Shown: positions 1 through 39,237 of the stretch, one piece after another
Position numbering within the stretch: position 1 is the stretch's first letter
Layout of the letters: every line of letters starts with the position of its first letter
Assembly (NCBI RefSeq): GCF_000327385.1
Contig: NW_008709540.1
Span: 1-39,237, forward strand
Source of the DNA: Lottia gigantea
Lineage: Eukaryota
Direction: 5' to 3'
DNA: 39,237 nucleotides
Translations under genes and position numbers: made by a program
The notes under the pieces: generated by a model
What the model saw: the letters and a program-made list of their open reading frames with translations, nothing else
The model's database searches: none
Told to the model about the DNA's origin: nothing

Positions 1-375
1 TATTATTTCATTCTATATTATTTCATTCCATATTATTTCATTCCATATTATTTCATATAATTTCATTCTATATTATTTCATTCCATATTATTTCATATAA
101 TTTCATTCTATATTATTTCATATTATTTCATTCTATATTATTTCATTTCATATTATTTCATTCCATATTATTTCATTCTATATTATTTCATTTCATATTA
201 TTTCATATTATTTCATTTCATATTATTTCATTTCATATTATTTCATTTCATATAATTTCATTCTATATTATTTCATTCCATATTATTTCATTCCATATTA
301 TTTCATATATTTTCATTCTATATTATTTCATTTTATATCATTTCATATTATTTCATTTCATATATCATATCATTC
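1..375. repeat. Short-unit AT-rich satellite (about 10-15 bp units, TATTATTTCATTCCA variants); window starts inside it
   Basis: Direct reading: near-perfect tandem iterations of atattatttcatt(c/t)c from base 1 to about 375. Confidence 0.9.
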
Positions 376-2034
376 CCCTTTTTGTGGGTCCAAAACGTTT
401 TTGCTCAAATTTGTGAAAACTATAAATGTAGAGAAATGTGTCCCTTAACGTATCTGAGACTTGTAATTAAAAAAAAATGTTAACGCCAAAACTATTCAAA
501 AACGTAAGTTTACGTTAACTTTAAAAGTTGGTTATGCTGTTTGGAAGCTATTACAAAACTGCTGTACGGATTGGAGTAAAATAAACTCCTAGTTGTAGAG
601 AAATATGTCTCCTACTTATTCCTAAGATTTCAACTAAAAATATCAGGTCATAAAAAAGCCAAGCCAATGTTTCACAAAAAAATGGAATGTCCCTTCAAAT
701 CGTATTCCATATTTTTTCATTTCACAAGAACGAAGTAGAAATGTCATGGTGTTATTCTGTATAACCTATTAACATGTTTGATTAATTAACAGTGTAATTG
801 ATTAGGCCCTGGGTGTTTACAGTCTTTATTTTACCTCATGACGTATATAGATTGATATACACTCCCACTTACAGATATACAAACACGTGCACAAAAACTA
901 ACCTGTACTCAATATTCAAATACATACAAAATTATGAATACACTTTGAGGTATTGTCACCAGTTGCGTATGGTTGCAAATAATGAAAGTAATCAAGAGTA
1001 CAGTGGAAAGGGGGGTGGGGCGAGCACGGGCCAGTGGCGTTTTTAGAAAACATCAGATGATGGGGGGGGGGGGGAGGGGGACGGCGAGCAGGGGCCAGAA
1101 GATTTTCCAGGGCCGAGGTGTGAGGTTCGAGGTTTTGTATAATAAAACCACTTCCCGATTGACATGGAAAATCCCAAGCAGGCTTTTTTTTCAGGCAATT
1201 TATTAAAAATATTTCGAATTATAAGTTTAATCGTTTGGCAAGTAAATGTATATTTAGAACACTATATCCCTTTATTCTGTCCCAAGGCCATTCCTTGAGT
1301 CTTAATCCAGAAACTTTATTCAATGACAGCTTAACTCTGTTACTGGGTTTGTTATCTCGAAAGGGTATTGCCTACGTAAGTATAGGGTATGTTTTTCCCT
1401 GCCGGAACACCCGAAGCCAATGCGTTACTGGATCTATCAACTCGGTATCCCTTTTAGATGGTTTACATATATTGCGTTACTTTAATTTTGTATCATATTT
1501 TAGATACTTTATTGACGGTAAGTATTTTACTTGAAAAGAGCGACCTCTACATTAATTAAAAGGGATAATCTCAATAAAAATTGGTAATGTTTTTAAACTT
1601 AGAAATATCTTGAGGCCAAGTTCATCTTAAATTTAATCTATTTTAACTCACGATTTTGTGATTTTGTCGACCAATCCATCATTCTCTCTCATTTCAAACG
1701 CTCTGAGGATAAAAAATCAGAATTCAATCTTTCTCACAAGGTGTTGATAAGCGTGATTAAAGGTTCGTATATTTTATTGTGGTGTGATTCCTTAGTTTAA
1801 ATTCTTTAGGGATCGTATCAAAATGATGTTATTAACTATGTGACTCTCTGAAAGGGATATTGCTTTGACAAACCAAGATGGAAATAAACATTATGTACCA
1901 ATTACACTGACTGGGATATAGCCTAATAGCATTGGTTATCGGTCTCCGCCACCACGATTAGATAATTTAATGGATCTGTAGATGTTGTGATAAGAATACT
2001 GGTTTTGGTGGGCACATGTCAATTTTATATGAAA

Positions 2035-3370
2035 TGTGATATGAATAATAGTTTGATTGGTATATATCTGTTTTCTTCTTGTGATATGAATAATAATTTT
2101 CATAGGTGTATATCTGTTTTCTTCTTGTGATATGAATAAAAGTTTTGATAGGTATGTGTCAGTTTTCTCCTTGTGATATGAATAAAAGTTTTGATAGGTA
2201 TGTGTCAGTTTTCTCCTTGTGATATGAATAAAAGTTTTGATAGGTGTATATCTGTTTTCTCCTTGTGATATGAATAAAAGTTTTGATAGGTATATATCTG
2301 TTTTCTCCTTGTGATACGAATAAAAGTTTTGATAGGTATATATCTGCTTTCTCCTTGTGATATGAATAATAGTTTTGATAGGTATATACCTGTTTTCTCC
2401 TTGTGATATTAATAAAAGTTTTGATAGGTATATATCTGTTTTCTCCTTGTGATATGAATAAAAGTTTTGATAGGTATATAACTGTTTTCTCCTTGTGATA
2501 TGAATAAAAGTTTTGATAGGTATATATCAGTTTTCTCCTTGTGATATGAATAATAGTTTTGATTGGTGTATATCTGTTTTATCCTTGTGATATGAATACT
2601 AGTTTTGATAGGTATATGTCAGTTTTCTCCTTGTGATATGAATAATAGTTTTGATAGGTATATGTCGGTTTTCTCCTTGTGATATGAATAACAGTTTTGA
2701 TAGGTATATAACTGTTTTCTCCTTGTGATATGAATAATAGTTTTGATAGGTATATGTCGGTTTTCTCCTTGTGATATGAATAATAGTTTTGATAGGTATA
2801 TGTCAGTTTTCTCCTTGTGAATATGAATAAAAGTTTTGATAGGTATATATCAGTTTTCTCCTTGTGATATGAATAATAGTTTTGATAGGTATATGTCAGT
2901 TTTCTCCTTGTGAATATGAATAAAAGTTTTGATAGGTATATAACTGTTTTCTCCTTGTGATATGAATAATAGTTTTGATAGGTATATGTCAGTTTTCTCC
3001 TTGTGAATATGAATAAAAGTTTTGATAGGTATATGTCAGTTTTCTCCTTGTGATATGAATAATAGTTTTGATAGGTATATGTCAGTTTTCTCCTTGTGAT
3101 ATGAATAACAGTTTTGATAGGTATATATCTGTTTTCTCCTTGTGATATGAATAATAATTTTGATAGGTATATAACTGTTTTCACCTTGTGATATGAATAA
3201 TAATTTTGATAGGTATATAACTGTTTTCTCCTTGTGATATGAATAATAGTTTTGATAGGTATATGTCAGTTTTCTCCTTGTGAATATGAATAAAGTTTTG
3301 ATAGTGTATATCTGTTTTCTCCTTGTGATATGAATAACAGTTTTGATAGGTATATAACTGTTTTCACCTG
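2035..3370. repeat. Minisatellite, about 59-60 bp unit x about 22 (ttgtgatatgaataatagttttgataggtatatgtcagttttctcc)
   Basis: Tandem period about 60 bp visible by eye. ORF 2579-3184(-) is a repeat artifact (protein is itself perfectly periodic). Confidence 0.9.
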
Positions 3371-3537
3371 GTCAATTGAAGAGTAGTTGTGACAGGCATT
3401 TGTTTCTTATTGAGATTTTGAATGATTTGTCAAAATGGCTTCATAAGACACCAATTGCCGACATTTTCAAAATAATCATTGCCAAATTTTTAGACCTTTC
3501 GCCTCTTTTTTTGTAGAACAACACCCGACAAGCAGTC

Positions 3538-4439
3538 ATGATGGCGATAACTTTAATAACTATATTATGTCTGATTGCCGGCACAGATGCACAAATTATG
3601 CCGGGAATGGGAATGCCCGGAATGCAAATGGGAATGCCTGGAATGCAAATGGGAATGCCCGGAATGCCGCCAAATAGAATGACTGGAATGCCCAATGGAA
3701 TGCCCAATGGAATGCCAAATGGAATGCCAAATGGAATGCCAAATGGAATGTCAAATGGAATGCCCAATGGAATGCCGAATGCAATAGAATACCGGGAATG
3801 TCAAATGGAATGCCAAATGGGATGCCAAATGGGATGCCAAATGGAATGCCAGGTATGCCAAATGGAATGCCTGGTATGCCAAATGGAATGACAGGTATGC
3901 CAAATGGAATGCCAGGTATGTCAATTGGAATGCCAGGAATGCCAAACGGAATGCCAGGTATGCCAAATGGAATGCCAGGAATGCAACTTGGTATGCAAAA
4001 TAGAATGTTCGGATCATCCGGGGGAATGCCTGGAGGAATTCCAAGATTTCCAGGTGGATTTCCCGGATTATCAGGGGGTATGCCAGGATTATCAGGGGGT
4101 ATGCCAGGATTATCAGGGGGTATGCCTTTTGGATTTCCTGGATTGAGGAGTGGAATTCCCGGTGGTTTCCCCGGAATGAACATGATAAATAACCCTATGT
4201 TACAGGCCAGATTACAATTGATGAATAATGGTCAACCAAATCAGCAGTCATCCTCTGATAATGCCAACAATAGCGGGTCTTCAAACAATGATTCCAATAA
4301 TAGGAACGCTAATATCAATCCGTTTGCTAACATTGGTATGAGTATGTTCAACAGGCAATCTCCTTTCGCTATGCTGGGAGGAAGATCGCCATTTGGAGGA
4401 TCACCATTTGGAGGACGATTCCCATTCACAATGGGCTAA
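3538..4439 (+). CDS. Secreted Met/Pro/Gly-rich low-complexity repeat protein (signal peptide [19 protein letters not shown]; MPGM/MPNG repeats; non-repetitive N/S/Q-rich C-terminal tail); reading frame interrupted near 3781-3797
   Basis: ORF 3538-3891 starts with a hydrophobic signal peptide followed by MPGM/MPNGM repeats. The same repeats continue in ORF 3798-4439 in another frame, which ends in a 90-aa non-repetitive tail. The aberrant 16-17 nt segment gcaatagaataccggg at about 3781-3797 breaks the repeat and the frame. It is a paralog of the 16637 gene by signal peptide and composition. Confidence 0.6.
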
Positions 4440-6539
4440 ATCAAACACATCCACCAACTAGACAGAAACCTGGGTCCTTTGTTCCTTTTTTACGAAATTT
4501 AACTCACAATGATTGTACTGTTTCGATCATCTGATTTGATTGTGGAATAAGTTCATTTAATCAGCTTAATCTTAAATCTGGAATTCATATAATGTTATTT
4601 TTGTGACAACTGTCCCTAAATATATATAATAGAAGGACTTTTAAATGGACTTTTACTTTTTTCGGAATAATCTCAGAAATATGTTATGCAAACTTTAGAC
4701 TTTTGTTACTATCAAATTATACACTTCATGTTCGTGTAGGAAAAAATTTGTTGTATTTTAAACACGGTTTAATGTAATATGTAAATTATTGATTAAAATG
4801 TGTTCTATCATATGGTTTGTTTTATATATTTAGTAGGGATTTCTGAAAAGTGCTTAGCTTAAGTGAGATATCTCAATGGAATTGAAACAAACTTGTGCCG
4901 CCAACAAGTTCAATCATTTAATCAATCATATATACAGGGTTCAATTTAAGCGGTATCGCAGTGCAGTTTGCGAGTCAAAATGACCCATTTTCCGATACCC
5001 CTATGATTAGCCAAAAGTAAAATTCCTCACAACAATCTGTCAATCAGACATCGAAGATGTGAATTACCACTGGGAAATTGTTCAAACCTGAAAGGTGATT
5101 ATGTAGAGATATAAATTATAACTATCGACTATCGGTACGGGTCATTTATTGTTGACCATTAATTTCAAAGTAACTATTGGTTCTAGAAAACTTTATTTAG
5201 CTGCCTGAAATACAACATAACGCAACCGTCACCAACGACGAAATAGTAAGGGGCGCCCAATTGTCAGCAAAACTCCGCAATTGGCACAGCAGCGCCCTCT
5301 CTTATTTCGATTTTAGATATTTAAAATGTTATAAAAACAGTGTTGAATCATATTTTTCTTTCCCGTCATTAAAGGTGAACATTTCGCAGTTGTGATAACA
5401 TCCATTTTTCATTCCTGTACTTTTATTCTTGAAAATTGTATTGGCGGTCTGTATTTAACTAAATACCGTATTTGGGAACTACATTTTGTAAGTTATGATT
5501 TTGTTTTTGTTGTAGTATATCCAGGAATATTAACAGCCTTGTTATTATTACCAATGTGAATGCCATTGTAAACTTGCACATTTTGAATTTCGTTTCTAGA
5601 AGGTTACCAGAAGCTGTATGTTAGAAAGTCGTAGATTTTCGTCATTTTAATATTCACATCCGATAAATTTAGAGAAATCTTCAGAATTTGATTACAACAG
5701 AACATCTATGGCCAAAGCTTGAAGCTGTCTGTGTGAATAATGATTTTGATTTTGGTACGCTGTGCAGCAGAAATTTTGAATTTTGAAGAAGCATTTCTAA
5801 AGGTAAAGTAAAAGTTTGGCCAACATCTTGATACAGAATGATGAAGTTGAAAGTATTGAAATCGATGACGACCCTGAACACACAGACATGCCAACTAGTA
5901 ACCAGGAATCTCTTCGACAGCTGAACGCACCTTTTCTGTCCTGAAACGAGTCAAATGTCGAATACTTCCTATTGGCTAGATTTTTATTGCGTTTATGGAG
6001 ATGTTTTGTCGCTTGTCTAAGGTCATTCTCGATTCCTTGTCGATCTCAATGGCGAATACTGGCGAGAATGGCACCAACCGTACGATATCTGACGCTCGCT
6101 TCACGCTTATACCAGAGCTATGTGGCTCTGGCTTATACCACGCCTGGGGAATGGCGACCTTAACACGCTCTTAGCTAATTTTTAAGGTCGCATAACGAAG
6201 TCAGAACTGTCAAAAACACAGAATTCAGCGATATTCCGGTTCTATGTTCTTATTAAGAATTAATTTATCTTCGTTACAATAAAAGTATAAGTTAGAAGTT
6301 GTTTTTCGAGTTTTGCATTATTGACAACATGTGTTTAAATGTTTTATTAACACCGCACTGTACAAAACAATTTCTGATCCTCCAGCCAATTTGGAGCCAC
6401 CACGCCACTGGTGGGCTTTGAGGTGTCATGGGTTCGACATCAGGACAGAAAACATGCATGTAATCAAACAGAGAGGTCTCTAATATACATTGGACTACAT
6501 TACTGTAGAATTTGTTTGTGGTCTGAGTCTATATTCAAC

Positions 6540-7060
6540 GAATCAACAGATACTGGAAAGTGAAAGTAGATTTCTAAGAAAAGATGTAAGTTATATTTTT
6601 AACTGTCACTGTACAAGGAGAAAAGGAAACGTTGAAATAGAATAAGCTGCTGCTATCACCGAAGATATATATTCGGATTCTGCGAGGTTAAAATATAGGA
6701 CAACCTAAAGACTGGTTAATCTAGGTGTAAGATATGAATAGACTGCAATCAAAGTGTAGAGATATTATTCAGTGAATGAGGAAGTAAAGCTGTAATATAT
6801 TTCTTGGTCGAACTACAATTAGGATACTAAGACATTCTGTGTTAAATTAATATTATAGACTATATTATAGTGACTAATTTATTACTAGTGAATTAAACTA
6901 ACTATAGCGACAAAAAAAAATAGAAACAGAAAGTAAAAGTAGGATTCTAAGACGTCATACTTGATAATTAAGTCAACTTAAGGTTTTAAAGATTAAAATG
7001 AAACTAGGATTTTAATACATCGAGTGACGAAACTGAAAGTAGACTTGAGTTTGACCAAAA
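6540..7060 (+). promoter_or_regulatory. Cluster of GAAAGTGAAAGT-type (ISRE/IRF-E-like) motif repeats upstream of the TRIM-like pseudogene
   Basis: ggaaagtgaaagtagatttctaag (about 6553), gaaacagaaagtaaaagtaggattctaagac (about 6921), gaaactaggatttt / gaaactgaaagtagacttgag (about 7001-7052). A related gaaactgaaagtag lies upstream of the intact minus-strand copy (about 12462-12485, reverse complement). Confidence 0.4.
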
Positions 7061-7112
7061 TTAACCTGCTTGGTGTGATAAAGACTATTCCTGATTTTAA
7101 ACTAAAATTATC

Positions 7113-8750
7113 ATGGAAAAACTAGATAAAACATGTAGTATTTGTTTACATGATCGTAAACAACCTAAAATATTGACATGTTTACATGTTTATTGTTGTC
7201 AATGTTTACTTGATTACGTCAACAAATCTCTCAAAGACGGACAATTTCCGTGTCCTCTATCTCGTGAACAAATTCAACTTCCTTCTGGTGGAGTCAGGAA
7301 TTTCAGGATTTTCCTGAAGGTGATGGAAGTGATGACGAAATAGATACAGAAACTGATGACGTGTCAAATATGAATGACGTAGCATCTCCAGCAGCAGAAT
7401 TAGGTCTCTGTGGCGTATGTGAAAGTCAAACTAGTGTAAAATATCGATGTAAAGATTGTAAACAGAGTATTTGTGAGAACTGTAAGATAGGTCATCGCAA
7501 AATTCCTGTCACTAAAAATCACGTGATTATTGATTTTGTTGATGGAATTGAAGAAGAAATTTGGGAACCCAGTAACCATGGCAACCAGAGTCCTGTAGAC
7601 CCGTGTCCTGTACATACATATAAAAACTGATTGAAATTTATTGTGTGGAATGTAAAACCTGTGTTTGTTTACAATGTTATGTTGATGAGAGTAATAGAGG
7701 TGTTCACAATGGACACCGGATATTGAATTTAGACAATAAAGATACCCAAACCAAGTTACGAGATAATTTAAAATGTTTAAATACTAATTTACAGGCTCAG
7801 ATCGACCGTTTACAGACATTTTCAGATCACCTGACATCTAAACTAAACCGAGTGAGATTGATATTTGTAGTGAGGAAGCGTGTAACAAGGTGGATCAACA
7901 AGTCCAGCTCATTTCTAAATTGGTCCAATCTCGAGCTGAACAAATTAAAACTCAAATCAACAATACTCGACACGAGGAAAGAAACAAGTTGGAAATTTTG
8001 AGAAAAGAAATGGAAATATCCATCACTGAACTAAAATCAGCCATTAAAGATTCTCTGATTACCCTAGAAGGAGAGTCGGTTGTTAAAATTGTAGAAAGAA
8101 ATGAGAGAAATAGAAATGATGAAATGAAAGTTAAACAGAAAGATTTGGTCGTTCCTGATTTACAATTTCCGAGTTTTCTTATTGGAAGTGACGTCAGAGA
8201 TGAGGTCGGGAGATTGGTTGGCGAATGCAAAAATTTCAAACAACCAAATTTTACACTGGAATATAACATAAATACAATTTCTTGTAGCTTTGTAAAAAGG
8301 TATTTTAATTTTGGTGAATTTAAATGGTATGTGAAGGTACGCTGTAATAATGATGTTGAAACTCTGGTGTGGTGTCTATCTTTGTTTATCTGAGACAAGT
8401 GTCAATGAGACAAGAGACAATGAGACAATGAGACAAGCGACAATGAGACAAGCGACAATGAGACAAGCGACAATGAGACAAGTGTCAATGAGACAAGAGA
8501 CAATGAGACAAGCGACAATGAGACAAGAGACAAGAAGAAAGTAAAAGTTATATCTGGTTTTACTATTCTAAATAAAGTCGCAGGAGAATCTCGATCTCGA
8601 CTTCCATCCTCTGATGAGTTTGAAGCAGGTGGTCCTGGGTATGGCTATAACAATTTTATTAATCTCAAAGAATTAAAAAATCCCGAAAATGGTTTTGTGG
8701 ACAAAGATGGTCATTTTTCTATCAGAATTTTAATACAACAACCCTAAGGA
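7113..8750 (+). pseudogene. Pseudogene copy of the RING/B-box/coiled-coil/MATH (TRIM37-like) gene: at least 4 frameshifts, RING Cys to Ser (PLSRE vs PLCRV), minisatellite inserted in the MATH region
   Basis: ORF fragments 7113-7343, 7361-7630, 7645-8001 and 7890-8393, plus a MATH tail through 8750 (…GYGYNNFINLKELKNPENGFVDKDGHFSIRILIQQP*). They align collinearly with the 509-aa intact ORF at 10826-12355(-) but in shifting frames. The upstream 30 bp (tattcctgattttaaactaaaatt) is also shared. Confidence 0.8.
8391..8540. repeat. 15-bp minisatellite (caatgagacaagcga) x about 10 inserted within the pseudogene MATH-domain region
   Basis: Direct reading of tandem gacaatgagacaagc units. The intact paralog has unique coding sequence (ADCKDDGRLSMYMFLIKSKTEKEM) at this position. 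Confidence 0.85.
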
Positions 8751-9404
8751 CTTACTTTAATAAATATGCCAATTTGATATTAATAAGAATTTGGTATAAA
8801 TTTAATAGTAGAATCTATTTTTACTTTTCAACATGCGCGACTTTCTACATGATTGTTGAAACAATGACGTCAATACATAACATTGTCATTGATTAGAATT
8901 TCTCTGCCTAATGTTTTAGTGATCAGGCAATGGTGTTTATTATGATATAAAAGTCACACACGAATTTGAATTAGCACAAAGGAAAAAATGATAGCTAATG
9001 TGAATATTTGTTATTGTTAGACATTGTTGTCGTGTCCTAAACCAAGTTCTGATATCCCATCCGAATATCACGTCCATTTTAAGATAGTTGTGATAGTATA
9101 GCTTCAGAATGACCTTTAACACCAATATATATTTAGATATTTGTAATTGTAACGTTAATTTTGATTGGTTGTAGATATTTTTTGTTATTTTATTAATTAA
9201 TTCTTACCAGATTTTAATTGTGTTTTAACCAGTAACAAAGAATGTCGAAATGTATTAAGTTAATATCTCATTCTAAAACAGAATTTGTTGGAAAGGATTA
9301 AATGTGATAGAAATAATTTACAGATTTCGAGAATTTACTTTTTGGTAAAATAACTTATTTTATGTCGACCTACTTAGGTTAGTGGAGGAATATTAATAGG
9401 AGCT

Positions 9405-9745
9405 AACTGGTTGTTAAAGAGATACTATCTCTTAGAATGAATATAAAATTCAACTTCTCAAATCTGGTCAATAAGAGTATATTTTCATCTTTAAACCTAC
9501 CTAGTGTCATAACTAATCAACAGAATACCTGTATAATCTAATAAATTCATAAAACGAAGAAATTGGCCTTAAAACTACGGTATTATTGAAAAACGACTAT
9601 TACGTTGTTTTATGGATTTATCTGATTCTGTTGTATATGTATGACACCAGGTAAGTCCACTGATGAATATATACTCTAATTGAATAAGTTTGAGAAGTAC
9701 ATTCTACTTTAATCATGCCCGAATCCTCAATCCGAATGACAAATA
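9405..9745 (+). mobile_element. MITE-like dispersed repeat, family 2, degenerate copy
   Basis: About 75% identity by eye to 28592-28960 (cttagaatgaatataaaattc…gtgtcataa…ttcataaaac…tatgacaccaggta…ctgatgaatatat). Confidence 0.5.
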
Positions 9746-10430
9746 ATAATGAGCCAAATTTTAATCCAGCAACTGATTGTCATTGAACTTAACACTTTAT
9801 ATCTTCAGTTTCCCTAATCTTGTCCTAGGTTTAATCTAGGGTGGCGTCGAGAAGATATCTGCTTATTTTCAAATATGTTATGTGTCTGTGATGTAGGTCT
9901 CAAATGCTGGCAAAATCGACTAGACGTTGGGAAAAACTGTAGGCCGTTTACTAGATGTTAGAGCTCATTTTCAGTTGTGCATAGTAGGCCTACTCAATGT
10001 ATAATTCCCCTGCAATTCAACAAAAAAGTAACATGACGTCACTTCCAGGTCATTTTTACGATTGAATAGCAGTTCTTATATGACGTCATGACTACCTAAA
10101 TATGTTTAGTACGTCAAGGAAGTGACACGGTACGTATTTTTTAACAATTACTGGCTAAATCGACGTTCAATTTTAATTCTGAAGGACTTATTTTGAGCTC
10201 CGTCAACAAGAGAATATTAAAACGACTTTATCCTTTTCATACTTGATAAAGACAAGAGTATTATTTCTGAAACGTCGTAACGTAATTATTTCACTGAAGT
10301 TATCCAGAATATATATCTATTATATATAAAATAATATTACAAAATGATATGAAATACAATTTTTATTCTATATAATGATCGAACAAATTAAACAATATAA
10401 ACATACGGTAGGGTCATTGGGATATAAATG

Positions 10431-10810
10431 AGGTGGAGAGGAGAGAGGGTTGAGAGGAGAGAGTGAGGGTGGAGAGGAGAAGGAAAGAAACAAGAGGAAG
10501 TGAGGGGGAGGGGAGATAAGAAGAGGGATAGGAACAATGAAGGGGGGAGAGGAGAGAGAGGGGCGTGAAAGGGGGGGAGGGGAAGTGGAAGGAGAGGAAG
10601 AAGGGGAAGGGGGGGGAGAGGAAGAGGGGGAAGGAGAAGAGGGGAAGGGAAAGGAGAGGAAGAAGGGGGGGGGGAGAAGAGAGAGAAAAGGAAGAGAGGG
10701 TGGGGAGAAGGGGTGTAGGAGAAAGAGAAAGGGGGGAAGGAGATGGGAGAAGGGTAGAAGAGAGATTGGTGAAGAAAGATAAGAGAGAGGAAAAAGGGGG
10801 GCAGGGTGGG
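10431..10810. repeat. About 380-bp polypurine (GA/GGA) tract, polypyrimidine on the minus strand; abuts the stop codon of the intact TRIM-like gene
   Basis: Almost pure G/A composition (ggagaggagag…gggggagaggaagagggggaagg…). Overlapping ORFs 10368-10866(-) and 10537-10843(+) are composition artifacts. Confidence 0.9.
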
Positions 10811-10825
10811 TCACTCAGGCTTCCC

Positions 10826-12355
10826 TTACACTTGTTGAATTGATAGTCTAATAGAAAAATTCCCATCTTTGTCTACGAATCCATCGTCAGGATTTTTCAA
10901 TTCTTTGATATTAATTAAGTTGCTACGGCCGCATCCATGACCTTTTCTGGTGGAAAATTCTTCAGTATTAAAGTTTTTTGAACGAGATTTACTTTCGACT
11001 TTATTGAGAATTGTAAAACTGTATTTAATTTTTACTTTCATCTCTTTTTCTGTCTTCGATTTGATCAAAAACATATACATACTAAGACGGCCATCATCTT
11101 TACAGTCTGCAGACAAACACCAAACCAAATCCACAAAATCAAACAATTCAATTTTACTATCTAAAGATCCTCGGGAAATAGTTTTTGTATTAAATTTTAG
11201 TGTAAAGTTTTGTAGTTTTAAATTTTTACATTCGCCAACCAATCTCCCGACCTCATCTCTGACGTCACTTCCAGGAAGAAAACTCGGAAATTGTAAATCA
11301 GGAACGACCAAATCTTTCTGTTTAACTTTCATTTCATCATTTCTATTTCTCTCATTTCTTTCTACAATTTTAACAACCGACTCTCCTTCTAGGGTAATCA
11401 GAGAATCTTTAATGGCTGATTTTAGTTCAGTGATGGACATTTCCATTTCTTTTCTCAAAATTTCCAACTTGTTTCTTTCCTCGTGTCGAGTATTGTTGAT
11501 TTGAGTTTTAATTTGTTCAGCTCGAGATTGGACCAATTTAGAAATGAGCTGGACTTGTTGATCCACCTTGTTACACGCCTCCTCACTACAAATATCAATC
11601 TCACTCAGTTTAGATGTCAGGTGATCTGAAAATTTCTGTAAACGGTCGATCTGAGCCTGTAAATTAGTATTTAAACATTTTAAATTTTCTCGTAACTTGG
11701 TTTGGGTATCTTTATTGTCTAAATTCAATATCCGGTGTCCATTGTGAACACCTCTATTACTCTCATCAACATAACATTGTAAACAAACACAGGTTTTACA
11801 TCCCACACAATAAATTTCAATCAGTTTAGATGTATGTACAGGACACGGGTCTACAGGACTCTGGTTACCATGGTTACTGTGTTCCGATATTTCTTCTTCT
11901 TCAATTCCATCAACAAAATCAATGATCACGTGATTTTTAGTGACAGGAATTTTGCTGTGAATTTTTTTACACGAGTCACAAATATTCTGTTTACAATCTT
12001 TACATCGATAATTTACACTAGTTTGACTTTCACACACGTCACAGAGACCTAATTCTGCTGCTGGAGATGCTACGTCATTCATATTTGATAGGTCATCAGT
12101 TTCTGTAATAGCGTCCACTACGTCATCAACCCCACTGACGTCATCACCTTCAGATAAATTCTTAAATTCCTCGACTCCACCTGAAGGAAGTTGAATTTGT
12201 ACACGACATAAAGGACACGGAAATTGTCCGTCTTTGAGAGATTTGTTGACGTAATCAAGTAAACATTGACAACAATAAACATGTAAACATGTCAATATTT
12301 TAGGTTGTTTACGATCATGTAAACAAATACTACACGTTTTATCTAGTTTTTCCAT
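10826..12355 (-). CDS. Intronless E3 ubiquitin ligase-like protein: RING (C3HC4) - B-box1 - B-box2 - coiled coil - MATH/TRAF domain (TRIM37-like / TRAF-like), 509 aa
   Basis: Uninterrupted 509-aa ORF. RING: CSICLHDRKQPKILTCLHVYCCQCLLDYVNKSLKDGQFPCPLC. B-box-like: CDVCESQTSVNYRCKDCKQNICDSCKKIH and CPVHTSKLIEIYCVGCKTCVCLQCYVDESNRGVHNGH. Heptad-rich middle region. C-terminal MATH-like region (…SIRLSIQQV). Start ATG in aaaattgccATGG context. Confidence 0.85.
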   Translation of the reverse strand: MEKLDKTCSICLHDRKQPKILTCLHVYCCQCLLDYVNKSLKDGQFPCPLCRVQIQLPSGGVEEFKNLSEGDDVSGVDDVVDAITETDDLSNMNDVASPAAELGLCDVCESQTSVNYRCKDCKQNICDSCKKIHSKIPVTKNHVIIDFVDGIEEEEISEHSNHGNQSPVDPCPVHTSKLIEIYCVGCKTCVCLQCYVDESNRGVHNGHRILNLDNKDTQTKLRENLKCLNTNLQAQIDRLQKFSDHLTSKLSEIDICSEEACNKVDQQVQLISKLVQSRAEQIKTQINNTRHEERNKLEILRKEMEMSITELKSAIKDSLITLEGESVVKIVERNERNRNDEMKVKQKDLVVPDLQFPSFLPGSDVRDEVGRLVGECKNLKLQNFTLKFNTKTISRGSLDSKIELFDFVDLVWCLSADCKDDGRLSMYMFLIKSKTEKEMKVKIKYSFTILNKVESKSRSKNFNTEEFSTRKGHGCGRSNLINIKELKNPDDGFVDKDGNFSIRLSIQQV

Positions 12356-14614
12356 GGCAATTTTAGTTTAAAATCAGGAATATTTAGTCTTTTTCACACT
12401 TAGAAGTATCTTAGTTGTGTACAGGTTAATTTTTCTCCAATTTCAACTTCTATAATCCTATTACTACTTTCAGTTTCTCTTTTATCCATGTGTTTATAAT
12501 GGGGAATAACTCTATTTATCATCCTAATAGTTTTCAGACCACAAATTAAGAGTACATTAAATTCACAATAAAATGAAGTTTTTCGTCCTATTTTCTGCAC
12601 CCTTTGGGCTAATGAAAACGGATACCTCCATACAGTGGGCAGTGAGGGTAATCTTGCTAGGACAGTGACATTATCGAGGGATCTAGTCGCTTTTTCTCAG
12701 TCCCTCTGACCTGCATCACTGACAAGGAGGAAATAGGGTAGAAAATTAGGAAGGTATATCTTGACCTATGTCGGGATTGAACTACTAAATTCACCATATA
12801 GGCCAACTAGCCCTATACTGTCCGCTTACTACACTTTACCTCCCATACGCCTACTTCGGTCATATGATATTAGTTCTATTTTGATAGAACGCATGTCCAA
12901 ACCTAGATTATTTTTCAATCCGAAATGTCGTCTGCTTGTGAGACAGTCAAATAGAGCTGTGGAATTTAATCTGTGAAATAAATTTTGACTTGGCCTGATT
13001 TTGATGAGGGTAATTTAGATATATACCAGTAAAATATACAAGTTCTTGTCGTTTCTTATAGGTAAAGAATTTAGAATTTTACTCGGTTGAAATGCAAAGT
13101 GAATGTGAAATCGTTTAGGATATTTCCAAATCATGAATCCATTATTTGTTATGTTATGAAATTGAAATATATCCCGTTACTCTGAGTTTAATATTAAATA
13201 TAAAGTTAAATAATGAACAATATAAAAAGTTAAGGTTAAGTAATTGATAAAAATTAAATATTAATTGAAGTAATAAATAGAACAATAGAGATGAATTCAA
13301 TATAAAACACATAACAATATGGTTAAATAAATAAAGATACAAAAAAGGTTAAATAAAAAATAATTCAAACCTCTGCAGAGGTGTAATTCTATTTTTTCGT
13401 ATTCTCTTCCATATTATCAACAAAAAAAAACTCCCCTGTCTTCTTCTACAGAAATTCTGAAATTCACAATAGAACTTCCACTGAAATTGTATAGCAACAA
13501 CTTTGCTCTAGGGTATATTATTGGAATTAGTGACGCCTTGGCATCCCTCCCCGTTTCTCTATTAGGGCATATAGACTTTAAAAAAAACATTTCTGACGAC
13601 CCCCGTCCCACTCAAAAAAAAAACCATTCCGACACACACTGAAATTCACAACTCTTTACCCATCCTTGCTTCTGTATTAGGGCATCATTTTTTTTGCCCC
13701 CACCCCAATCCCTTTGATTACTAGTATGTTCGATGGCTCATGCCTCACGCCATTTTATGAGATAGTCGAGGAAAACAGGTGTTTATCTAAGAACGTATTC
13801 AGATGTATTTTTCTTTCTTCTAAAATATTTCATGCTCTTAACCTCTTTTTTCTAAATCGTCCAAAGAATTTCAATCTTTGACGTTGTGCCTCCAAAATTG
13901 ACACACAAATTATAAAAAGAGTAAAAAAAGATATCGAAGAAAATCGACTTCCTGGTGAATTGTGTAATGTTGAATAATTTTGATATTGATTAAAATAAAA
14001 CCAATTAGCTGATTAGACTAAGATAATTAATTTAAATCTTTAAACCCATACACTTTCTGTAATTACCAATCAGACCATCTAGATATTCCGAAACACTCTG
14101 CTTTCAACTAAAAACACATTAAATACCGTTTAACTTGAAAAACACTGTGTTGGTGGTTTCTGTTATAGAACGACTGTTAATTCGTCAGTGGTTCATTTTT
14201 ACAATTTTCAATAAGTTTATATAAGAACCTCTTCTTCTTCCTCTTCCCTTTCTTCTTCTTCTACCATTTATTTCACGCATTAAATGCAAAAAGTTTGTGG
14301 TTTTTGCAATGTAACTGTTTGAAACATGAAATTAATTTGGCATAGTTCGAAGTAAGGTTGTTATATATGTATGAATAGATGAAATCGAGAAATTCTCGGC
14401 AAATTTTCTACTCCAGATTAAGATTTAGATATTAATCTCATTCAACGTTATGCAGTGTACAATGATAGCAATTTCGCAAGAAAATGGCGAGTATCTTTTA
14501 TGTTCACGGGAAGCATGTGGTATTTTGCTTTCGTATCCGAATATCTAGATGTCGAGACATGCATCAACGACAGAGGAAACCCGAAACTACTATTCCATGA
14601 GGAACTCCTGGTGT

Positions 14615-14729
14615 CCGGGCTACGTATTCCCGAAACGATCTTAGCACTAGGATGTCCTGGGGTCTTAGCTTTTAACAATGTTTCTATAATATCCTGGCGC
14701 TAAGATCGTTTCCGGAATACGTGGCCTGG
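14615..14729. repeat. Long imperfect inverted repeat (about 37-bp arms, about 40-bp spacer) forming a hairpin
   Basis: Left arm ccgggctacgtattcccgaaacgatcttagcactagg (14615-14651). Right arm cctggcgctaagatcgtttccggaatacgtggcctgg (14693-14729). Reverse complements match at about 31/37 positions. Confidence 0.7.
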
Positions 14730-15042
14730 TTTTTAAATGATCCTGTACATTTGTGTTTCCATTTATTGTCCCCGACTGTTTCGGACTAGAGAGAAGGCCT
14801 GATCGTCTTTAGGCCATGTATATTACGGGCTAATGATGACACTCGTCCAAACTAATGTATGTAATTTAACACTATAAATACTATACATTTATTAAACTTG
14901 CATTCATTCTGAAATATTCATCTCACCCTAAGGTAGGCTTACTAACATTACTGATATATCAATACGTTATATTCAACAGGAATTTATACTGAGAGGCCAG
15001 AGACGTATCATATACAGAGACATTAAAACAGAACCTAAAAAA

Positions 15043-15645
15043 ATTTTAACAGTGGTATTTCTATATTGCTCTGCTATTGATGTATTGTGCACTATTTTAA
15101 CAGTGGTATTTCTATATCGCTATACAATTAATGTATTGAGCACTATTTTAACAGTGGTATTTCTATATTGCTCTGCAATTGATGTATTGTGCACTATTTT
15201 AACAGTAATATTTCTATATCACTCTACAATTGATGTATTGAGCACTATTTTAACAGTGGTATTTCTTTATGACTCTACAATTGATGTATTGAGAACTATT
15301 TTAACAGTGGTATTTCTATATTGCTTTACAATTGATGTATTGAGCACTATTTTAACAGTGGTCTTTCTATATTGCTCTACAATTGATGTATTGAGCACTA
15401 TTTTAACAGTGGTATTTCTTTATGACTCTACAATTGATGTATTGAGAACTATTTTAACAGTGGTATTTCTATATTGCTTTACAATTGATGTATTGAGCAC
15501 TATTTTAACAGTGGTCTTTCTATATTGCTCTACAATTGATGTATTGAGCACTATTTTAACAGTGGTATTTCTATATCACTCTACAATTGATGTATTGAGC
15601 ACTATTTTAACAGTTAAAATATTGTATTTTCGTATTATATATATA
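15043..15645. repeat. Minisatellite, 60-bp unit x 10 (ttttaacagtggtatttctatattgctctacaattgatgtattgagcactat)
   Basis: Exact 60-bp period (unit starts 15043, 15103, …). ORF 15052-15732 is periodic and artifactual. Confidence 0.9.
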
Positions 15646-15780
15646 TATTTATCCATGAAAATGCTTATATATCTGCAAGTAATAACATCGGAGAAAGTCA
15701 GTTTTGAATGCAACGAATTAAAAGCATTTTAGGAAGTCACATTTCTTTTCACTTTCAGTAAAGTAATCTCAAAATTCATA

Positions 15781-16295
15781 TTACCAGCTGATAAAGCTCA
15801 ATTTCAGCTATCAGTATAGTCATCATATATGTGCATTTTCTGCTAATAGAGCTTAGTTTTAGCTATCAGTATAGTCATCTAAATATTTACTTTACCAGCT
15901 GATAGAGCTTAATTTCAGCCCTCTGTATATCAATTTATGCTTTACTAGCTGAGCTCAATTACTACTATATAGTCATCAAATATTTACTTTACCAGCTGAT
16001 AGATCTCCATCTGTATCGTTATCTCTATTTGTCATTTACCAGACCTCAATTACAGCTATATATATATCTATGTAGCCATGTCAAATTGTGCTTTACCGGC
16101 TGATAGAGCTCAAATACAGCTATCTGTATAGTCATCTAAAATATTTATTTACTTTACCTGCTGATAGAGCTCAAATACAGCTATCTGTATAGCTATATGT
16201 CTAAATTTTTACTTTACCATATGATAAAGCTATATGACAGCTATCTGTATATTTTTTACTTCATCAGCTGATAGATAAATTTCAGACCGACAATA
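15781..16295. repeat. Degenerate tandem repeat about 55-65 bp (ctttaccagctgatagagctcaaatacagctatctgtatagtcatc) with internal CTGATAG/CTATCAG inverted motifs and CAGCTG E-box-like cores
   Basis: About 8-9 recognisable units by eye, each containing cagctgatagagct and agctatc(a/t)gtatag. Confidence 0.8.
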
Positions 16296-16565
16296 CCAAA
16301 ACTTTAACATGTCAAGCTATTACGAAGTTATACCTCGACTGCAACAGCGACCTTTCATGTATTGACGTAAATGGAGCGATTTGGTTAGTTTGAACGTTAT
16401 AAAATACAGCCAATCACAGAGTTCTCAACAGAAAGTCTGTAAACAATAAGCCTGATTCGCTAACATACAATCCAATCAAATCGCTGCATTCCTTGATACT
16501 AATACTGGCTTTACAGTCAAGATATTAGACGAAGTAATAGCTGTAATAGCTTGACATTGTGACGA
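16296..16565. mobile_element. MITE-like element, family 1 (terminal inverted repeats acatgtcaagctattacg … gtaatagcttgacattgt; internal gattggattgtac / gtacaatccaatc palindromic core)
   Basis: TIR-like ends at about 16305-16322 and about 16543-16560. Internal segment is homologous to 26196-26485, 35100-35215 and 22900-23085. It ends about 30 bp upstream of the TATA box of the 16637 gene. Confidence 0.55.
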
Positions 16566-16592
16566 TGTGATACAGAAAGGTTATATCAGAAC

Positions 16593-16600
16593 TATAAATA
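16593..16600 (+). promoter_or_regulatory. TATA box (tataaata) 37 bp upstream of the ATG of the 16637 gene
   Basis: actataaataataacc…ttcatttcaggtcaaaATG. Spacing is consistent with a TSS about 10-15 nt before the ATG. Confidence 0.5.
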
Positions 16601-16636
16601 ATAACCTATTTTATATTCTATTCATTTCAGGTCAAA

Positions 16637-17302
16637 ATGTTGTCATTTGTTGCTCAAATCGTATGCCTTCTCGTCGGTTCCATGACCGTCCACGCCCAGT
16701 TTATGGGCATGGGCGGAATGGGCATGGGAGGCATGGGAATGGGAGGCATGGGAATGGGCGGCATGGGAATGCCAGGAATGGGTATGGGCGGTATGGGAAT
16801 GCCAGGAATGGGCATGGGCATGGACATGGACTTTGGAAATGACTTTGGAATGATGAACCCATTTGGTGGAATGGGTGGATTTGGTGGAATGGGTGGATTT
16901 GGTGGAATGAGCGGATTTGGTGGAATGGGCGGATTTGGCGGCATGGGAGGATTTGGCGGCATGGGAGGATTTGGCGGCATGGGAGGATTTGGCGGTATGG
17001 GAGGATTTGGCGGTATGGGTGGCATGGGCGGTATGGGCGGCATGGGCGGTTTTGGAGGCATGGGTGGCATGGGAATGGGTGGTATGCAAGGACTCCCTGG
17101 ATTTGGAATGGGTGCTGCTGGAATCGGAATGCCTTCTATGCCAGGGATGCCACCTATGCCAGGAATGTCAGCTATGTCAGGGATGTCAGCTATGCCAGGA
17201 ATGTCAGCTATGCCAGGGATGTCAGCTATGCCAGGAATGCCATCTATGCCAGGGATGTCAGCTATGCAAGGAATGATGGGAAATAGTGCTCCAGCAGTGT
17301 AA
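16637..17302 (+). CDS. Secreted Met/Gly-rich low-complexity repeat protein, 221 aa (signal peptide MLSFVAQIVCLLVGSMTVHAQ; GMGGMGM, GFGGMGG and MPGMSAM repeat blocks)
   Basis: Complete ORF with a hydrophobic signal peptide and a single frame through three distinct repeat types. TATA box upstream; AATAAA at 17357-17362, 55 nt after the stop. Paralogous to the 3538 gene ([14 protein letters not shown] vs VHAQFMGMGGMGM). Antisense ORFs 16643-17089 and 16654-17070 are artifacts. Confidence 0.75.
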   Translation: MLSFVAQIVCLLVGSMTVHAQFMGMGGMGMGGMGMGGMGMGGMGMPGMGMGGMGMPGMGMGMDMDFGNDFGMMNPFGGMGGFGGMGGFGGMSGFGGMGGFGGMGGFGGMGGFGGMGGFGGMGGFGGMGGMGGMGGMGGFGGMGGMGMGGMQGLPGFGMGAAGIGMPSMPGMPPMPGMSAMSGMSAMPGMSAMPGMSAMPGMPSMPGMSAMQGMMGNSAPAV

Positions 17303-17356
17303 AGAAACTGTAGTTTTACTGTGTTTTTTGTATAATATTGATGGTGAACGAGATGA

Positions 17357-17362
17357 AATAAA
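17357..17362 (+). terminator. Polyadenylation signal AATAAA for the 16637 gene
   Basis: gatgaaataaaattt, 55 nt downstream of the stop codon. Confidence 0.45.
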
Positions 17363-17444
17363 ATTTATATTCCTAGTACATTTTTCTCTTTTGTTGAATG
17401 TTTACTGTAACACTGACTCGTATTTATATCCACTTATCTCGATT

Positions 17445-17775
17445 GTAGGGGTTCTGTAGGACAGTCGGTTATAAACTGGTCCGCCATTCCATAAACCTTG
17501 GCCCCGTGTACCGATAAGCGAACACAACAAACAGGGGTCAGGGTAAGTCGGTTTAACCTTTGGGAACATTACATGAATTCATTTGCTTGCTTACTTCGTT
17601 CAAATCGGGGTCGTAGAAAGTCTGTTTATCTTGAATAAGTTGTCTTTCCTCATTATTCCAGATGGCCCAGCTGTAAATGGGTACGGATAATCCGCGAAAG
17701 ATCAATGCCAAGAGGCATAGTTGTTATTATGGCAGACCATTACTGGCAAAAAGAAACCTGGTAGAAAATCGAAAA
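17445..17775 (+). mobile_element. SINE-like retroposon copy (tRNA-related head gggttctgtaggacagtcggtta…, conserved core …ccagctgtaaatgggtacggataatccgcgaaagatcaatgccaagagg…)
   Basis: Homologous by eye to 21470-21800 and to fragments at 36186-36430. Confidence 0.6.
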
Positions 17776-17929
17776 AAAAACATCAAAAAAGCAATGTCAA
17801 AATTAACCTTAATCCTACAACTCCTCGTCCTACGATCCTTGGCCCAAGTCTGGGGTACTTAGGTAATGGGCACAAGTTGCTGAAATCAGGGTCACATGAA
17901 ATTGTGTACACTACTAAAGGTACACATTT

Positions 17930-18755
17930 TAGTGATAGCTTCACTAGACAGGGTTACATGAGCACGTTTAGTAGCTTCTCTAGACAAGGTTATATGGGCA
18001 CGTATAGTAGCTTCACTAGAGAAGGTTACATGAGCACGTTTAGTAGCTTCACTAGACAAGGTTACATGAGCATGTTTAGTAGCTTCACTAGACAAGGTTA
18101 CATGAGCATGTTTAGTAGCTTCACTAGACAAGGTTACATGAGCATGTTTAGTAGCTTCACTAGACATGGTTACATGAGCATGTTTAGTAGCTTCACTAGA
18201 CAAGGTTACATGAGCACGTATAGTAGCTTCACTAGACAGGGTTACATGAGCATGTTTAGTAGCTTCACTAGACAAGGTTACATGAGCATGTTTAGTAGCT
18301 TCACTAGACAAGGTTACATGAGCATGTTTAGTAGCTTCACTAGACAAGGTTACATTGAGCATGTTTAGTAGCTTCACTAGACAGGGTTACATGAGCATGT
18401 TTAGTAGCTTCACTAGACAAGGTTACATGAGCATGTTTAGTAGCTTCACTAGACAAGGTTACATGAGCATGTATAGTAGCTTCACTAGACAAGGTTACAT
18501 GAGCATGTTTAGTAGCTTCACTAGACAAGGTTACATGAGCATGTTTAGTAGCTTCACTAGACAGGGTTACATGAGCATGTTTAATAGCTTCACTATACAA
18601 GGTTACATGAGCATGTTTAGTAGCTTCACTAGACAAGGTTATATGAGCATGTTTAGTAGCTTCACTAGACAGGGTTACATGAGCATGTTTAGTAGCTTCT
18701 CTTGACAAGGTTACATGAGCATGTTTAGTAGCTTCACTAGAATCTCACGTGAAAA
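17930..18755. repeat. 36-bp minisatellite x about 23 (ttcactagacaaggttacatgagcatgtttagtagc)
   Basis: Exact 36-bp period. All six frames are open, so ORFs 17721-18368(+), 18355-18705(+), 17892-18377(-) and 18340-18708(-) are not evidence of coding. There is a 1-bp indel at about 18350. Confidence 0.85.
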
Positions 18756-19833
18756 AACATATTATTAAAGAATATTAGAGACAGGGTTAATCTTCATTTT
18801 TGGCAGTTTCGGTCTTCTGTATAACAGTTTACTTTTCAAAATATTAATACTGTACTAAGAAATTTATTATCTTATACAACAAAACAAATAAATACCCTGT
18901 TTGCTGCTTCCAGTTTAGATCTATTTTACAAACAACTTTCATTTAGAATACGTCATTGTTAATGAGAGTGTGAGAGTTTCGTTCCGTTTTTTATTAGCTT
19001 ATATTTTACTTCAGTTAGGGTCTAACGACAGCCCTTTTGAACTTACGTCAAATTAACCTTTTGTGTTAACTTACACAATGCAAAGATGGAAGAAATTTGA
19101 TTGGTTAAAGCAGACGTCAGAAAAGTAATATTTATCTTAAGTCGTAATGACAACAACGTTCTTGACACTACAAGTACAGCCTACTAGTAAGTGTTCAGTA
19201 AAGAAGCTCAATAACATCAAGGACAAAACTTACTCTGCTTTCCGTTCTTTAATCTCCAGTTCTCATTCAACTACGTAGTTGCCAATATGAACATAGATAA
19301 GGGCGAAATAATAAAACGAAATTCAGGGAGAGAATATTTTGAAATAAAAATAATAGGTGAATATTGGATTACAGGAGTTCTAAATAGATTCCAATTTTCC
19401 GTCAAAAGTCTGTGGTTCCTGAAATAGAAACGCTTAGTGGTATATGACGTCACTATTGCATAACACGCTTAGCTTTAATGAAATTGCAAAACCCACAAAC
19501 ATCTGACAGAAAGTTGGAATGGTGCAAATCGAGGCTATCAGTGTCCCCGATACACATGAAACCAAATAAAATTCTATTTTGGTCATGTTTTAAACATTCT
19601 AGAAAACAACATTGTTAATACAATAACTCCACTTCTACTGATATTAGGTCTATCTGGAATACTAAATTCAATATTGCCAGTAGACCATCTATATCATGAA
19701 AAGAAACCTGCGTTTTGCTCACATTTCATCATCAGACCCTTTTTCACACTGTAAGAGAAAAATCCTGCCAATCTTTACTAGAATAAACGAATGACTTTTG
19801 AACATTTAAAAAAAATACACAACACGTCTCTTA

Positions 19834-20355
19834 TTACACCACTGCAGCGTCCCCTCGTAACACTTTATCTGTCAAATCCACAAAACCAGGTTTAGGCATT
19901 ACCAAATCAGGAAACGCATCATTTGCGTTTGGCACTGGTATATTGGGGAAAGTGTTCGGTGGTCCAGGGTTAGGTGAACCAATCGGAGCATTTAATATTC
20001 CTATTCGATTGCCATTAGGTGGAGACATTACGTTTTGATTGTTCTCGAAAGTGTTGGGAAGCAAATCGCTGGTGGTCCCTCGATTGTCCCACGGATCTGA
20101 CCACCTTTGATCAAATCCAGAATTAAATTGATTCATCATGTTGTATCCAAATCTATTTCTCGGTCGAGCACCGAATCCCATACCAAATAATCCATAACCG
20201 TAAGGGGCATATAACGGTCTTACTACTACGGGCATGACAGGAATCACATGCGTTACGGGTATGACGGGTGACAATACCACACCGTGCCAAACTCCACCGT
20301 TGACGGACGCGATGAGACACACAACACACGAGACAGTCAATAAATTTCCAATCAT
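19834..20355 (-). CDS. Small secreted Pro/Asn/Gly-rich protein, about 173 aa (signal peptide MIGNLLTVSCVVCLIASVNG); coding exon preceded by a 5'UTR intron acceptor
   Basis: ORF on the minus strand. The 225-aa ORF listed extends further upstream, but the hydrophobic signal peptide starts at Met53 (ATG at 20353-20355). Immediately upstream, on the gene's own (minus) strand, gtttttttttgcag|gtcgaagtacaagaagaatATG is a polypyrimidine tract plus cag acceptor. Confidence 0.5.
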   Translation of the reverse strand: MIGNLLTVSCVVCLIASVNGGVWHGVVLSPVIPVTHVIPVMPVVVRPLYAPYGYGLFGMGFGARPRNRFGYNMMNQFNSGFDQRWSDPWDNRGTTSDLLPNTFENNQNVMSPPNGNRIGILNAPIGSPNPGPPNTFPNIPVPNANDAFPDLVMPKPGFVDLTDKVLRGDAAVV

Positions 20356-21469
20356 ATTCTTCTTGTACTTCGACCTGCAAAAAAAAACAAACAAGAATAA
20401 TAACAAAATGTGGGAAGAGAACGGAATGAAAGGAACCTTTTCAAGAATAGAATACAAGCTGTTTTTGAAAAGATGAATGCAAGAAAGATGATTCAAAAAT
20501 GATTTTGACAAAATGAATCCTAGATAGTAAATTTATAGAAGTCAACGCCAACAACAAATGTTTTAAAACTAACACCCAATTTTACGCCAGCTGTATTTCA
20601 ATGACTTGGTTCATTTTGTGTCAGCCAGAACTAACTTTGAAAGATGCCGGACAAATCAGAAATTTCGCCCATAGATAAACTAATTATCAGCCAATTTGGA
20701 CAATTATTAGACAAATTCTAAATTTTTACCTGAGATGAAAGCTTTGTTTCTGCTACTGCACTACACACAGTGTGAGTGAACTTCATTCACCTTGCGGCCA
20801 GTCATAAACACTCTGATCATTAACCCGTGAACTTTCTTAAATACTTCCGCTCTTTAACCCTCTTCCTCATTCTGTCATTAGAAAACTTGTACGGCCTCGG
20901 GTAACTGGGCTGACTAGACGATATCAGTTTCACTGGGGTTGAATCATACTAACGCACCCTTATCATATTAAAGGTGGTGTGGGTGGATTTGGGGGCTGCT
21001 CTGGGGTCAAAATAAAAATAATTGTGTGAGGATTATGTCCTCCGGTTCTGTACCCTTATTGATCCAATGAAAGAATTAGGGATTTATGTCCTAATATTCT
21101 ACACCATATGAGTGAAGGCGTAAATTCGCTAATGTACTGTTCTACATATTTTTAGTATCGAAAGAAATTGAGCTTTGCGTCATATTGTGCCTCTATTTAA
21201 TCATTTTCAATATGAACCAAGAGTGGGATTTACTTATATTATGGATTATAAAATTCTATATATTTATACTAAACGAACTAATAAATTTGAAGAACATTTT
21301 CGGTGATGTCAAAATTATGGAATCATTTTTTAACAAAGTAATCGAAACCTTATCCTGTTATTTGTAAAAAAGAATTATCAATGATATTGACGTAACCAAA
21401 ATATTACTTCTGAACCCTATTGGGTAGATAAAATCAAATGGAACCAGTGCTATGCCCTTCTGTTATTTT

Positions 21470-21800
21470 GTGAGGTTCTAGCACAGTCGGTTAGAGCGTC
21501 GGTTCCTAACATGACGTCATTTGCTTGGTAACGTAAAGCAAATGTCGGCCGATCTTGATAGGCGAGTGAAAGTCTGGTTATTTTGAATGAGTCATCTTCA
21601 CTCATAATTCCAGTCGACCCAACTGTAAACGGATACGCATAATCCGGAAAAGATCAATGCTAAGAAGTTTGGCCAAGGACCAGCTGTTAGTAAAGATCCT
21701 TAACTGTGAATCTAAGTTGTTGCAGAAAAACCAAAGACAATGTAAAAATCAGCCACGATTGGGCAGCGATTGTCCAAATGTCTATCAAGGCAAAAGAAGA
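21470..21800 (+). mobile_element. SINE-like retroposon copy (tRNA-related head gaggttctagcacagtcggttagagcgtcggttcctaac; same core as 17445-17775)
   Basis: Head has box-A-like tagcacagtcgg and box-B-like ggttcc motifs. Core …caactgtaaacggatacgcataatccggaaaagatcaatgctaagaag…tttggccaaggaccagctg matches the other copies. Confidence 0.6.
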
Positions 21801-22899
21801 GTCAGAGAATTTTCTAACTGGTTGACATCTATCAAAAACTACGCTTAAAAGATTTAAATGTTGATTGGGCGGATATATTTCAATTGATGAGTCAATTAAG
21901 GATCAATCGGATGACGTCATCCGGATGTATTAGATAATTATTAATTACTATTTAATTAAGCAATTTGTTATTTTATGTACAATCCAACTACCAACTACTA
22001 CGACTACCAACTACTACCTAGTTTGCGATATCAGCATCCGCTGGAAGCGAACGTTAACTTGCCATCTACCAACCAACCTATTTATGTGCGATATCTTAGA
22101 ACCTACAAAACGAAATGCAACTTTTCACCTTAAACAATGTCTTCTACTGAAAGTTTTACTTTGTAACCTAAGCCCGTGATTCAGTGACAAGAGTCGTAAC
22201 ATCTCCATAAAAGCAAAATGAAGTGCACCAAGCAAATAATTTTTTTATTAGAAACGTGCCTTGGGAACGTAAAATGGTAGCACATGTCGCAGGTTGTAGA
22301 ATATCGAATTTCAACTTTTTCTTTTATTTTCTTCACGTTTGCCATCAAGTAGAATTTTAGTCGCCATAAAGATCGCAAATGAACTCAGTCTGGTGTTTTT
22401 CTAAAATCACTCTTAATCCAATTCATACAAAATAATCGATGAAAGAACAGTAAATATGGGAATTTGCACGGTTGTCGTGGTAGCGGTTCCAACATTGTAC
22501 ACTGCATGGGGAAGAAGGATTTAGTAGCCTGGTAAGGGGCTGACAATCCGGAGAACAAATACAAATTGAAATCAAGTGTATTTATTAAAACTAGAATATT
22601 CTACATGTGTTATAGAGTTTATTTATCTGGAATCATCAGGGTTATCTATCTCACGACTTTCATCTGGTTTCTCTGTAATATAAAGTTCAAAGGAGTATGG
22701 GTTTGGGTGATTTAACTCTCCCTATCATTGACCTTAAACTTCAACTACGAGACCCTGTATACCAGGACAGAGGCAGTTGCCTGTTTGTTTTCGATTTCTA
22801 ACTGTCGAGTGGTCCATGAAGACTCGGTCTTTCCTGAAACCTAAATATCGTATTAAGAGTATCATTTCGATATATGACTGCATCTAATACCTTGACATC

Positions 22900-23085
22900 A
22901 TTAGGCAATTTTCTTCTATCATGGAATGCAATAATTCGATTGGATTGTACGATATCGAATACAGCTAATCGATATCCTCGACTTACGGTCTGTAAACAAT
23001 AATCGTATACATTATTATTTTCTGTATACAAGCTGTATTTACTGGCGTACAATCAAGTCAAATCACTTCATTTACAAACTTCGGT
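22900..23085. mobile_element. MITE family 1 fragment (gcaataattcgattggattgtacgatatcgaatacagctaatcg … gtctgtaaacaataatcg)
   Basis: Shares the gattggattgtac…aatacagc(c/t)aatc…gtctgtaaacaataa(g/t)c core with 16296-16565, 26196-26485 and 35100-35215. Confidence 0.45.
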
Positions 23086-23168
23086 CATACAAAAAAAGTG
23101 CCCTAGTGTCAAGGCATAAGATGCAGTAATAGTTTGACATAATGAAGATGCTCCACCATAGTTATCAA

Positions 23169-25102
23169 TTAAAGTAGAGCTACTAACCAACATTTTAGGA
23201 AGTCGTGGAAGAAATCTCGACCCCTCTGTAGAACTCTCTGTATATATTCACCAGTTATAGAACCACATTCTTCGGATGTTACTGCTATAGCACATTCAGA
23301 TAGTTCATCTAGATCTCTACAATTACATTTAAACTTTACAATAATACTTCAGATTTCAGAGCTACAAGAATGGACCCTGTAAAGATCCACAGACAGTTAA
23401 AATCGACAAATAGAGAGCTTATGCCACCGTTCTAGTAAATTACTCTTATTGCACACTGCCCTGGCAACATTTTCCCCGCCACCATCATTTACAGAAAAAT
23501 ATAAATAGGACGCAAAACACCATACGTTCAATGAACGTGTTACCCAGTACGGACTGTAAGAACGGAATCAATCATACTAACATACTATGGAGGCAGATTT
23601 AAAGTTGTAAATTGTTTCATGTTATGTATTGTAATTGATATCATTTAGTGTAGAAGATAAATATTGTTTAAAACATACTTACGAACATGTTGCGTCAGGG
23701 GCTAGATTGTGACAAACACCCATACGATACTGCCAGTAGGAATTAGACCAACAATCATAATGAGCTAAAAACTCTGAAAAAACAACGTGATTTGTCGAAA
23801 CGTTGTGAACTATGAAACCCAGAAGCAGTATGCCAAATAACAACAATGTACTTTTTTAAACGTTGTGCGCCATTAAACCAAGGAGTAGTATACAATATAA
23901 ACTGATGATGACAATGTAAATTGTTGAAGCGTTGTCTACAATAAAAACCAGAAGTAATATACACATTGTAGAAACGTTATACTTGGGTTATCTTTAACAT
24001 CTGAAATAAACTGTCTACGAATTATTCTTACCTTTATATCCGTCATGACAAATGTACTGTAAAAGAGCTTGAAATGTTCCGGCTGATGCATAAACCTCGG
24101 TACCATCACATTGATCTCTGAGGTTGTTTATACATGGAATAGCGTCGTTAGAAATACTACAAACACACAAATAGATTATTAAAAAAGGTAAGAGGTGATG
24201 GTGGGGCTGTGAGTACCTGTCACAAATCTGACATCATTTGACATGGGGCCCTGGAAAGATACCAGGGTTTATTGTGTTCTAGGCGAGGGTAATTAATATA
24301 CTCTTCAAAACGCTTCTAAAATAAAACTATGTATTATAACCAAAGCAATTGTCTTATTACAATAAAAGGGGTTAATAACAGTAATTCAAGGCCTGTCCAT
24401 ATCTCCAGTACAATTAGTAATGTAATAATTGTGAAGCCAATTTAAATAAAAGTCTCTTACCTACAAATTATTTGGAATTTTTTATGTAGAGGATCAATAT
24501 CTGCAGGGAATAATGGAGGCCGAGTGTGCTCAATATAATCTGTACAATTCCGTACTGGACAATTCACCCCGTTCTCGTCTCTTTTAAATACTCCAAAAAC
24601 ACTGGCTTCTGTCAAATATATAAAGTTGATTGTATGCGATCTTATTGAACGACCTGTGGAGTGGCATCACACGATATGATTCGAGTTTCGGTTCCAAAGT
24701 AGGCCGTCGTCACGTCCGGGGCTTAATTAACATACTAACGGAGAGTTAAAACGCCACAAGATAGTAAATAACTGTAAATAGTCCTAAAATTGACAAAAGT
24801 TGGTTTTAGCTAATGAGCTACATAAATAATTGACATAACAAAGGCACGTGGACCATTGTTTGAGTAACAATATTCCCCTCTAAACCGACATCTGACCGGT
24901 TTACTGGAGTTAATTCTATCGATATAAGGAAATATATATAAAGAAACGATTTCATTCTTTATGTGATCCAAATCGGCGAACATGTCATAAAAACTGCATA
25001 TATAATAATATGAACTGATCTATATGTAAAACCATAAAACTTACCCATTGTCGTCACCAAACATAAAACTGAAAAAAACAGGGAAATACTGTGACTAAAC
25101 AT
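23169..25102 (-). CDS. Five-exon gene encoding a secreted Cys-rich protein, 186 aa (MFSHSISLFFSVLCLVTTMG|EASVFGVFKRDENGVNCPVRNCTDYIEHTRPPLFPADIDPLHKKFQIICR|SISNDAIPCINNLRDQCDGTEVYASAGTFQALLQYICHDGYK|AHYDCWSNSYWQYRMGVCHNLAPDATC|SDLDELSECAIAVTSEECGSITGEYIQRVLQRGRDFFHDFLKCWLVALL*)
   Basis: Exons on the minus strand: 25045-25102 (ATG, donor gtaagt), 24461-24608 (acceptor tttgacag, donor gtaaga), 24032-24156 (acceptor ttgtag, donor gtaaga), 23683-23764 (acceptor tttttag, donor gtaagt), 23169-23316 (acceptor aattgtag, stop TAA). Exon lengths are 58/148/125/82/148 nt. Phases are mutually consistent (1,2,1,2) and no alternative frame is open. Family not recognised. Confidence 0.6.
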
Positions 25103-26195
25103 CTTGAAGATGGCGGTGATTCACTGCTGGCTGGTCAAGTACTCGGGTTTCTCGAGATACTCGGTGGGGTTCGTTTGCTGTTATGGTACAAGGTTCCTAC
25201 ACGGTAAATGATCCCTTAACGCTGATTCTTGTTGTGCTGAATCTAGTAAGGTATAGAAGCTGGATCTCTTCAGGTTAACGGTGTCGTCTTATGATTACCT
25301 TGGATTTCTACTAACAAGGCACTGACGGTTAAGGAATATGTTCTTCACGTTGAAGTATCAAGAGTTAATTGCCTTGAAGTCCACCACTGGATCCGATGAG
25401 TGCGTGACGGTACGCGATCTACAGAATATGTTTATATAAGATCTGATGTCGGTAGAGTTTTATACACTGTACACCAATTATATAACCACCAACAAAAGGT
25501 TAGATTCGAATCTTCATGAAGGCTTATCACAGACGTCATATTGGGCCTCTTCCTCCGTTGTTTTTTCTCATTCAAAGTTCACCTCAAATTACTTCCGATA
25601 AAGAGAGTCTTCTGGTACGTAACGATGGTACAGTACAGTACGAACATACGACAGGAATCTGGATAGTTCTGCTAGTCAAGCTGGTGTCTTCTAGCAAATA
25701 CAGCCACTCTCAACTGAAAGACTAAAAAAAACTGTCGAACTGGACAAGATTTGTCGGCACTCCCTTCGTAAACATGGCCAAGAGTTGATGACTAGTTTGG
25801 CTTTACGTAGGGCATCATGGCATCATTAATGCGTCGGCCTTATTGAATCCAGAATGAGACTCATAACGCAAACCTTGGAAAGGTAACATTATGTCACTGC
25901 ATAAAATCGCCACCATGACGTCTTTAAAGCCTCCTTCTCCAATCCCACTAAGTCGAAACTGATCATGTTTTACATCATTAATATTGGAATTGATTAAGCT
26001 ATTTAATTAGATGAAGTTTACCTTCACACATTTCCAAGAAATTTTCTTGTTGTTTAGCAAGTGTTTAATGACGTCAAATTGACTAAGGTTTATTGTTAAC
26101 CCAGACCGGCATCTAGGGTCTTTTCATGAGAGATCCTCACAGTGTGTACATGATTTGACTCTTTACAAGTTTCATCTCGTTAACACCTTAATACA

Positions 26196-26485
26196 ACCAT
26201 CTTTACAATGTCAAGCTATTGCGAATTACGTTTAATACCTTGAATGCAATAGCCACATATTTTGGTAACACAATACAGAAAATACGGCGATTTGATTGGA
26301 TTGTACGCTGGCGAATACAGCCAATCATAGCCCCTGATAACCCGTGCAGGCAAATTGTTTAGTGTCTTTGGCTCTGATTGGTTGGCTGTATACGTTAATG
26401 TACAATCCAATCAAATAGTTGCATTTCAACGATTTTCTGTGATACAAGAAAGGTAGTAACTGCAGTGAAGGTATTACAAATGAAT
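26196..26485. mobile_element. MITE family 1 copy with internal palindrome (cgatttgattggattgtacgctggcgaatacagccaatcatag … ctctgattggttggctgtatacgttaatgtacaatccaatcaaat)
   Basis: Starts with ctttacaatgtcaagctattgcgaattacg (same terminal motif as 16305). Two halves are reverse complements of each other around about 26340. Confidence 0.55.
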
Positions 26486-26665
26486 GGGAACACAGTCTGT
26501 CTGGTGTCGAATCTCTAATGGTAACATACAAACTATGATATGACTGATTAATAAGAAATTCATTTCATTTCATTTTAACTGCGTGTTATAAATTATAAAT
26601 ATTAAATAACGGAACACAATTTTATGGTAACCTACTACTTAGTTTTATTACACACGACGTTTCAA

Positions 26666-27087
26666 CAATTTACATTGTCATCTTCAGGTGAAGTGAGGAA
26701 ATATTGTAGCTAGGTAGGTAGATGACAAGTTAACGTTCGCTTCTTTTTTTTTTTTTTTTTTTATTGCACTCAGATACGGTGTCAGTGTCGGGATCTCATA
26801 TATATATATAGGCCAGACACCAAGTACGCTTTCTCCACTGAAGATGTGTTTTTTTCTAGCGGCTACTCGGCTTCGCCAACTAGAGTGTTAGGGGCTTTTG
26901 AAGTTTGCGTTCTTATGAATGGCTAGAAGGATCAAAGGGGGATTAGTGACCCTAACTCTAGACACAAGACTGTTACCTGTTATTGTTAGTAAGTTATATC
27001 AAGGGTGAGTTTTTTTTTTTAAAAGAAAGGTAGGTATAGAAAACAATTTACATTGTCATCTTCAGGTGAATTGAGGAAATATGGTAC
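26666..27087. repeat. Pair of about 45-bp direct repeats (caatttacattgtcatcttcaggtgaagtgaggaaatattgtagc) bracketing an about 330-bp insert with terminal T19 and T12 runs
   Basis: Copies at 26666-26710 and 27044-27087. Poly(T) at about 26744-26762 and 27010-27021. The flanking gaagcgaacgttaacttg(c/t)catctacc motif also occurs at 22046-22075 in opposite orientation. Confidence 0.6.
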
Positions 27088-27764
27088 AAGAAGGTATATA
27101 TGTACACAAAAATATGATTGAAGTGACAGTAAACACCAGGGTGACAATAAGCAACTAAAGTGGGGGATTATCTTGGTTGATTATGATGACTAATAATAAT
27201 AAAACTAAGGAGTAGTATACCATAAAAGTGTCTTCCGTTATTTAATGTGATCTCTACCCCTAAATGTCGCTAAGGATTAAAGTATAAATGAACTGAGTTG
27301 AACTATGGTCGGTTGAAATCTAAATGTCAAACTGAAATCTCCACCGAGTCACAGTGGTCCGTTATTTAATAATATTCTTAATTTACAATAGTAAAATAAT
27401 AGTTAAATCATAGCAAGTAACATTCTAATGGTTGAGAAGTGGACGGAGTGGTTTTCATATAATTATCCACAGGTCTTGGAATAGCAATCAGCTGCAATGT
27501 AGAAATGTAGATCAGAGATATTTTAAACTCCAATAAACATAATATTCTACAATAGAATAAAATTCTCAATGAAATCACTAACGACTATCATGAAATCGTT
27601 CTGAAAAACACTTTGTTTAATATGTCGCCATATAAAGATTACATGACAGTGGCTATAATACTATAGAGACTGGTTGAACCAAGGTGAAACCCAAAGGGAG
27701 GCTCTACCCCACGACTAAAAATACAAAATAAAAAAATGGCCTAAAGTATACACATGTAAACCAA

Positions 27765-27887
27765 CTAAAGCCCCGGTCCCACTGAGCATTTAGAAATCTG
27801 CGATGGTCTTGCGATTGTGCACTTTTGTCTTTTTCTATCGCCAGTGTTCGCAAACCATCGCAAAGCCAAGTGGGGCTGGGGCTTAAG
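27765..27887. repeat. Nested imperfect inverted repeat / long hairpin (outer arms ctaaagccccggtcccac … gtggggctggggcttaag; inner arms tgcgatggtcttgcga … ttcgcaaaccatcgca)
   Basis: Reverse-complement comparison by eye: outer arm about 16/18, inner arm about 14/16 matches, loop about 25 nt. Confidence 0.65.
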
Positions 27888-28591
27888 CAACCAGTAATAT
27901 ATATACATGAGTGAAATAGCATTAACTACAGACTGAAGGACTTTAAAATCTCCCATTAACAGACATTACATTGATTTACAGATGGGTCTCAGAATGGAAG
28001 AGAGCGTTTGTTAAATAAAAAACGGAAGGGCCCCAACCTATATTAGTCCACGGCCTCCCTCTCATCTAGTTGAGTCACTGTGCATGATCTCCCATTAACA
28101 TAACAATCTATAAAAAATATAGACATTTTATTACATAACATTATTATATAAGTTAATTATATCACAATATATTTATATATACAGATATCACAGATAAAAA
28201 ATAATACCTACATTCATAACTTTACACTTAAATATAAATTATTTAGTAGGTCGGAAGGGATGAAGCGATTGGTCGTTCGAATTGGATAATCAACAGAAGG
28301 CCATGTGCCACAGGATGTGGACGTTAAATAGCCTTCGACAGTTGGAAATCGAAAGAGAAGGCTAATTAATGTCCTACCCTCATATTTCACTACATGGCGC
28401 CTAAACAGGTTCAGAAAAGTTTTTAGGACTTTTAATCTTCATTTTATTTAGTGCTCTATTTATACCAATAGTATTGTTTGTCAAGTACGAAAGTGATTTT
28501 CTAGTCTTTTTATTAGCTACAGGTATTAACTATCAGATCCAAACGTCCAGTTGTTCCCCATGGGCATAACGTAACTTTCACTTAATATACT

Positions 28592-28960
28592 TAAAGTGAC
28601 ACTACGTCTTAGAATGAACATAAAAGTTCTCAAGAATGGTCAATATGAGTATATATTCATCTGTTAGTTTACCTGGTGTCATAAAGTTACACAAGAATCC
28701 CTGTCAATTCTGGAAAATTGGAAAATTCATAAAACTAAGTATTGATTGAGAAACGCTTAATCATAATATTAAGCTTTTTTCATTAGTTAATTGCATTTTT
28801 ATGGATAATTACTAAGTTTTTTTGGATTTATCAGATTATATCAGGATCCTGTTATGTTATTTATGACACCAGGTATATCTACTGATGAATATATGCTATT
28901 ATTGGCCAAGTTTAAAATTCTTAAATTTTATGTTCATTCAAAGACGTAGTATCCCTTTAA
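28592..28960 (+). mobile_element. MITE-like element, family 2, with about 20-bp terminal inverted repeats (ttaaagtgacactacgtcttag … ctaagacgtagtatccctttaa → aagacgtagtatccctttaac)
   Basis: TIRs match 17/20. Internal sequence is homologous to 9405-9745. Confidence 0.6.
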
Positions 28961-29387
28961 CATTGAAATGGTGTTAACAGAAGCTACTTCGATGAACAAA
29001 ACTTAAAAGCTATCAATCTCCATGCGAGAGAAACAATACTATTGGATTCATTTCATGAATAATTTCAGCAAATATAACCTCAGACGTGTTTCACTAGAGT
29101 GACAAACTTCTCTGTGGCTCGGTAATTAATATTAGTGAACTCGTTTCACAAATAATGTTAACAAATATCTCAATATGGGTTGACAAAGCATCTTGTATCA
29201 CTATAACATTTTCTCGTTTCCTAAATATTTTTCACTATCACTATCACTACAGGCTCGGCAAGTATCAGCATTGGACTCGTTTCATGTATAATGCATATAT
29301 ATTTCACTATGGATAGATCAGCGTTTGGACAGGTTTGATTAATGATATTTTTAAATAGTTTATAATAGCCTAACTAATAACATGATG

Positions 29388-30404
29388 TCAAGGATGAAAT
29401 AAATCCCTGATCATATCAACTCGTCCATCCGACTCGATATAACCACGTCGTAGATTTCTCTCCGTATAGCGAGTCGGAGATCTGTAGCGTACACGCCGTG
29501 GACTCGGAGCTAGTCGTGTTGTTCGGACATAGTTGGCATACATCCGAGGTGGTTGTGGCGTTAGAGGTACTTCTTCTACGACTAATGGCGACGGACTCCG
29601 ACGTACCACAACGCGTTCTCTGATCGGAGCAAGTGGTAAAGGCGGAGACGGACTTAGTCGCATCACTGGAGAGGAACTACGGTACACTCGATGATAATTG
29701 GACGCTCTAGACAAATTGACAGATCCAAAAGTTTCACTGAGTCCAGTCAGGGGACGAGGAAATCCAATACCCCGACGCACTGGCATGGGCAGATGATGAA
29801 AACGCGGTCGGATTACTGGAGGTAATTGTTCTACGGACACACCGTTACGAATGATCGGCGTTGCGTACAGATGATAACGTCCATCATTGACAACGATTTT
29901 CACATCCGTCCTTGGATACACACCGTACGTTTCACGCAACTCTGACCGTAGATTAACTGGTAGCGTGTCAAACTGCCCGATGTATTCGTTCGTTGGAATG
30001 AAATCCCCGTAGACCAGTGTTCCGTCAATGGTATACGACCCGCCTTGGAGCACAGCTGGAGAGCTTTCAATCCGTACTTGGCTGGCCGCAGCAATCGGAG
30101 GCAGGACTGGCATGGATTTATAGGGTGGAGGATATTTTCCGACCATCGAGTGATAAACGTTTGGTGCGTACGGTGGTGGGTTATAGTGTCCTATAACAGG
30201 CTGACTGTCAAAACCTACAGCATCTGCTACTGGGGTGGAGTAGTAGTCTCCGAACGGTAACATACCCTCATGGTGGTAGGTCATCTGGGAGGCAGTGACG
30301 GGATCTAAGGGTGTTACATACGATGCAGCCCCACCCACGCCTTCCCCATAATGCTGTTGATAAACCGGTTGAAGTTCAGGCGGGAGGAGAGAATTGTAGG
30401 CCAT
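29388..30404 (-). CDS. Single-exon ORF, 338 aa, Pro/Tyr/Arg-rich protein with two PPPY (WW-binding type) motifs; function unknown
   Basis: Long ORF in a locally GC-rich (about 50%) island within 65% AT surroundings. Start in aaaATGG context. Non-repetitive sequence. No recognisable domain. Confidence 0.5.
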   Translation of the reverse strand: MAYNSLLPPELQPVYQQHYGEGVGGAASYVTPLDPVTASQMTYHHEGMLPFGDYYSTPVADAVGFDSQPVIGHYNPPPYAPNVYHSMVGKYPPPYKSMPVLPPIAAASQVRIESSPAVLQGGSYTIDGTLVYGDFIPTNEYIGQFDTLPVNLRSELRETYGVYPRTDVKIVVNDGRYHLYATPIIRNGVSVEQLPPVIRPRFHHLPMPVRRGIGFPRPLTGLSETFGSVNLSRASNYHRVYRSSSPVMRLSPSPPLPLAPIRERVVVRRSPSPLVVEEVPLTPQPPRMYANYVRTTRLAPSPRRVRYRSPTRYTERNLRRGYIESDGRVDMIRDLFHP

Positions 30405-33246
30405 TTTGGATGTTTCTTATTTGTTAAGTCAAATTACAAATCCATTGTGCAGAATCAATAATCACCAGAATCACCACGACAGCAACGTTAGTTTACTGTC
30501 TTGATATAATGAATATAACACTGTTCCTATGGAATATTTCAGACGCAGAATTCAATTGTAGGGGAATGGATATATCGACTTAATCCAAAAGCACAGAAAC
30601 AGCGTTCAAATCGAAGAGTATCAAAAATTACAAAGTACACTTTTTGAATACCGTACACTATCTCAATCAAGATGTTCCTTGGAAGGTTTTGGAAGATTTT
30701 AGCTGTTGATAAGGTAAATACAAATCAATGCGTCTTCTATTGCTGGACAAACCTTCCCCTATCGATTAATTCCTTCCACAAAAATTTCTGAATTTACTTC
30801 CACGTGGTACTCCGAATCGTTCCAGGAATAATTCACGCGTTTCTGATGATGCGGGAACAATTTAAACTTTGATAATGGCACAATTGATGAAATAATGTTA
30901 CGGAAACCCTAACAAATCGTCCATTTTGTTTGGGTGTTGTGCATTATGTCAAGTTGTAACCAACCAACGCTGGTCGTAAACCATTGTCAGCTCTCAATAC
31001 CCATCGACTCAATAGCAACCAAACGACTTGTACAACACGACAATGAAAGGGTTAACCTATCAATAAAAGAAGGGTTTTGCTGAACAGTTAAATGTATTTC
31101 TGAACAATGAGGCGTTTTGTTCGACTACATTCTATTAGATATAACTAGAGTAAATAATATATAGTATTAAAGGCCCGTGATTATTAGCAATAATATACAA
31201 ATAGGGGTGTTTATTAAAGGGAATGCACCGTTTGGTATTTTCATAGTGTACTACAGTATATAGGGTTTAGGAAATAAAAGGGTTTTCAAGTTTGGGTTAA
31301 TGAACATTTGCCATGTGAAGTAGTGGGCAGGTGTAAAATGTTGCAAGAACAGCTTCATTAGTCTATTAGCTCTCGCTTTTCCTCGTCAGTTCCTACTACC
31401 ATTAGCCCTGCAGGGTAAAGAGGGCCTGGAAGGCATCATGTCGGAATCTAGCCCACACCCTTTGACTAAAAAACAGCTGAACCACCCGATTCCTTTGAGT
31501 TTTGGAAGCTGTCTTGTTCTTCATACAGAACAGTTTCTTATCGCGTGTATTAATGAGTCATGTCTCTCAAGTCAGAAATATTTTCTTTGTTGATGCAGTA
31601 GTTGGCCTGAAAATGTTTATCACATATCCTTGATTTTCCACTCGATCCTGTCCATTTTGTCTGTAAGTAGTACAGTCAAAATGAACCACCTTGCATTCCA
31701 AAACCTCTCATTGGTTTAACAGAGAAAATGAACACGATAGGATGTTTATTCCCATCTATCTTGATAAATACAGGAATATTACTCGGCTTATATTGAAATC
31801 TCATTGATTTTGTCTGCGTTTTGTGCATTTGGGGGTGTTGAACATAACCCTTCGTGATACTAAACATGTTTTATCTTTCGTATTATGATATCAATATTCT
31901 ACTTTTCTGTCCTCCTCATTACAAGAAGACTGTACCCAGACCTCGAGGGTAGAGAGCACGAGTCAAACTGGGGGCAAATAGAAGCATTACAATAAAGACC
32001 TTCCAAAATGGGAGCAGTTAAACTGACCATATTTTGATGTATTTGGGCTTTTGTTACTTTATAATTGCAGATGACCTGATCAGAACCATGGTGCAGCTGA
32101 ATTGGAGAAACACTTTTGTGTGCCCTTTCCATGTTCTGTTATCGAGTCTCTAGGGCATGACCCAGACCCTGTCCCATTCATATGACTCATGTGGTCAAGT
32201 CTGCTTTTCGATATCAACATCCCCTGCAAGTGTTTGTATGACTCGGAATGCTCTGTGGTAAGAGTTCCCTGAATACTAGTGTTTAACAAGGTACCCTATG
32301 CTCTATCCTGCCCAAACCAGTGGCCTCTTGTTTTCTATAAGTACTGACGGCAGTGGTGGAGCCAGGTTTACGTCCGAGGGAGGGGGGCCAAATATCTGAG
32401 ATTGCCAGATTTTCTAACCAAGTTATGAGATTTTTGCCTGAAAAACTTGCTTTCGGGGCTGCGAGGATGGGGGGTGGGGGTGGTCTCCTTTGGCTCCGTC
32501 ACTGACTGACGGCAATTATTGAGCTACAGCATTCCATCTAAAAGGTGCTGTTGAGTGGACATGCTCCGTCGGAAAGCTCCATTGGAACTCGGAGGTTTAC
32601 AGAAGGACCCATTCTTCCCTCAGTTCCTTTCGTTTCCTTTCTCTTAAATGTACGTTAGGAACTCTGATACAATCTTTGGCTTTATGGGAGTCCCAGGCCT
32701 GAAATTGATTTTAAAATGATGATATACAGCTTTATTTCAAAACGTTTAAAATATCACAGTAGTGGGTTGTGGTATAAAAAATGATAAATAACAATTCTCA
32801 ATAAAATAATCAATAAATAGAAAATCAAGCGACGTGGATGTGAATGGTTTAGACGTAGAAAAAGTATTATTTTATTTGAATACCGGTGACATTATTCTTT
32901 ACAGGGATTTGAAAGGGGTTTGTATCCTTTTGAATGTTTATTAAGACCTGTATATGTCCAACATGGCGGTCAAGCCTCGATAATGATACCAATATGGGTG
33001 GATGCTGGATATAGAAGTAAACCTGAATCAATACACTAACAAAACAAGAGAGGCTTGACAATTTCTTTTTAATCTATGATAAGTTGGGTCACCGTCTGGT
33101 CATTAAGGGTGAAAACAGGTTGCTAAATATCTGACTTGTTTCACAGACTTAAGAATTAGTATTATTTGCCCACTGTATAGTGTATTGTAACAAGAGAATA
33201 TACTGTCTGTGTGTTGCACTATGTCTGTGATATGATACAAGACTGA

Positions 33247-36200
33247 TCAATGTTCCACCTGAACTAAGGCAGGGAAAGTTCTCATTCTTAACCGTTCTAC
33301 TTCAGCACGTAATACAGCCACTTCCTGGGCCTGTGCCTTGGCTAAATCTACTAATTTTCGTCTCTGTACTATTTCTTTATATCTTTTCTCTGCTCCTGTA
33401 TCTAGTCTTCTTTCAGCTGTAAATAAATCAAATTAGGATTAATGCCTGTTCTATATCTTGTTGGTCCAATAAAATTTAGTTTTATACTCTCCTGTTCTGA
33501 ATCAAATATGGCCAACAAGGCATAACTTATTGGGCCAAAGAAATTCCATGGAGTATTAGAGGCAACTCCCATTATTCTGTACCTTAATGTACTAAAATGT
33601 TGTTCTAGCAGTGCATCTTTTAAGGGTAATGAAGCCAGCAGTGTGTAGTGAGAGAATATTGTCCAATATTGTGCATTAAGTTCCTTAGATATTTCCCAAG
33701 CGTTGACAGATCTTTATCATGCACATCCTGCATCACATAGAACCCCCTTTTTACCTCGCCCTTTTTGTTCTGCATGAATAATGGAAAAACAGAAGCAAGT
33801 GATTTGTTGATTCCCCACAGATCCTTCCTAAAGCAAAGGGAGGTAACTTATCATTCACAAATCAGACCTACCATTAACATCATCAATATGTTTTCTTTCA
33901 TTAACTGAAACATTAATCTCAGTCAGTTGACTATCTAGGTCTTGATTAGAAGATTCCTTAGTTCGTATCGTCTTATTTAAATCTTTTAATATTTTTCTTT
34001 TTTCACTGACGTTCTTCTCATGTGTCTGAAATAATTATAATAATAGATCTGTAAGGGAGGCTGTCAGTCAAGCAAAATGCATACTTTACAAAATGCTTTC
34101 TGCCACTTGGAGAAGTGAGCTCGACATCTTTCAGAGGGCAACATGTTTCTAAGTTTTGCCTTTTAAATTTGCTATCATTTTACATAGTAAAAGAATAGTC
34201 TGTGGGACCCCTGGATTAATTTGTGACCCCCTCACCTAATGTTTCCTAGATACTCCACTGCAAAAGGGTCCACATACATGTAGTTTAATAATAACAATTT
34301 GGTAACTGGGTTTGTTAACCAAGTCATCTTCAACAGAAAGCCATATATTGTCTTATTAAAAGTCTATAACAACTGTAACAGAGCTTTTATTTACCTTTTT
34401 GAGTAGTTGTAAGGTTTGCTCCAAAATTAAAATATCTTGAGTTTTCTTCGATACATAATCTTTCTCACTCAGATACTATAAATATATATATATATACATT
34501 GGATTAGTATCAAACATAATTATTACTATTTTATTTCTATATATCACAGAGTATTTTAAAATGACGAGTTGTCAATTTAACATTCAAACACAGATAATTC
34601 TAGACACACATGTATTTAAAGGTTCAAATTTCGATGGAGAGCTGTGAACACTAACACTGATTGGCTTAGCTAAATTCCTGTTTCTGAGACAAAAGTATGA
34701 TTGGTCCAAAAAAATGATGCATCTGTCCCTTTAACCTCCTCCTAAGCAGAAGCAGAAATGTAGACGTAAAACTCCTGGCCTTGTAGTTACATATCAAGGG
34801 TAGGTGTTGGAGTGGAAAGCGCTCCTTAAAAGTGAAATTGAGGCCAGTGAATGAGTACAATTAAATTGGTCAGGAATAATTACCAGTGTTCTCTCTAATT
34901 CAACGCTACAATAAAAAATACATGTGCATTTTCATAATAATGATTGGGATAACTTACAGCTTGTATTTCTCTAGTAACCTTCATAAACTGTATATCTTTC
35001 ATTTTATTCTGTAGATCATCCATTTCCATTAACATTCTCTTGTGTTCCCTGCAAGTACAATAAACATCTTAAACCCTCTAGTCTGCTAGACTAATACCTT
35101 GCCTGCAATAGCCACCTTCTTTGAAACACAGAATGCAGCGATTTGATTGGATTGTACACTAGAAAATACAGCCAAGCAGTCTGTAAACAATAAGCCATAA
35201 TGTTTACAGTCTGTCTGTATGAAATTGCATGTCCTTTTCATTTACCAGTTGTTGCTATATACAATAATGCTACGAAGTGCAGGTTTTGTATTGACTGAAG
35301 TCATTTCAATTCGTACAATTCCATGGTGTACTCTGTAAGTGAAACATGCTTTTAAAGGAGTAATAATTTGACACAGTAGAAGTTTAAAGTAAGATAGACA
35401 TAAATAATGGATATTGGCAGTTTACCATTCTAACTGTATTATTCCTTTTCTAAAATCTTTACTGTCCATCATACTAGCTATCTTCTTCTCTCCATATTGC
35501 TAAAAACAAATCATTAGTTTCAGTTGATAGATGTAGAATGTAGTCAATAAGAATATATTTAGTTATTTTAAACATAAAATGTCTTCGATATTAGTTTCGA
35601 TAATGAATGGAGGTTCAGATTGCAGTCAAAGACATGTCTTAACACAAATTCTAAACAAAAATTGCTTCTATATTAGTTTCAATAAAGAATGACAGAGACA
35701 GAATGCTATACAAGAACATATTTTTACAGTTGTTTTAAAGGATAGCCTAGAAAGACAATCAATATACTGTAAGTTGTCATGTTTTCAGAATTCAAACTTT
35801 CAAAATGGATTTAAATTGTTCCTATCTTGTTTTGTTTGTTAGATGACATCATTCCTCACTATTCCAGTCAATTAAAGTAAAAAGTACAAATTTTCAGTAA
35901 AGTACAATTCTTTTGAAATATTCTATTGATAAGTTTATTAAGTATCTGAAAGTATATCTTACTTTAATAGTTTTATTCAGGTCTTCTACCACACTGCGAT
36001 GTAAGAGAGCACTAGGTTTAAAATCATGGACAAATCTTCCTGCATCAACTTCTACTTGACCTTGTTTTAATAATAACTGAACTTCTAAATTAATTGTAAA
36101 TCTTTGACGGTCTTCTCTTAATCTGAAATAAATAACATGAAAATATCTTAAAATGTACTGACAATAATTAAATTAAGTTAATGAAACAGTTTGGCCAAGG

Positions 36201-39200
36201 ACTAGCTGGAAGAAAAGATCTTCATACACCTAAGTGCTTATCCTTGTAGAATATAGTTGTATTTGTTTCTTTCCAAGTTTTTGTAATATTCTATGTAATG
36301 GTTCTTTCTTTCTTTGAACCCTTGAGCACTCTCAATCGTGCAGCTGTAAATGGGTTTGTATCATCAAGGGAAGATCAGTGGCAAGAGGTTTGGTCGTGGA
36401 CGAACATCTGGTAGAAAATATCCTTGCCAATTAATAAGTGACACATAATGCTTATTGCCATAAAAGTAAGTAAATAAATATAAACTGTGCTAACCTGTTT
36501 ATTTGTGTCATTATATCTTCAGTTTCATTTCTCAAACTATCTTCCTCTTCTTGTCGTTTTTGTAAAAATGCATTCATTTCAGCTAGAACTAAAGCTTTAG
36601 TTTTTACCTGTAAATACGAACAAAAAAAAAAACTTAATACATTTACAAAACAGGCTTATCACATTGAATGTCATTTTTCTTATCTTCCCCTCAACTGAAG
36701 GTTGATTTTATTCCAATTTGAATTAGAAATTTGAAAACAGTGAGATAACAGTGTGGTATTGAGGAGGAAAAAGAAGGATTTATTGATCCTGTATTGAATA
36801 CAGTGTATTTATAATTTCAACATAGTAGGATAAATAATGACATTGGGATCATGTTTTTCCACCAAGAACTGCCAAAATCCAACAACATCATAAACAAATT
36901 TCAAGATTAATTGTAGGGTAAGTGTTAAAAAGATTTGATACTCACCAGTTGTTCACTCTCTATTTTTTCCCGTCGATAATGACAAAGACGTTCCCAGATC
37001 TGGACTTCCAAGTTCTCTGGCATGTTAGATTGTCTGTCCAGTTCCTCTATAGCTTGTTCCATGGCTATTTTACTCTGAGCATTTTGACGTGCTGTAGATG
37101 GTCGTTCAGCGAATGGATTGGGAGCTGACGGATCTAAAACTGGTGTATCTGCTCCTTTAAACTTCTGACCTCTATAATATTTAAATTGACACAATTGTAT
37201 TTATACTCTCACATCAAATAGTCTCACATATTGTTGTTTTGAAGAGGAAGGGGGGTGGGGGAGTGGTTTAAATTCATCAAATAGTCTCACATATTGTTGA
37301 TGCTGTTAGACAAAGTTTTGAGAGGGTGGGGGGGTGGGGGGGAGGGAGGAGGGGGGAGTGGTTTAAATTCAATTGTTTTCAGACTCCCACATGAAATATG
37401 GGAACAAATTTGTTTTGCCCCTGTTAGTCAGTTTAATAAAGAAAGAGTTGTTTTGTTGAAGTAAAAGAACTATGTGATTGTATAATAGAAATTGGCAAGT
37501 TAAATCATCATGATTCATGTTAATGAAAGAATTATATAAATTCAACCTCCAGTTGTCTTGAATAAAGAGTTAACCTACCTAGGCCTCTTTTTAAATAATT
37601 TAAATAAAGTATCAGCCATTACAGCAGAAACATCGTTAAATTCTCTTCGGAAAGTTTTATCCATTAATTTATCTTCCGCCAACAATCGATCATAATCGTC
37701 GCGGAATTTCTCCAGGTTTTTCTTCGACTCATTCACAGCTTCTGTAGTCAATTGCTAAAATGGTTCCATTTTCAAATTTCAATAAAAAATCTAGTAATGG
37801 TTTTTTACTAATTTATCATTTCATCGAAACAACCTTACAGAAGATGGTTGGTTGGTAAATGACATCTGCTTCCTGTTAACACATGGCTGATATCACAGAC
37901 TACCCCCTCATAAGACAATAACGCCCTCTTCCCTACTCATTCTTAGCATTATTGACCAGGGGAAACCATACTTGAATATCCATACTTTCTCAAATATTTA
38001 TTTCATTTCTCCAAATACACTCTTCTTAAACTTTTGCCTCAAACTGGAACCTTAGCATCTAAAACTGTAGCTTACCTTCAAAACTCTCTTGTGTTCTAAT
38101 TTAGCATTTAGTTCATGTTCTTGTATTTCTAATTCCTCTTCTAATAATAAATTATACCTCAACCTGTTGATCTTTAGATCTTCCTATAATTAATATAAAA
38201 CATTCCCTTAACCCTTTTCACAGAGAAACACAGAGTCCTTGATTCAACAAATTTAAACAAAGATAAAACCAGATTTTAAAATATACGACAATTTGTTCAT
38301 TATGATTGAAATTGTTTTCAAATATTGATTAAACACCAACAAAAACTGAGTCTTTGATAAGTATTAATTAAAACTAATAAAGTTATTGTCTATTTCATGC
38401 ATTTCCAATGTAGTATTTAAAAAAGGTTTTGAGGTTTTGAGACAAAAATTCTTAGACCATTCTTCTTCAACCATGACAAATGATTCTCTATAAAAAATAA
38501 TAAAGATTTCACTAGACTTAAAATCAACAATACTGATTATAATTTCTGTATATACCTGATATAAAACCATCATAACTTTCACTTTCTTCATAAACAATTG
38601 ATTTAAAACTTCATCAAAACCAGTCATATTATCAGCTATCACCTGTTCTAATTTACGTAACTCTGTTTCTAATTGCTGAAAAATAAGATTTTACCAGTCG
38701 ATTAAAACATAAATATAAAAAGCAAAAATTGTCTAAAATATTGCTTTCTCAGTTAGAGCCCCTAGAAAAATGGTTTGTACCCCCATTTGATTTTCAAAAA
38801 TATAAAATGTGTTTTTTACTTGTTTTTGCACAGAAATACAGGTCAAAATGCACCAAGTGTATTCTATCATTAAAAAATTTTCTTTCGGGACACTAATCTT
38901 AATATTTTTTTTTATCTCAACCTTGACAATATTGTATCTCAATTAAAACAGTATGCTCCTGACCCTGTCATTGCAGTTTGGGTCTCTGTTTATTGTCTGG
39001 ATGGTAACAGAAGACAACTGTAGAAAAATGAAATAAAACCTAACACCTGTCTTTAAATCAGAGAGTTTAGATTCCTACCTTTCTGTATTTTTCTCTTTCT
39101 TCCTTCAAATCCTGAACTTTCTTTTCATATTCTTTAGCTGATTTCACCTCCTCTTCTGTCCATTCTTCAGACTCTTTCGTTGTCATAAATAATGGTTTAG

Positions 39201-39237
39201 GGACATCCTGTAAAATATATATATATAAATTGAATAA
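33247..39237 (-). CDS. 3' portion (at least 11 coding exons, gene continues beyond window end) of a coiled-coil cilia/flagella-type protein gene (CFAP/CCDC-like; exact family uncertain)
   Basis: Exons on the minus strand, all with canonical AG/GT and mutually consistent phases: 39079-39207 (DVPKPLFMTTKESEEWTEEEVKSAKEYEKKVQDLKEEREKYRK); 38556-38675 (QLETELRKLEQVIADNMTGFDEVLNQLFMKKVKVMMVLYQ); 38076-38183 (EDLKINRLRYNLLLEEELEIQEHELNAKLEHKRVLK); 37579-37754 (QLTTEAVNESKKNLEKFRDDYDRLLAEDKLMDKTFRREFNDVSAVMADTLFKLFKKRP); 36946-37171 (RGQKFKGADTPVLDPSAPNPFAERPSTARQNAQSKIAMEQAIEELDRQSNMPENLEVQIWERLCHYRREKIESEQL); 36495-36607 (VKTKALVLAEMNAFLQKRQEEEDSLRNETEDIMTQIN); 35963-36122 (RLREDRQRFTINLEVQLLLKQGQVEVDAGRFVHDFKPSALLHRSVVEDLNKTIK); 35426-35499 (QYGEKKIASMMDSKDFRKGIIQLE); 34958-35048 (WEHKRMLMEMDDLQNKMKDIQFMKVTREIQA); 34395-34475 (YLSEKDYVSKKTQDILILEQTLQLLKK); 33872-34025 (THEKNVSEKRKILKDLNKTIRTKESSNQDLDSQLTEINVSVNERKHIDDVN); 33247-33416 (AERRLDTGAEKRYKEIVQRRKLVDLAKAQAQEVAVLRAEVERLRMRTFPALVQVEH*). 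Introns uniformly about 320-480 bp. Confidence 0.65.
35100..35215. mobile_element. MITE family 1 fragment inside an intron of the coiled-coil gene
   Basis: gcagcgatttgattggattgtacactagaaaatacagccaagcagtctgtaaacaataagcc matches the family-1 core. Confidence 0.5.
36186..36430 (+). mobile_element. Two partial SINE-like fragments inside an intron of the coiled-coil gene
   Basis: 36190-36240 (tttggccaaggactagctggaagaaaagatc) matches the 21667-21715 tail. 36330-36430 (cagctgtaaatgggtttgtatcatcaagggaagatcagtggcaagagg…ctggtagaaaata) matches the 17660-17770 core. Confidence 0.5.
37200..37375. repeat. Tandemly duplicated about 75-85 bp unit containing G-rich GGGGGGTGGGGG blocks (intronic)
   Basis: catcaaatagtctcacatattgttg…gggggtggggg…agtggtttaaattc occurs twice (about 37200-37285 and about 37270-37375). 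Related G-blocks at 1005-1090 and 32385-32480. Confidence 0.7.

What the first reader, a model, noticed from the sequence alone, without database searches (positions are those of the whole stretch)
6540..7060. Repeated GAAAGTGAAAGT (ISRE / IRF-binding-like) modules upstream of the TRIM-like gene copies
Within 550 bp upstream of the pseudogene ATG there are at least three copies of a roughly 25-30 bp module: GAAA(c/g)(a/t)GAAAGT(a/g)AAAGTAG(g/a)(a/t)TTCTAAGA. The core GAAAGTGAAAGT is the classical IRF/ISRE half-site arrangement (GAAAnnGAAA). A related GAAACTGAAAGTAG sits upstream of the intact copy (about 12462-12485 on the minus strand). TRIM genes are classic interferon/IRF targets in vertebrates, and IRF homologues exist in many invertebrates. 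This could therefore be a conserved immune-response enhancer array, or just a local minisatellite.
Basis: partly seen in the sequence, partly recalled or inferred. Interest (0 to 1): 0.55.

Follow-up and report, generated by a model that had tools for sequence, protein, structure and literature searches.

The report
IRF-site-like promoter module, locally duplicated
A roughly 30-base sequence whose core matches the binding site of interferon-regulatory-factor proteins really does recur upstream of two limpet (Lottia gigantea) TRIM-MATH genes, but the copies arose by local duplication of promoter pieces, mostly in front of the dead gene copy, so this is a plausible untested immune switch and not a demonstrated conserved enhancer array.

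Summary
GAAANNGAAAGT occurs 5 times in 39 kb against 0.18 expected. Four of the hits lie in sense orientation upstream of two convergent RING/B-box/coiled-coil/MATH genes of Lottia gigantea: pseudogene copy A (ATG 7113) and intact copy B (LOTGIDRAFT_164160, ATG 12355, minus strand).

The copies share about 24-33 nt, including a non-IRF tail (TAGGATTCTAAGA), so they are related by descent and are not independent sites. Only the proximal module (A 7029-7042, B 12477-12464) is common to both genes. The additional full copies (6556, 6923) and two half copies (6811, 6994) lie only upstream of the pseudogene, in what look like degenerate duplicated promoter units. It is not a regular minisatellite, and no other copy exists in the window.

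The core satisfies the strict IRF-E consensus GAAASYGAAASY in three of the four copies, but never the ISGF3-type GAAANNGAAACT. Lottia has IRF genes, and oyster and shrimp IRFs drive mammalian ISRE reporters. Six Patella relatives (27-36% protein identity) have no such motif within 1 kb upstream.

Best reading: a promoter-proximal IRF-type site multiplied by promoter duplication. Its function is untested (about 0.4). Interest is modest.

The parts
6556..6579 (+). Module M1 (GAAAGTGAAAGTAGATTTCTAAGA). It is a perfect strict IRF-E 12-mer. Its tail forms TTCTAAGAA, a GAS-like palindrome. GTAAGT follows at 6586-6591.
6811..6833 (+). Half module (AACTACAATTAGGATACTAAGAC). It keeps the 3' tail and has lost the GAAA core.
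   Evidence: p about 0.006 against M2
6923..6953 (+). Module M2 (GAAACAGAAAGTAAAAGTAGGATTCTAAGAC), the longest copy, with three GAAA-type hexamers. It has one mismatch to the strict IRF-E consensus. An A9 run lies just upstream.
6994..7017 (+). Half module (TAAAATGAAACTAGGATTTTAATA). It has one AANNGAAA half-site plus the tail.
7029..7046 (+). Module M3 (GAAACTGAAAGTAGACTT), the proximal module of copy A, at -84 from the ATG. The first 14 nt are identical to copy B.
12451..12477 (-). Module of copy B (GAAACTGAAAGTAGTAATAGGATTATA), at -122 from the ATG. It is a strict IRF-E match and the best match to M2 (27 of 33 positions).
12493..12498 (-). TATAAA, starting 21 nt upstream of the copy B module. 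It would place a transcription start inside or just after the module (inference).
6500..6526 (+). Block upstream of M1 that matches copy B's upstream region (12560-12534), including the shared 12-mer TTTGTGGTCTGA. It suggests that copy B's promoter continues at M1 in copy A.
   Evidence: p about 0.003
12534..12560 (-). Counterpart in copy B of the 6500-6526 block. It is followed by a weak half module at 12533-12512 (AAACTATTAGGATGATAAATAG).
7057..7109 (+). Proximal promoter or 5'UTR blocks identical in A and B: AAAATTAACCTG (7057-7068) and TATTCCTGATTTTAAACTAAAATT (7086-7109).
7113..8741 (+). Copy A, a TRIM-MATH pseudogene. It has three frame changes and a 15-bp repeat expansion at 8409-8533. 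Its first ORF equals LOTGIDRAFT_123530 (76 aa).
10826..12355 (-). Copy B, an intact intronless ORF of 509 aa with RING, B-box, coiled-coil and MATH domains. It equals LOTGIDRAFT_164160 / XP_009058917.1.

Best explanation
The repeated unit is a bipartite module of about 30-33 nt: two or three GAAA(G/C)(T/A) hexamers followed by TAGGATTCTAAGA. It belongs to the proximal promoter of a Lottia gigantea-specific pair of TRIM-MATH genes.

Shown: the module is real and non-random. One copy is shared by both genes at -84 and -122 from the ATG. The extra copies upstream of copy A are paralogues of it, produced by local duplication or insertion of degenerate promoter units.

Inferred: the shared proximal module is a docking site for an IRF-family factor of the IRF1/2 type (an IRF-E, not an ISGF3-type ISRE). 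It lies close to the transcription start; in copy B a TATAAA box sits 21 nt upstream. This would make the intact gene inducible by nucleic-acid or pathogen signalling through the mollusc RLR/STING-TBK1-IRF axis. The upstream copies in front of the pseudogene are by-products of promoter duplication and not a selected enhancer array, although they would add IRF sites if they are still bound.
For: - Motif statistics.
- Strict IRF-E consensus GAAASYGAAASY: 4 hits against 0.12 expected, 3 of them upstream of the two genes and all in sense orientation.
- Copies related by descent over 24-33 nt, including the non-IRF tail.
- A/B homology (93% in the gene body) runs upstream to the module, 14 of 14 positions identical, while the intervening 70-108 nt has three indels and about 81% identity.
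- Copy B's upstream block 12560-12534 matches copy A's 6500-6526, next to M1. This implies that about 470 bp in copy A is inserted or duplicated promoter material.
- Every full copy keeps two adjacent GAAA hexamers, although different hexamers have decayed in M1 than in M2, M3 and B.
- Tandem duplication of a promoter unit of about 350-370 bp is seen directly in a Patella vulgata relative.
- IRF DNA contacts with GAAA / AANNGAAA and the AAGTGA hexamer repeats are established, and the contact residues are preserved in invertebrates (PMC7819612).
- Oyster IRF2/IRF8 and shrimp IRF activate mammalian ISRE reporters, and the ISRE of shrimp Vago4 sits in the 5'UTR (PMC5557890, PMC4602278).
- Lottia has IRFs with both the DNA-binding and IRF-association domains (PMC3308963).
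Against: - There are no binding, expression or transcription-start data.
- The array sits in front of a pseudogene; the intact gene has a single full module.
- The A/B conservation is compatible with neutrality after a recent duplication.
- The 3' tail is kept at least as well as the GAAA core: six copies of the tail against four of the core. Conservation is therefore not specific to the IRF-like part.
- No NF-kB-like site accompanies the module.
- Six Patella vulgata and P. caerulea relatives have no GAAANNGAAA within 1 kb upstream, and only 3 background-level hits in 30 kb upstream.
Confidence: 0.42

Rival explanations
1. Neutral promoter debris. The module is simply the best-preserved piece of locally duplicated, decaying promoter or 5'UTR sequence upstream of a dying gene copy. 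Its resemblance to an IRF site is a coincidence in A-rich DNA (41% A), and nothing binds it specifically.
For: - The copies share a non-IRF tail, and the half copies keep only that tail.
- The array is confined to the pseudogene.
- A/B identity of the 14-mer is expected about 36% of the time at 93% identity.
- The motif is absent upstream of 6 Patella relatives.
- The A-rich local composition raises the frequency of GAAA strings.
Against: - Even with local dinucleotide shuffles, the strict 12-mer is expected 0.004-0.009 times per 573 bp. An arbitrary duplicated 30-mer would contain GAAANNGAAA with a probability below about 1%.
- All four full copies retain a canonical pair of adjacent half-sites despite different decay.
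- The position next to a TATAAA box in the intact gene suits a proximal element.
Confidence: 0.33
2. The module is functional but read by another factor or used for another purpose. One option is a PRDM1/Blimp-1-type repressor site, since the PRDI-BF1 consensus overlaps IRF-E. Another is a transcription-start or 5'UTR element, with M1 acting as a short alternative first exon because GTAAGT follows it at 6586-6591.
For: - M1 (AAGTGAAAGTA) matches the Blimp-1 consensus (A/C)AG(T/C)GAAAG(T/C)(G/T), recalled from my own knowledge, at all but the last position.
- TATA-like strings lie 19-26 nt upstream of each full module, and in copy B this is a canonical TATAAA. That would put the transcription start within the module.
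- A GTAAGT donor-like hexamer lies 7 nt after M1.
Against: - The copy B and M3 cores (AACTGAAAGTA) have two mismatches to the Blimp-1 consensus.
- There is no convincing splice acceptor between M1 and the ATG of copy A.
- GTAAGT occurs at chance frequency in the window, 23 observed against 22 expected.
- Similarity among the units does not extend significantly into the TATA-like flanks.
Confidence: 0.13
3. The module is part of a dispersed transposable element (SINE, MITE or LINE tail) of the Lottia genome, or M1 and M2 are a target-site duplication flanking a retro-insertion at 6580-6922 that ends in A9.
For: - An A9 run (6912-6920) lies immediately before M2, and M1 and M2 flank about 343 bp as direct repeats.
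- tRNA-B-box-like strings lie upstream of both copies, at about 6430 and about 12780.
Against: - There is no further copy of the module or of 6580-6922 anywhere else in the 39 kb window or in 69 kb of Patella DNA.
- Direct repeats of 24-35 nt in more than two copies are atypical for a target-site duplication.
- No transposable-element ORFs are nearby, and there are no Rfam or tRNA hits.
Confidence: 0.1

Closest known systems
IRF-E / PRDI-type IRF-binding element (tandem GAAA hexamers, e.g. (AAGTGA)n and GAAASYGAAASY; vertebrate IRF1/IRF2 sites)
   Same: M1, M3 and the copy B module match the strict 12-mer consensus exactly. The half-site spacing, the GAAAGT hexamers and the promoter-proximal position upstream of a TRIM-type gene are all as expected for such an element.
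   Different: No binding or induction data exist. The organism has no interferon. The element is fused to a conserved non-IRF tail (TAGGATTCTAAGA), and the copies are paralogous duplicates and not independently evolved sites.
ISGF3-type ISRE (GAAANNGAAACT) of interferon-stimulated genes, including many vertebrate TRIM genes
   Same: The core is GAAANNGAAA, and the element lies within about 120 bp of the coding start of a TRIM-family gene.
   Different: The 3' half-site ends in GAAAGT, not GAAACT: the window has 0 hits for GAAANNGAAACT. ISGF3 (the STAT1/STAT2/IRF9 complex) is, to my knowledge, not described in molluscs.
Shrimp Vago4 ISRE, a native invertebrate IRF target (PMC4602278)
   Same: It is an invertebrate gene with a single ISRE-like element close to or inside the 5'UTR, proposed to be driven by an IRF.
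   Different: The shrimp element was validated by EMSA and reporter assays, whereas this one is a sequence prediction only. The target gene class is also different.
Tandemly duplicated promoter units in patellogastropod TRIM-MATH genes (Patella vulgata locus L004)
   Same: Local duplication of the proximal promoter, which in Patella includes the first codons, generates repeated upstream units.
   Different: The Patella units are 350-370 bp, 80-94% identical and contain no GAAANNGAAA. The Lottia units have decayed, so that only the module and a 12-mer remain recognisable.

Membership tests
IRF-E / ISRE cis-element | Two GAAA half-sites separated by 2 nt (GAAANNGAAA) | tested here: met
   M1, M2, M3 and the copy B module all match. 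Observed 4 in 573 bp against 0.12 expected from local shuffles.
IRF-E / ISRE cis-element | Strict IRF1/2 consensus G(A)AAA(G/C)(T/C)GAAA(G/C)(T/C) | tested here: met
   M1, M3 and the copy B module match exactly; M2 has one mismatch. The consensus itself is quoted from memory (Tanaka et al. 1993, not readable here). The AANNGAAA and AAGTGA basis is given in PMC7819612.
IRF-E / ISRE cis-element | ISGF3-type ISRE, GAAANNGAAACT | tested here: not met
   0 hits in the window.
IRF-E / ISRE cis-element | Location in a promoter or enhancer near the transcription start | tested here: inconclusive
   The modules lie -84 (copy A) and -122 (copy B) from the ATG, and copy B has TATAAA 21 nt upstream. The transcription start is unknown, and a 5'UTR intron cannot be excluded.
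IRF-E / ISRE cis-element | Bound by an IRF protein and confers virus- or poly(I:C)-inducible transcription | not testable with these tools
   Support is indirect only. Lottia has IRFs (PMC3308963), and oyster and shrimp IRFs activate mammalian ISRE reporters (PMC5557890, PMC4602278).
IRF-E / ISRE cis-element | Conservation upstream of orthologues or paralogues beyond neutral expectation | tested here: not met
   The A/B sharing is compatible with 93% neutral identity. Of 6 Patella relatives, none has the core within 1 kb upstream. No closer relatives exist in the databases.
Minisatellite / tandem repeat | Head-to-tail copies with a regular period | tested here: not met
   Tandem Repeats Finder reports nothing at 6540-7060 even at score 30. 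The spacings are 367/373, 65 and 100-106 nt, with unrelated sequence between copies.
Dispersed transposable-element fragment | Many copies elsewhere in the genome, with element hallmarks | tested here: inconclusive
   There is no other copy in the 39 kb window.
TRIM / RBCC E3 ligases, MATH class (TRIM37-like architecture), for the flanking genes | N-terminal RING, B-box(es), coiled coil and C-terminal MATH domain | tested here: met
   Pfam scores against curated cut-offs: zf-C3HC4 31.7 bits (21), zf-B_box 39.5 bits (24.1) in two stretches, MATH_2 40.5 bits (32). Helical-repeat hits cover residues 216-350.
GAS (STAT) element | TTCNNNGAA palindrome | tested here: inconclusive
   It is present in the M1 tail (6572) and at 6534 and 6768, but not in M2, M3 or the copy B module. 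The window total of 14 is at chance level, 15 expected.

The most novel reading that the evidence does not exclude
The module is a native molluscan IRF-response element, and promoter-unit duplication has built a working multi-site IRF array in front of a lineage-specific TRIM-MATH gene pair. That would mean the IRF-to-TRIM regulatory link seen in vertebrate interferon responses also operates in a gastropod that has no interferon, and it would give the first sequence-defined endogenous IRF target promoter in a gastropod. The conserved TAGGATTCTAAGA tail would then be a partner-factor site forming a composite element.
Probability: 0.2. Interest if true: 0.5.

Novelty: new member of a known kind. 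Interest (0 to 1): 0.3.

Why it matters
Endogenous DNA targets of mollusc IRFs are largely undefined. In the papers read here, the oyster work used human ISRE or IFN-beta reporters (PMC5557890). A defined 12-mer next to a TATA box of an intact, intronless gastropod TRIM gene is a cheap, testable candidate for EMSA or a reporter assay. It would help answer whether IRF control of TRIM-type effectors predates interferon.

As it stands, this is a motif-level prediction in a single locus. Most of the 'array' lies in front of a pseudogene, and nothing shows conservation beyond a recent duplication.

Tried and rejected
- Regular minisatellite: rejected.
- Chance occurrence: rejected on whole-window and local shuffles.
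- Fifth strict hit at 38575: it is a coding exon (KKVKV) of a cilia-gene-like ORF and unrelated.
- Known RNA or tRNA/SINE annotation: no hits.
- Transposable-element ORFs in the flanks: none found.
- NF-kB sites accompanying the module: none.
- Extended homology of TATA-like flanks among the units: not significant beyond about 35 nt.
- Alternative first exon from the GTAAGT after M1: no acceptor, and GTAAGT occurs at chance frequency.
- Finding same-species paralogues or the genome: the Lottia proteins are in the protein collection, but their gene positions are not indexed. The metagenome scan gave one irrelevant locus. Apart from the A/B pair, no Lottia protein above about 30% identity appeared among the hits whose species I looked up.
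- Distant bivalve TRIM-NHL locus (Mactra, L002): uninformative.
- Patella relatives L004-L009: no module. At least L004 shows an acceptor-like string about 65 nt upstream of its ATG, so its real promoter may lie further away. The 5 kb examined still held only background-level core hits.

Full report
**What is there**

The window is eukaryotic DNA of about 35% GC. Exact protein look-ups identify it as Lottia gigantea (owl limpet). The 76-aa first ORF of copy A (7113-7343) is LOTGIDRAFT_123530. The 509-aa ORF at 12355-10826 on the minus strand is LOTGIDRAFT_164160 / XP_009058917.1. Both lie on a 2.16-Mb scaffold.

The 509-aa protein has a RING domain, two B-box stretches, a helical middle region and a C-terminal MATH domain, all above the Pfam cut-offs. 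This is the TRIM37-like RBCC-MATH architecture.

The two copies are convergent. Copy A (plus strand, 7113 to about 8741) is 93% identical in DNA to copy B over 1.2 kb. It is broken by three frame changes and a 15-bp repeat expansion.

**The observation**

- M1: 6556-6579.
- M2: 6923-6953.
- M3: 7029-7046.
- Copy B module: 12477-12451, minus strand.

GAAANNGAAAGT occurs 5 times in the window against 0.18 expected. Four hits are these modules, all in the sense orientation of the adjacent gene. The fifth is inside a coding exon near 38.58 kb.

With shuffles of the local, A-rich 573 bp alone, the expectation is 0.009 for the 12-mer (3 observed) and 0.12 for GAAANNGAAA (4 observed). The core density is about 7 per kb upstream of copy A, against about 0.3 per kb in the rest of the window.

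The motif is therefore real and locally enriched.

**Anatomy**

The copies are not independent sites. Similarity runs over 24-33 nt and includes a tail, TAGGATTCTAAGA, that has nothing to do with IRF binding. M2 against the copy B module gives 27 of 33 matches, and M1 against M2 gives 21 of 24.

Two further half copies (6811-6833 and 6994-7017) keep the tail but not the GAAA core. A weaker half copy sits in copy B at 12533-12512.

In register, the full module is a run of hexamers: [GAAACn][GAAAGT][(G/A)AAAGT][AGGATT][CTAAGA]. M1 has a decayed first hexamer but an intact third one. M2 keeps the first and has AAAAGT as the third. M3 and the copy B module keep the first and have lost the third.

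Each full copy thus retains one canonical pair of adjacent half-sites. This hints at constraint only mildly, because the copies were recognised by that motif in the first place.

It is not a minisatellite. Tandem Repeats Finder finds no array here, and the spacings are irregular with unrelated sequence between copies. No other copy of the module or of the intervening DNA occurs in the window.

**Relation between the two promoters**

A/B homology continues upstream of the ATG in blocks:
- TATTCCTGATTTTAAACTAAAATT, 24 of 24 identical.
- AAAATTAACCTG, 12 of 12 identical.
- GAAACTGAAAGTAG, 14 of 14 identical.

These blocks are separated by three indels, with about 81% identity in between. Collinear homology stops at the 5' edge of the module.

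However, copy B's next upstream block (12560-12534, including TTTGTGGTCTGA) matches copy A at 6500-6526, just upstream of M1 (p about 0.003). The simplest reading has three parts:
- The ancestral promoter ran block, TATA, module, ATG, as in copy B.
- In copy A, about 470 bp of additional, now degenerate promoter units was inserted or duplicated between M1 and M3.
- That material carries a unit with a half module and M2, followed by a partial unit.

Tandem duplication of a promoter unit of about 350-370 bp, including the first codons, is seen directly in a Patella vulgata relative, so this mechanism operates in the family.

A target-site-duplication origin is a weaker alternative. It rests on M1 and M2 flanking 343 bp that ends in an A9 run. 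The repeats are long for a target-site duplication and number more than two.

**Does it look like an IRF site?**

Yes at the level of consensus. The strict IRF1/2 pattern GAAASYGAAASY is matched exactly by M1, M3 and the copy B module, with 4 hits in the window against 0.12 expected. The ISGF3-type GAAANNGAAACT is never matched.

IRFs read GAAA / AANNGAAA. IRF1 affinity scales with AAGTGA repeats, and the GAAA-contacting residues are preserved in invertebrate IRFs (PMC7819612). Oyster IRF2 and IRF8 and shrimp IRF activate mammalian ISRE or IFN-beta reporters, and the native ISRE of shrimp Vago4 lies in the 5'UTR (PMC5557890 and PMC4602278). Lottia gigantea has IRFs with both the DNA-binding and the IRF-association domain (PMC3308963, citing Nehyba 2009).

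In the intact copy, a canonical TATAAA (12498-12493) starts 21 nt upstream of the module. By the usual 25-30 nt rule, which is an inference, transcription would start within or just after the module.

**What argues against a conserved enhancer array**

- Only one full module serves the intact gene; the multi-copy arrangement is in front of the pseudogene.
- The A/B identity of the 14-mer is expected about 36% of the time at 93% identity, or about 5% at the 81% seen in the flanking promoter. That is weak evidence at best.
- The non-IRF tail is retained in more copies than the GAAA core.
- No NF-kB-like site is nearby. GAS-like TTCNNNGAA strings occur three times upstream of copy A but never upstream of copy B, and they are at chance frequency window-wide.
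- The closest retrievable relatives are six intronless TRIM-MATH-like genes of Patella vulgata and P. caerulea, at 27-36% protein identity. None has GAAANNGAAA within 1 kb upstream. There are only three core hits in 30 kb of upstream DNA and no strict match in 69 kb.

These Patella genes are distant paralogues. At least one seems to have a 5'UTR acceptor about 65 nt upstream of its ATG. The negative result therefore limits the claim of deep conservation and says little about function in Lottia.

Within Lottia, the pair has no other close relative. Among the hits whose species I looked up, the next Lottia protein is about 30% identical and partial. In any case, Lottia genomic DNA outside the window could not be reached.

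**Verdict**

The sequence observation is confirmed. The module is a genuine, locally duplicated piece of the proximal promoter of a Lottia-specific TRIM-MATH gene pair, and its core is an exact IRF-E-type site.

I put about 0.4 on the shared proximal module being a working IRF-family site. I put about 0.33 on neutral duplicated debris with a coincidental match. The remainder goes to another factor or a transcription-start role, or to a transposable-element fragment.

The 'conserved immune enhancer array' reading is only partly supported. This is at most a new, unvalidated member of a well-known class of cis-element. It is useful as a concrete candidate for defining native mollusc IRF targets, but it is not surprising.

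Noticed in passing
window 3538-4439 (+) and 16637-17302 (+): Two ORFs encode Gly/Met/Pro-rich low-complexity repeat proteins ([11 protein letters not shown]... and GMGGMGGFGG...), built on 9-54-bp DNA repeats. The only hit is a weak sub-threshold one to Lamprin. They may be paralogous structural or matrix-type proteins.
   Followed up: partly
window 2035-3369, 15043-15614, 17936-18741, 1-376: Large, well-preserved minisatellites: 46 bp x29, 51 bp x11, 36 bp x22, and a 15/40/55-bp array at the window start. Some carry long spurious ORFs.
   Followed up: no
window 8409-8533: A 15-bp tandem repeat (GACAATGAGACAAGC, 8.3 copies) lies inside pseudogene copy A. The corresponding part of intact copy B is shorter and did not align.
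   Followed up: partly
window about 6380-6445 (+) and about 12870-12770 (-): tRNA-B-box-like strings (GGGTTCGACATC; GTTCAATCCCG) lie in the DNA a few hundred bp upstream of both TRIM copies. They look like SINE debris. ARAGORN and Rfam find nothing.
   Followed up: partly
window 10368-10866: A GA-rich low-complexity tract (GGAGAGG / GGGGAA repeats) lies immediately downstream of the stop codon of copy B, in the spacer between the two convergent copies.
   Followed up: no
window 6534, 6572, 6768: Three GAS-like TTCNNNGAA palindromes occur within 240 bp upstream of copy A, one of them formed by the tail of module M1. There are none upstream of copy B, and the window-wide count is at chance level.
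   Followed up: partly
L004 4292-5026 (Patella vulgata OW026350.2): The proximal promoter and the first six or so codons of a TRIM-MATH relative are tandemly duplicated (unit of about 350-370 bp, 80-94% identity). An acceptor-like string, ttctctgcattacag, lies about 65 nt before each ATG.
   Followed up: partly
window 36925-39237 (-): Exons of a conserved coiled-coil gene run off the window end. Its homologues carry PF25828, and it looked cilia/flagella-protein-like to me. One exon contains the unrelated fifth GAAAGTGAAAGT hit.
   Followed up: partly
window 29388-30404 (-): An intronless ORF of 338 aa, rich in Pro, Ser and Arg, with no Pfam match.
   Followed up: no

What the first reader, a model, noticed from the sequence alone, without database searches (positions are those of the whole stretch)
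7113..12355. Tail-to-tail inverted duplication of an intronless TRIM37-like (RING/B-box/CC/MATH) gene, one copy intact and one decayed
The intact 509-aa gene (10826-12355, minus) and the plus-strand copy (7113-8750) are highly similar at the DNA level, including about 30-70 bp of 5' flank. The plus copy carries at least four frameshifts, a RING Cys to Ser substitution and a 150-bp minisatellite in the MATH domain. The two 3' ends face each other across a 2-kb spacer containing a 380-bp polypurine tract and TGACGTCA palindromes. An intronless architecture plus recent duplication and decay is typical of lineage-specifically expanding innate-immune TRIM/TRAF-like families in invertebrates.
Basis: partly seen in the sequence, partly recalled or inferred. 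Interest (0 to 1): 0.6.

Follow-up and report, generated by a model that had tools for sequence, protein, structure and literature searches.

The report
Limpet TRIM-MATH gene plus dead inverted twin
An owl-limpet (Lottia gigantea) ubiquitin-ligase gene sits tail-to-tail with a recently dead sister copy whose front half has been overwritten by gene conversion; this is a tidy but ordinary case of gene-family turnover, and the gene is not TRIM37.

Summary
The window is Lottia gigantea. ORF 10826-12355(-) is identical to annotated LOTGIDRAFT_164160 (509 aa): RING, B-box1, B-box2, coiled coil and MATH in one coding exon. A colinear inverted copy lies at 7113-8747(+), across a 2,078-bp spacer. The copy has three clear frameshifts (-1, +2, +5), two inferred ones, three in-frame TGA codons, loss of zinc ligand Cys50, and a 15-bp x 8.3 minisatellite.

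Two parts of the interpretation need correcting.

1. The gene is not TRIM37-like beyond its architecture. Lottia has its own TRIM37 orthologue (71% identical to human). This gene has an extra B-box1, its RING and B-box resemble TRIM2/3/56, and its MATH domain is of the USP7/SPOP type. All 30 relatives whose source I looked up are from limpets (Patella, Lottia). The four whose loci I fetched are intronless.

2. The duplication is not simply recent. Synonymous divergence is 0-0.15 in the 5' 1.1 kb but 0.46-1.07 in the MATH region, where dN/dS is 0.16-0.46. The break is sharp, at 8227/8228. This points to an old duplicate homogenised by gene conversion that died recently.

An immune role was not tested. 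ISRE-like motifs upstream of both copies are only a hint. Interest is low to moderate.

The parts
10826..12355 (-). Intact gene 'M': LOTGIDRAFT_164160 (XP_009058917.1, UniProt V4BMP8), 509 aa, single coding exon. Architecture is RING, B-box1, B-box2, coiled coil, MATH.
   Evidence: ORF listed. It is 509/509 identical to P0156. Pfam domains. Full-length AlphaFold model.
12206..12334 (-). RING finger of M (residues 8-50), with all eight zinc ligands present.
   Evidence: Pfam zf-C3HC4, 31.7 bits. The best matches among solved structures are the TRIM2, TRIM3 and TRIM56 RINGs. Ligand columns are conserved in the family alignment A1.
11927..12046 (-). B-box1 of M (residues 104-143), with the pattern C-x2-C-x9-C-x2-C-x4-C-x2-C-x3-H-x8-H.
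   Evidence: Second zf-B_box stretch and ANCHR-like_BBOX hit at 104-143. The ligand pattern was read from the sequence. It aligns with Patella homologues.
11720..11854 (-). B-box2 of M (residues 168-212).
   Evidence: Pfam zf-B_box at 168-212. C171, H174, C183, C186, C191, C194, H204 and H207 are invariant in A1.
11306..11719 (-). Coiled-coil region of M (residues about 213-350).
   Evidence: The AlphaFold model shows a continuous helix at 215-323 and a second helix at 327-345.
10829..11248 (-). MATH domain of M (residues about 370-509), of the USP7/SPOP type.
   Evidence: Pfam MATH_2, 40.5 bits against a cut-off of 32. Domain model has pLDDT 82. Foldseek top hits are the SPOP and USP7 MATH domains. 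The family profile matches the USP7 MATH domain at E 1e-17.
7113..8747 (+). Pseudogene 'P', the inverted sister copy. Only its first 76 codons (7113-7343) are annotated, as LOTGIDRAFT_123530.
   Evidence: Alignments. tblastn needs three frames to cover it. P0014 is identical to ORF 7113-7343. Five minimal repairs give a 540-aa protein with the same architecture.
7260..7262 (+). Cys50 to Ser (TGT to TCT) in P. This is the last zinc ligand of the RING and an invariant column in the family.
7295..7296 (+). Frameshift 1 in P: a 1-bp deletion (GGAGTC-AGG against GGAGTCGAGG). It is followed by in-frame deletions of about 15 nt in the acidic linker and a TAG at 7341-7343.
7622..7623 (+). Frameshift 2 in P: a 2-bp insertion in an A-run.
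7845..7849 (+). Frameshift 3 in P: a 5-bp slippage-type insertion (AAACT|AAACC). It lies inside the 99%-identical block.
8368..8371 (+). Inferred frameshift 4 in P: a 4-bp TGTG insertion. Removing it restores '...DVETLGVYLCLSE...', which matches the family motif TLGVYLxL.
   Evidence: Family alignments. This is inferred from protein consensus, not from the alignment with M.
8391..8423 (+). Three in-frame TGA codons (8391, 8406, 8421) in the frame shared by the upstream and downstream MATH segments of P.
8409..8533 (+). A 15-bp x 8.3 minisatellite (consensus GACAATGAGACAAGC). It encodes (N-E-T-S/R-D/V)n as an insert of about 40 aa in a variable MATH loop. It contains a truncated 8-bp unit at 8422-8429, which is frameshift 5.
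   Evidence: Tandem Repeats Finder result, repeat family D2.
7086..8227 (+). Gene-conversion tract or tracts in P, paired with 11229-12382 in M. Identity is 96.4% overall and about 99% in the sub-block 7624-8227. dS is 0-0.15.
   Evidence: Segment dS values. Change point after 8227 with LLR 41.7, longest identical run 162 bp (permutation p 4e-4), and Fisher test on synonymous differences p 7e-13.
8228..8749 (+). Old, unconverted part of P (MATH core), paired with 10824-11228 in M. It is 77% identical where alignable. dS is 0.46-1.07 and dN/dS is 0.16-0.46.
   Evidence: With the minisatellite removed, the repaired P MATH domain scores 84 bits on a family HMM built without M, against 73 bits for M.
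7029..7112 (+). Shared 5' flank of P. It pairs with 12356-12477 in M. The last 27 bp are near-identical, and upstream there are gapped islands, including the 14/14 island GAAACTGAAAGTAG (an ISRE/IRF-like motif).
8748..10825 (.). The 2,078-bp spacer between the two facing 3' ends. It has no ORF of note, no tRNA and no Rfam match. It holds three TGACGTCA sites (8865, 10034, 10081).
10425..10812 (+). Polypurine tract (pyrimidine-rich on M's strand) starting 14 bp after M's stop codon. It is 388 bp, 92.5% purine, with a perfect run at 10587-10700. It is probably within M's 3' UTR, because the next AATAAA on the minus strand is at 10367-10362.
   Evidence: The 3' UTR placement is an inference.

Best explanation
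The locus holds two sister paralogues of a limpet-restricted (Patellogastropoda) family of intronless TRIM-type E3 ubiquitin ligases, in Lottia gigantea.

**The intact gene, M (LOTGIDRAFT_164160).** It encodes RING, B-box1, B-box2, an antiparallel-type coiled coil and a C-terminal MATH domain of the USP7/SPOP kind. By analogy with characterised TRIMs, SPOP and USP7, the expected mechanism is:
- the coiled coil dimerises the protein;
- the RING recruits a ubiquitin-charged E2;
- the MATH beta-sandwich binds a short linear peptide motif in a substrate, which is then ubiquitinated.

This mechanism is inferred, not shown here.

**The plus-strand copy, P.** It is a duplicated (non-processed) pseudogene with five frameshifts, three in-frame stops and a lost RING zinc ligand.

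**History.**
- The duplication is old. The MATH halves differ at dS of about 0.5-1.0 but evolved under purifying selection, so P was once a working gene with its own MATH specificity.
- Afterwards, one or more gene-conversion events between the inverted copies homogenised the 5' 1.1 kb (RING to the end of the coiled coil). The youngest tract is 7624-8227.
- P then died recently. Frameshift 3 lies inside the youngest tract.
For: **Shown here.**
- *Identity and organism:*.
- *Domains and fold:*.
- *MATH type:* the family profile hits the USP7 MATH domain at E 1e-17 and SPOP at 2e-7. hhalign gives 98.7% probability against USP7.
- *Family range and gene structure:* all 30 MATH-bearing relatives looked up are Patella vulgata, P. 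caerulea or Lottia. Four Patella genes have a gene length of exactly 3 x (aa + 1), so they are single-exon.
- *Lesions in P:*.
- *Mosaic divergence*:
  - dS 0.085 in the RING
  - dS 0.155 in B-box1
  - dS 0-0.013 in B-box2 and the coiled coil
  - dS 0.46-1.07 in MATH, with dN/dS 0.16-0.46
- *Sharp boundary*: change point after 8227 (96.4% against 77.2%, LLR 41.7); synonymous differences 1 of 119 sites against 21 of 46 (Fisher p 7e-13); longest identical run 162 bp (permutation p 4e-4).
- *P was once functional:* the repaired P MATH domain scores 84 bits on a family HMM built without M. M itself scores 73 bits.
- *Sister relationship:* the best match to P's MATH among all fetched proteins is M's MATH.
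- *Relaxed constraint after conversion:* 6 non-synonymous against 1 synonymous change in 7624-8225.
Against: - No expression data. P could still be transcribed, and M's activity as a ligase is inferred only from its domains.
- The dS estimates for MATH rest on 75 alignable codons.
- Frameshifts 4 and 5 are inferred from protein consensus, not from a nucleotide alignment.
- I could not scan the rest of the Lottia genome. A third paralogue as donor of either part of P is therefore not excluded.
- The direction and number of conversion events are not resolved, because there is no close outgroup.
- There is only one assembly, so I could not rule out sequencing error at individual indels. The count and the types of indel make error unlikely.
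Confidence: 0.8

Rival explanations
1. A single recent whole-gene inverted duplication, followed by very fast divergence of the MATH domain under positive selection.
For: The 5' 1.1 kb is 92-99% identical. Substrate-binding domains of immune TRIMs often evolve fast (established knowledge).
Against: Positive selection raises dN, not dS. Here synonymous divergence itself jumps from about 0.01 to 0.46-1.07 across a sharp boundary, and dN/dS in MATH is 0.16-0.46. Non-coding homology also stops exactly at the stop codon, and the 5' flank is gapped, as expected for an old duplicate.
Confidence: 0.07
2. P is a second functional paralogue. On this view the frameshifts are assembly errors or are bypassed by splicing or recoding.
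For: The frameshifts cancel in two sets: -1, +2 and +5 give +6, and +4 and +2 give +6. Start, MATH C-terminus and stop are therefore all in one frame. The repaired MATH domain is very family-like.
Against: Five separate indels of 1-5 bp are needed, and most are slippage-type insertions rather than typical read errors. There are also three in-frame TGA codons, loss of the invariant zinc ligand Cys50, and a 6:1 non-synonymous to synonymous ratio in the youngest tract. A candidate intron at 7320-7349 is 30 nt long and does not change the frame (read from the sequence). The genome project's own model stops at 76 aa.
Confidence: 0.04
3. P is a chimera. An M-derived 5' part was joined by ectopic recombination to the MATH exon of a third, unseen paralogue, rather than an old sister being converted in place.
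For: The identity break at 8227/8228 is sharp. Lottia has at least two more family members on other scaffolds (P0060, P0042).
Against: P's MATH is far closer to M's MATH (101 bits) than to any other fetched family member (49 bits or less), including the two other Lottia paralogues. Stop-codon position and C-terminal length are shared with M. Gapped residual homology persists in the 5' flank beyond the high-identity block.
Confidence: 0.08
4. The intact gene is the Lottia orthologue, or a recent offshoot, of TRIM37.
For: Both have a RING, a B-box, a coiled coil and a MATH domain (TRIM37 is R-B2-CC-MATH in PMC2533329).
Against: - Lottia has its own TRIM37, P0226, 71% identical to human over 98% of the first 426 residues.
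- M aligns to it only at 24% over B-box2 and the coiled coil (E 8e-8).
- No TRIM37 RING appears among M's matches to solved structures, although entry 3LRQ is in the library.
- M has an extra B-box1.
- The family MATH profile scores 92 against USP7 and 44 against TRIM37.
Confidence: 0.01

Closest known systems
TRIM37 (class VIII TRIM; R-B2-CC-MATH)
   Same: Both are E3-ligase-type tripartite motifs followed by a MATH beta-sandwich. TRIM37 is the only human TRIM with that C-terminal domain (PMC2533329).
   Different: - It is not an orthologue. Lottia has a separate, highly conserved TRIM37.
- The limpet protein has B-box1 as well as B-box2.
- It ends directly after the MATH domain, at residue 509.
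- It is encoded by one exon.
- Its MATH domain is closer to USP7 than to TRIM37.
- The architecture therefore looks independently assembled.
TRIM2/TRIM3/TRIM71/TRIM56-like TRIMs of molluscs (RING, B-boxes and coiled coil followed by NHL or filamin)
   Same: - The best sequence matches to M's RING and B-box2 among solved structures are TRIM2, TRIM3 and TRIM56.
- NCBI names the Patella relatives TRIM2-, TRIM56-, TRIM71-, TRIM33- or TRIM45-like.
- Distant bivalve hits carry NHL or filamin domains behind the same N-terminal module.
   Different: The C-terminal NHL or filamin module is replaced by a MATH domain.
MATH domains of USP7/HAUSP and SPOP (peptide-motif readers)
   Same: - Fold match: TM 0.65-0.77, with rmsd 2.6 A to USP7.
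- Sequence-profile match at E 1e-17.
- The conserved C-terminal block ...GWxxFIxWxxLxDPxxGFID... is shared with USP7's ...[22 protein letters not shown]....
   Different: The domain is attached to a TRIM ligase module instead of a deubiquitinase (USP7) or a BTB-Cul3 adaptor (SPOP). In M the groove motif has diverged (GCGR instead of the family's GYGW). P keeps GYGY.
Gene-pseudogene pairs homogenised by gene conversion between inverted repeats (general phenomenon, for example palindrome arms)
   Same: Inverted orientation, a short spacer, mosaic identity with sharp tract ends, and a pseudogene partly kept 'young' by conversion.
   Different: The tract covers only the N-terminal tripartite module and spares the substrate-binding domain. 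The direction of conversion is unknown.

Membership tests
TRIM / RBCC superfamily | N-terminal RING finger with a full set of zinc ligands | tested here: met
   Pfam zf-C3HC4 at 8-50, 31.7 bits against a cut-off of 21. Ligand columns are conserved in A1. In P, Cys50 is lost.
TRIM / RBCC superfamily | One or two B-box zinc fingers after the RING | tested here: met
   zf-B_box, two stretches, 39.5 bits against a cut-off of 24.1. The B1 and B2 ligand patterns were read from the sequence. B2 ligands are invariant in A1.
TRIM / RBCC superfamily | Long coiled coil directly after B-box2 | tested here: met
   The AlphaFold model shows a helix at 215-323 and a return helix at 327-345, with pLDDT about 80-87. 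Dimerisation itself was not tested.
TRIM / RBCC superfamily | E3 ubiquitin-ligase activity | not testable with these tools
   Needs an in vitro ubiquitination assay.
TRIM37 orthologue group | Closest relative of TRIM37 in its genome (orthology) | tested here: not met
   Lottia LOTGIDRAFT_128738 (P0226) is 71% identical to human TRIM37 (E 2e-207). M against P0226 gives 24% over 160 aa (E 8e-8).
TRIM37 orthologue group | R-B2-CC-MATH architecture with a single B-box | tested here: not met
   M has B-box1 (104-143) as well as B-box2. TRIM37 is listed as R-B2-CC-MATH (PMC2533329).
TRIM37 orthologue group | TRIM37-type MATH domain | tested here: not met
   hhalign of the family MATH profile against human TRIM37 MATH scores 43.7 (92% probability). 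Against USP7 MATH it scores 91.7 (98.7% probability). BLASTP finds no MATH alignment.
MATH/TRAF-domain superfamily | Profile match above the curated threshold | tested here: met
   PF22486 MATH_2, 40.5 bits against a cut-off of 32.
MATH/TRAF-domain superfamily | Eight-stranded antiparallel beta-sandwich fold | tested here: met
   Domain model has pLDDT 82 and eight strands. Foldseek against the PDB gives SPOP and USP7 MATH domains at E 1e-7.
Duplicated (non-processed) pseudogene | Homology to a functional paralogue together with disabling lesions | tested here: met
   Three unambiguous and two inferred frameshifts, three in-frame stops and Cys50 to Ser.
Duplicated (non-processed) pseudogene | Lack of a protein product or transcript | not testable with these tools
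   No expression data are available here.
Processed (retro)pseudogene | Poly(A) tract at the 3' end and flanking target-site duplications | tested here: not met
   There is no A-run after P's stop or its AATAAA (8748-8790). No direct repeats flank P. Lack of introns is uninformative because the parent gene is also intronless.
Gene conversion between paralogues | Mosaic divergence with a sharp boundary, seen at synonymous sites | tested here: met
   dS of 0-0.15 against 0.46-1.07. Change point with LLR 41.7, Fisher p 7e-13, run-length permutation p 4e-4.
Gene conversion between paralogues | Phylogenetic incongruence between tract and flank, judged against an outgroup | not testable with these tools
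   The nearest available relatives (Patella) are only about 30% identical at protein level. No congeneric sequence was reachable.

The most novel reading that the evidence does not exclude
Limpets independently built a TRIM ligase whose substrate-binding end is a copy of the USP7-type MATH domain. Several herpesvirus proteins bind that domain in vertebrates (PDB entries with EBNA1 and vIRF4 peptides appear among the fold hits).

On this reading the family would work as an 'integrated decoy'. A pathogen protein evolved to dock on USP7 would instead be caught by the TRIM and ubiquitinated. Expression would be driven by the ISRE/IRF-like GAAACTGAAAGT elements conserved upstream of both copies. 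Birth, MATH divergence, conversion and death of paralogues would be the footprint of an arms race.

A second unexcluded twist concerns the arrangement of the pair. The convergent gene-pseudogene pair has a 1.1-kb stem at 96% identity and a 2-kb loop. Read-through transcription could yield hairpin RNA and endogenous siRNAs against M.
Probability: 0.06. Interest if true: 0.7.

Novelty: new member of a known kind. Interest (0 to 1): 0.27.

Why it matters
- **Annotation.** It prevents a misleading label. These limpet genes are not TRIM37 and not TRIM2, TRIM56 or TRIM71. LOTGIDRAFT_123530 is the stump of a pseudogene, not a 76-aa RING protein.
- **Method.** It is a clean small example of how gene conversion makes an old duplicate look recent. 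It also shows that conversion can be confined to the 'engine' (RING, B-boxes, coiled coil) while the substrate-binding domain keeps its own history. This matters when dating expansions of immune-type gene families from sequence identity.
- **Family.** RING-B1-B2-CC plus a USP7-like MATH domain, found here only in limpets, with many divergent intronless paralogues in Patella, was not described in any paper I could find in the searchable library. It could be a starting point for work on mollusc ubiquitin-based defence. Nothing here shows an immune role.

Tried and rejected
- **Exact-protein look-ups.** Look-ups of the 509-aa and 76-aa products in the contig index found nothing. The organism came from cluster look-ups instead. 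The Lottia paralogue P0060 was also not in that index, so I could not examine other Lottia loci.
- **Word-indexed protein search.** With the single protein and with the family profile it returned only distant bivalve TRIMs and missed the Patella family. The exhaustive HMMER scan was needed.
- **Splicing rescue of frameshift 1.** A donor at 7320 and an acceptor at 7349 give a 30-nt 'intron' that does not change the frame. Rejected.
- **Retrocopy origin of P.** There is no poly(A) tract and no target-site duplication. Rejected, with the caveat that both copies are intronless anyway.
- **RNA genes in the region.** Rfam and tRNA scans of 6000-13500 and of the window found nothing.
- **Common element around TGACGTCA.** No longer motif is shared around the ten sites.
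- **Bacterial promoter/terminator scan upstream of M.** Uninformative for a eukaryote.
- **Extra copies near Patella relatives.** tblastn found no additional copy within 10 kb either side of the four Patella genes.
- **Literature.** Searches for TRIM-MATH families in molluscs or Lottia found no relevant paper.

Full report
**1. What is there**

The window comes from the owl limpet Lottia gigantea.
- The 509-aa ORF at 10826-12355(-) is 509/509 identical to LOTGIDRAFT_164160 (XP_009058917.1, UniProt V4BMP8).
- The 76-aa ORF at 7113-7343(+) is identical to the neighbouring model LOTGIDRAFT_123530.
- Both lie on a 2.16-Mb scaffold.

The two regions form an inverted repeat.
- Arms of 75-479 nt are 92-99% complementary.
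- A colinear alignment runs from 7086 (patchy from 7029) to 8749 against 12382 (12477) to 10824.
- tblastn finds no third copy in the window.
- The 3' ends face each other across 2,078 bp.

**2. The intact gene, M**

- Pfam finds a C3HC4 RING (8-50), two B-boxes (104-143 and 168-212) and MATH_2 (379-497; 40.5 bits against a cut-off of 32).
- The first B-box has the B-box1 ligand spacing and the second has the B-box2 spacing (read from the sequence).
- A full-length AlphaFold model built from ten family members gives these features:
  - a folded RING
  - a disordered acidic linker (69-101)
  - both B-boxes
  - one 109-residue helix (215-323) with a return helix (327-345), the usual TRIM coiled-coil layout
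  - a C-terminal beta domain
- Modelled alone with 23 family sequences, the C-terminal domain is an eight-stranded sandwich (pLDDT 82).
- Its best structural matches are the SPOP and USP7 MATH domains (E 1e-7, TM up to 0.77, rmsd 2.6 A).
- The coding sequence is a single uninterrupted exon.

**3. The plus copy, P, is a pseudogene**

Relative to M it has the following lesions:
- a 1-bp deletion after 7295
- in-frame deletions of about 15 nt in the acidic linker, and 3 nt at 7550
- +2 at 7622-7623
- +5 at 7845-7849

These three frameshifts sum to +6, so the frame of the start codon is regained at 7850.

In that frame the sequence reads through the coiled coil into a MATH domain and then meets TGA at 8391, 8406 and 8421.

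Comparison with the family consensus (TLGVYLxL) shows two further shifts:
- a 4-bp TGTG insertion at about 8368-8371
- a truncated 8-bp unit at 8422-8429 inside a 15-bp x 8.3 minisatellite (8409-8533)

With five minimal repairs, P reads as a 540-aa protein with the same architecture. It carries a (NETSD)n insert of about 40 aa in a MATH loop whose length varies among relatives.

P also has Cys50 to Ser (TGT to TCT, 7260-7262). This removes the last RING zinc ligand, an invariant column in the family.

The indels are mostly slippage-type multi-base insertions, not typical read errors. The genome project's own model stops at residue 76.

**4. The duplication is not simply recent**

Nei-Gojobori estimates by segment:

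| Segment | dS | dN/dS |
|---|---|---|
| RING | 0.085 | 0.16 |
| B-box1 region | 0.155-0.161 | 0.33-0.47 |
| B-box2 and coiled coil (7624-8225, 198 codons) | 0-0.013 | not meaningful (6 non-synonymous, 1 synonymous change) |
| Alignable MATH segments (8229-8747, 75 codons) | 0.46-1.07 | 0.16-0.46 |

Further points:
- A two-rate change-point analysis puts the break after 8227 (96.4% against 77.2% identity, LLR 41.7).
- Synonymous differences are 1 per 119 sites against 21 per 46 sites (Fisher p 7e-13).
- The longest mismatch-free run, 162 bp, is exceeded in only about 4 of 10,000 permutations.
- Positive selection cannot explain this, because the synonymous rate itself changes about 40-fold and dN/dS in MATH is below 1.
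- The repaired P MATH domain, with the minisatellite removed, scores higher (84 bits) than M's (73 bits) on a family HMM built without M. P's MATH domain was therefore kept under constraint for most of its history.
- Among all fetched proteins, the closest match to P's MATH is M's MATH, so the two are sisters.

The simplest history has four steps:
1. An old inverted duplication took place.
2. Two functional paralogues followed, with diverging MATH specificities.
3. One or more gene-conversion events between the inverted copies covered 7086-8227, the youngest at 7624-8227.
4. P then died recently. Frameshift 3 lies inside the youngest tract, and post-conversion changes are 6 non-synonymous to 1 synonymous.

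Non-coding homology agrees with this. It stops exactly at the stop codon, and it is gapped upstream of position -27.

**5. What family it belongs to**

An exhaustive HMMER scan of 1.84 billion cluster representatives gives 4,503 hits at E below 1e-3, mostly generic TRIM N-termini. Only 11 are below 1e-30, and the best full-length relatives are 29-34% identical.

A MATH HMM built from the family finds the same C-terminal domain in about 28 of the top 150 representatives. All 30 sequences whose source I looked up are from limpets:
- They come from Patella vulgata, Patella caerulea or Lottia gigantea.
- Lottia contributes two more paralogues, LOTGIDRAFT_151894 and LOTGIDRAFT_168901.
- The databases name them TRIM2-, 56-, 71-, 33-, 45- or 59-like, and never TRIM37.

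Four Patella genes that I could fetch are single-exon (gene length is exactly 3 x (aa + 1)) and stand alone, with no second copy within 10 kb either side. One Patella member has three tandem MATH domains.

**6. Is it TRIM37-like?**

Only in outline.
- Residues 1-90 match PDB entry 3LRQ exactly.
- The whole stretch has a 100%-identity, 100%-coverage hit in the protein collection.

That search shows how conserved TRIM37 is: 71-79% identity between human and invertebrates. It includes a Lottia orthologue, LOTGIDRAFT_128738, at 71% identity (E 2e-207) on another scaffold.

Against this:
- M aligns to human and Lottia TRIM37 only over B-box2 and the coiled coil, at 24-26% (E about 1e-7). The RING alignment is marginal and there is no MATH alignment.
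- TRIM37 is R-B2-CC-MATH (PMC2533329), whereas M is R-B1-B2-CC-MATH.
- M's RING and B-box match the TRIM2, TRIM3 and TRIM56 chains best.
- The family MATH profile hits the USP7 MATH domain at E 1e-17 and SPOP at 2e-7, with no TRAF hit.
- hhalign scores are 91.7 against USP7 and 43.7 against TRIM37.

The architecture is therefore best read as an independent fusion of a TRIM2/56-like tripartite module with a USP7-type MATH domain.

**7. How it probably works (inferred)**

By analogy with solved TRIM, SPOP and USP7 systems:
- M should dimerise through the coiled coil.
- The RING should recruit an E2 carrying ubiquitin.
- The MATH groove should bind short linear motifs in substrates.

The family keeps the USP7-like block GWxxFIxWxxLxDPxxGFID. 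M has diverged at the groove motif (GCGR), whereas P keeps GYGY. None of this was tested.

An immune role is untested. The only hint is that the ISRE/IRF-like pattern GAAANNGAAAST occurs five times in the window against 0.49 expected.
- Four of the five occurrences lie upstream of the two copies, in sense orientation.
- They include a 14/14 conserved island, GAAACTGAAAGTAG, in the otherwise gapped 5' flanks.

**8. The spacer**

- The polypurine tract (10425-10812; 92.5% purine; perfect run 10587-10700) starts 14 bp after M's stop. It probably lies in M's 3' UTR, because the next AATAAA on that strand is at 10367-10362.
- P has an AATAAA 12 bp after its stop (8759-8764).
- TGACGTCA is enriched across the whole window (10 against 0.47 expected). 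No longer context is shared. Three of the ten sites are in coding sequence, two of them the same duplicated codons.
- No RNA family or tRNA was found.

**9. Verdict**

The locus is an already-annotated hypothetical gene together with an unrecognised pseudogene. It is a neat example of conversion-masked age in a limpet-specific TRIM-MATH family. It is an ordinary kind of genome feature, and no described account of this family turned up in the searchable literature. Interest is low to moderate.

Noticed in passing
window 6556-6567, 6923-6934, 7029-7040 (+); 12466-12477 (-); also 38575-38586 (-): The ISRE/IRF-like motif GAAANNGAAAST occurs 5 times against 0.49 expected. Four of the five lie upstream of the two TRIM-MATH copies in sense orientation. 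GAAACTGAAAGTAG is a 14/14 conserved island in the diverged 5' flanks.
   Followed up: partly
window 8189, 8865, 10034, 10081, 11260, 12136, 19445, 21512, 21912, 26069: The CRE-type palindrome TGACGTCA occurs 10 times against about 0.4-0.5 expected. It is the most over-represented multi-copy palindromic 8-mer in the window. No longer context is shared, and the enrichment is window-wide rather than specific to the spacer.
   Followed up: partly
window 3538-4439 (+) and 16637-17302 (+): Two ORFs have signal-peptide-like starts followed by Met/Gly/Pro-rich low-complexity repeats (GMPNGMP..., GMGGFGGMGG...). They resemble secreted structural or shell-matrix-type proteins. There is no Pfam family apart from a sub-threshold Lamprin hit.
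   Followed up: partly
window 2035-3403, 15043-15614, 17936-18741: Three long tandem satellites with periods of about 46, 51 and 36 bp at 90-96% identity. Each creates spurious long ORFs on both strands.
   Followed up: no
window 9453-9526 / 9625-9698: A 74-nt inverted repeat, 78% complementary, with a 98-nt loop, in the middle of the spacer. It may be a MITE-like remnant.
   Followed up: no
window 10587-10700: A perfect 114-bp purine run inside the 388-bp G/A-rich tract. Homopurine-homopyrimidine tracts of this kind can form triplex (H-DNA) structures. It abuts the point where homology between the two copies ends.
   Followed up: no
window 29388-30404 (-) and 19834-20511 (-): A 338-aa Pro-rich ORF and a 225-aa ORF with a hydrophobic N-terminal segment. 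Neither has a Pfam match.
   Followed up: partly
Patella vulgata proteins P0035 and P0011 (not in the window): [quoted passage not shown] Another relative of the B-box and coiled-coil part is annotated as 'kinesin light chain 1'. Both suggest active domain shuffling in this family.
   Followed up: no
window 7113-8747: The frameshifts in P cancel in two independent sets (-1, +2, +5, and +4, +2). The start codon, the MATH C-terminus and the stop codon therefore all share one frame. This is probably coincidence (about 1 in 9) and remains unexplained.
   Followed up: partly

What the first reader, a model, noticed from the sequence alone, without database searches (positions are those of the whole stretch)
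23169..25102. Cleanly reconstructable five-exon gene for a small secreted 12-Cys protein of unrecognised family
All five exons have canonical splice sites with fully consistent phases and no competing open frame. Exon 1 encodes only the signal peptide (MFSHSISLFFSVLCLVTTMG). The mature 166-aa protein has 12 cysteines with spacing I do not recognise as lectin, EGF, Kazal, WAP or other common folds (…NCPVRNC…IIC…PC…QC…YIC…YDC…GVC…ATC…SEC…EEC…KC…). It is a candidate novel secreted effector or matrix component.
Basis: partly seen in the sequence, partly recalled or inferred. Interest (0 to 1): 0.55.

Follow-up and report, generated by a model that had tools for sequence, protein, structure and literature searches.

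The report
Limpet secreted DUF19-like 12-cysteine protein gene
This is a real five-exon limpet (Lottia gigantea) gene for a small secreted, disulfide-rich helical protein, but it is already in the databases (LOTGIDRAFT_164163) and belongs with the known but functionally obscure DUF19/CPG4 group, so it is ordinary apart from a small gene-model correction.

Summary
The five-exon minus-strand gene at 23169-25102 is there as described. All four introns are GT..AG, the phases are 1,2,1,2, and the CDS is 570 nt. It encodes 189 aa (not 186), with a hydrophobic N-terminus and 12 Cys in the mature part. The window is Lottia gigantea. The locus is already annotated as LOTGIDRAFT_164163 (XP_009058920.1, UniProt V4A0N5), which UniRef names "DUF19 domain-containing protein".

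The family is therefore not unrecognised. Exhaustive search finds relatives only in gastropods: Patella (E=1.7e-7), a Lottia paralogue on the same scaffold, Batillaria, and a two-domain membrane-anchored transcript. Eleven of the 12 mature Cys, plus Tyr103 and Gly108, are invariant in the whole-protein alignment. Members repeatedly give sub-threshold Pfam hits to CPG4 (PF15481) and DUF19 (PF01579); three map the second Cys to the same CPG4 profile position. AlphaFold2 predicts an all-helical domain, and no solved structure matches it.

The deposited model drops the signal peptide and uses a 3-nt micro-exon that removes the conserved 12th Cys.

Function is unknown, as for DUF19 generally. The protein is not in the Lottia shell-matrix proteome. 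No transcript evidence could be obtained. Interest is low.

The parts
25045..25102 (-). Exon 1. ATG at 25102-25100, the first ATG after an in-frame stop, with A at -3. Encodes aa 1-19 (MFSHSISLFFSVLCLVTTM) plus the first base of codon 20. This is the signal-peptide exon.
   Evidence: Kyte-Doolittle maximum 2.8 at aa 6-16. N-terminal hydrophobic segments of P0002 and P0003 align with it. The deposited model uses the same donor but starts at the internal ATG, M19.
24461..24608 (-). Exon 2, aa 20-68. Contains the conserved dibasic KR (aa 28-29), Cys36, Cys41 and Cys68, and the only N-x-T sequon (N40).
   Evidence: The open frame has no ATG upstream of the acceptor, so this exon needs exon 1.
24032..24156 (-). 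Exon 3, aa 69-110. Contains Cys77, Cys85 and Cys105, and the invariant Y-x-C-x-x-G motif (Y103, C105, G108).
   Evidence: invariant columns.
23683..23773 (-). Exon 4, aa 111-140. Contains Cys118, Cys131 and Cys140.
   Evidence: The C105-C118 spacing (12 residues) is identical in Patella P0002.
23169..23316 (-). Exon 5, aa 141-189 plus the TAA stop (23171-23169). Contains Cys149, Cys158 and Cys183, and the tail C-W-L-V-A-L-L.
   Evidence: Cys183 is invariant in alignment A1 and conserved in 5 of 6 rows of A2. The tail pattern C-x-[LI]-x-x-x-L is shared with Patella (RCGLGFRL) and Batillaria (GCDIKLRL).
22987..22989 (-). 3-nt 'ACC' flanked by TTGTTTACAG and GTAAGT. The deposited model uses it as a micro-exon. 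It is probably not coding.
   Evidence: Exact reconstruction of P0001 needs this micro-exon. That route deletes the conserved 12th Cys.
22581..22672 (-). Terminal exon of the deposited model (22672-22623, 'QKPDESREIDNPDDSR*'), plus the only canonical AATAAA signals downstream of the gene (22623-22618 and 22586-22581). This is the likely 3'-UTR end of the transcript.

Best explanation
This is the Lottia gigantea gene LOTGIDRAFT_164163. It encodes a 189-aa precursor of a small secreted protein.

Exon 1 supplies an N-terminal signal peptide that takes the chain into the ER. The remaining ~165 residues form one compact all-alpha domain. Its 12 cysteines presumably form six disulfides.

The domain is a divergent gastropod branch of the DUF19 (T20D4.11-like) / CPG4 group of 12-Cys extracellular domains. 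That group is best known from the large secreted DUF19 family of nematodes. The protein most likely acts outside the cell as a stable, non-enzymatic binding or scaffold module. Its ligand is unknown.

Shown here:
- exon structure
- identity with the deposited locus
- homologues and the conserved Cys framework
- sub-threshold but mutually consistent Pfam similarity
- predicted helical fold

Inferred:
- signal-peptide cleavage
- disulfide formation
- secretion
- the extracellular binding role

The correct C-terminus is most likely the read-through ...DFLKCWLVALL*. It is probably not the deposited micro-exon version.
For: Identity:
- 100% identity over aa 19-182 to LOTGIDRAFT_164163 / XP_009058920.1 / V4A0N5, named 'DUF19 domain-containing protein'.

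Homologues, from an exhaustive phmmer search of 1.84 billion representatives:
- Patella caerulea KAK6177863: E=1.7e-7, aa 14-185
- Lottia paralogue LOTGIDRAFT_164331
- Batillaria KAK7494679
- a two-domain transcript with a C-terminal TM helix

Conservation:
- C41, C68, C77, C85, C105, C118, C131, C140, C149 and C158, plus Y103 and G108, are invariant in both alignments.
- C183 is invariant in A1. It is conserved in 5 of the 6 rows of A2.

Pfam:
- This protein: CPG4 E=0.0015, DUF19 E=0.11.
- Patella: CPG4 3e-4, DUF19 8.3e-4.
- Batillaria: DUF19 1.3e-3.
- Lottia paralogue: CPG4 0.019.
- Three proteins map the homologous second Cys to CPG4 profile position 6. I derived this from the coordinates and alignment A2.

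Architecture matches DUF19 as described for C. elegans:
- 140-220 aa secreted proteins, 42 of 51 with a signal peptide (PMC3534327)
- 'Cys-rich secreted protein' (PMC3527274)

Fold:
- AF2 gives all-alpha, pTM 0.63, pLDDT 70-91 over aa 60-180.

Extracellular use of the domain:
- P0005 carries two copies N-terminal to a TM helix.
Against: - This protein's own scores are below Pfam's gathering cut-offs: CPG4 19.5 vs 32.7 bits, DUF19 12.7 vs 23.2 bits.
- Cys-rich sequences are prone to spurious cross-hits.
- No direct profile-profile or fold comparison with a bona fide nematode DUF19 protein could be run. The AFDB libraries were unavailable.
- No transcript evidence. None of seven isoform variants exists as an exact sequence among 15 billion proteins, and the 90% cluster of P0001 has one member.
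- The alignment used for the structure is only 6 sequences deep.
Confidence: 0.8

Rival explanations
1. The deposited JGI/NCBI model is the true product. It is 181 aa, starts at Met19, has no signal peptide, splices after Lys182 through a 3-nt micro-exon into a terminal exon, and ends ...FLKYQKPDESREIDNPDDSR.
For: - It is the model on record, and I could rebuild it exactly from the window.
- The 3-nt ACC has unusually good flanking splice signals.
- The only AATAAA signals lie in or after that terminal exon.
Against: - It removes Cys183, which is invariant in A1 and conserved in 5 of 6 rows of A2. That would leave an odd number (11) of Cys in the domain.
- It uses a weak donor (AAAT|GTTGGT).
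- Its acidic tail has no counterpart in any homologue. The read-through tail does match C-x-[LI]-x-x-x-L in Patella and Batillaria.
- It ignores the upstream in-frame ATG and an 18-residue hydrophobic leader that aligns with the homologues' leaders.
Confidence: 0.08
2. This is a gastropod-specific 12-Cys family with no common ancestry with nematode DUF19/CPG4. On this reading the Pfam similarities are Cys-driven coincidences, and the reader's 'unrecognised family' stands.
For: - All Pfam scores are below the gathering thresholds.
- phmmer on 1.84 billion proteins found only five relatives, none from nematodes.
- The literature calls DUF19 worm-specific.
Against: - Four of five family members independently have CPG4 and/or DUF19 as their best Pfam hit out of 24,736 models, with E between 3e-4 and 0.019. 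Three map the second Cys to the same CPG4 profile position.
- The Cys count, domain length, secreted architecture and protein size range are the same as for DUF19.
- UniProt's pipeline independently named the Lottia and Patella proteins and an oyster protein (K1PB63) as DUF19.
Confidence: 0.12
3. The locus is a silent or decaying copy (pseudogene), not an expressed gene.
For: - No identical or >=90% identical transcript-derived protein exists in the 15-billion collection.
- No publication mentions it.
Against: - The ORF is intact across five exons with four canonical introns.
- Every framework Cys, Y103 and G108 is retained.
- The start context and signal peptide are good.
- There are no frameshifts or premature stops.
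Confidence: 0.07
4. It is a shell-matrix or mantle-secretome component, as the reader suggested and as the neighbouring Gly/Met-rich secreted ORFs might hint.
For: - The window holds signal-peptide ORFs rich in Gly/Met and Met/Pro/Asn (3538-4439, 16637-17302).
- Their composition resembles the shell proteins GMP_LOTGI and MRP_LOTGI.
Against: - JGI IDs 164163 and 164331 are absent from the Lottia shell-matrix proteome supplementary tables as held; one file was cut when stored.
- GMP and MRP themselves lie on other scaffolds.
- There is no acidic or low-complexity region and no SG glycosaminoglycan site.
Confidence: 0.05

Closest known systems
DUF19 / T20D4.11-like domain (Pfam PF01579), the nematode secreted Cys-rich family
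   Same: - Small protein (C. elegans members are 140-220 aa) made of a signal peptide plus one ~130-160-aa domain.
- Twelve framework cysteines. The Pfam description is from my own memory; the count is shown here.
- Relatives of this protein hit the HMM at E~1e-3 over nearly the full profile (Patella 7-143 of 157).
- UniProt already labels this protein DUF19.
- No known biochemical function in either case.
   Different: - This protein's own score (12.7 bits, E=0.11) is under the 23.2-bit cut-off.
- It is a gastropod protein, not a nematode one.
- It is not part of a large tandem expansion. There is no paralogue in the 39-kb window, and only one other Lottia relative was found, on the same 2.16-Mb scaffold. 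C. elegans has 51 to more than 80 copies.
CPG4 domain (Pfam PF15481), from the chondroitin proteoglycan 4 core protein of C. elegans
   Same: - It is the best Pfam hit for this protein: E=0.0015, aa 39-122 on profile positions 4-80 of 94.
- The Patella and Lottia paralogues also hit it, and all three place the second Cys at the same profile position.
- It covers the N-terminal two-thirds of the same Cys framework.
   Different: - The score (19.5 bits) is below the 32.7-bit cut-off.
- The protein has no Ser-Gly glycosaminoglycan attachment motif at all, so nothing suggests it is a proteoglycan core.
LOTGIDRAFT_164163 (XP_009058920.1 / V4A0N5_LOTGI), the existing annotation of this locus
   Same: It is identical over aa 19-182 and uses the same four internal splice junctions.
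   Different: - The deposited model lacks the 18 N-terminal signal-peptide residues.
- It replaces CWLVALL with YQKPDESREIDNPDDSR through a 3-nt micro-exon, which loses the 12th Cys.

Membership tests
DUF19 (PF01579) | Match to the Pfam HMM at or above the curated gathering score (23.2 bits) | tested here: not met
   - This protein: 12.7 bits, E=0.11, aa 60-173.
- Relatives come closer but are also below the cut-off: Patella 19.7 bits (E=8.3e-4) and Batillaria 19.0 bits (E=1.3e-3).
- I therefore file it as a distant, superfamily-level relative, not a strict Pfam member under the current HMM. UniRef does carry the DUF19 name.
DUF19 (PF01579) | Domain of roughly 130-160 residues with 12 conserved cysteines (Pfam description, recalled from memory) | tested here: met
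   - There are 12 Cys in the mature part: positions 36, 41, 68, 77, 85, 105, 118, 131, 140, 149, 158 and 183.
- Eleven are invariant across the five proteins of A1. Ten remain invariant in A2.
DUF19 (PF01579) | Small secreted protein: N-terminal signal peptide, 140-220 aa in total | tested here: met
   - The protein is 189 aa with a hydrophobic leader at aa 6-16.
- C. elegans family: size range 140-220 aa, 42 of 51 with a signal peptide (PMC3534327).
- No SignalP run was available.
DUF19 (PF01579) | Same three-dimensional fold and disulfide topology as bona fide nematode members | not testable with these tools
   - The AF2 model is all-alpha.
- The AlphaFold-database libraries were not installed.
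- The PDB holds no specific match.
CPG4 (PF15481) | Match to the Pfam HMM at or above the gathering score (32.7 bits) | tested here: not met
   - This protein: 19.5 bits, E=0.0015.
- Relatives: 21.7 and 15.9 bits.
CPG4 (PF15481) | Chondroitin proteoglycan core, with Ser-Gly glycosaminoglycan attachment sites | tested here: not met
   There is no SG dipeptide anywhere in the 189 aa.
Lottia shell-matrix proteins | Identified by mass spectrometry in shell extracts | tested here: not met
   IDs 164163 and 164331 are absent from the 5 supplementary files of PMC4094399 as held; one file was truncated when stored.

The most novel reading that the evidence does not exclude
The gastropod proteins (Lottia x2, Patella, Batillaria, plus a two-domain membrane-anchored form) may be a distinct, fast-evolving lophotrochozoan branch of the DUF19/CPG4 fold. 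The literature still treats that fold as nematode-specific. Sitting among genes for low-complexity secreted proteins, this gene could belong to a lineage-specific extracellular (mantle, mucus or immune) secretome. Such a branch would offer an out-group for working out what the enigmatic DUF19 domain does.
Probability: 0.15. Interest if true: 0.35.

Novelty: already known. Interest (0 to 1): 0.15.

Why it matters
It matters little beyond annotation. The locus and its family label already exist in public databases.

Two modest points have some value:
- The deposited gene model appears wrong at both ends. It is missing the signal peptide, and a 3-nt micro-exon removes a conserved cysteine. That would mislead secretome predictions for Lottia.
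- Papers still describe DUF19 as worm-specific, yet clearly related 12-Cys secreted proteins exist in gastropods. The domain is therefore probably an older protostome extracellular module of still unknown function.

Tried and rejected
- **PDB sequence searches.** A single-sequence search and a profile search gave only noise (E>0.4).
- **Word-indexed homology searches with alignment A2** (one search was an input error). They returned only the two Lottia proteins.
- **Genomic context of homologues.** The look-up of encoding contigs failed for P0001, P0002 and P0003. So intron-position conservation and transcript support could not be checked.
- **Exact-sequence look-up of seven N- and C-terminal isoform variants**: none is on record.
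- **Literature searches** for the locus tag or ID and for the CPG4 domain (swamped by 'CpG-4' methylation papers) found nothing.
- **Paralogue search in the window** by tblastn found none.
- **Sushi/CCP idea.** I first suspected this from the 'YICHDGY...C..W' stretch. I rejected it because Pfam gave no such hit and the predicted structure is all-helical.
- **GPI anchor.** The hydrophobic tail is only 6 residues (WLVALL), which I judge too short from general knowledge of GPI signals.
- **Weak similarities not over-read.** The NRN1/neuritin hits of the two P0005 domains (E=0.042) and the OSTM1 Foldseek hits (E~2.6) are not significant.

Full report
**1. Observation**

The gene lies on the minus strand. 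I translated the reverse complement of 23100-25200 in three frames and joined the open segments at GT..AG boundaries. This gives five exons:

| Exon | Coordinates | Length |
|---|---|---|
| E1 | 25102-25045 | 58 nt |
| E2 | 24608-24461 | 148 nt |
| E3 | 24156-24032 | 125 nt |
| E4 | 23773-23683 | 91 nt |
| E5 | 23316-23169 | 148 nt, ending in TAA |

- The donors are GTAAGT, GTAAGA, GTAAGA and GTAAGT, and all acceptors are ...AG.
- The intron phases are 1, 2, 1, 2.
- The CDS is 570 nt and encodes 189 aa.
- The ATG at 25102 is the first one after an in-frame stop.
- The product has 13 Cys. One is in the leader and 12 are in the mature part, at 36, 41, 68, 77, 85, 105, 118, 131, 140, 149, 158 and 183.

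There are three small errors. The length is 189 aa, not 186. The codon split by intron 1 is Glu, not Gly. A competing deposited model does exist (section 3).

**2. Source and existing annotation**

The first homology search returned one hit. It is 100% identical over aa 19-182. The hit is 'hypothetical protein LOTGIDRAFT_164163 [Lottia gigantea]', which UniRef names 'DUF19 domain-containing protein'. The accessions are ESO90242.1, XP_009058920.1 and V4A0N5_LOTGI, on a 2.16-Mb scaffold. So the window is owl-limpet genome. The gene is already annotated and carries a family label.

**3. Which gene model is right**

The deposited 181-aa protein starts at Met19 and ends ...DFLKYQKPDESREIDNPDDSR. 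I could rebuild it exactly from the window in only one way:
- the same four internal junctions;
- a weak donor after 23192 (AAAT|GTTGGT);
- a 3-nt micro-exon ACC at 22989-22987;
- a terminal exon at 22672-22623.

That route deletes Cys183.
- Cys183 is invariant in the whole-protein alignment A1 and conserved in 5 of the 6 rows of A2.
- The residues after it (C-W-L-V-A-L-L) follow the same C-x-[LI]-x-x-x-L pattern as Patella (RCGLGFRL) and Batillaria (GCDIKLRL).
- The 18 residues the deposited model omits form a typical hydrophobic leader. The Kyte-Doolittle maximum is 2.8 at aa 6-16, and the segment aligns with the leaders of the Patella and Lottia paralogues.

The only canonical AATAAA signals downstream are at 22623-22618 and 22586-22581. 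The transcript therefore probably runs to about 22560, either unspliced or with a 3'-UTR intron. If the better donor TG|GTTAGT (after 23188) joined the 22672 acceptor, the protein would end ...FLKC*. Only RNA data can settle this. No transcript-derived copy of any of seven isoform variants exists in the 15-billion-protein collection.

**4. Independent support for the exons**

An exhaustive phmmer scan of 1.84 billion cluster representatives found five proteins with E<=1e-3. They were identified:

| Protein | Source | Note |
|---|---|---|
| P0001 | Lottia gigantea | the deposited model itself |
| P0002 | Patella caerulea KAK6177863 | E=1.7e-7, aligned aa 14-185 |
| P0003 | Lottia LOTGIDRAFT_164331 | same scaffold |
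| P0004 | Batillaria attramentaria KAK7494679 | |
| P0005 | Logan transcript | two tandem copies of the domain, then a TM helix and a short tail |

- Pairwise BLASTP against the Patella protein gives 2e-16 over aa 58-185.
- Cys-to-Cys spacing is identical across junctions 2/3 (8 residues), 3/4 (12 residues) and 4/5 (8 residues).
- C41, C68, C77, C85, C105, C118, C131, C140, C149, C158, Y103 and G108 are invariant in both alignments.

The spliced reading frame is therefore not a chance construct.

**5. Family**

Pfam gives this protein only two hits:
- CPG4 (PF15481): E=0.0015, 19.5 bits, aa 39-122 on profile positions 4-80 of 94.
- DUF19 (PF01579): E=0.11, 12.7 bits.

Both are below the curated cut-offs. 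The relatives hit the same two families independently:
- Patella: CPG4 3e-4 and DUF19 8.3e-4, the latter over profile positions 7-143 of 157.
- Batillaria: DUF19 1.3e-3.
- Lottia paralogue: CPG4 0.019.

Using A2, the homologous second Cys (C41 here, C43 in Patella, C32 in the paralogue) maps to CPG4 profile position 6 in all three. That shared mapping argues against random Cys-driven matches.

The architecture fits what is reported for C. elegans DUF19:
- 51 genes, 42 with a signal peptide, 140-220 aa (PMC3534327).
- 'Cys-rich secreted protein' (PMC3527274).
- Twelve conserved Cys. This last point is from my memory of the Pfam description.

I conclude that the protein is a distant relative of the DUF19/CPG4 group. 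It is not an unrecognised fold. By the strict Pfam threshold, membership is not met with the current HMMs. UniProt also labels Patella proteins and an oyster protein (K1PB63) as DUF19, even though papers still call the domain worm-specific.

**6. Structure**

AlphaFold2 with the 6-row alignment predicts an all-helical domain:
- Helices at 38-47, 61-84, 88-105, 109-119, 122-132, 140-158 and 160-188.
- pTM 0.63 and mean pLDDT 65, with 70-91 over most of aa 60-180.

**7. Likely mode of action**

The inferred sequence of events is:
1. The leader directs ER import.
2. It is cleaved somewhere around aa 19-25.
3. Six disulfides lock a ~19-kDa acidic helical domain (pI ~4.9 for aa 23-189).
4. The protein is secreted.

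The protein has one N-x-T sequon (N40), no Ser-Gly glycosaminoglycan site, no low-complexity region and no catalytic motif. The existence of a membrane-anchored two-domain relative (P0005) shows that the domain is used extracellularly.

I therefore favour a non-enzymatic extracellular binding or scaffold role. The ligand is unknown. For DUF19 itself, the held literature offers two kinds of evidence:
- Stress- or infection-responsive expression (14 of 51 genes are infection-induced).
- Growth retardation when T20D4.11 is over-expressed, with no RNAi phenotypes across more than 80 paralogues (PMC8410859).

IDs 164163 and 164331 are absent from the Lottia shell-matrix proteome tables (PMC4094399).

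**8. Context**

- The window has no paralogue of the gene and no repeat overlapping it.
- Neighbours include an intronless TRIM-like RING/B-box/MATH gene with an inverted partial duplicate.
- There are also several signal-peptide ORFs of extreme Gly/Met or Met/Pro/Asn composition.
- These are recorded as side observations.

**9. Verdict**

- Novelty: already known as a locus and by its family label. The only gain is a corrected gene model.
- Interest: 0.15.

Noticed in passing
window 22987-22989 (-), with 23192 and 22672: A 3-nt 'ACC' sits between a strong acceptor (TTGTTTACAG) and a consensus donor (GTAAGT). The deposited NCBI/JGI model for this locus can only be reproduced by using it as a micro-exon. 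That removes a conserved Cys, so it looks like a gene-prediction artefact.
   Followed up: yes
window 7073-8281 (+) and 10826-12399 (-): There is an intronless 509-aa TRIM-like gene with RING, B-box and C-terminal MATH domains. A 93%-identical inverted partial copy, 1.2 kb long, lies about 3 kb away. The copy's reading frame is broken into 118- and 167-aa ORFs, so it is probably a pseudogene fragment.
   Followed up: partly
window 16637-17302 (+): A 221-aa ORF has a signal-peptide-like start and then almost pure Gly/Met repeats (GMGGMGMGG..., GFGGMGG..., PGMSAM...). Its composition resembles the major Lottia shell protein GMP_LOTGI, which maps to a different scaffold. The only Pfam hit is a weak one to Lamprin.
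   Followed up: partly
window 3538-4439 (+): Overlapping ORFs with a signal-peptide-like start encode Met/Pro/Asn/Gly repeats ([11 protein letters not shown]...). This is reminiscent of the Met-rich shell protein MRP_LOTGI, which lies on another scaffold. There is no Pfam hit.
   Followed up: partly
window 1985-3403 and 17936-18741: Two long tandem arrays: a ~46-bp satellite about 1.4 kb long at ~90% identity, and a 36-bp array about 0.8 kb long at ~95% identity. Both create long spurious ORFs on both strands. Another repeat-generated ORF lies at 15052-15732.
   Followed up: partly
window 23782-23960 (intron 3 of the gene): Intron 3 contains three degenerate direct repeats of about 50 nt, spaced 60 and 69 nt apart and 66-76% identical. 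Their significance is unknown.
   Followed up: partly
aa 27-29 of the product (window ~24586-24578, -): A dibasic motif just before the first Cys (FKR here, VKR in Patella, FRR in Batillaria) is conserved. It could be a proprotein-convertase site that removes a short propeptide. This was not tested.
   Followed up: no
window 19834-20511 (-) and 29388-30404 (-): Two long ORFs (225 and 338 aa) have no Pfam match. The first contains an internal Met followed by a signal-peptide-like stretch (MIGNLLTVSCVVCLIASVNG) and a Pro/Asn/Gly-rich body. The second is Pro/Arg/Ser-rich. Both are possibly further lineage-specific genes.
   Followed up: partly
L001 (Logan SRR27666067 transcript contig, 58-1215): A relative of the protein (P0005, 385 aa) carries two tandem copies of the 12-Cys domain, then a transmembrane helix and a short cytoplasmic tail. 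This is a membrane-anchored form of the domain. The source organism was not identified.
   Followed up: partly
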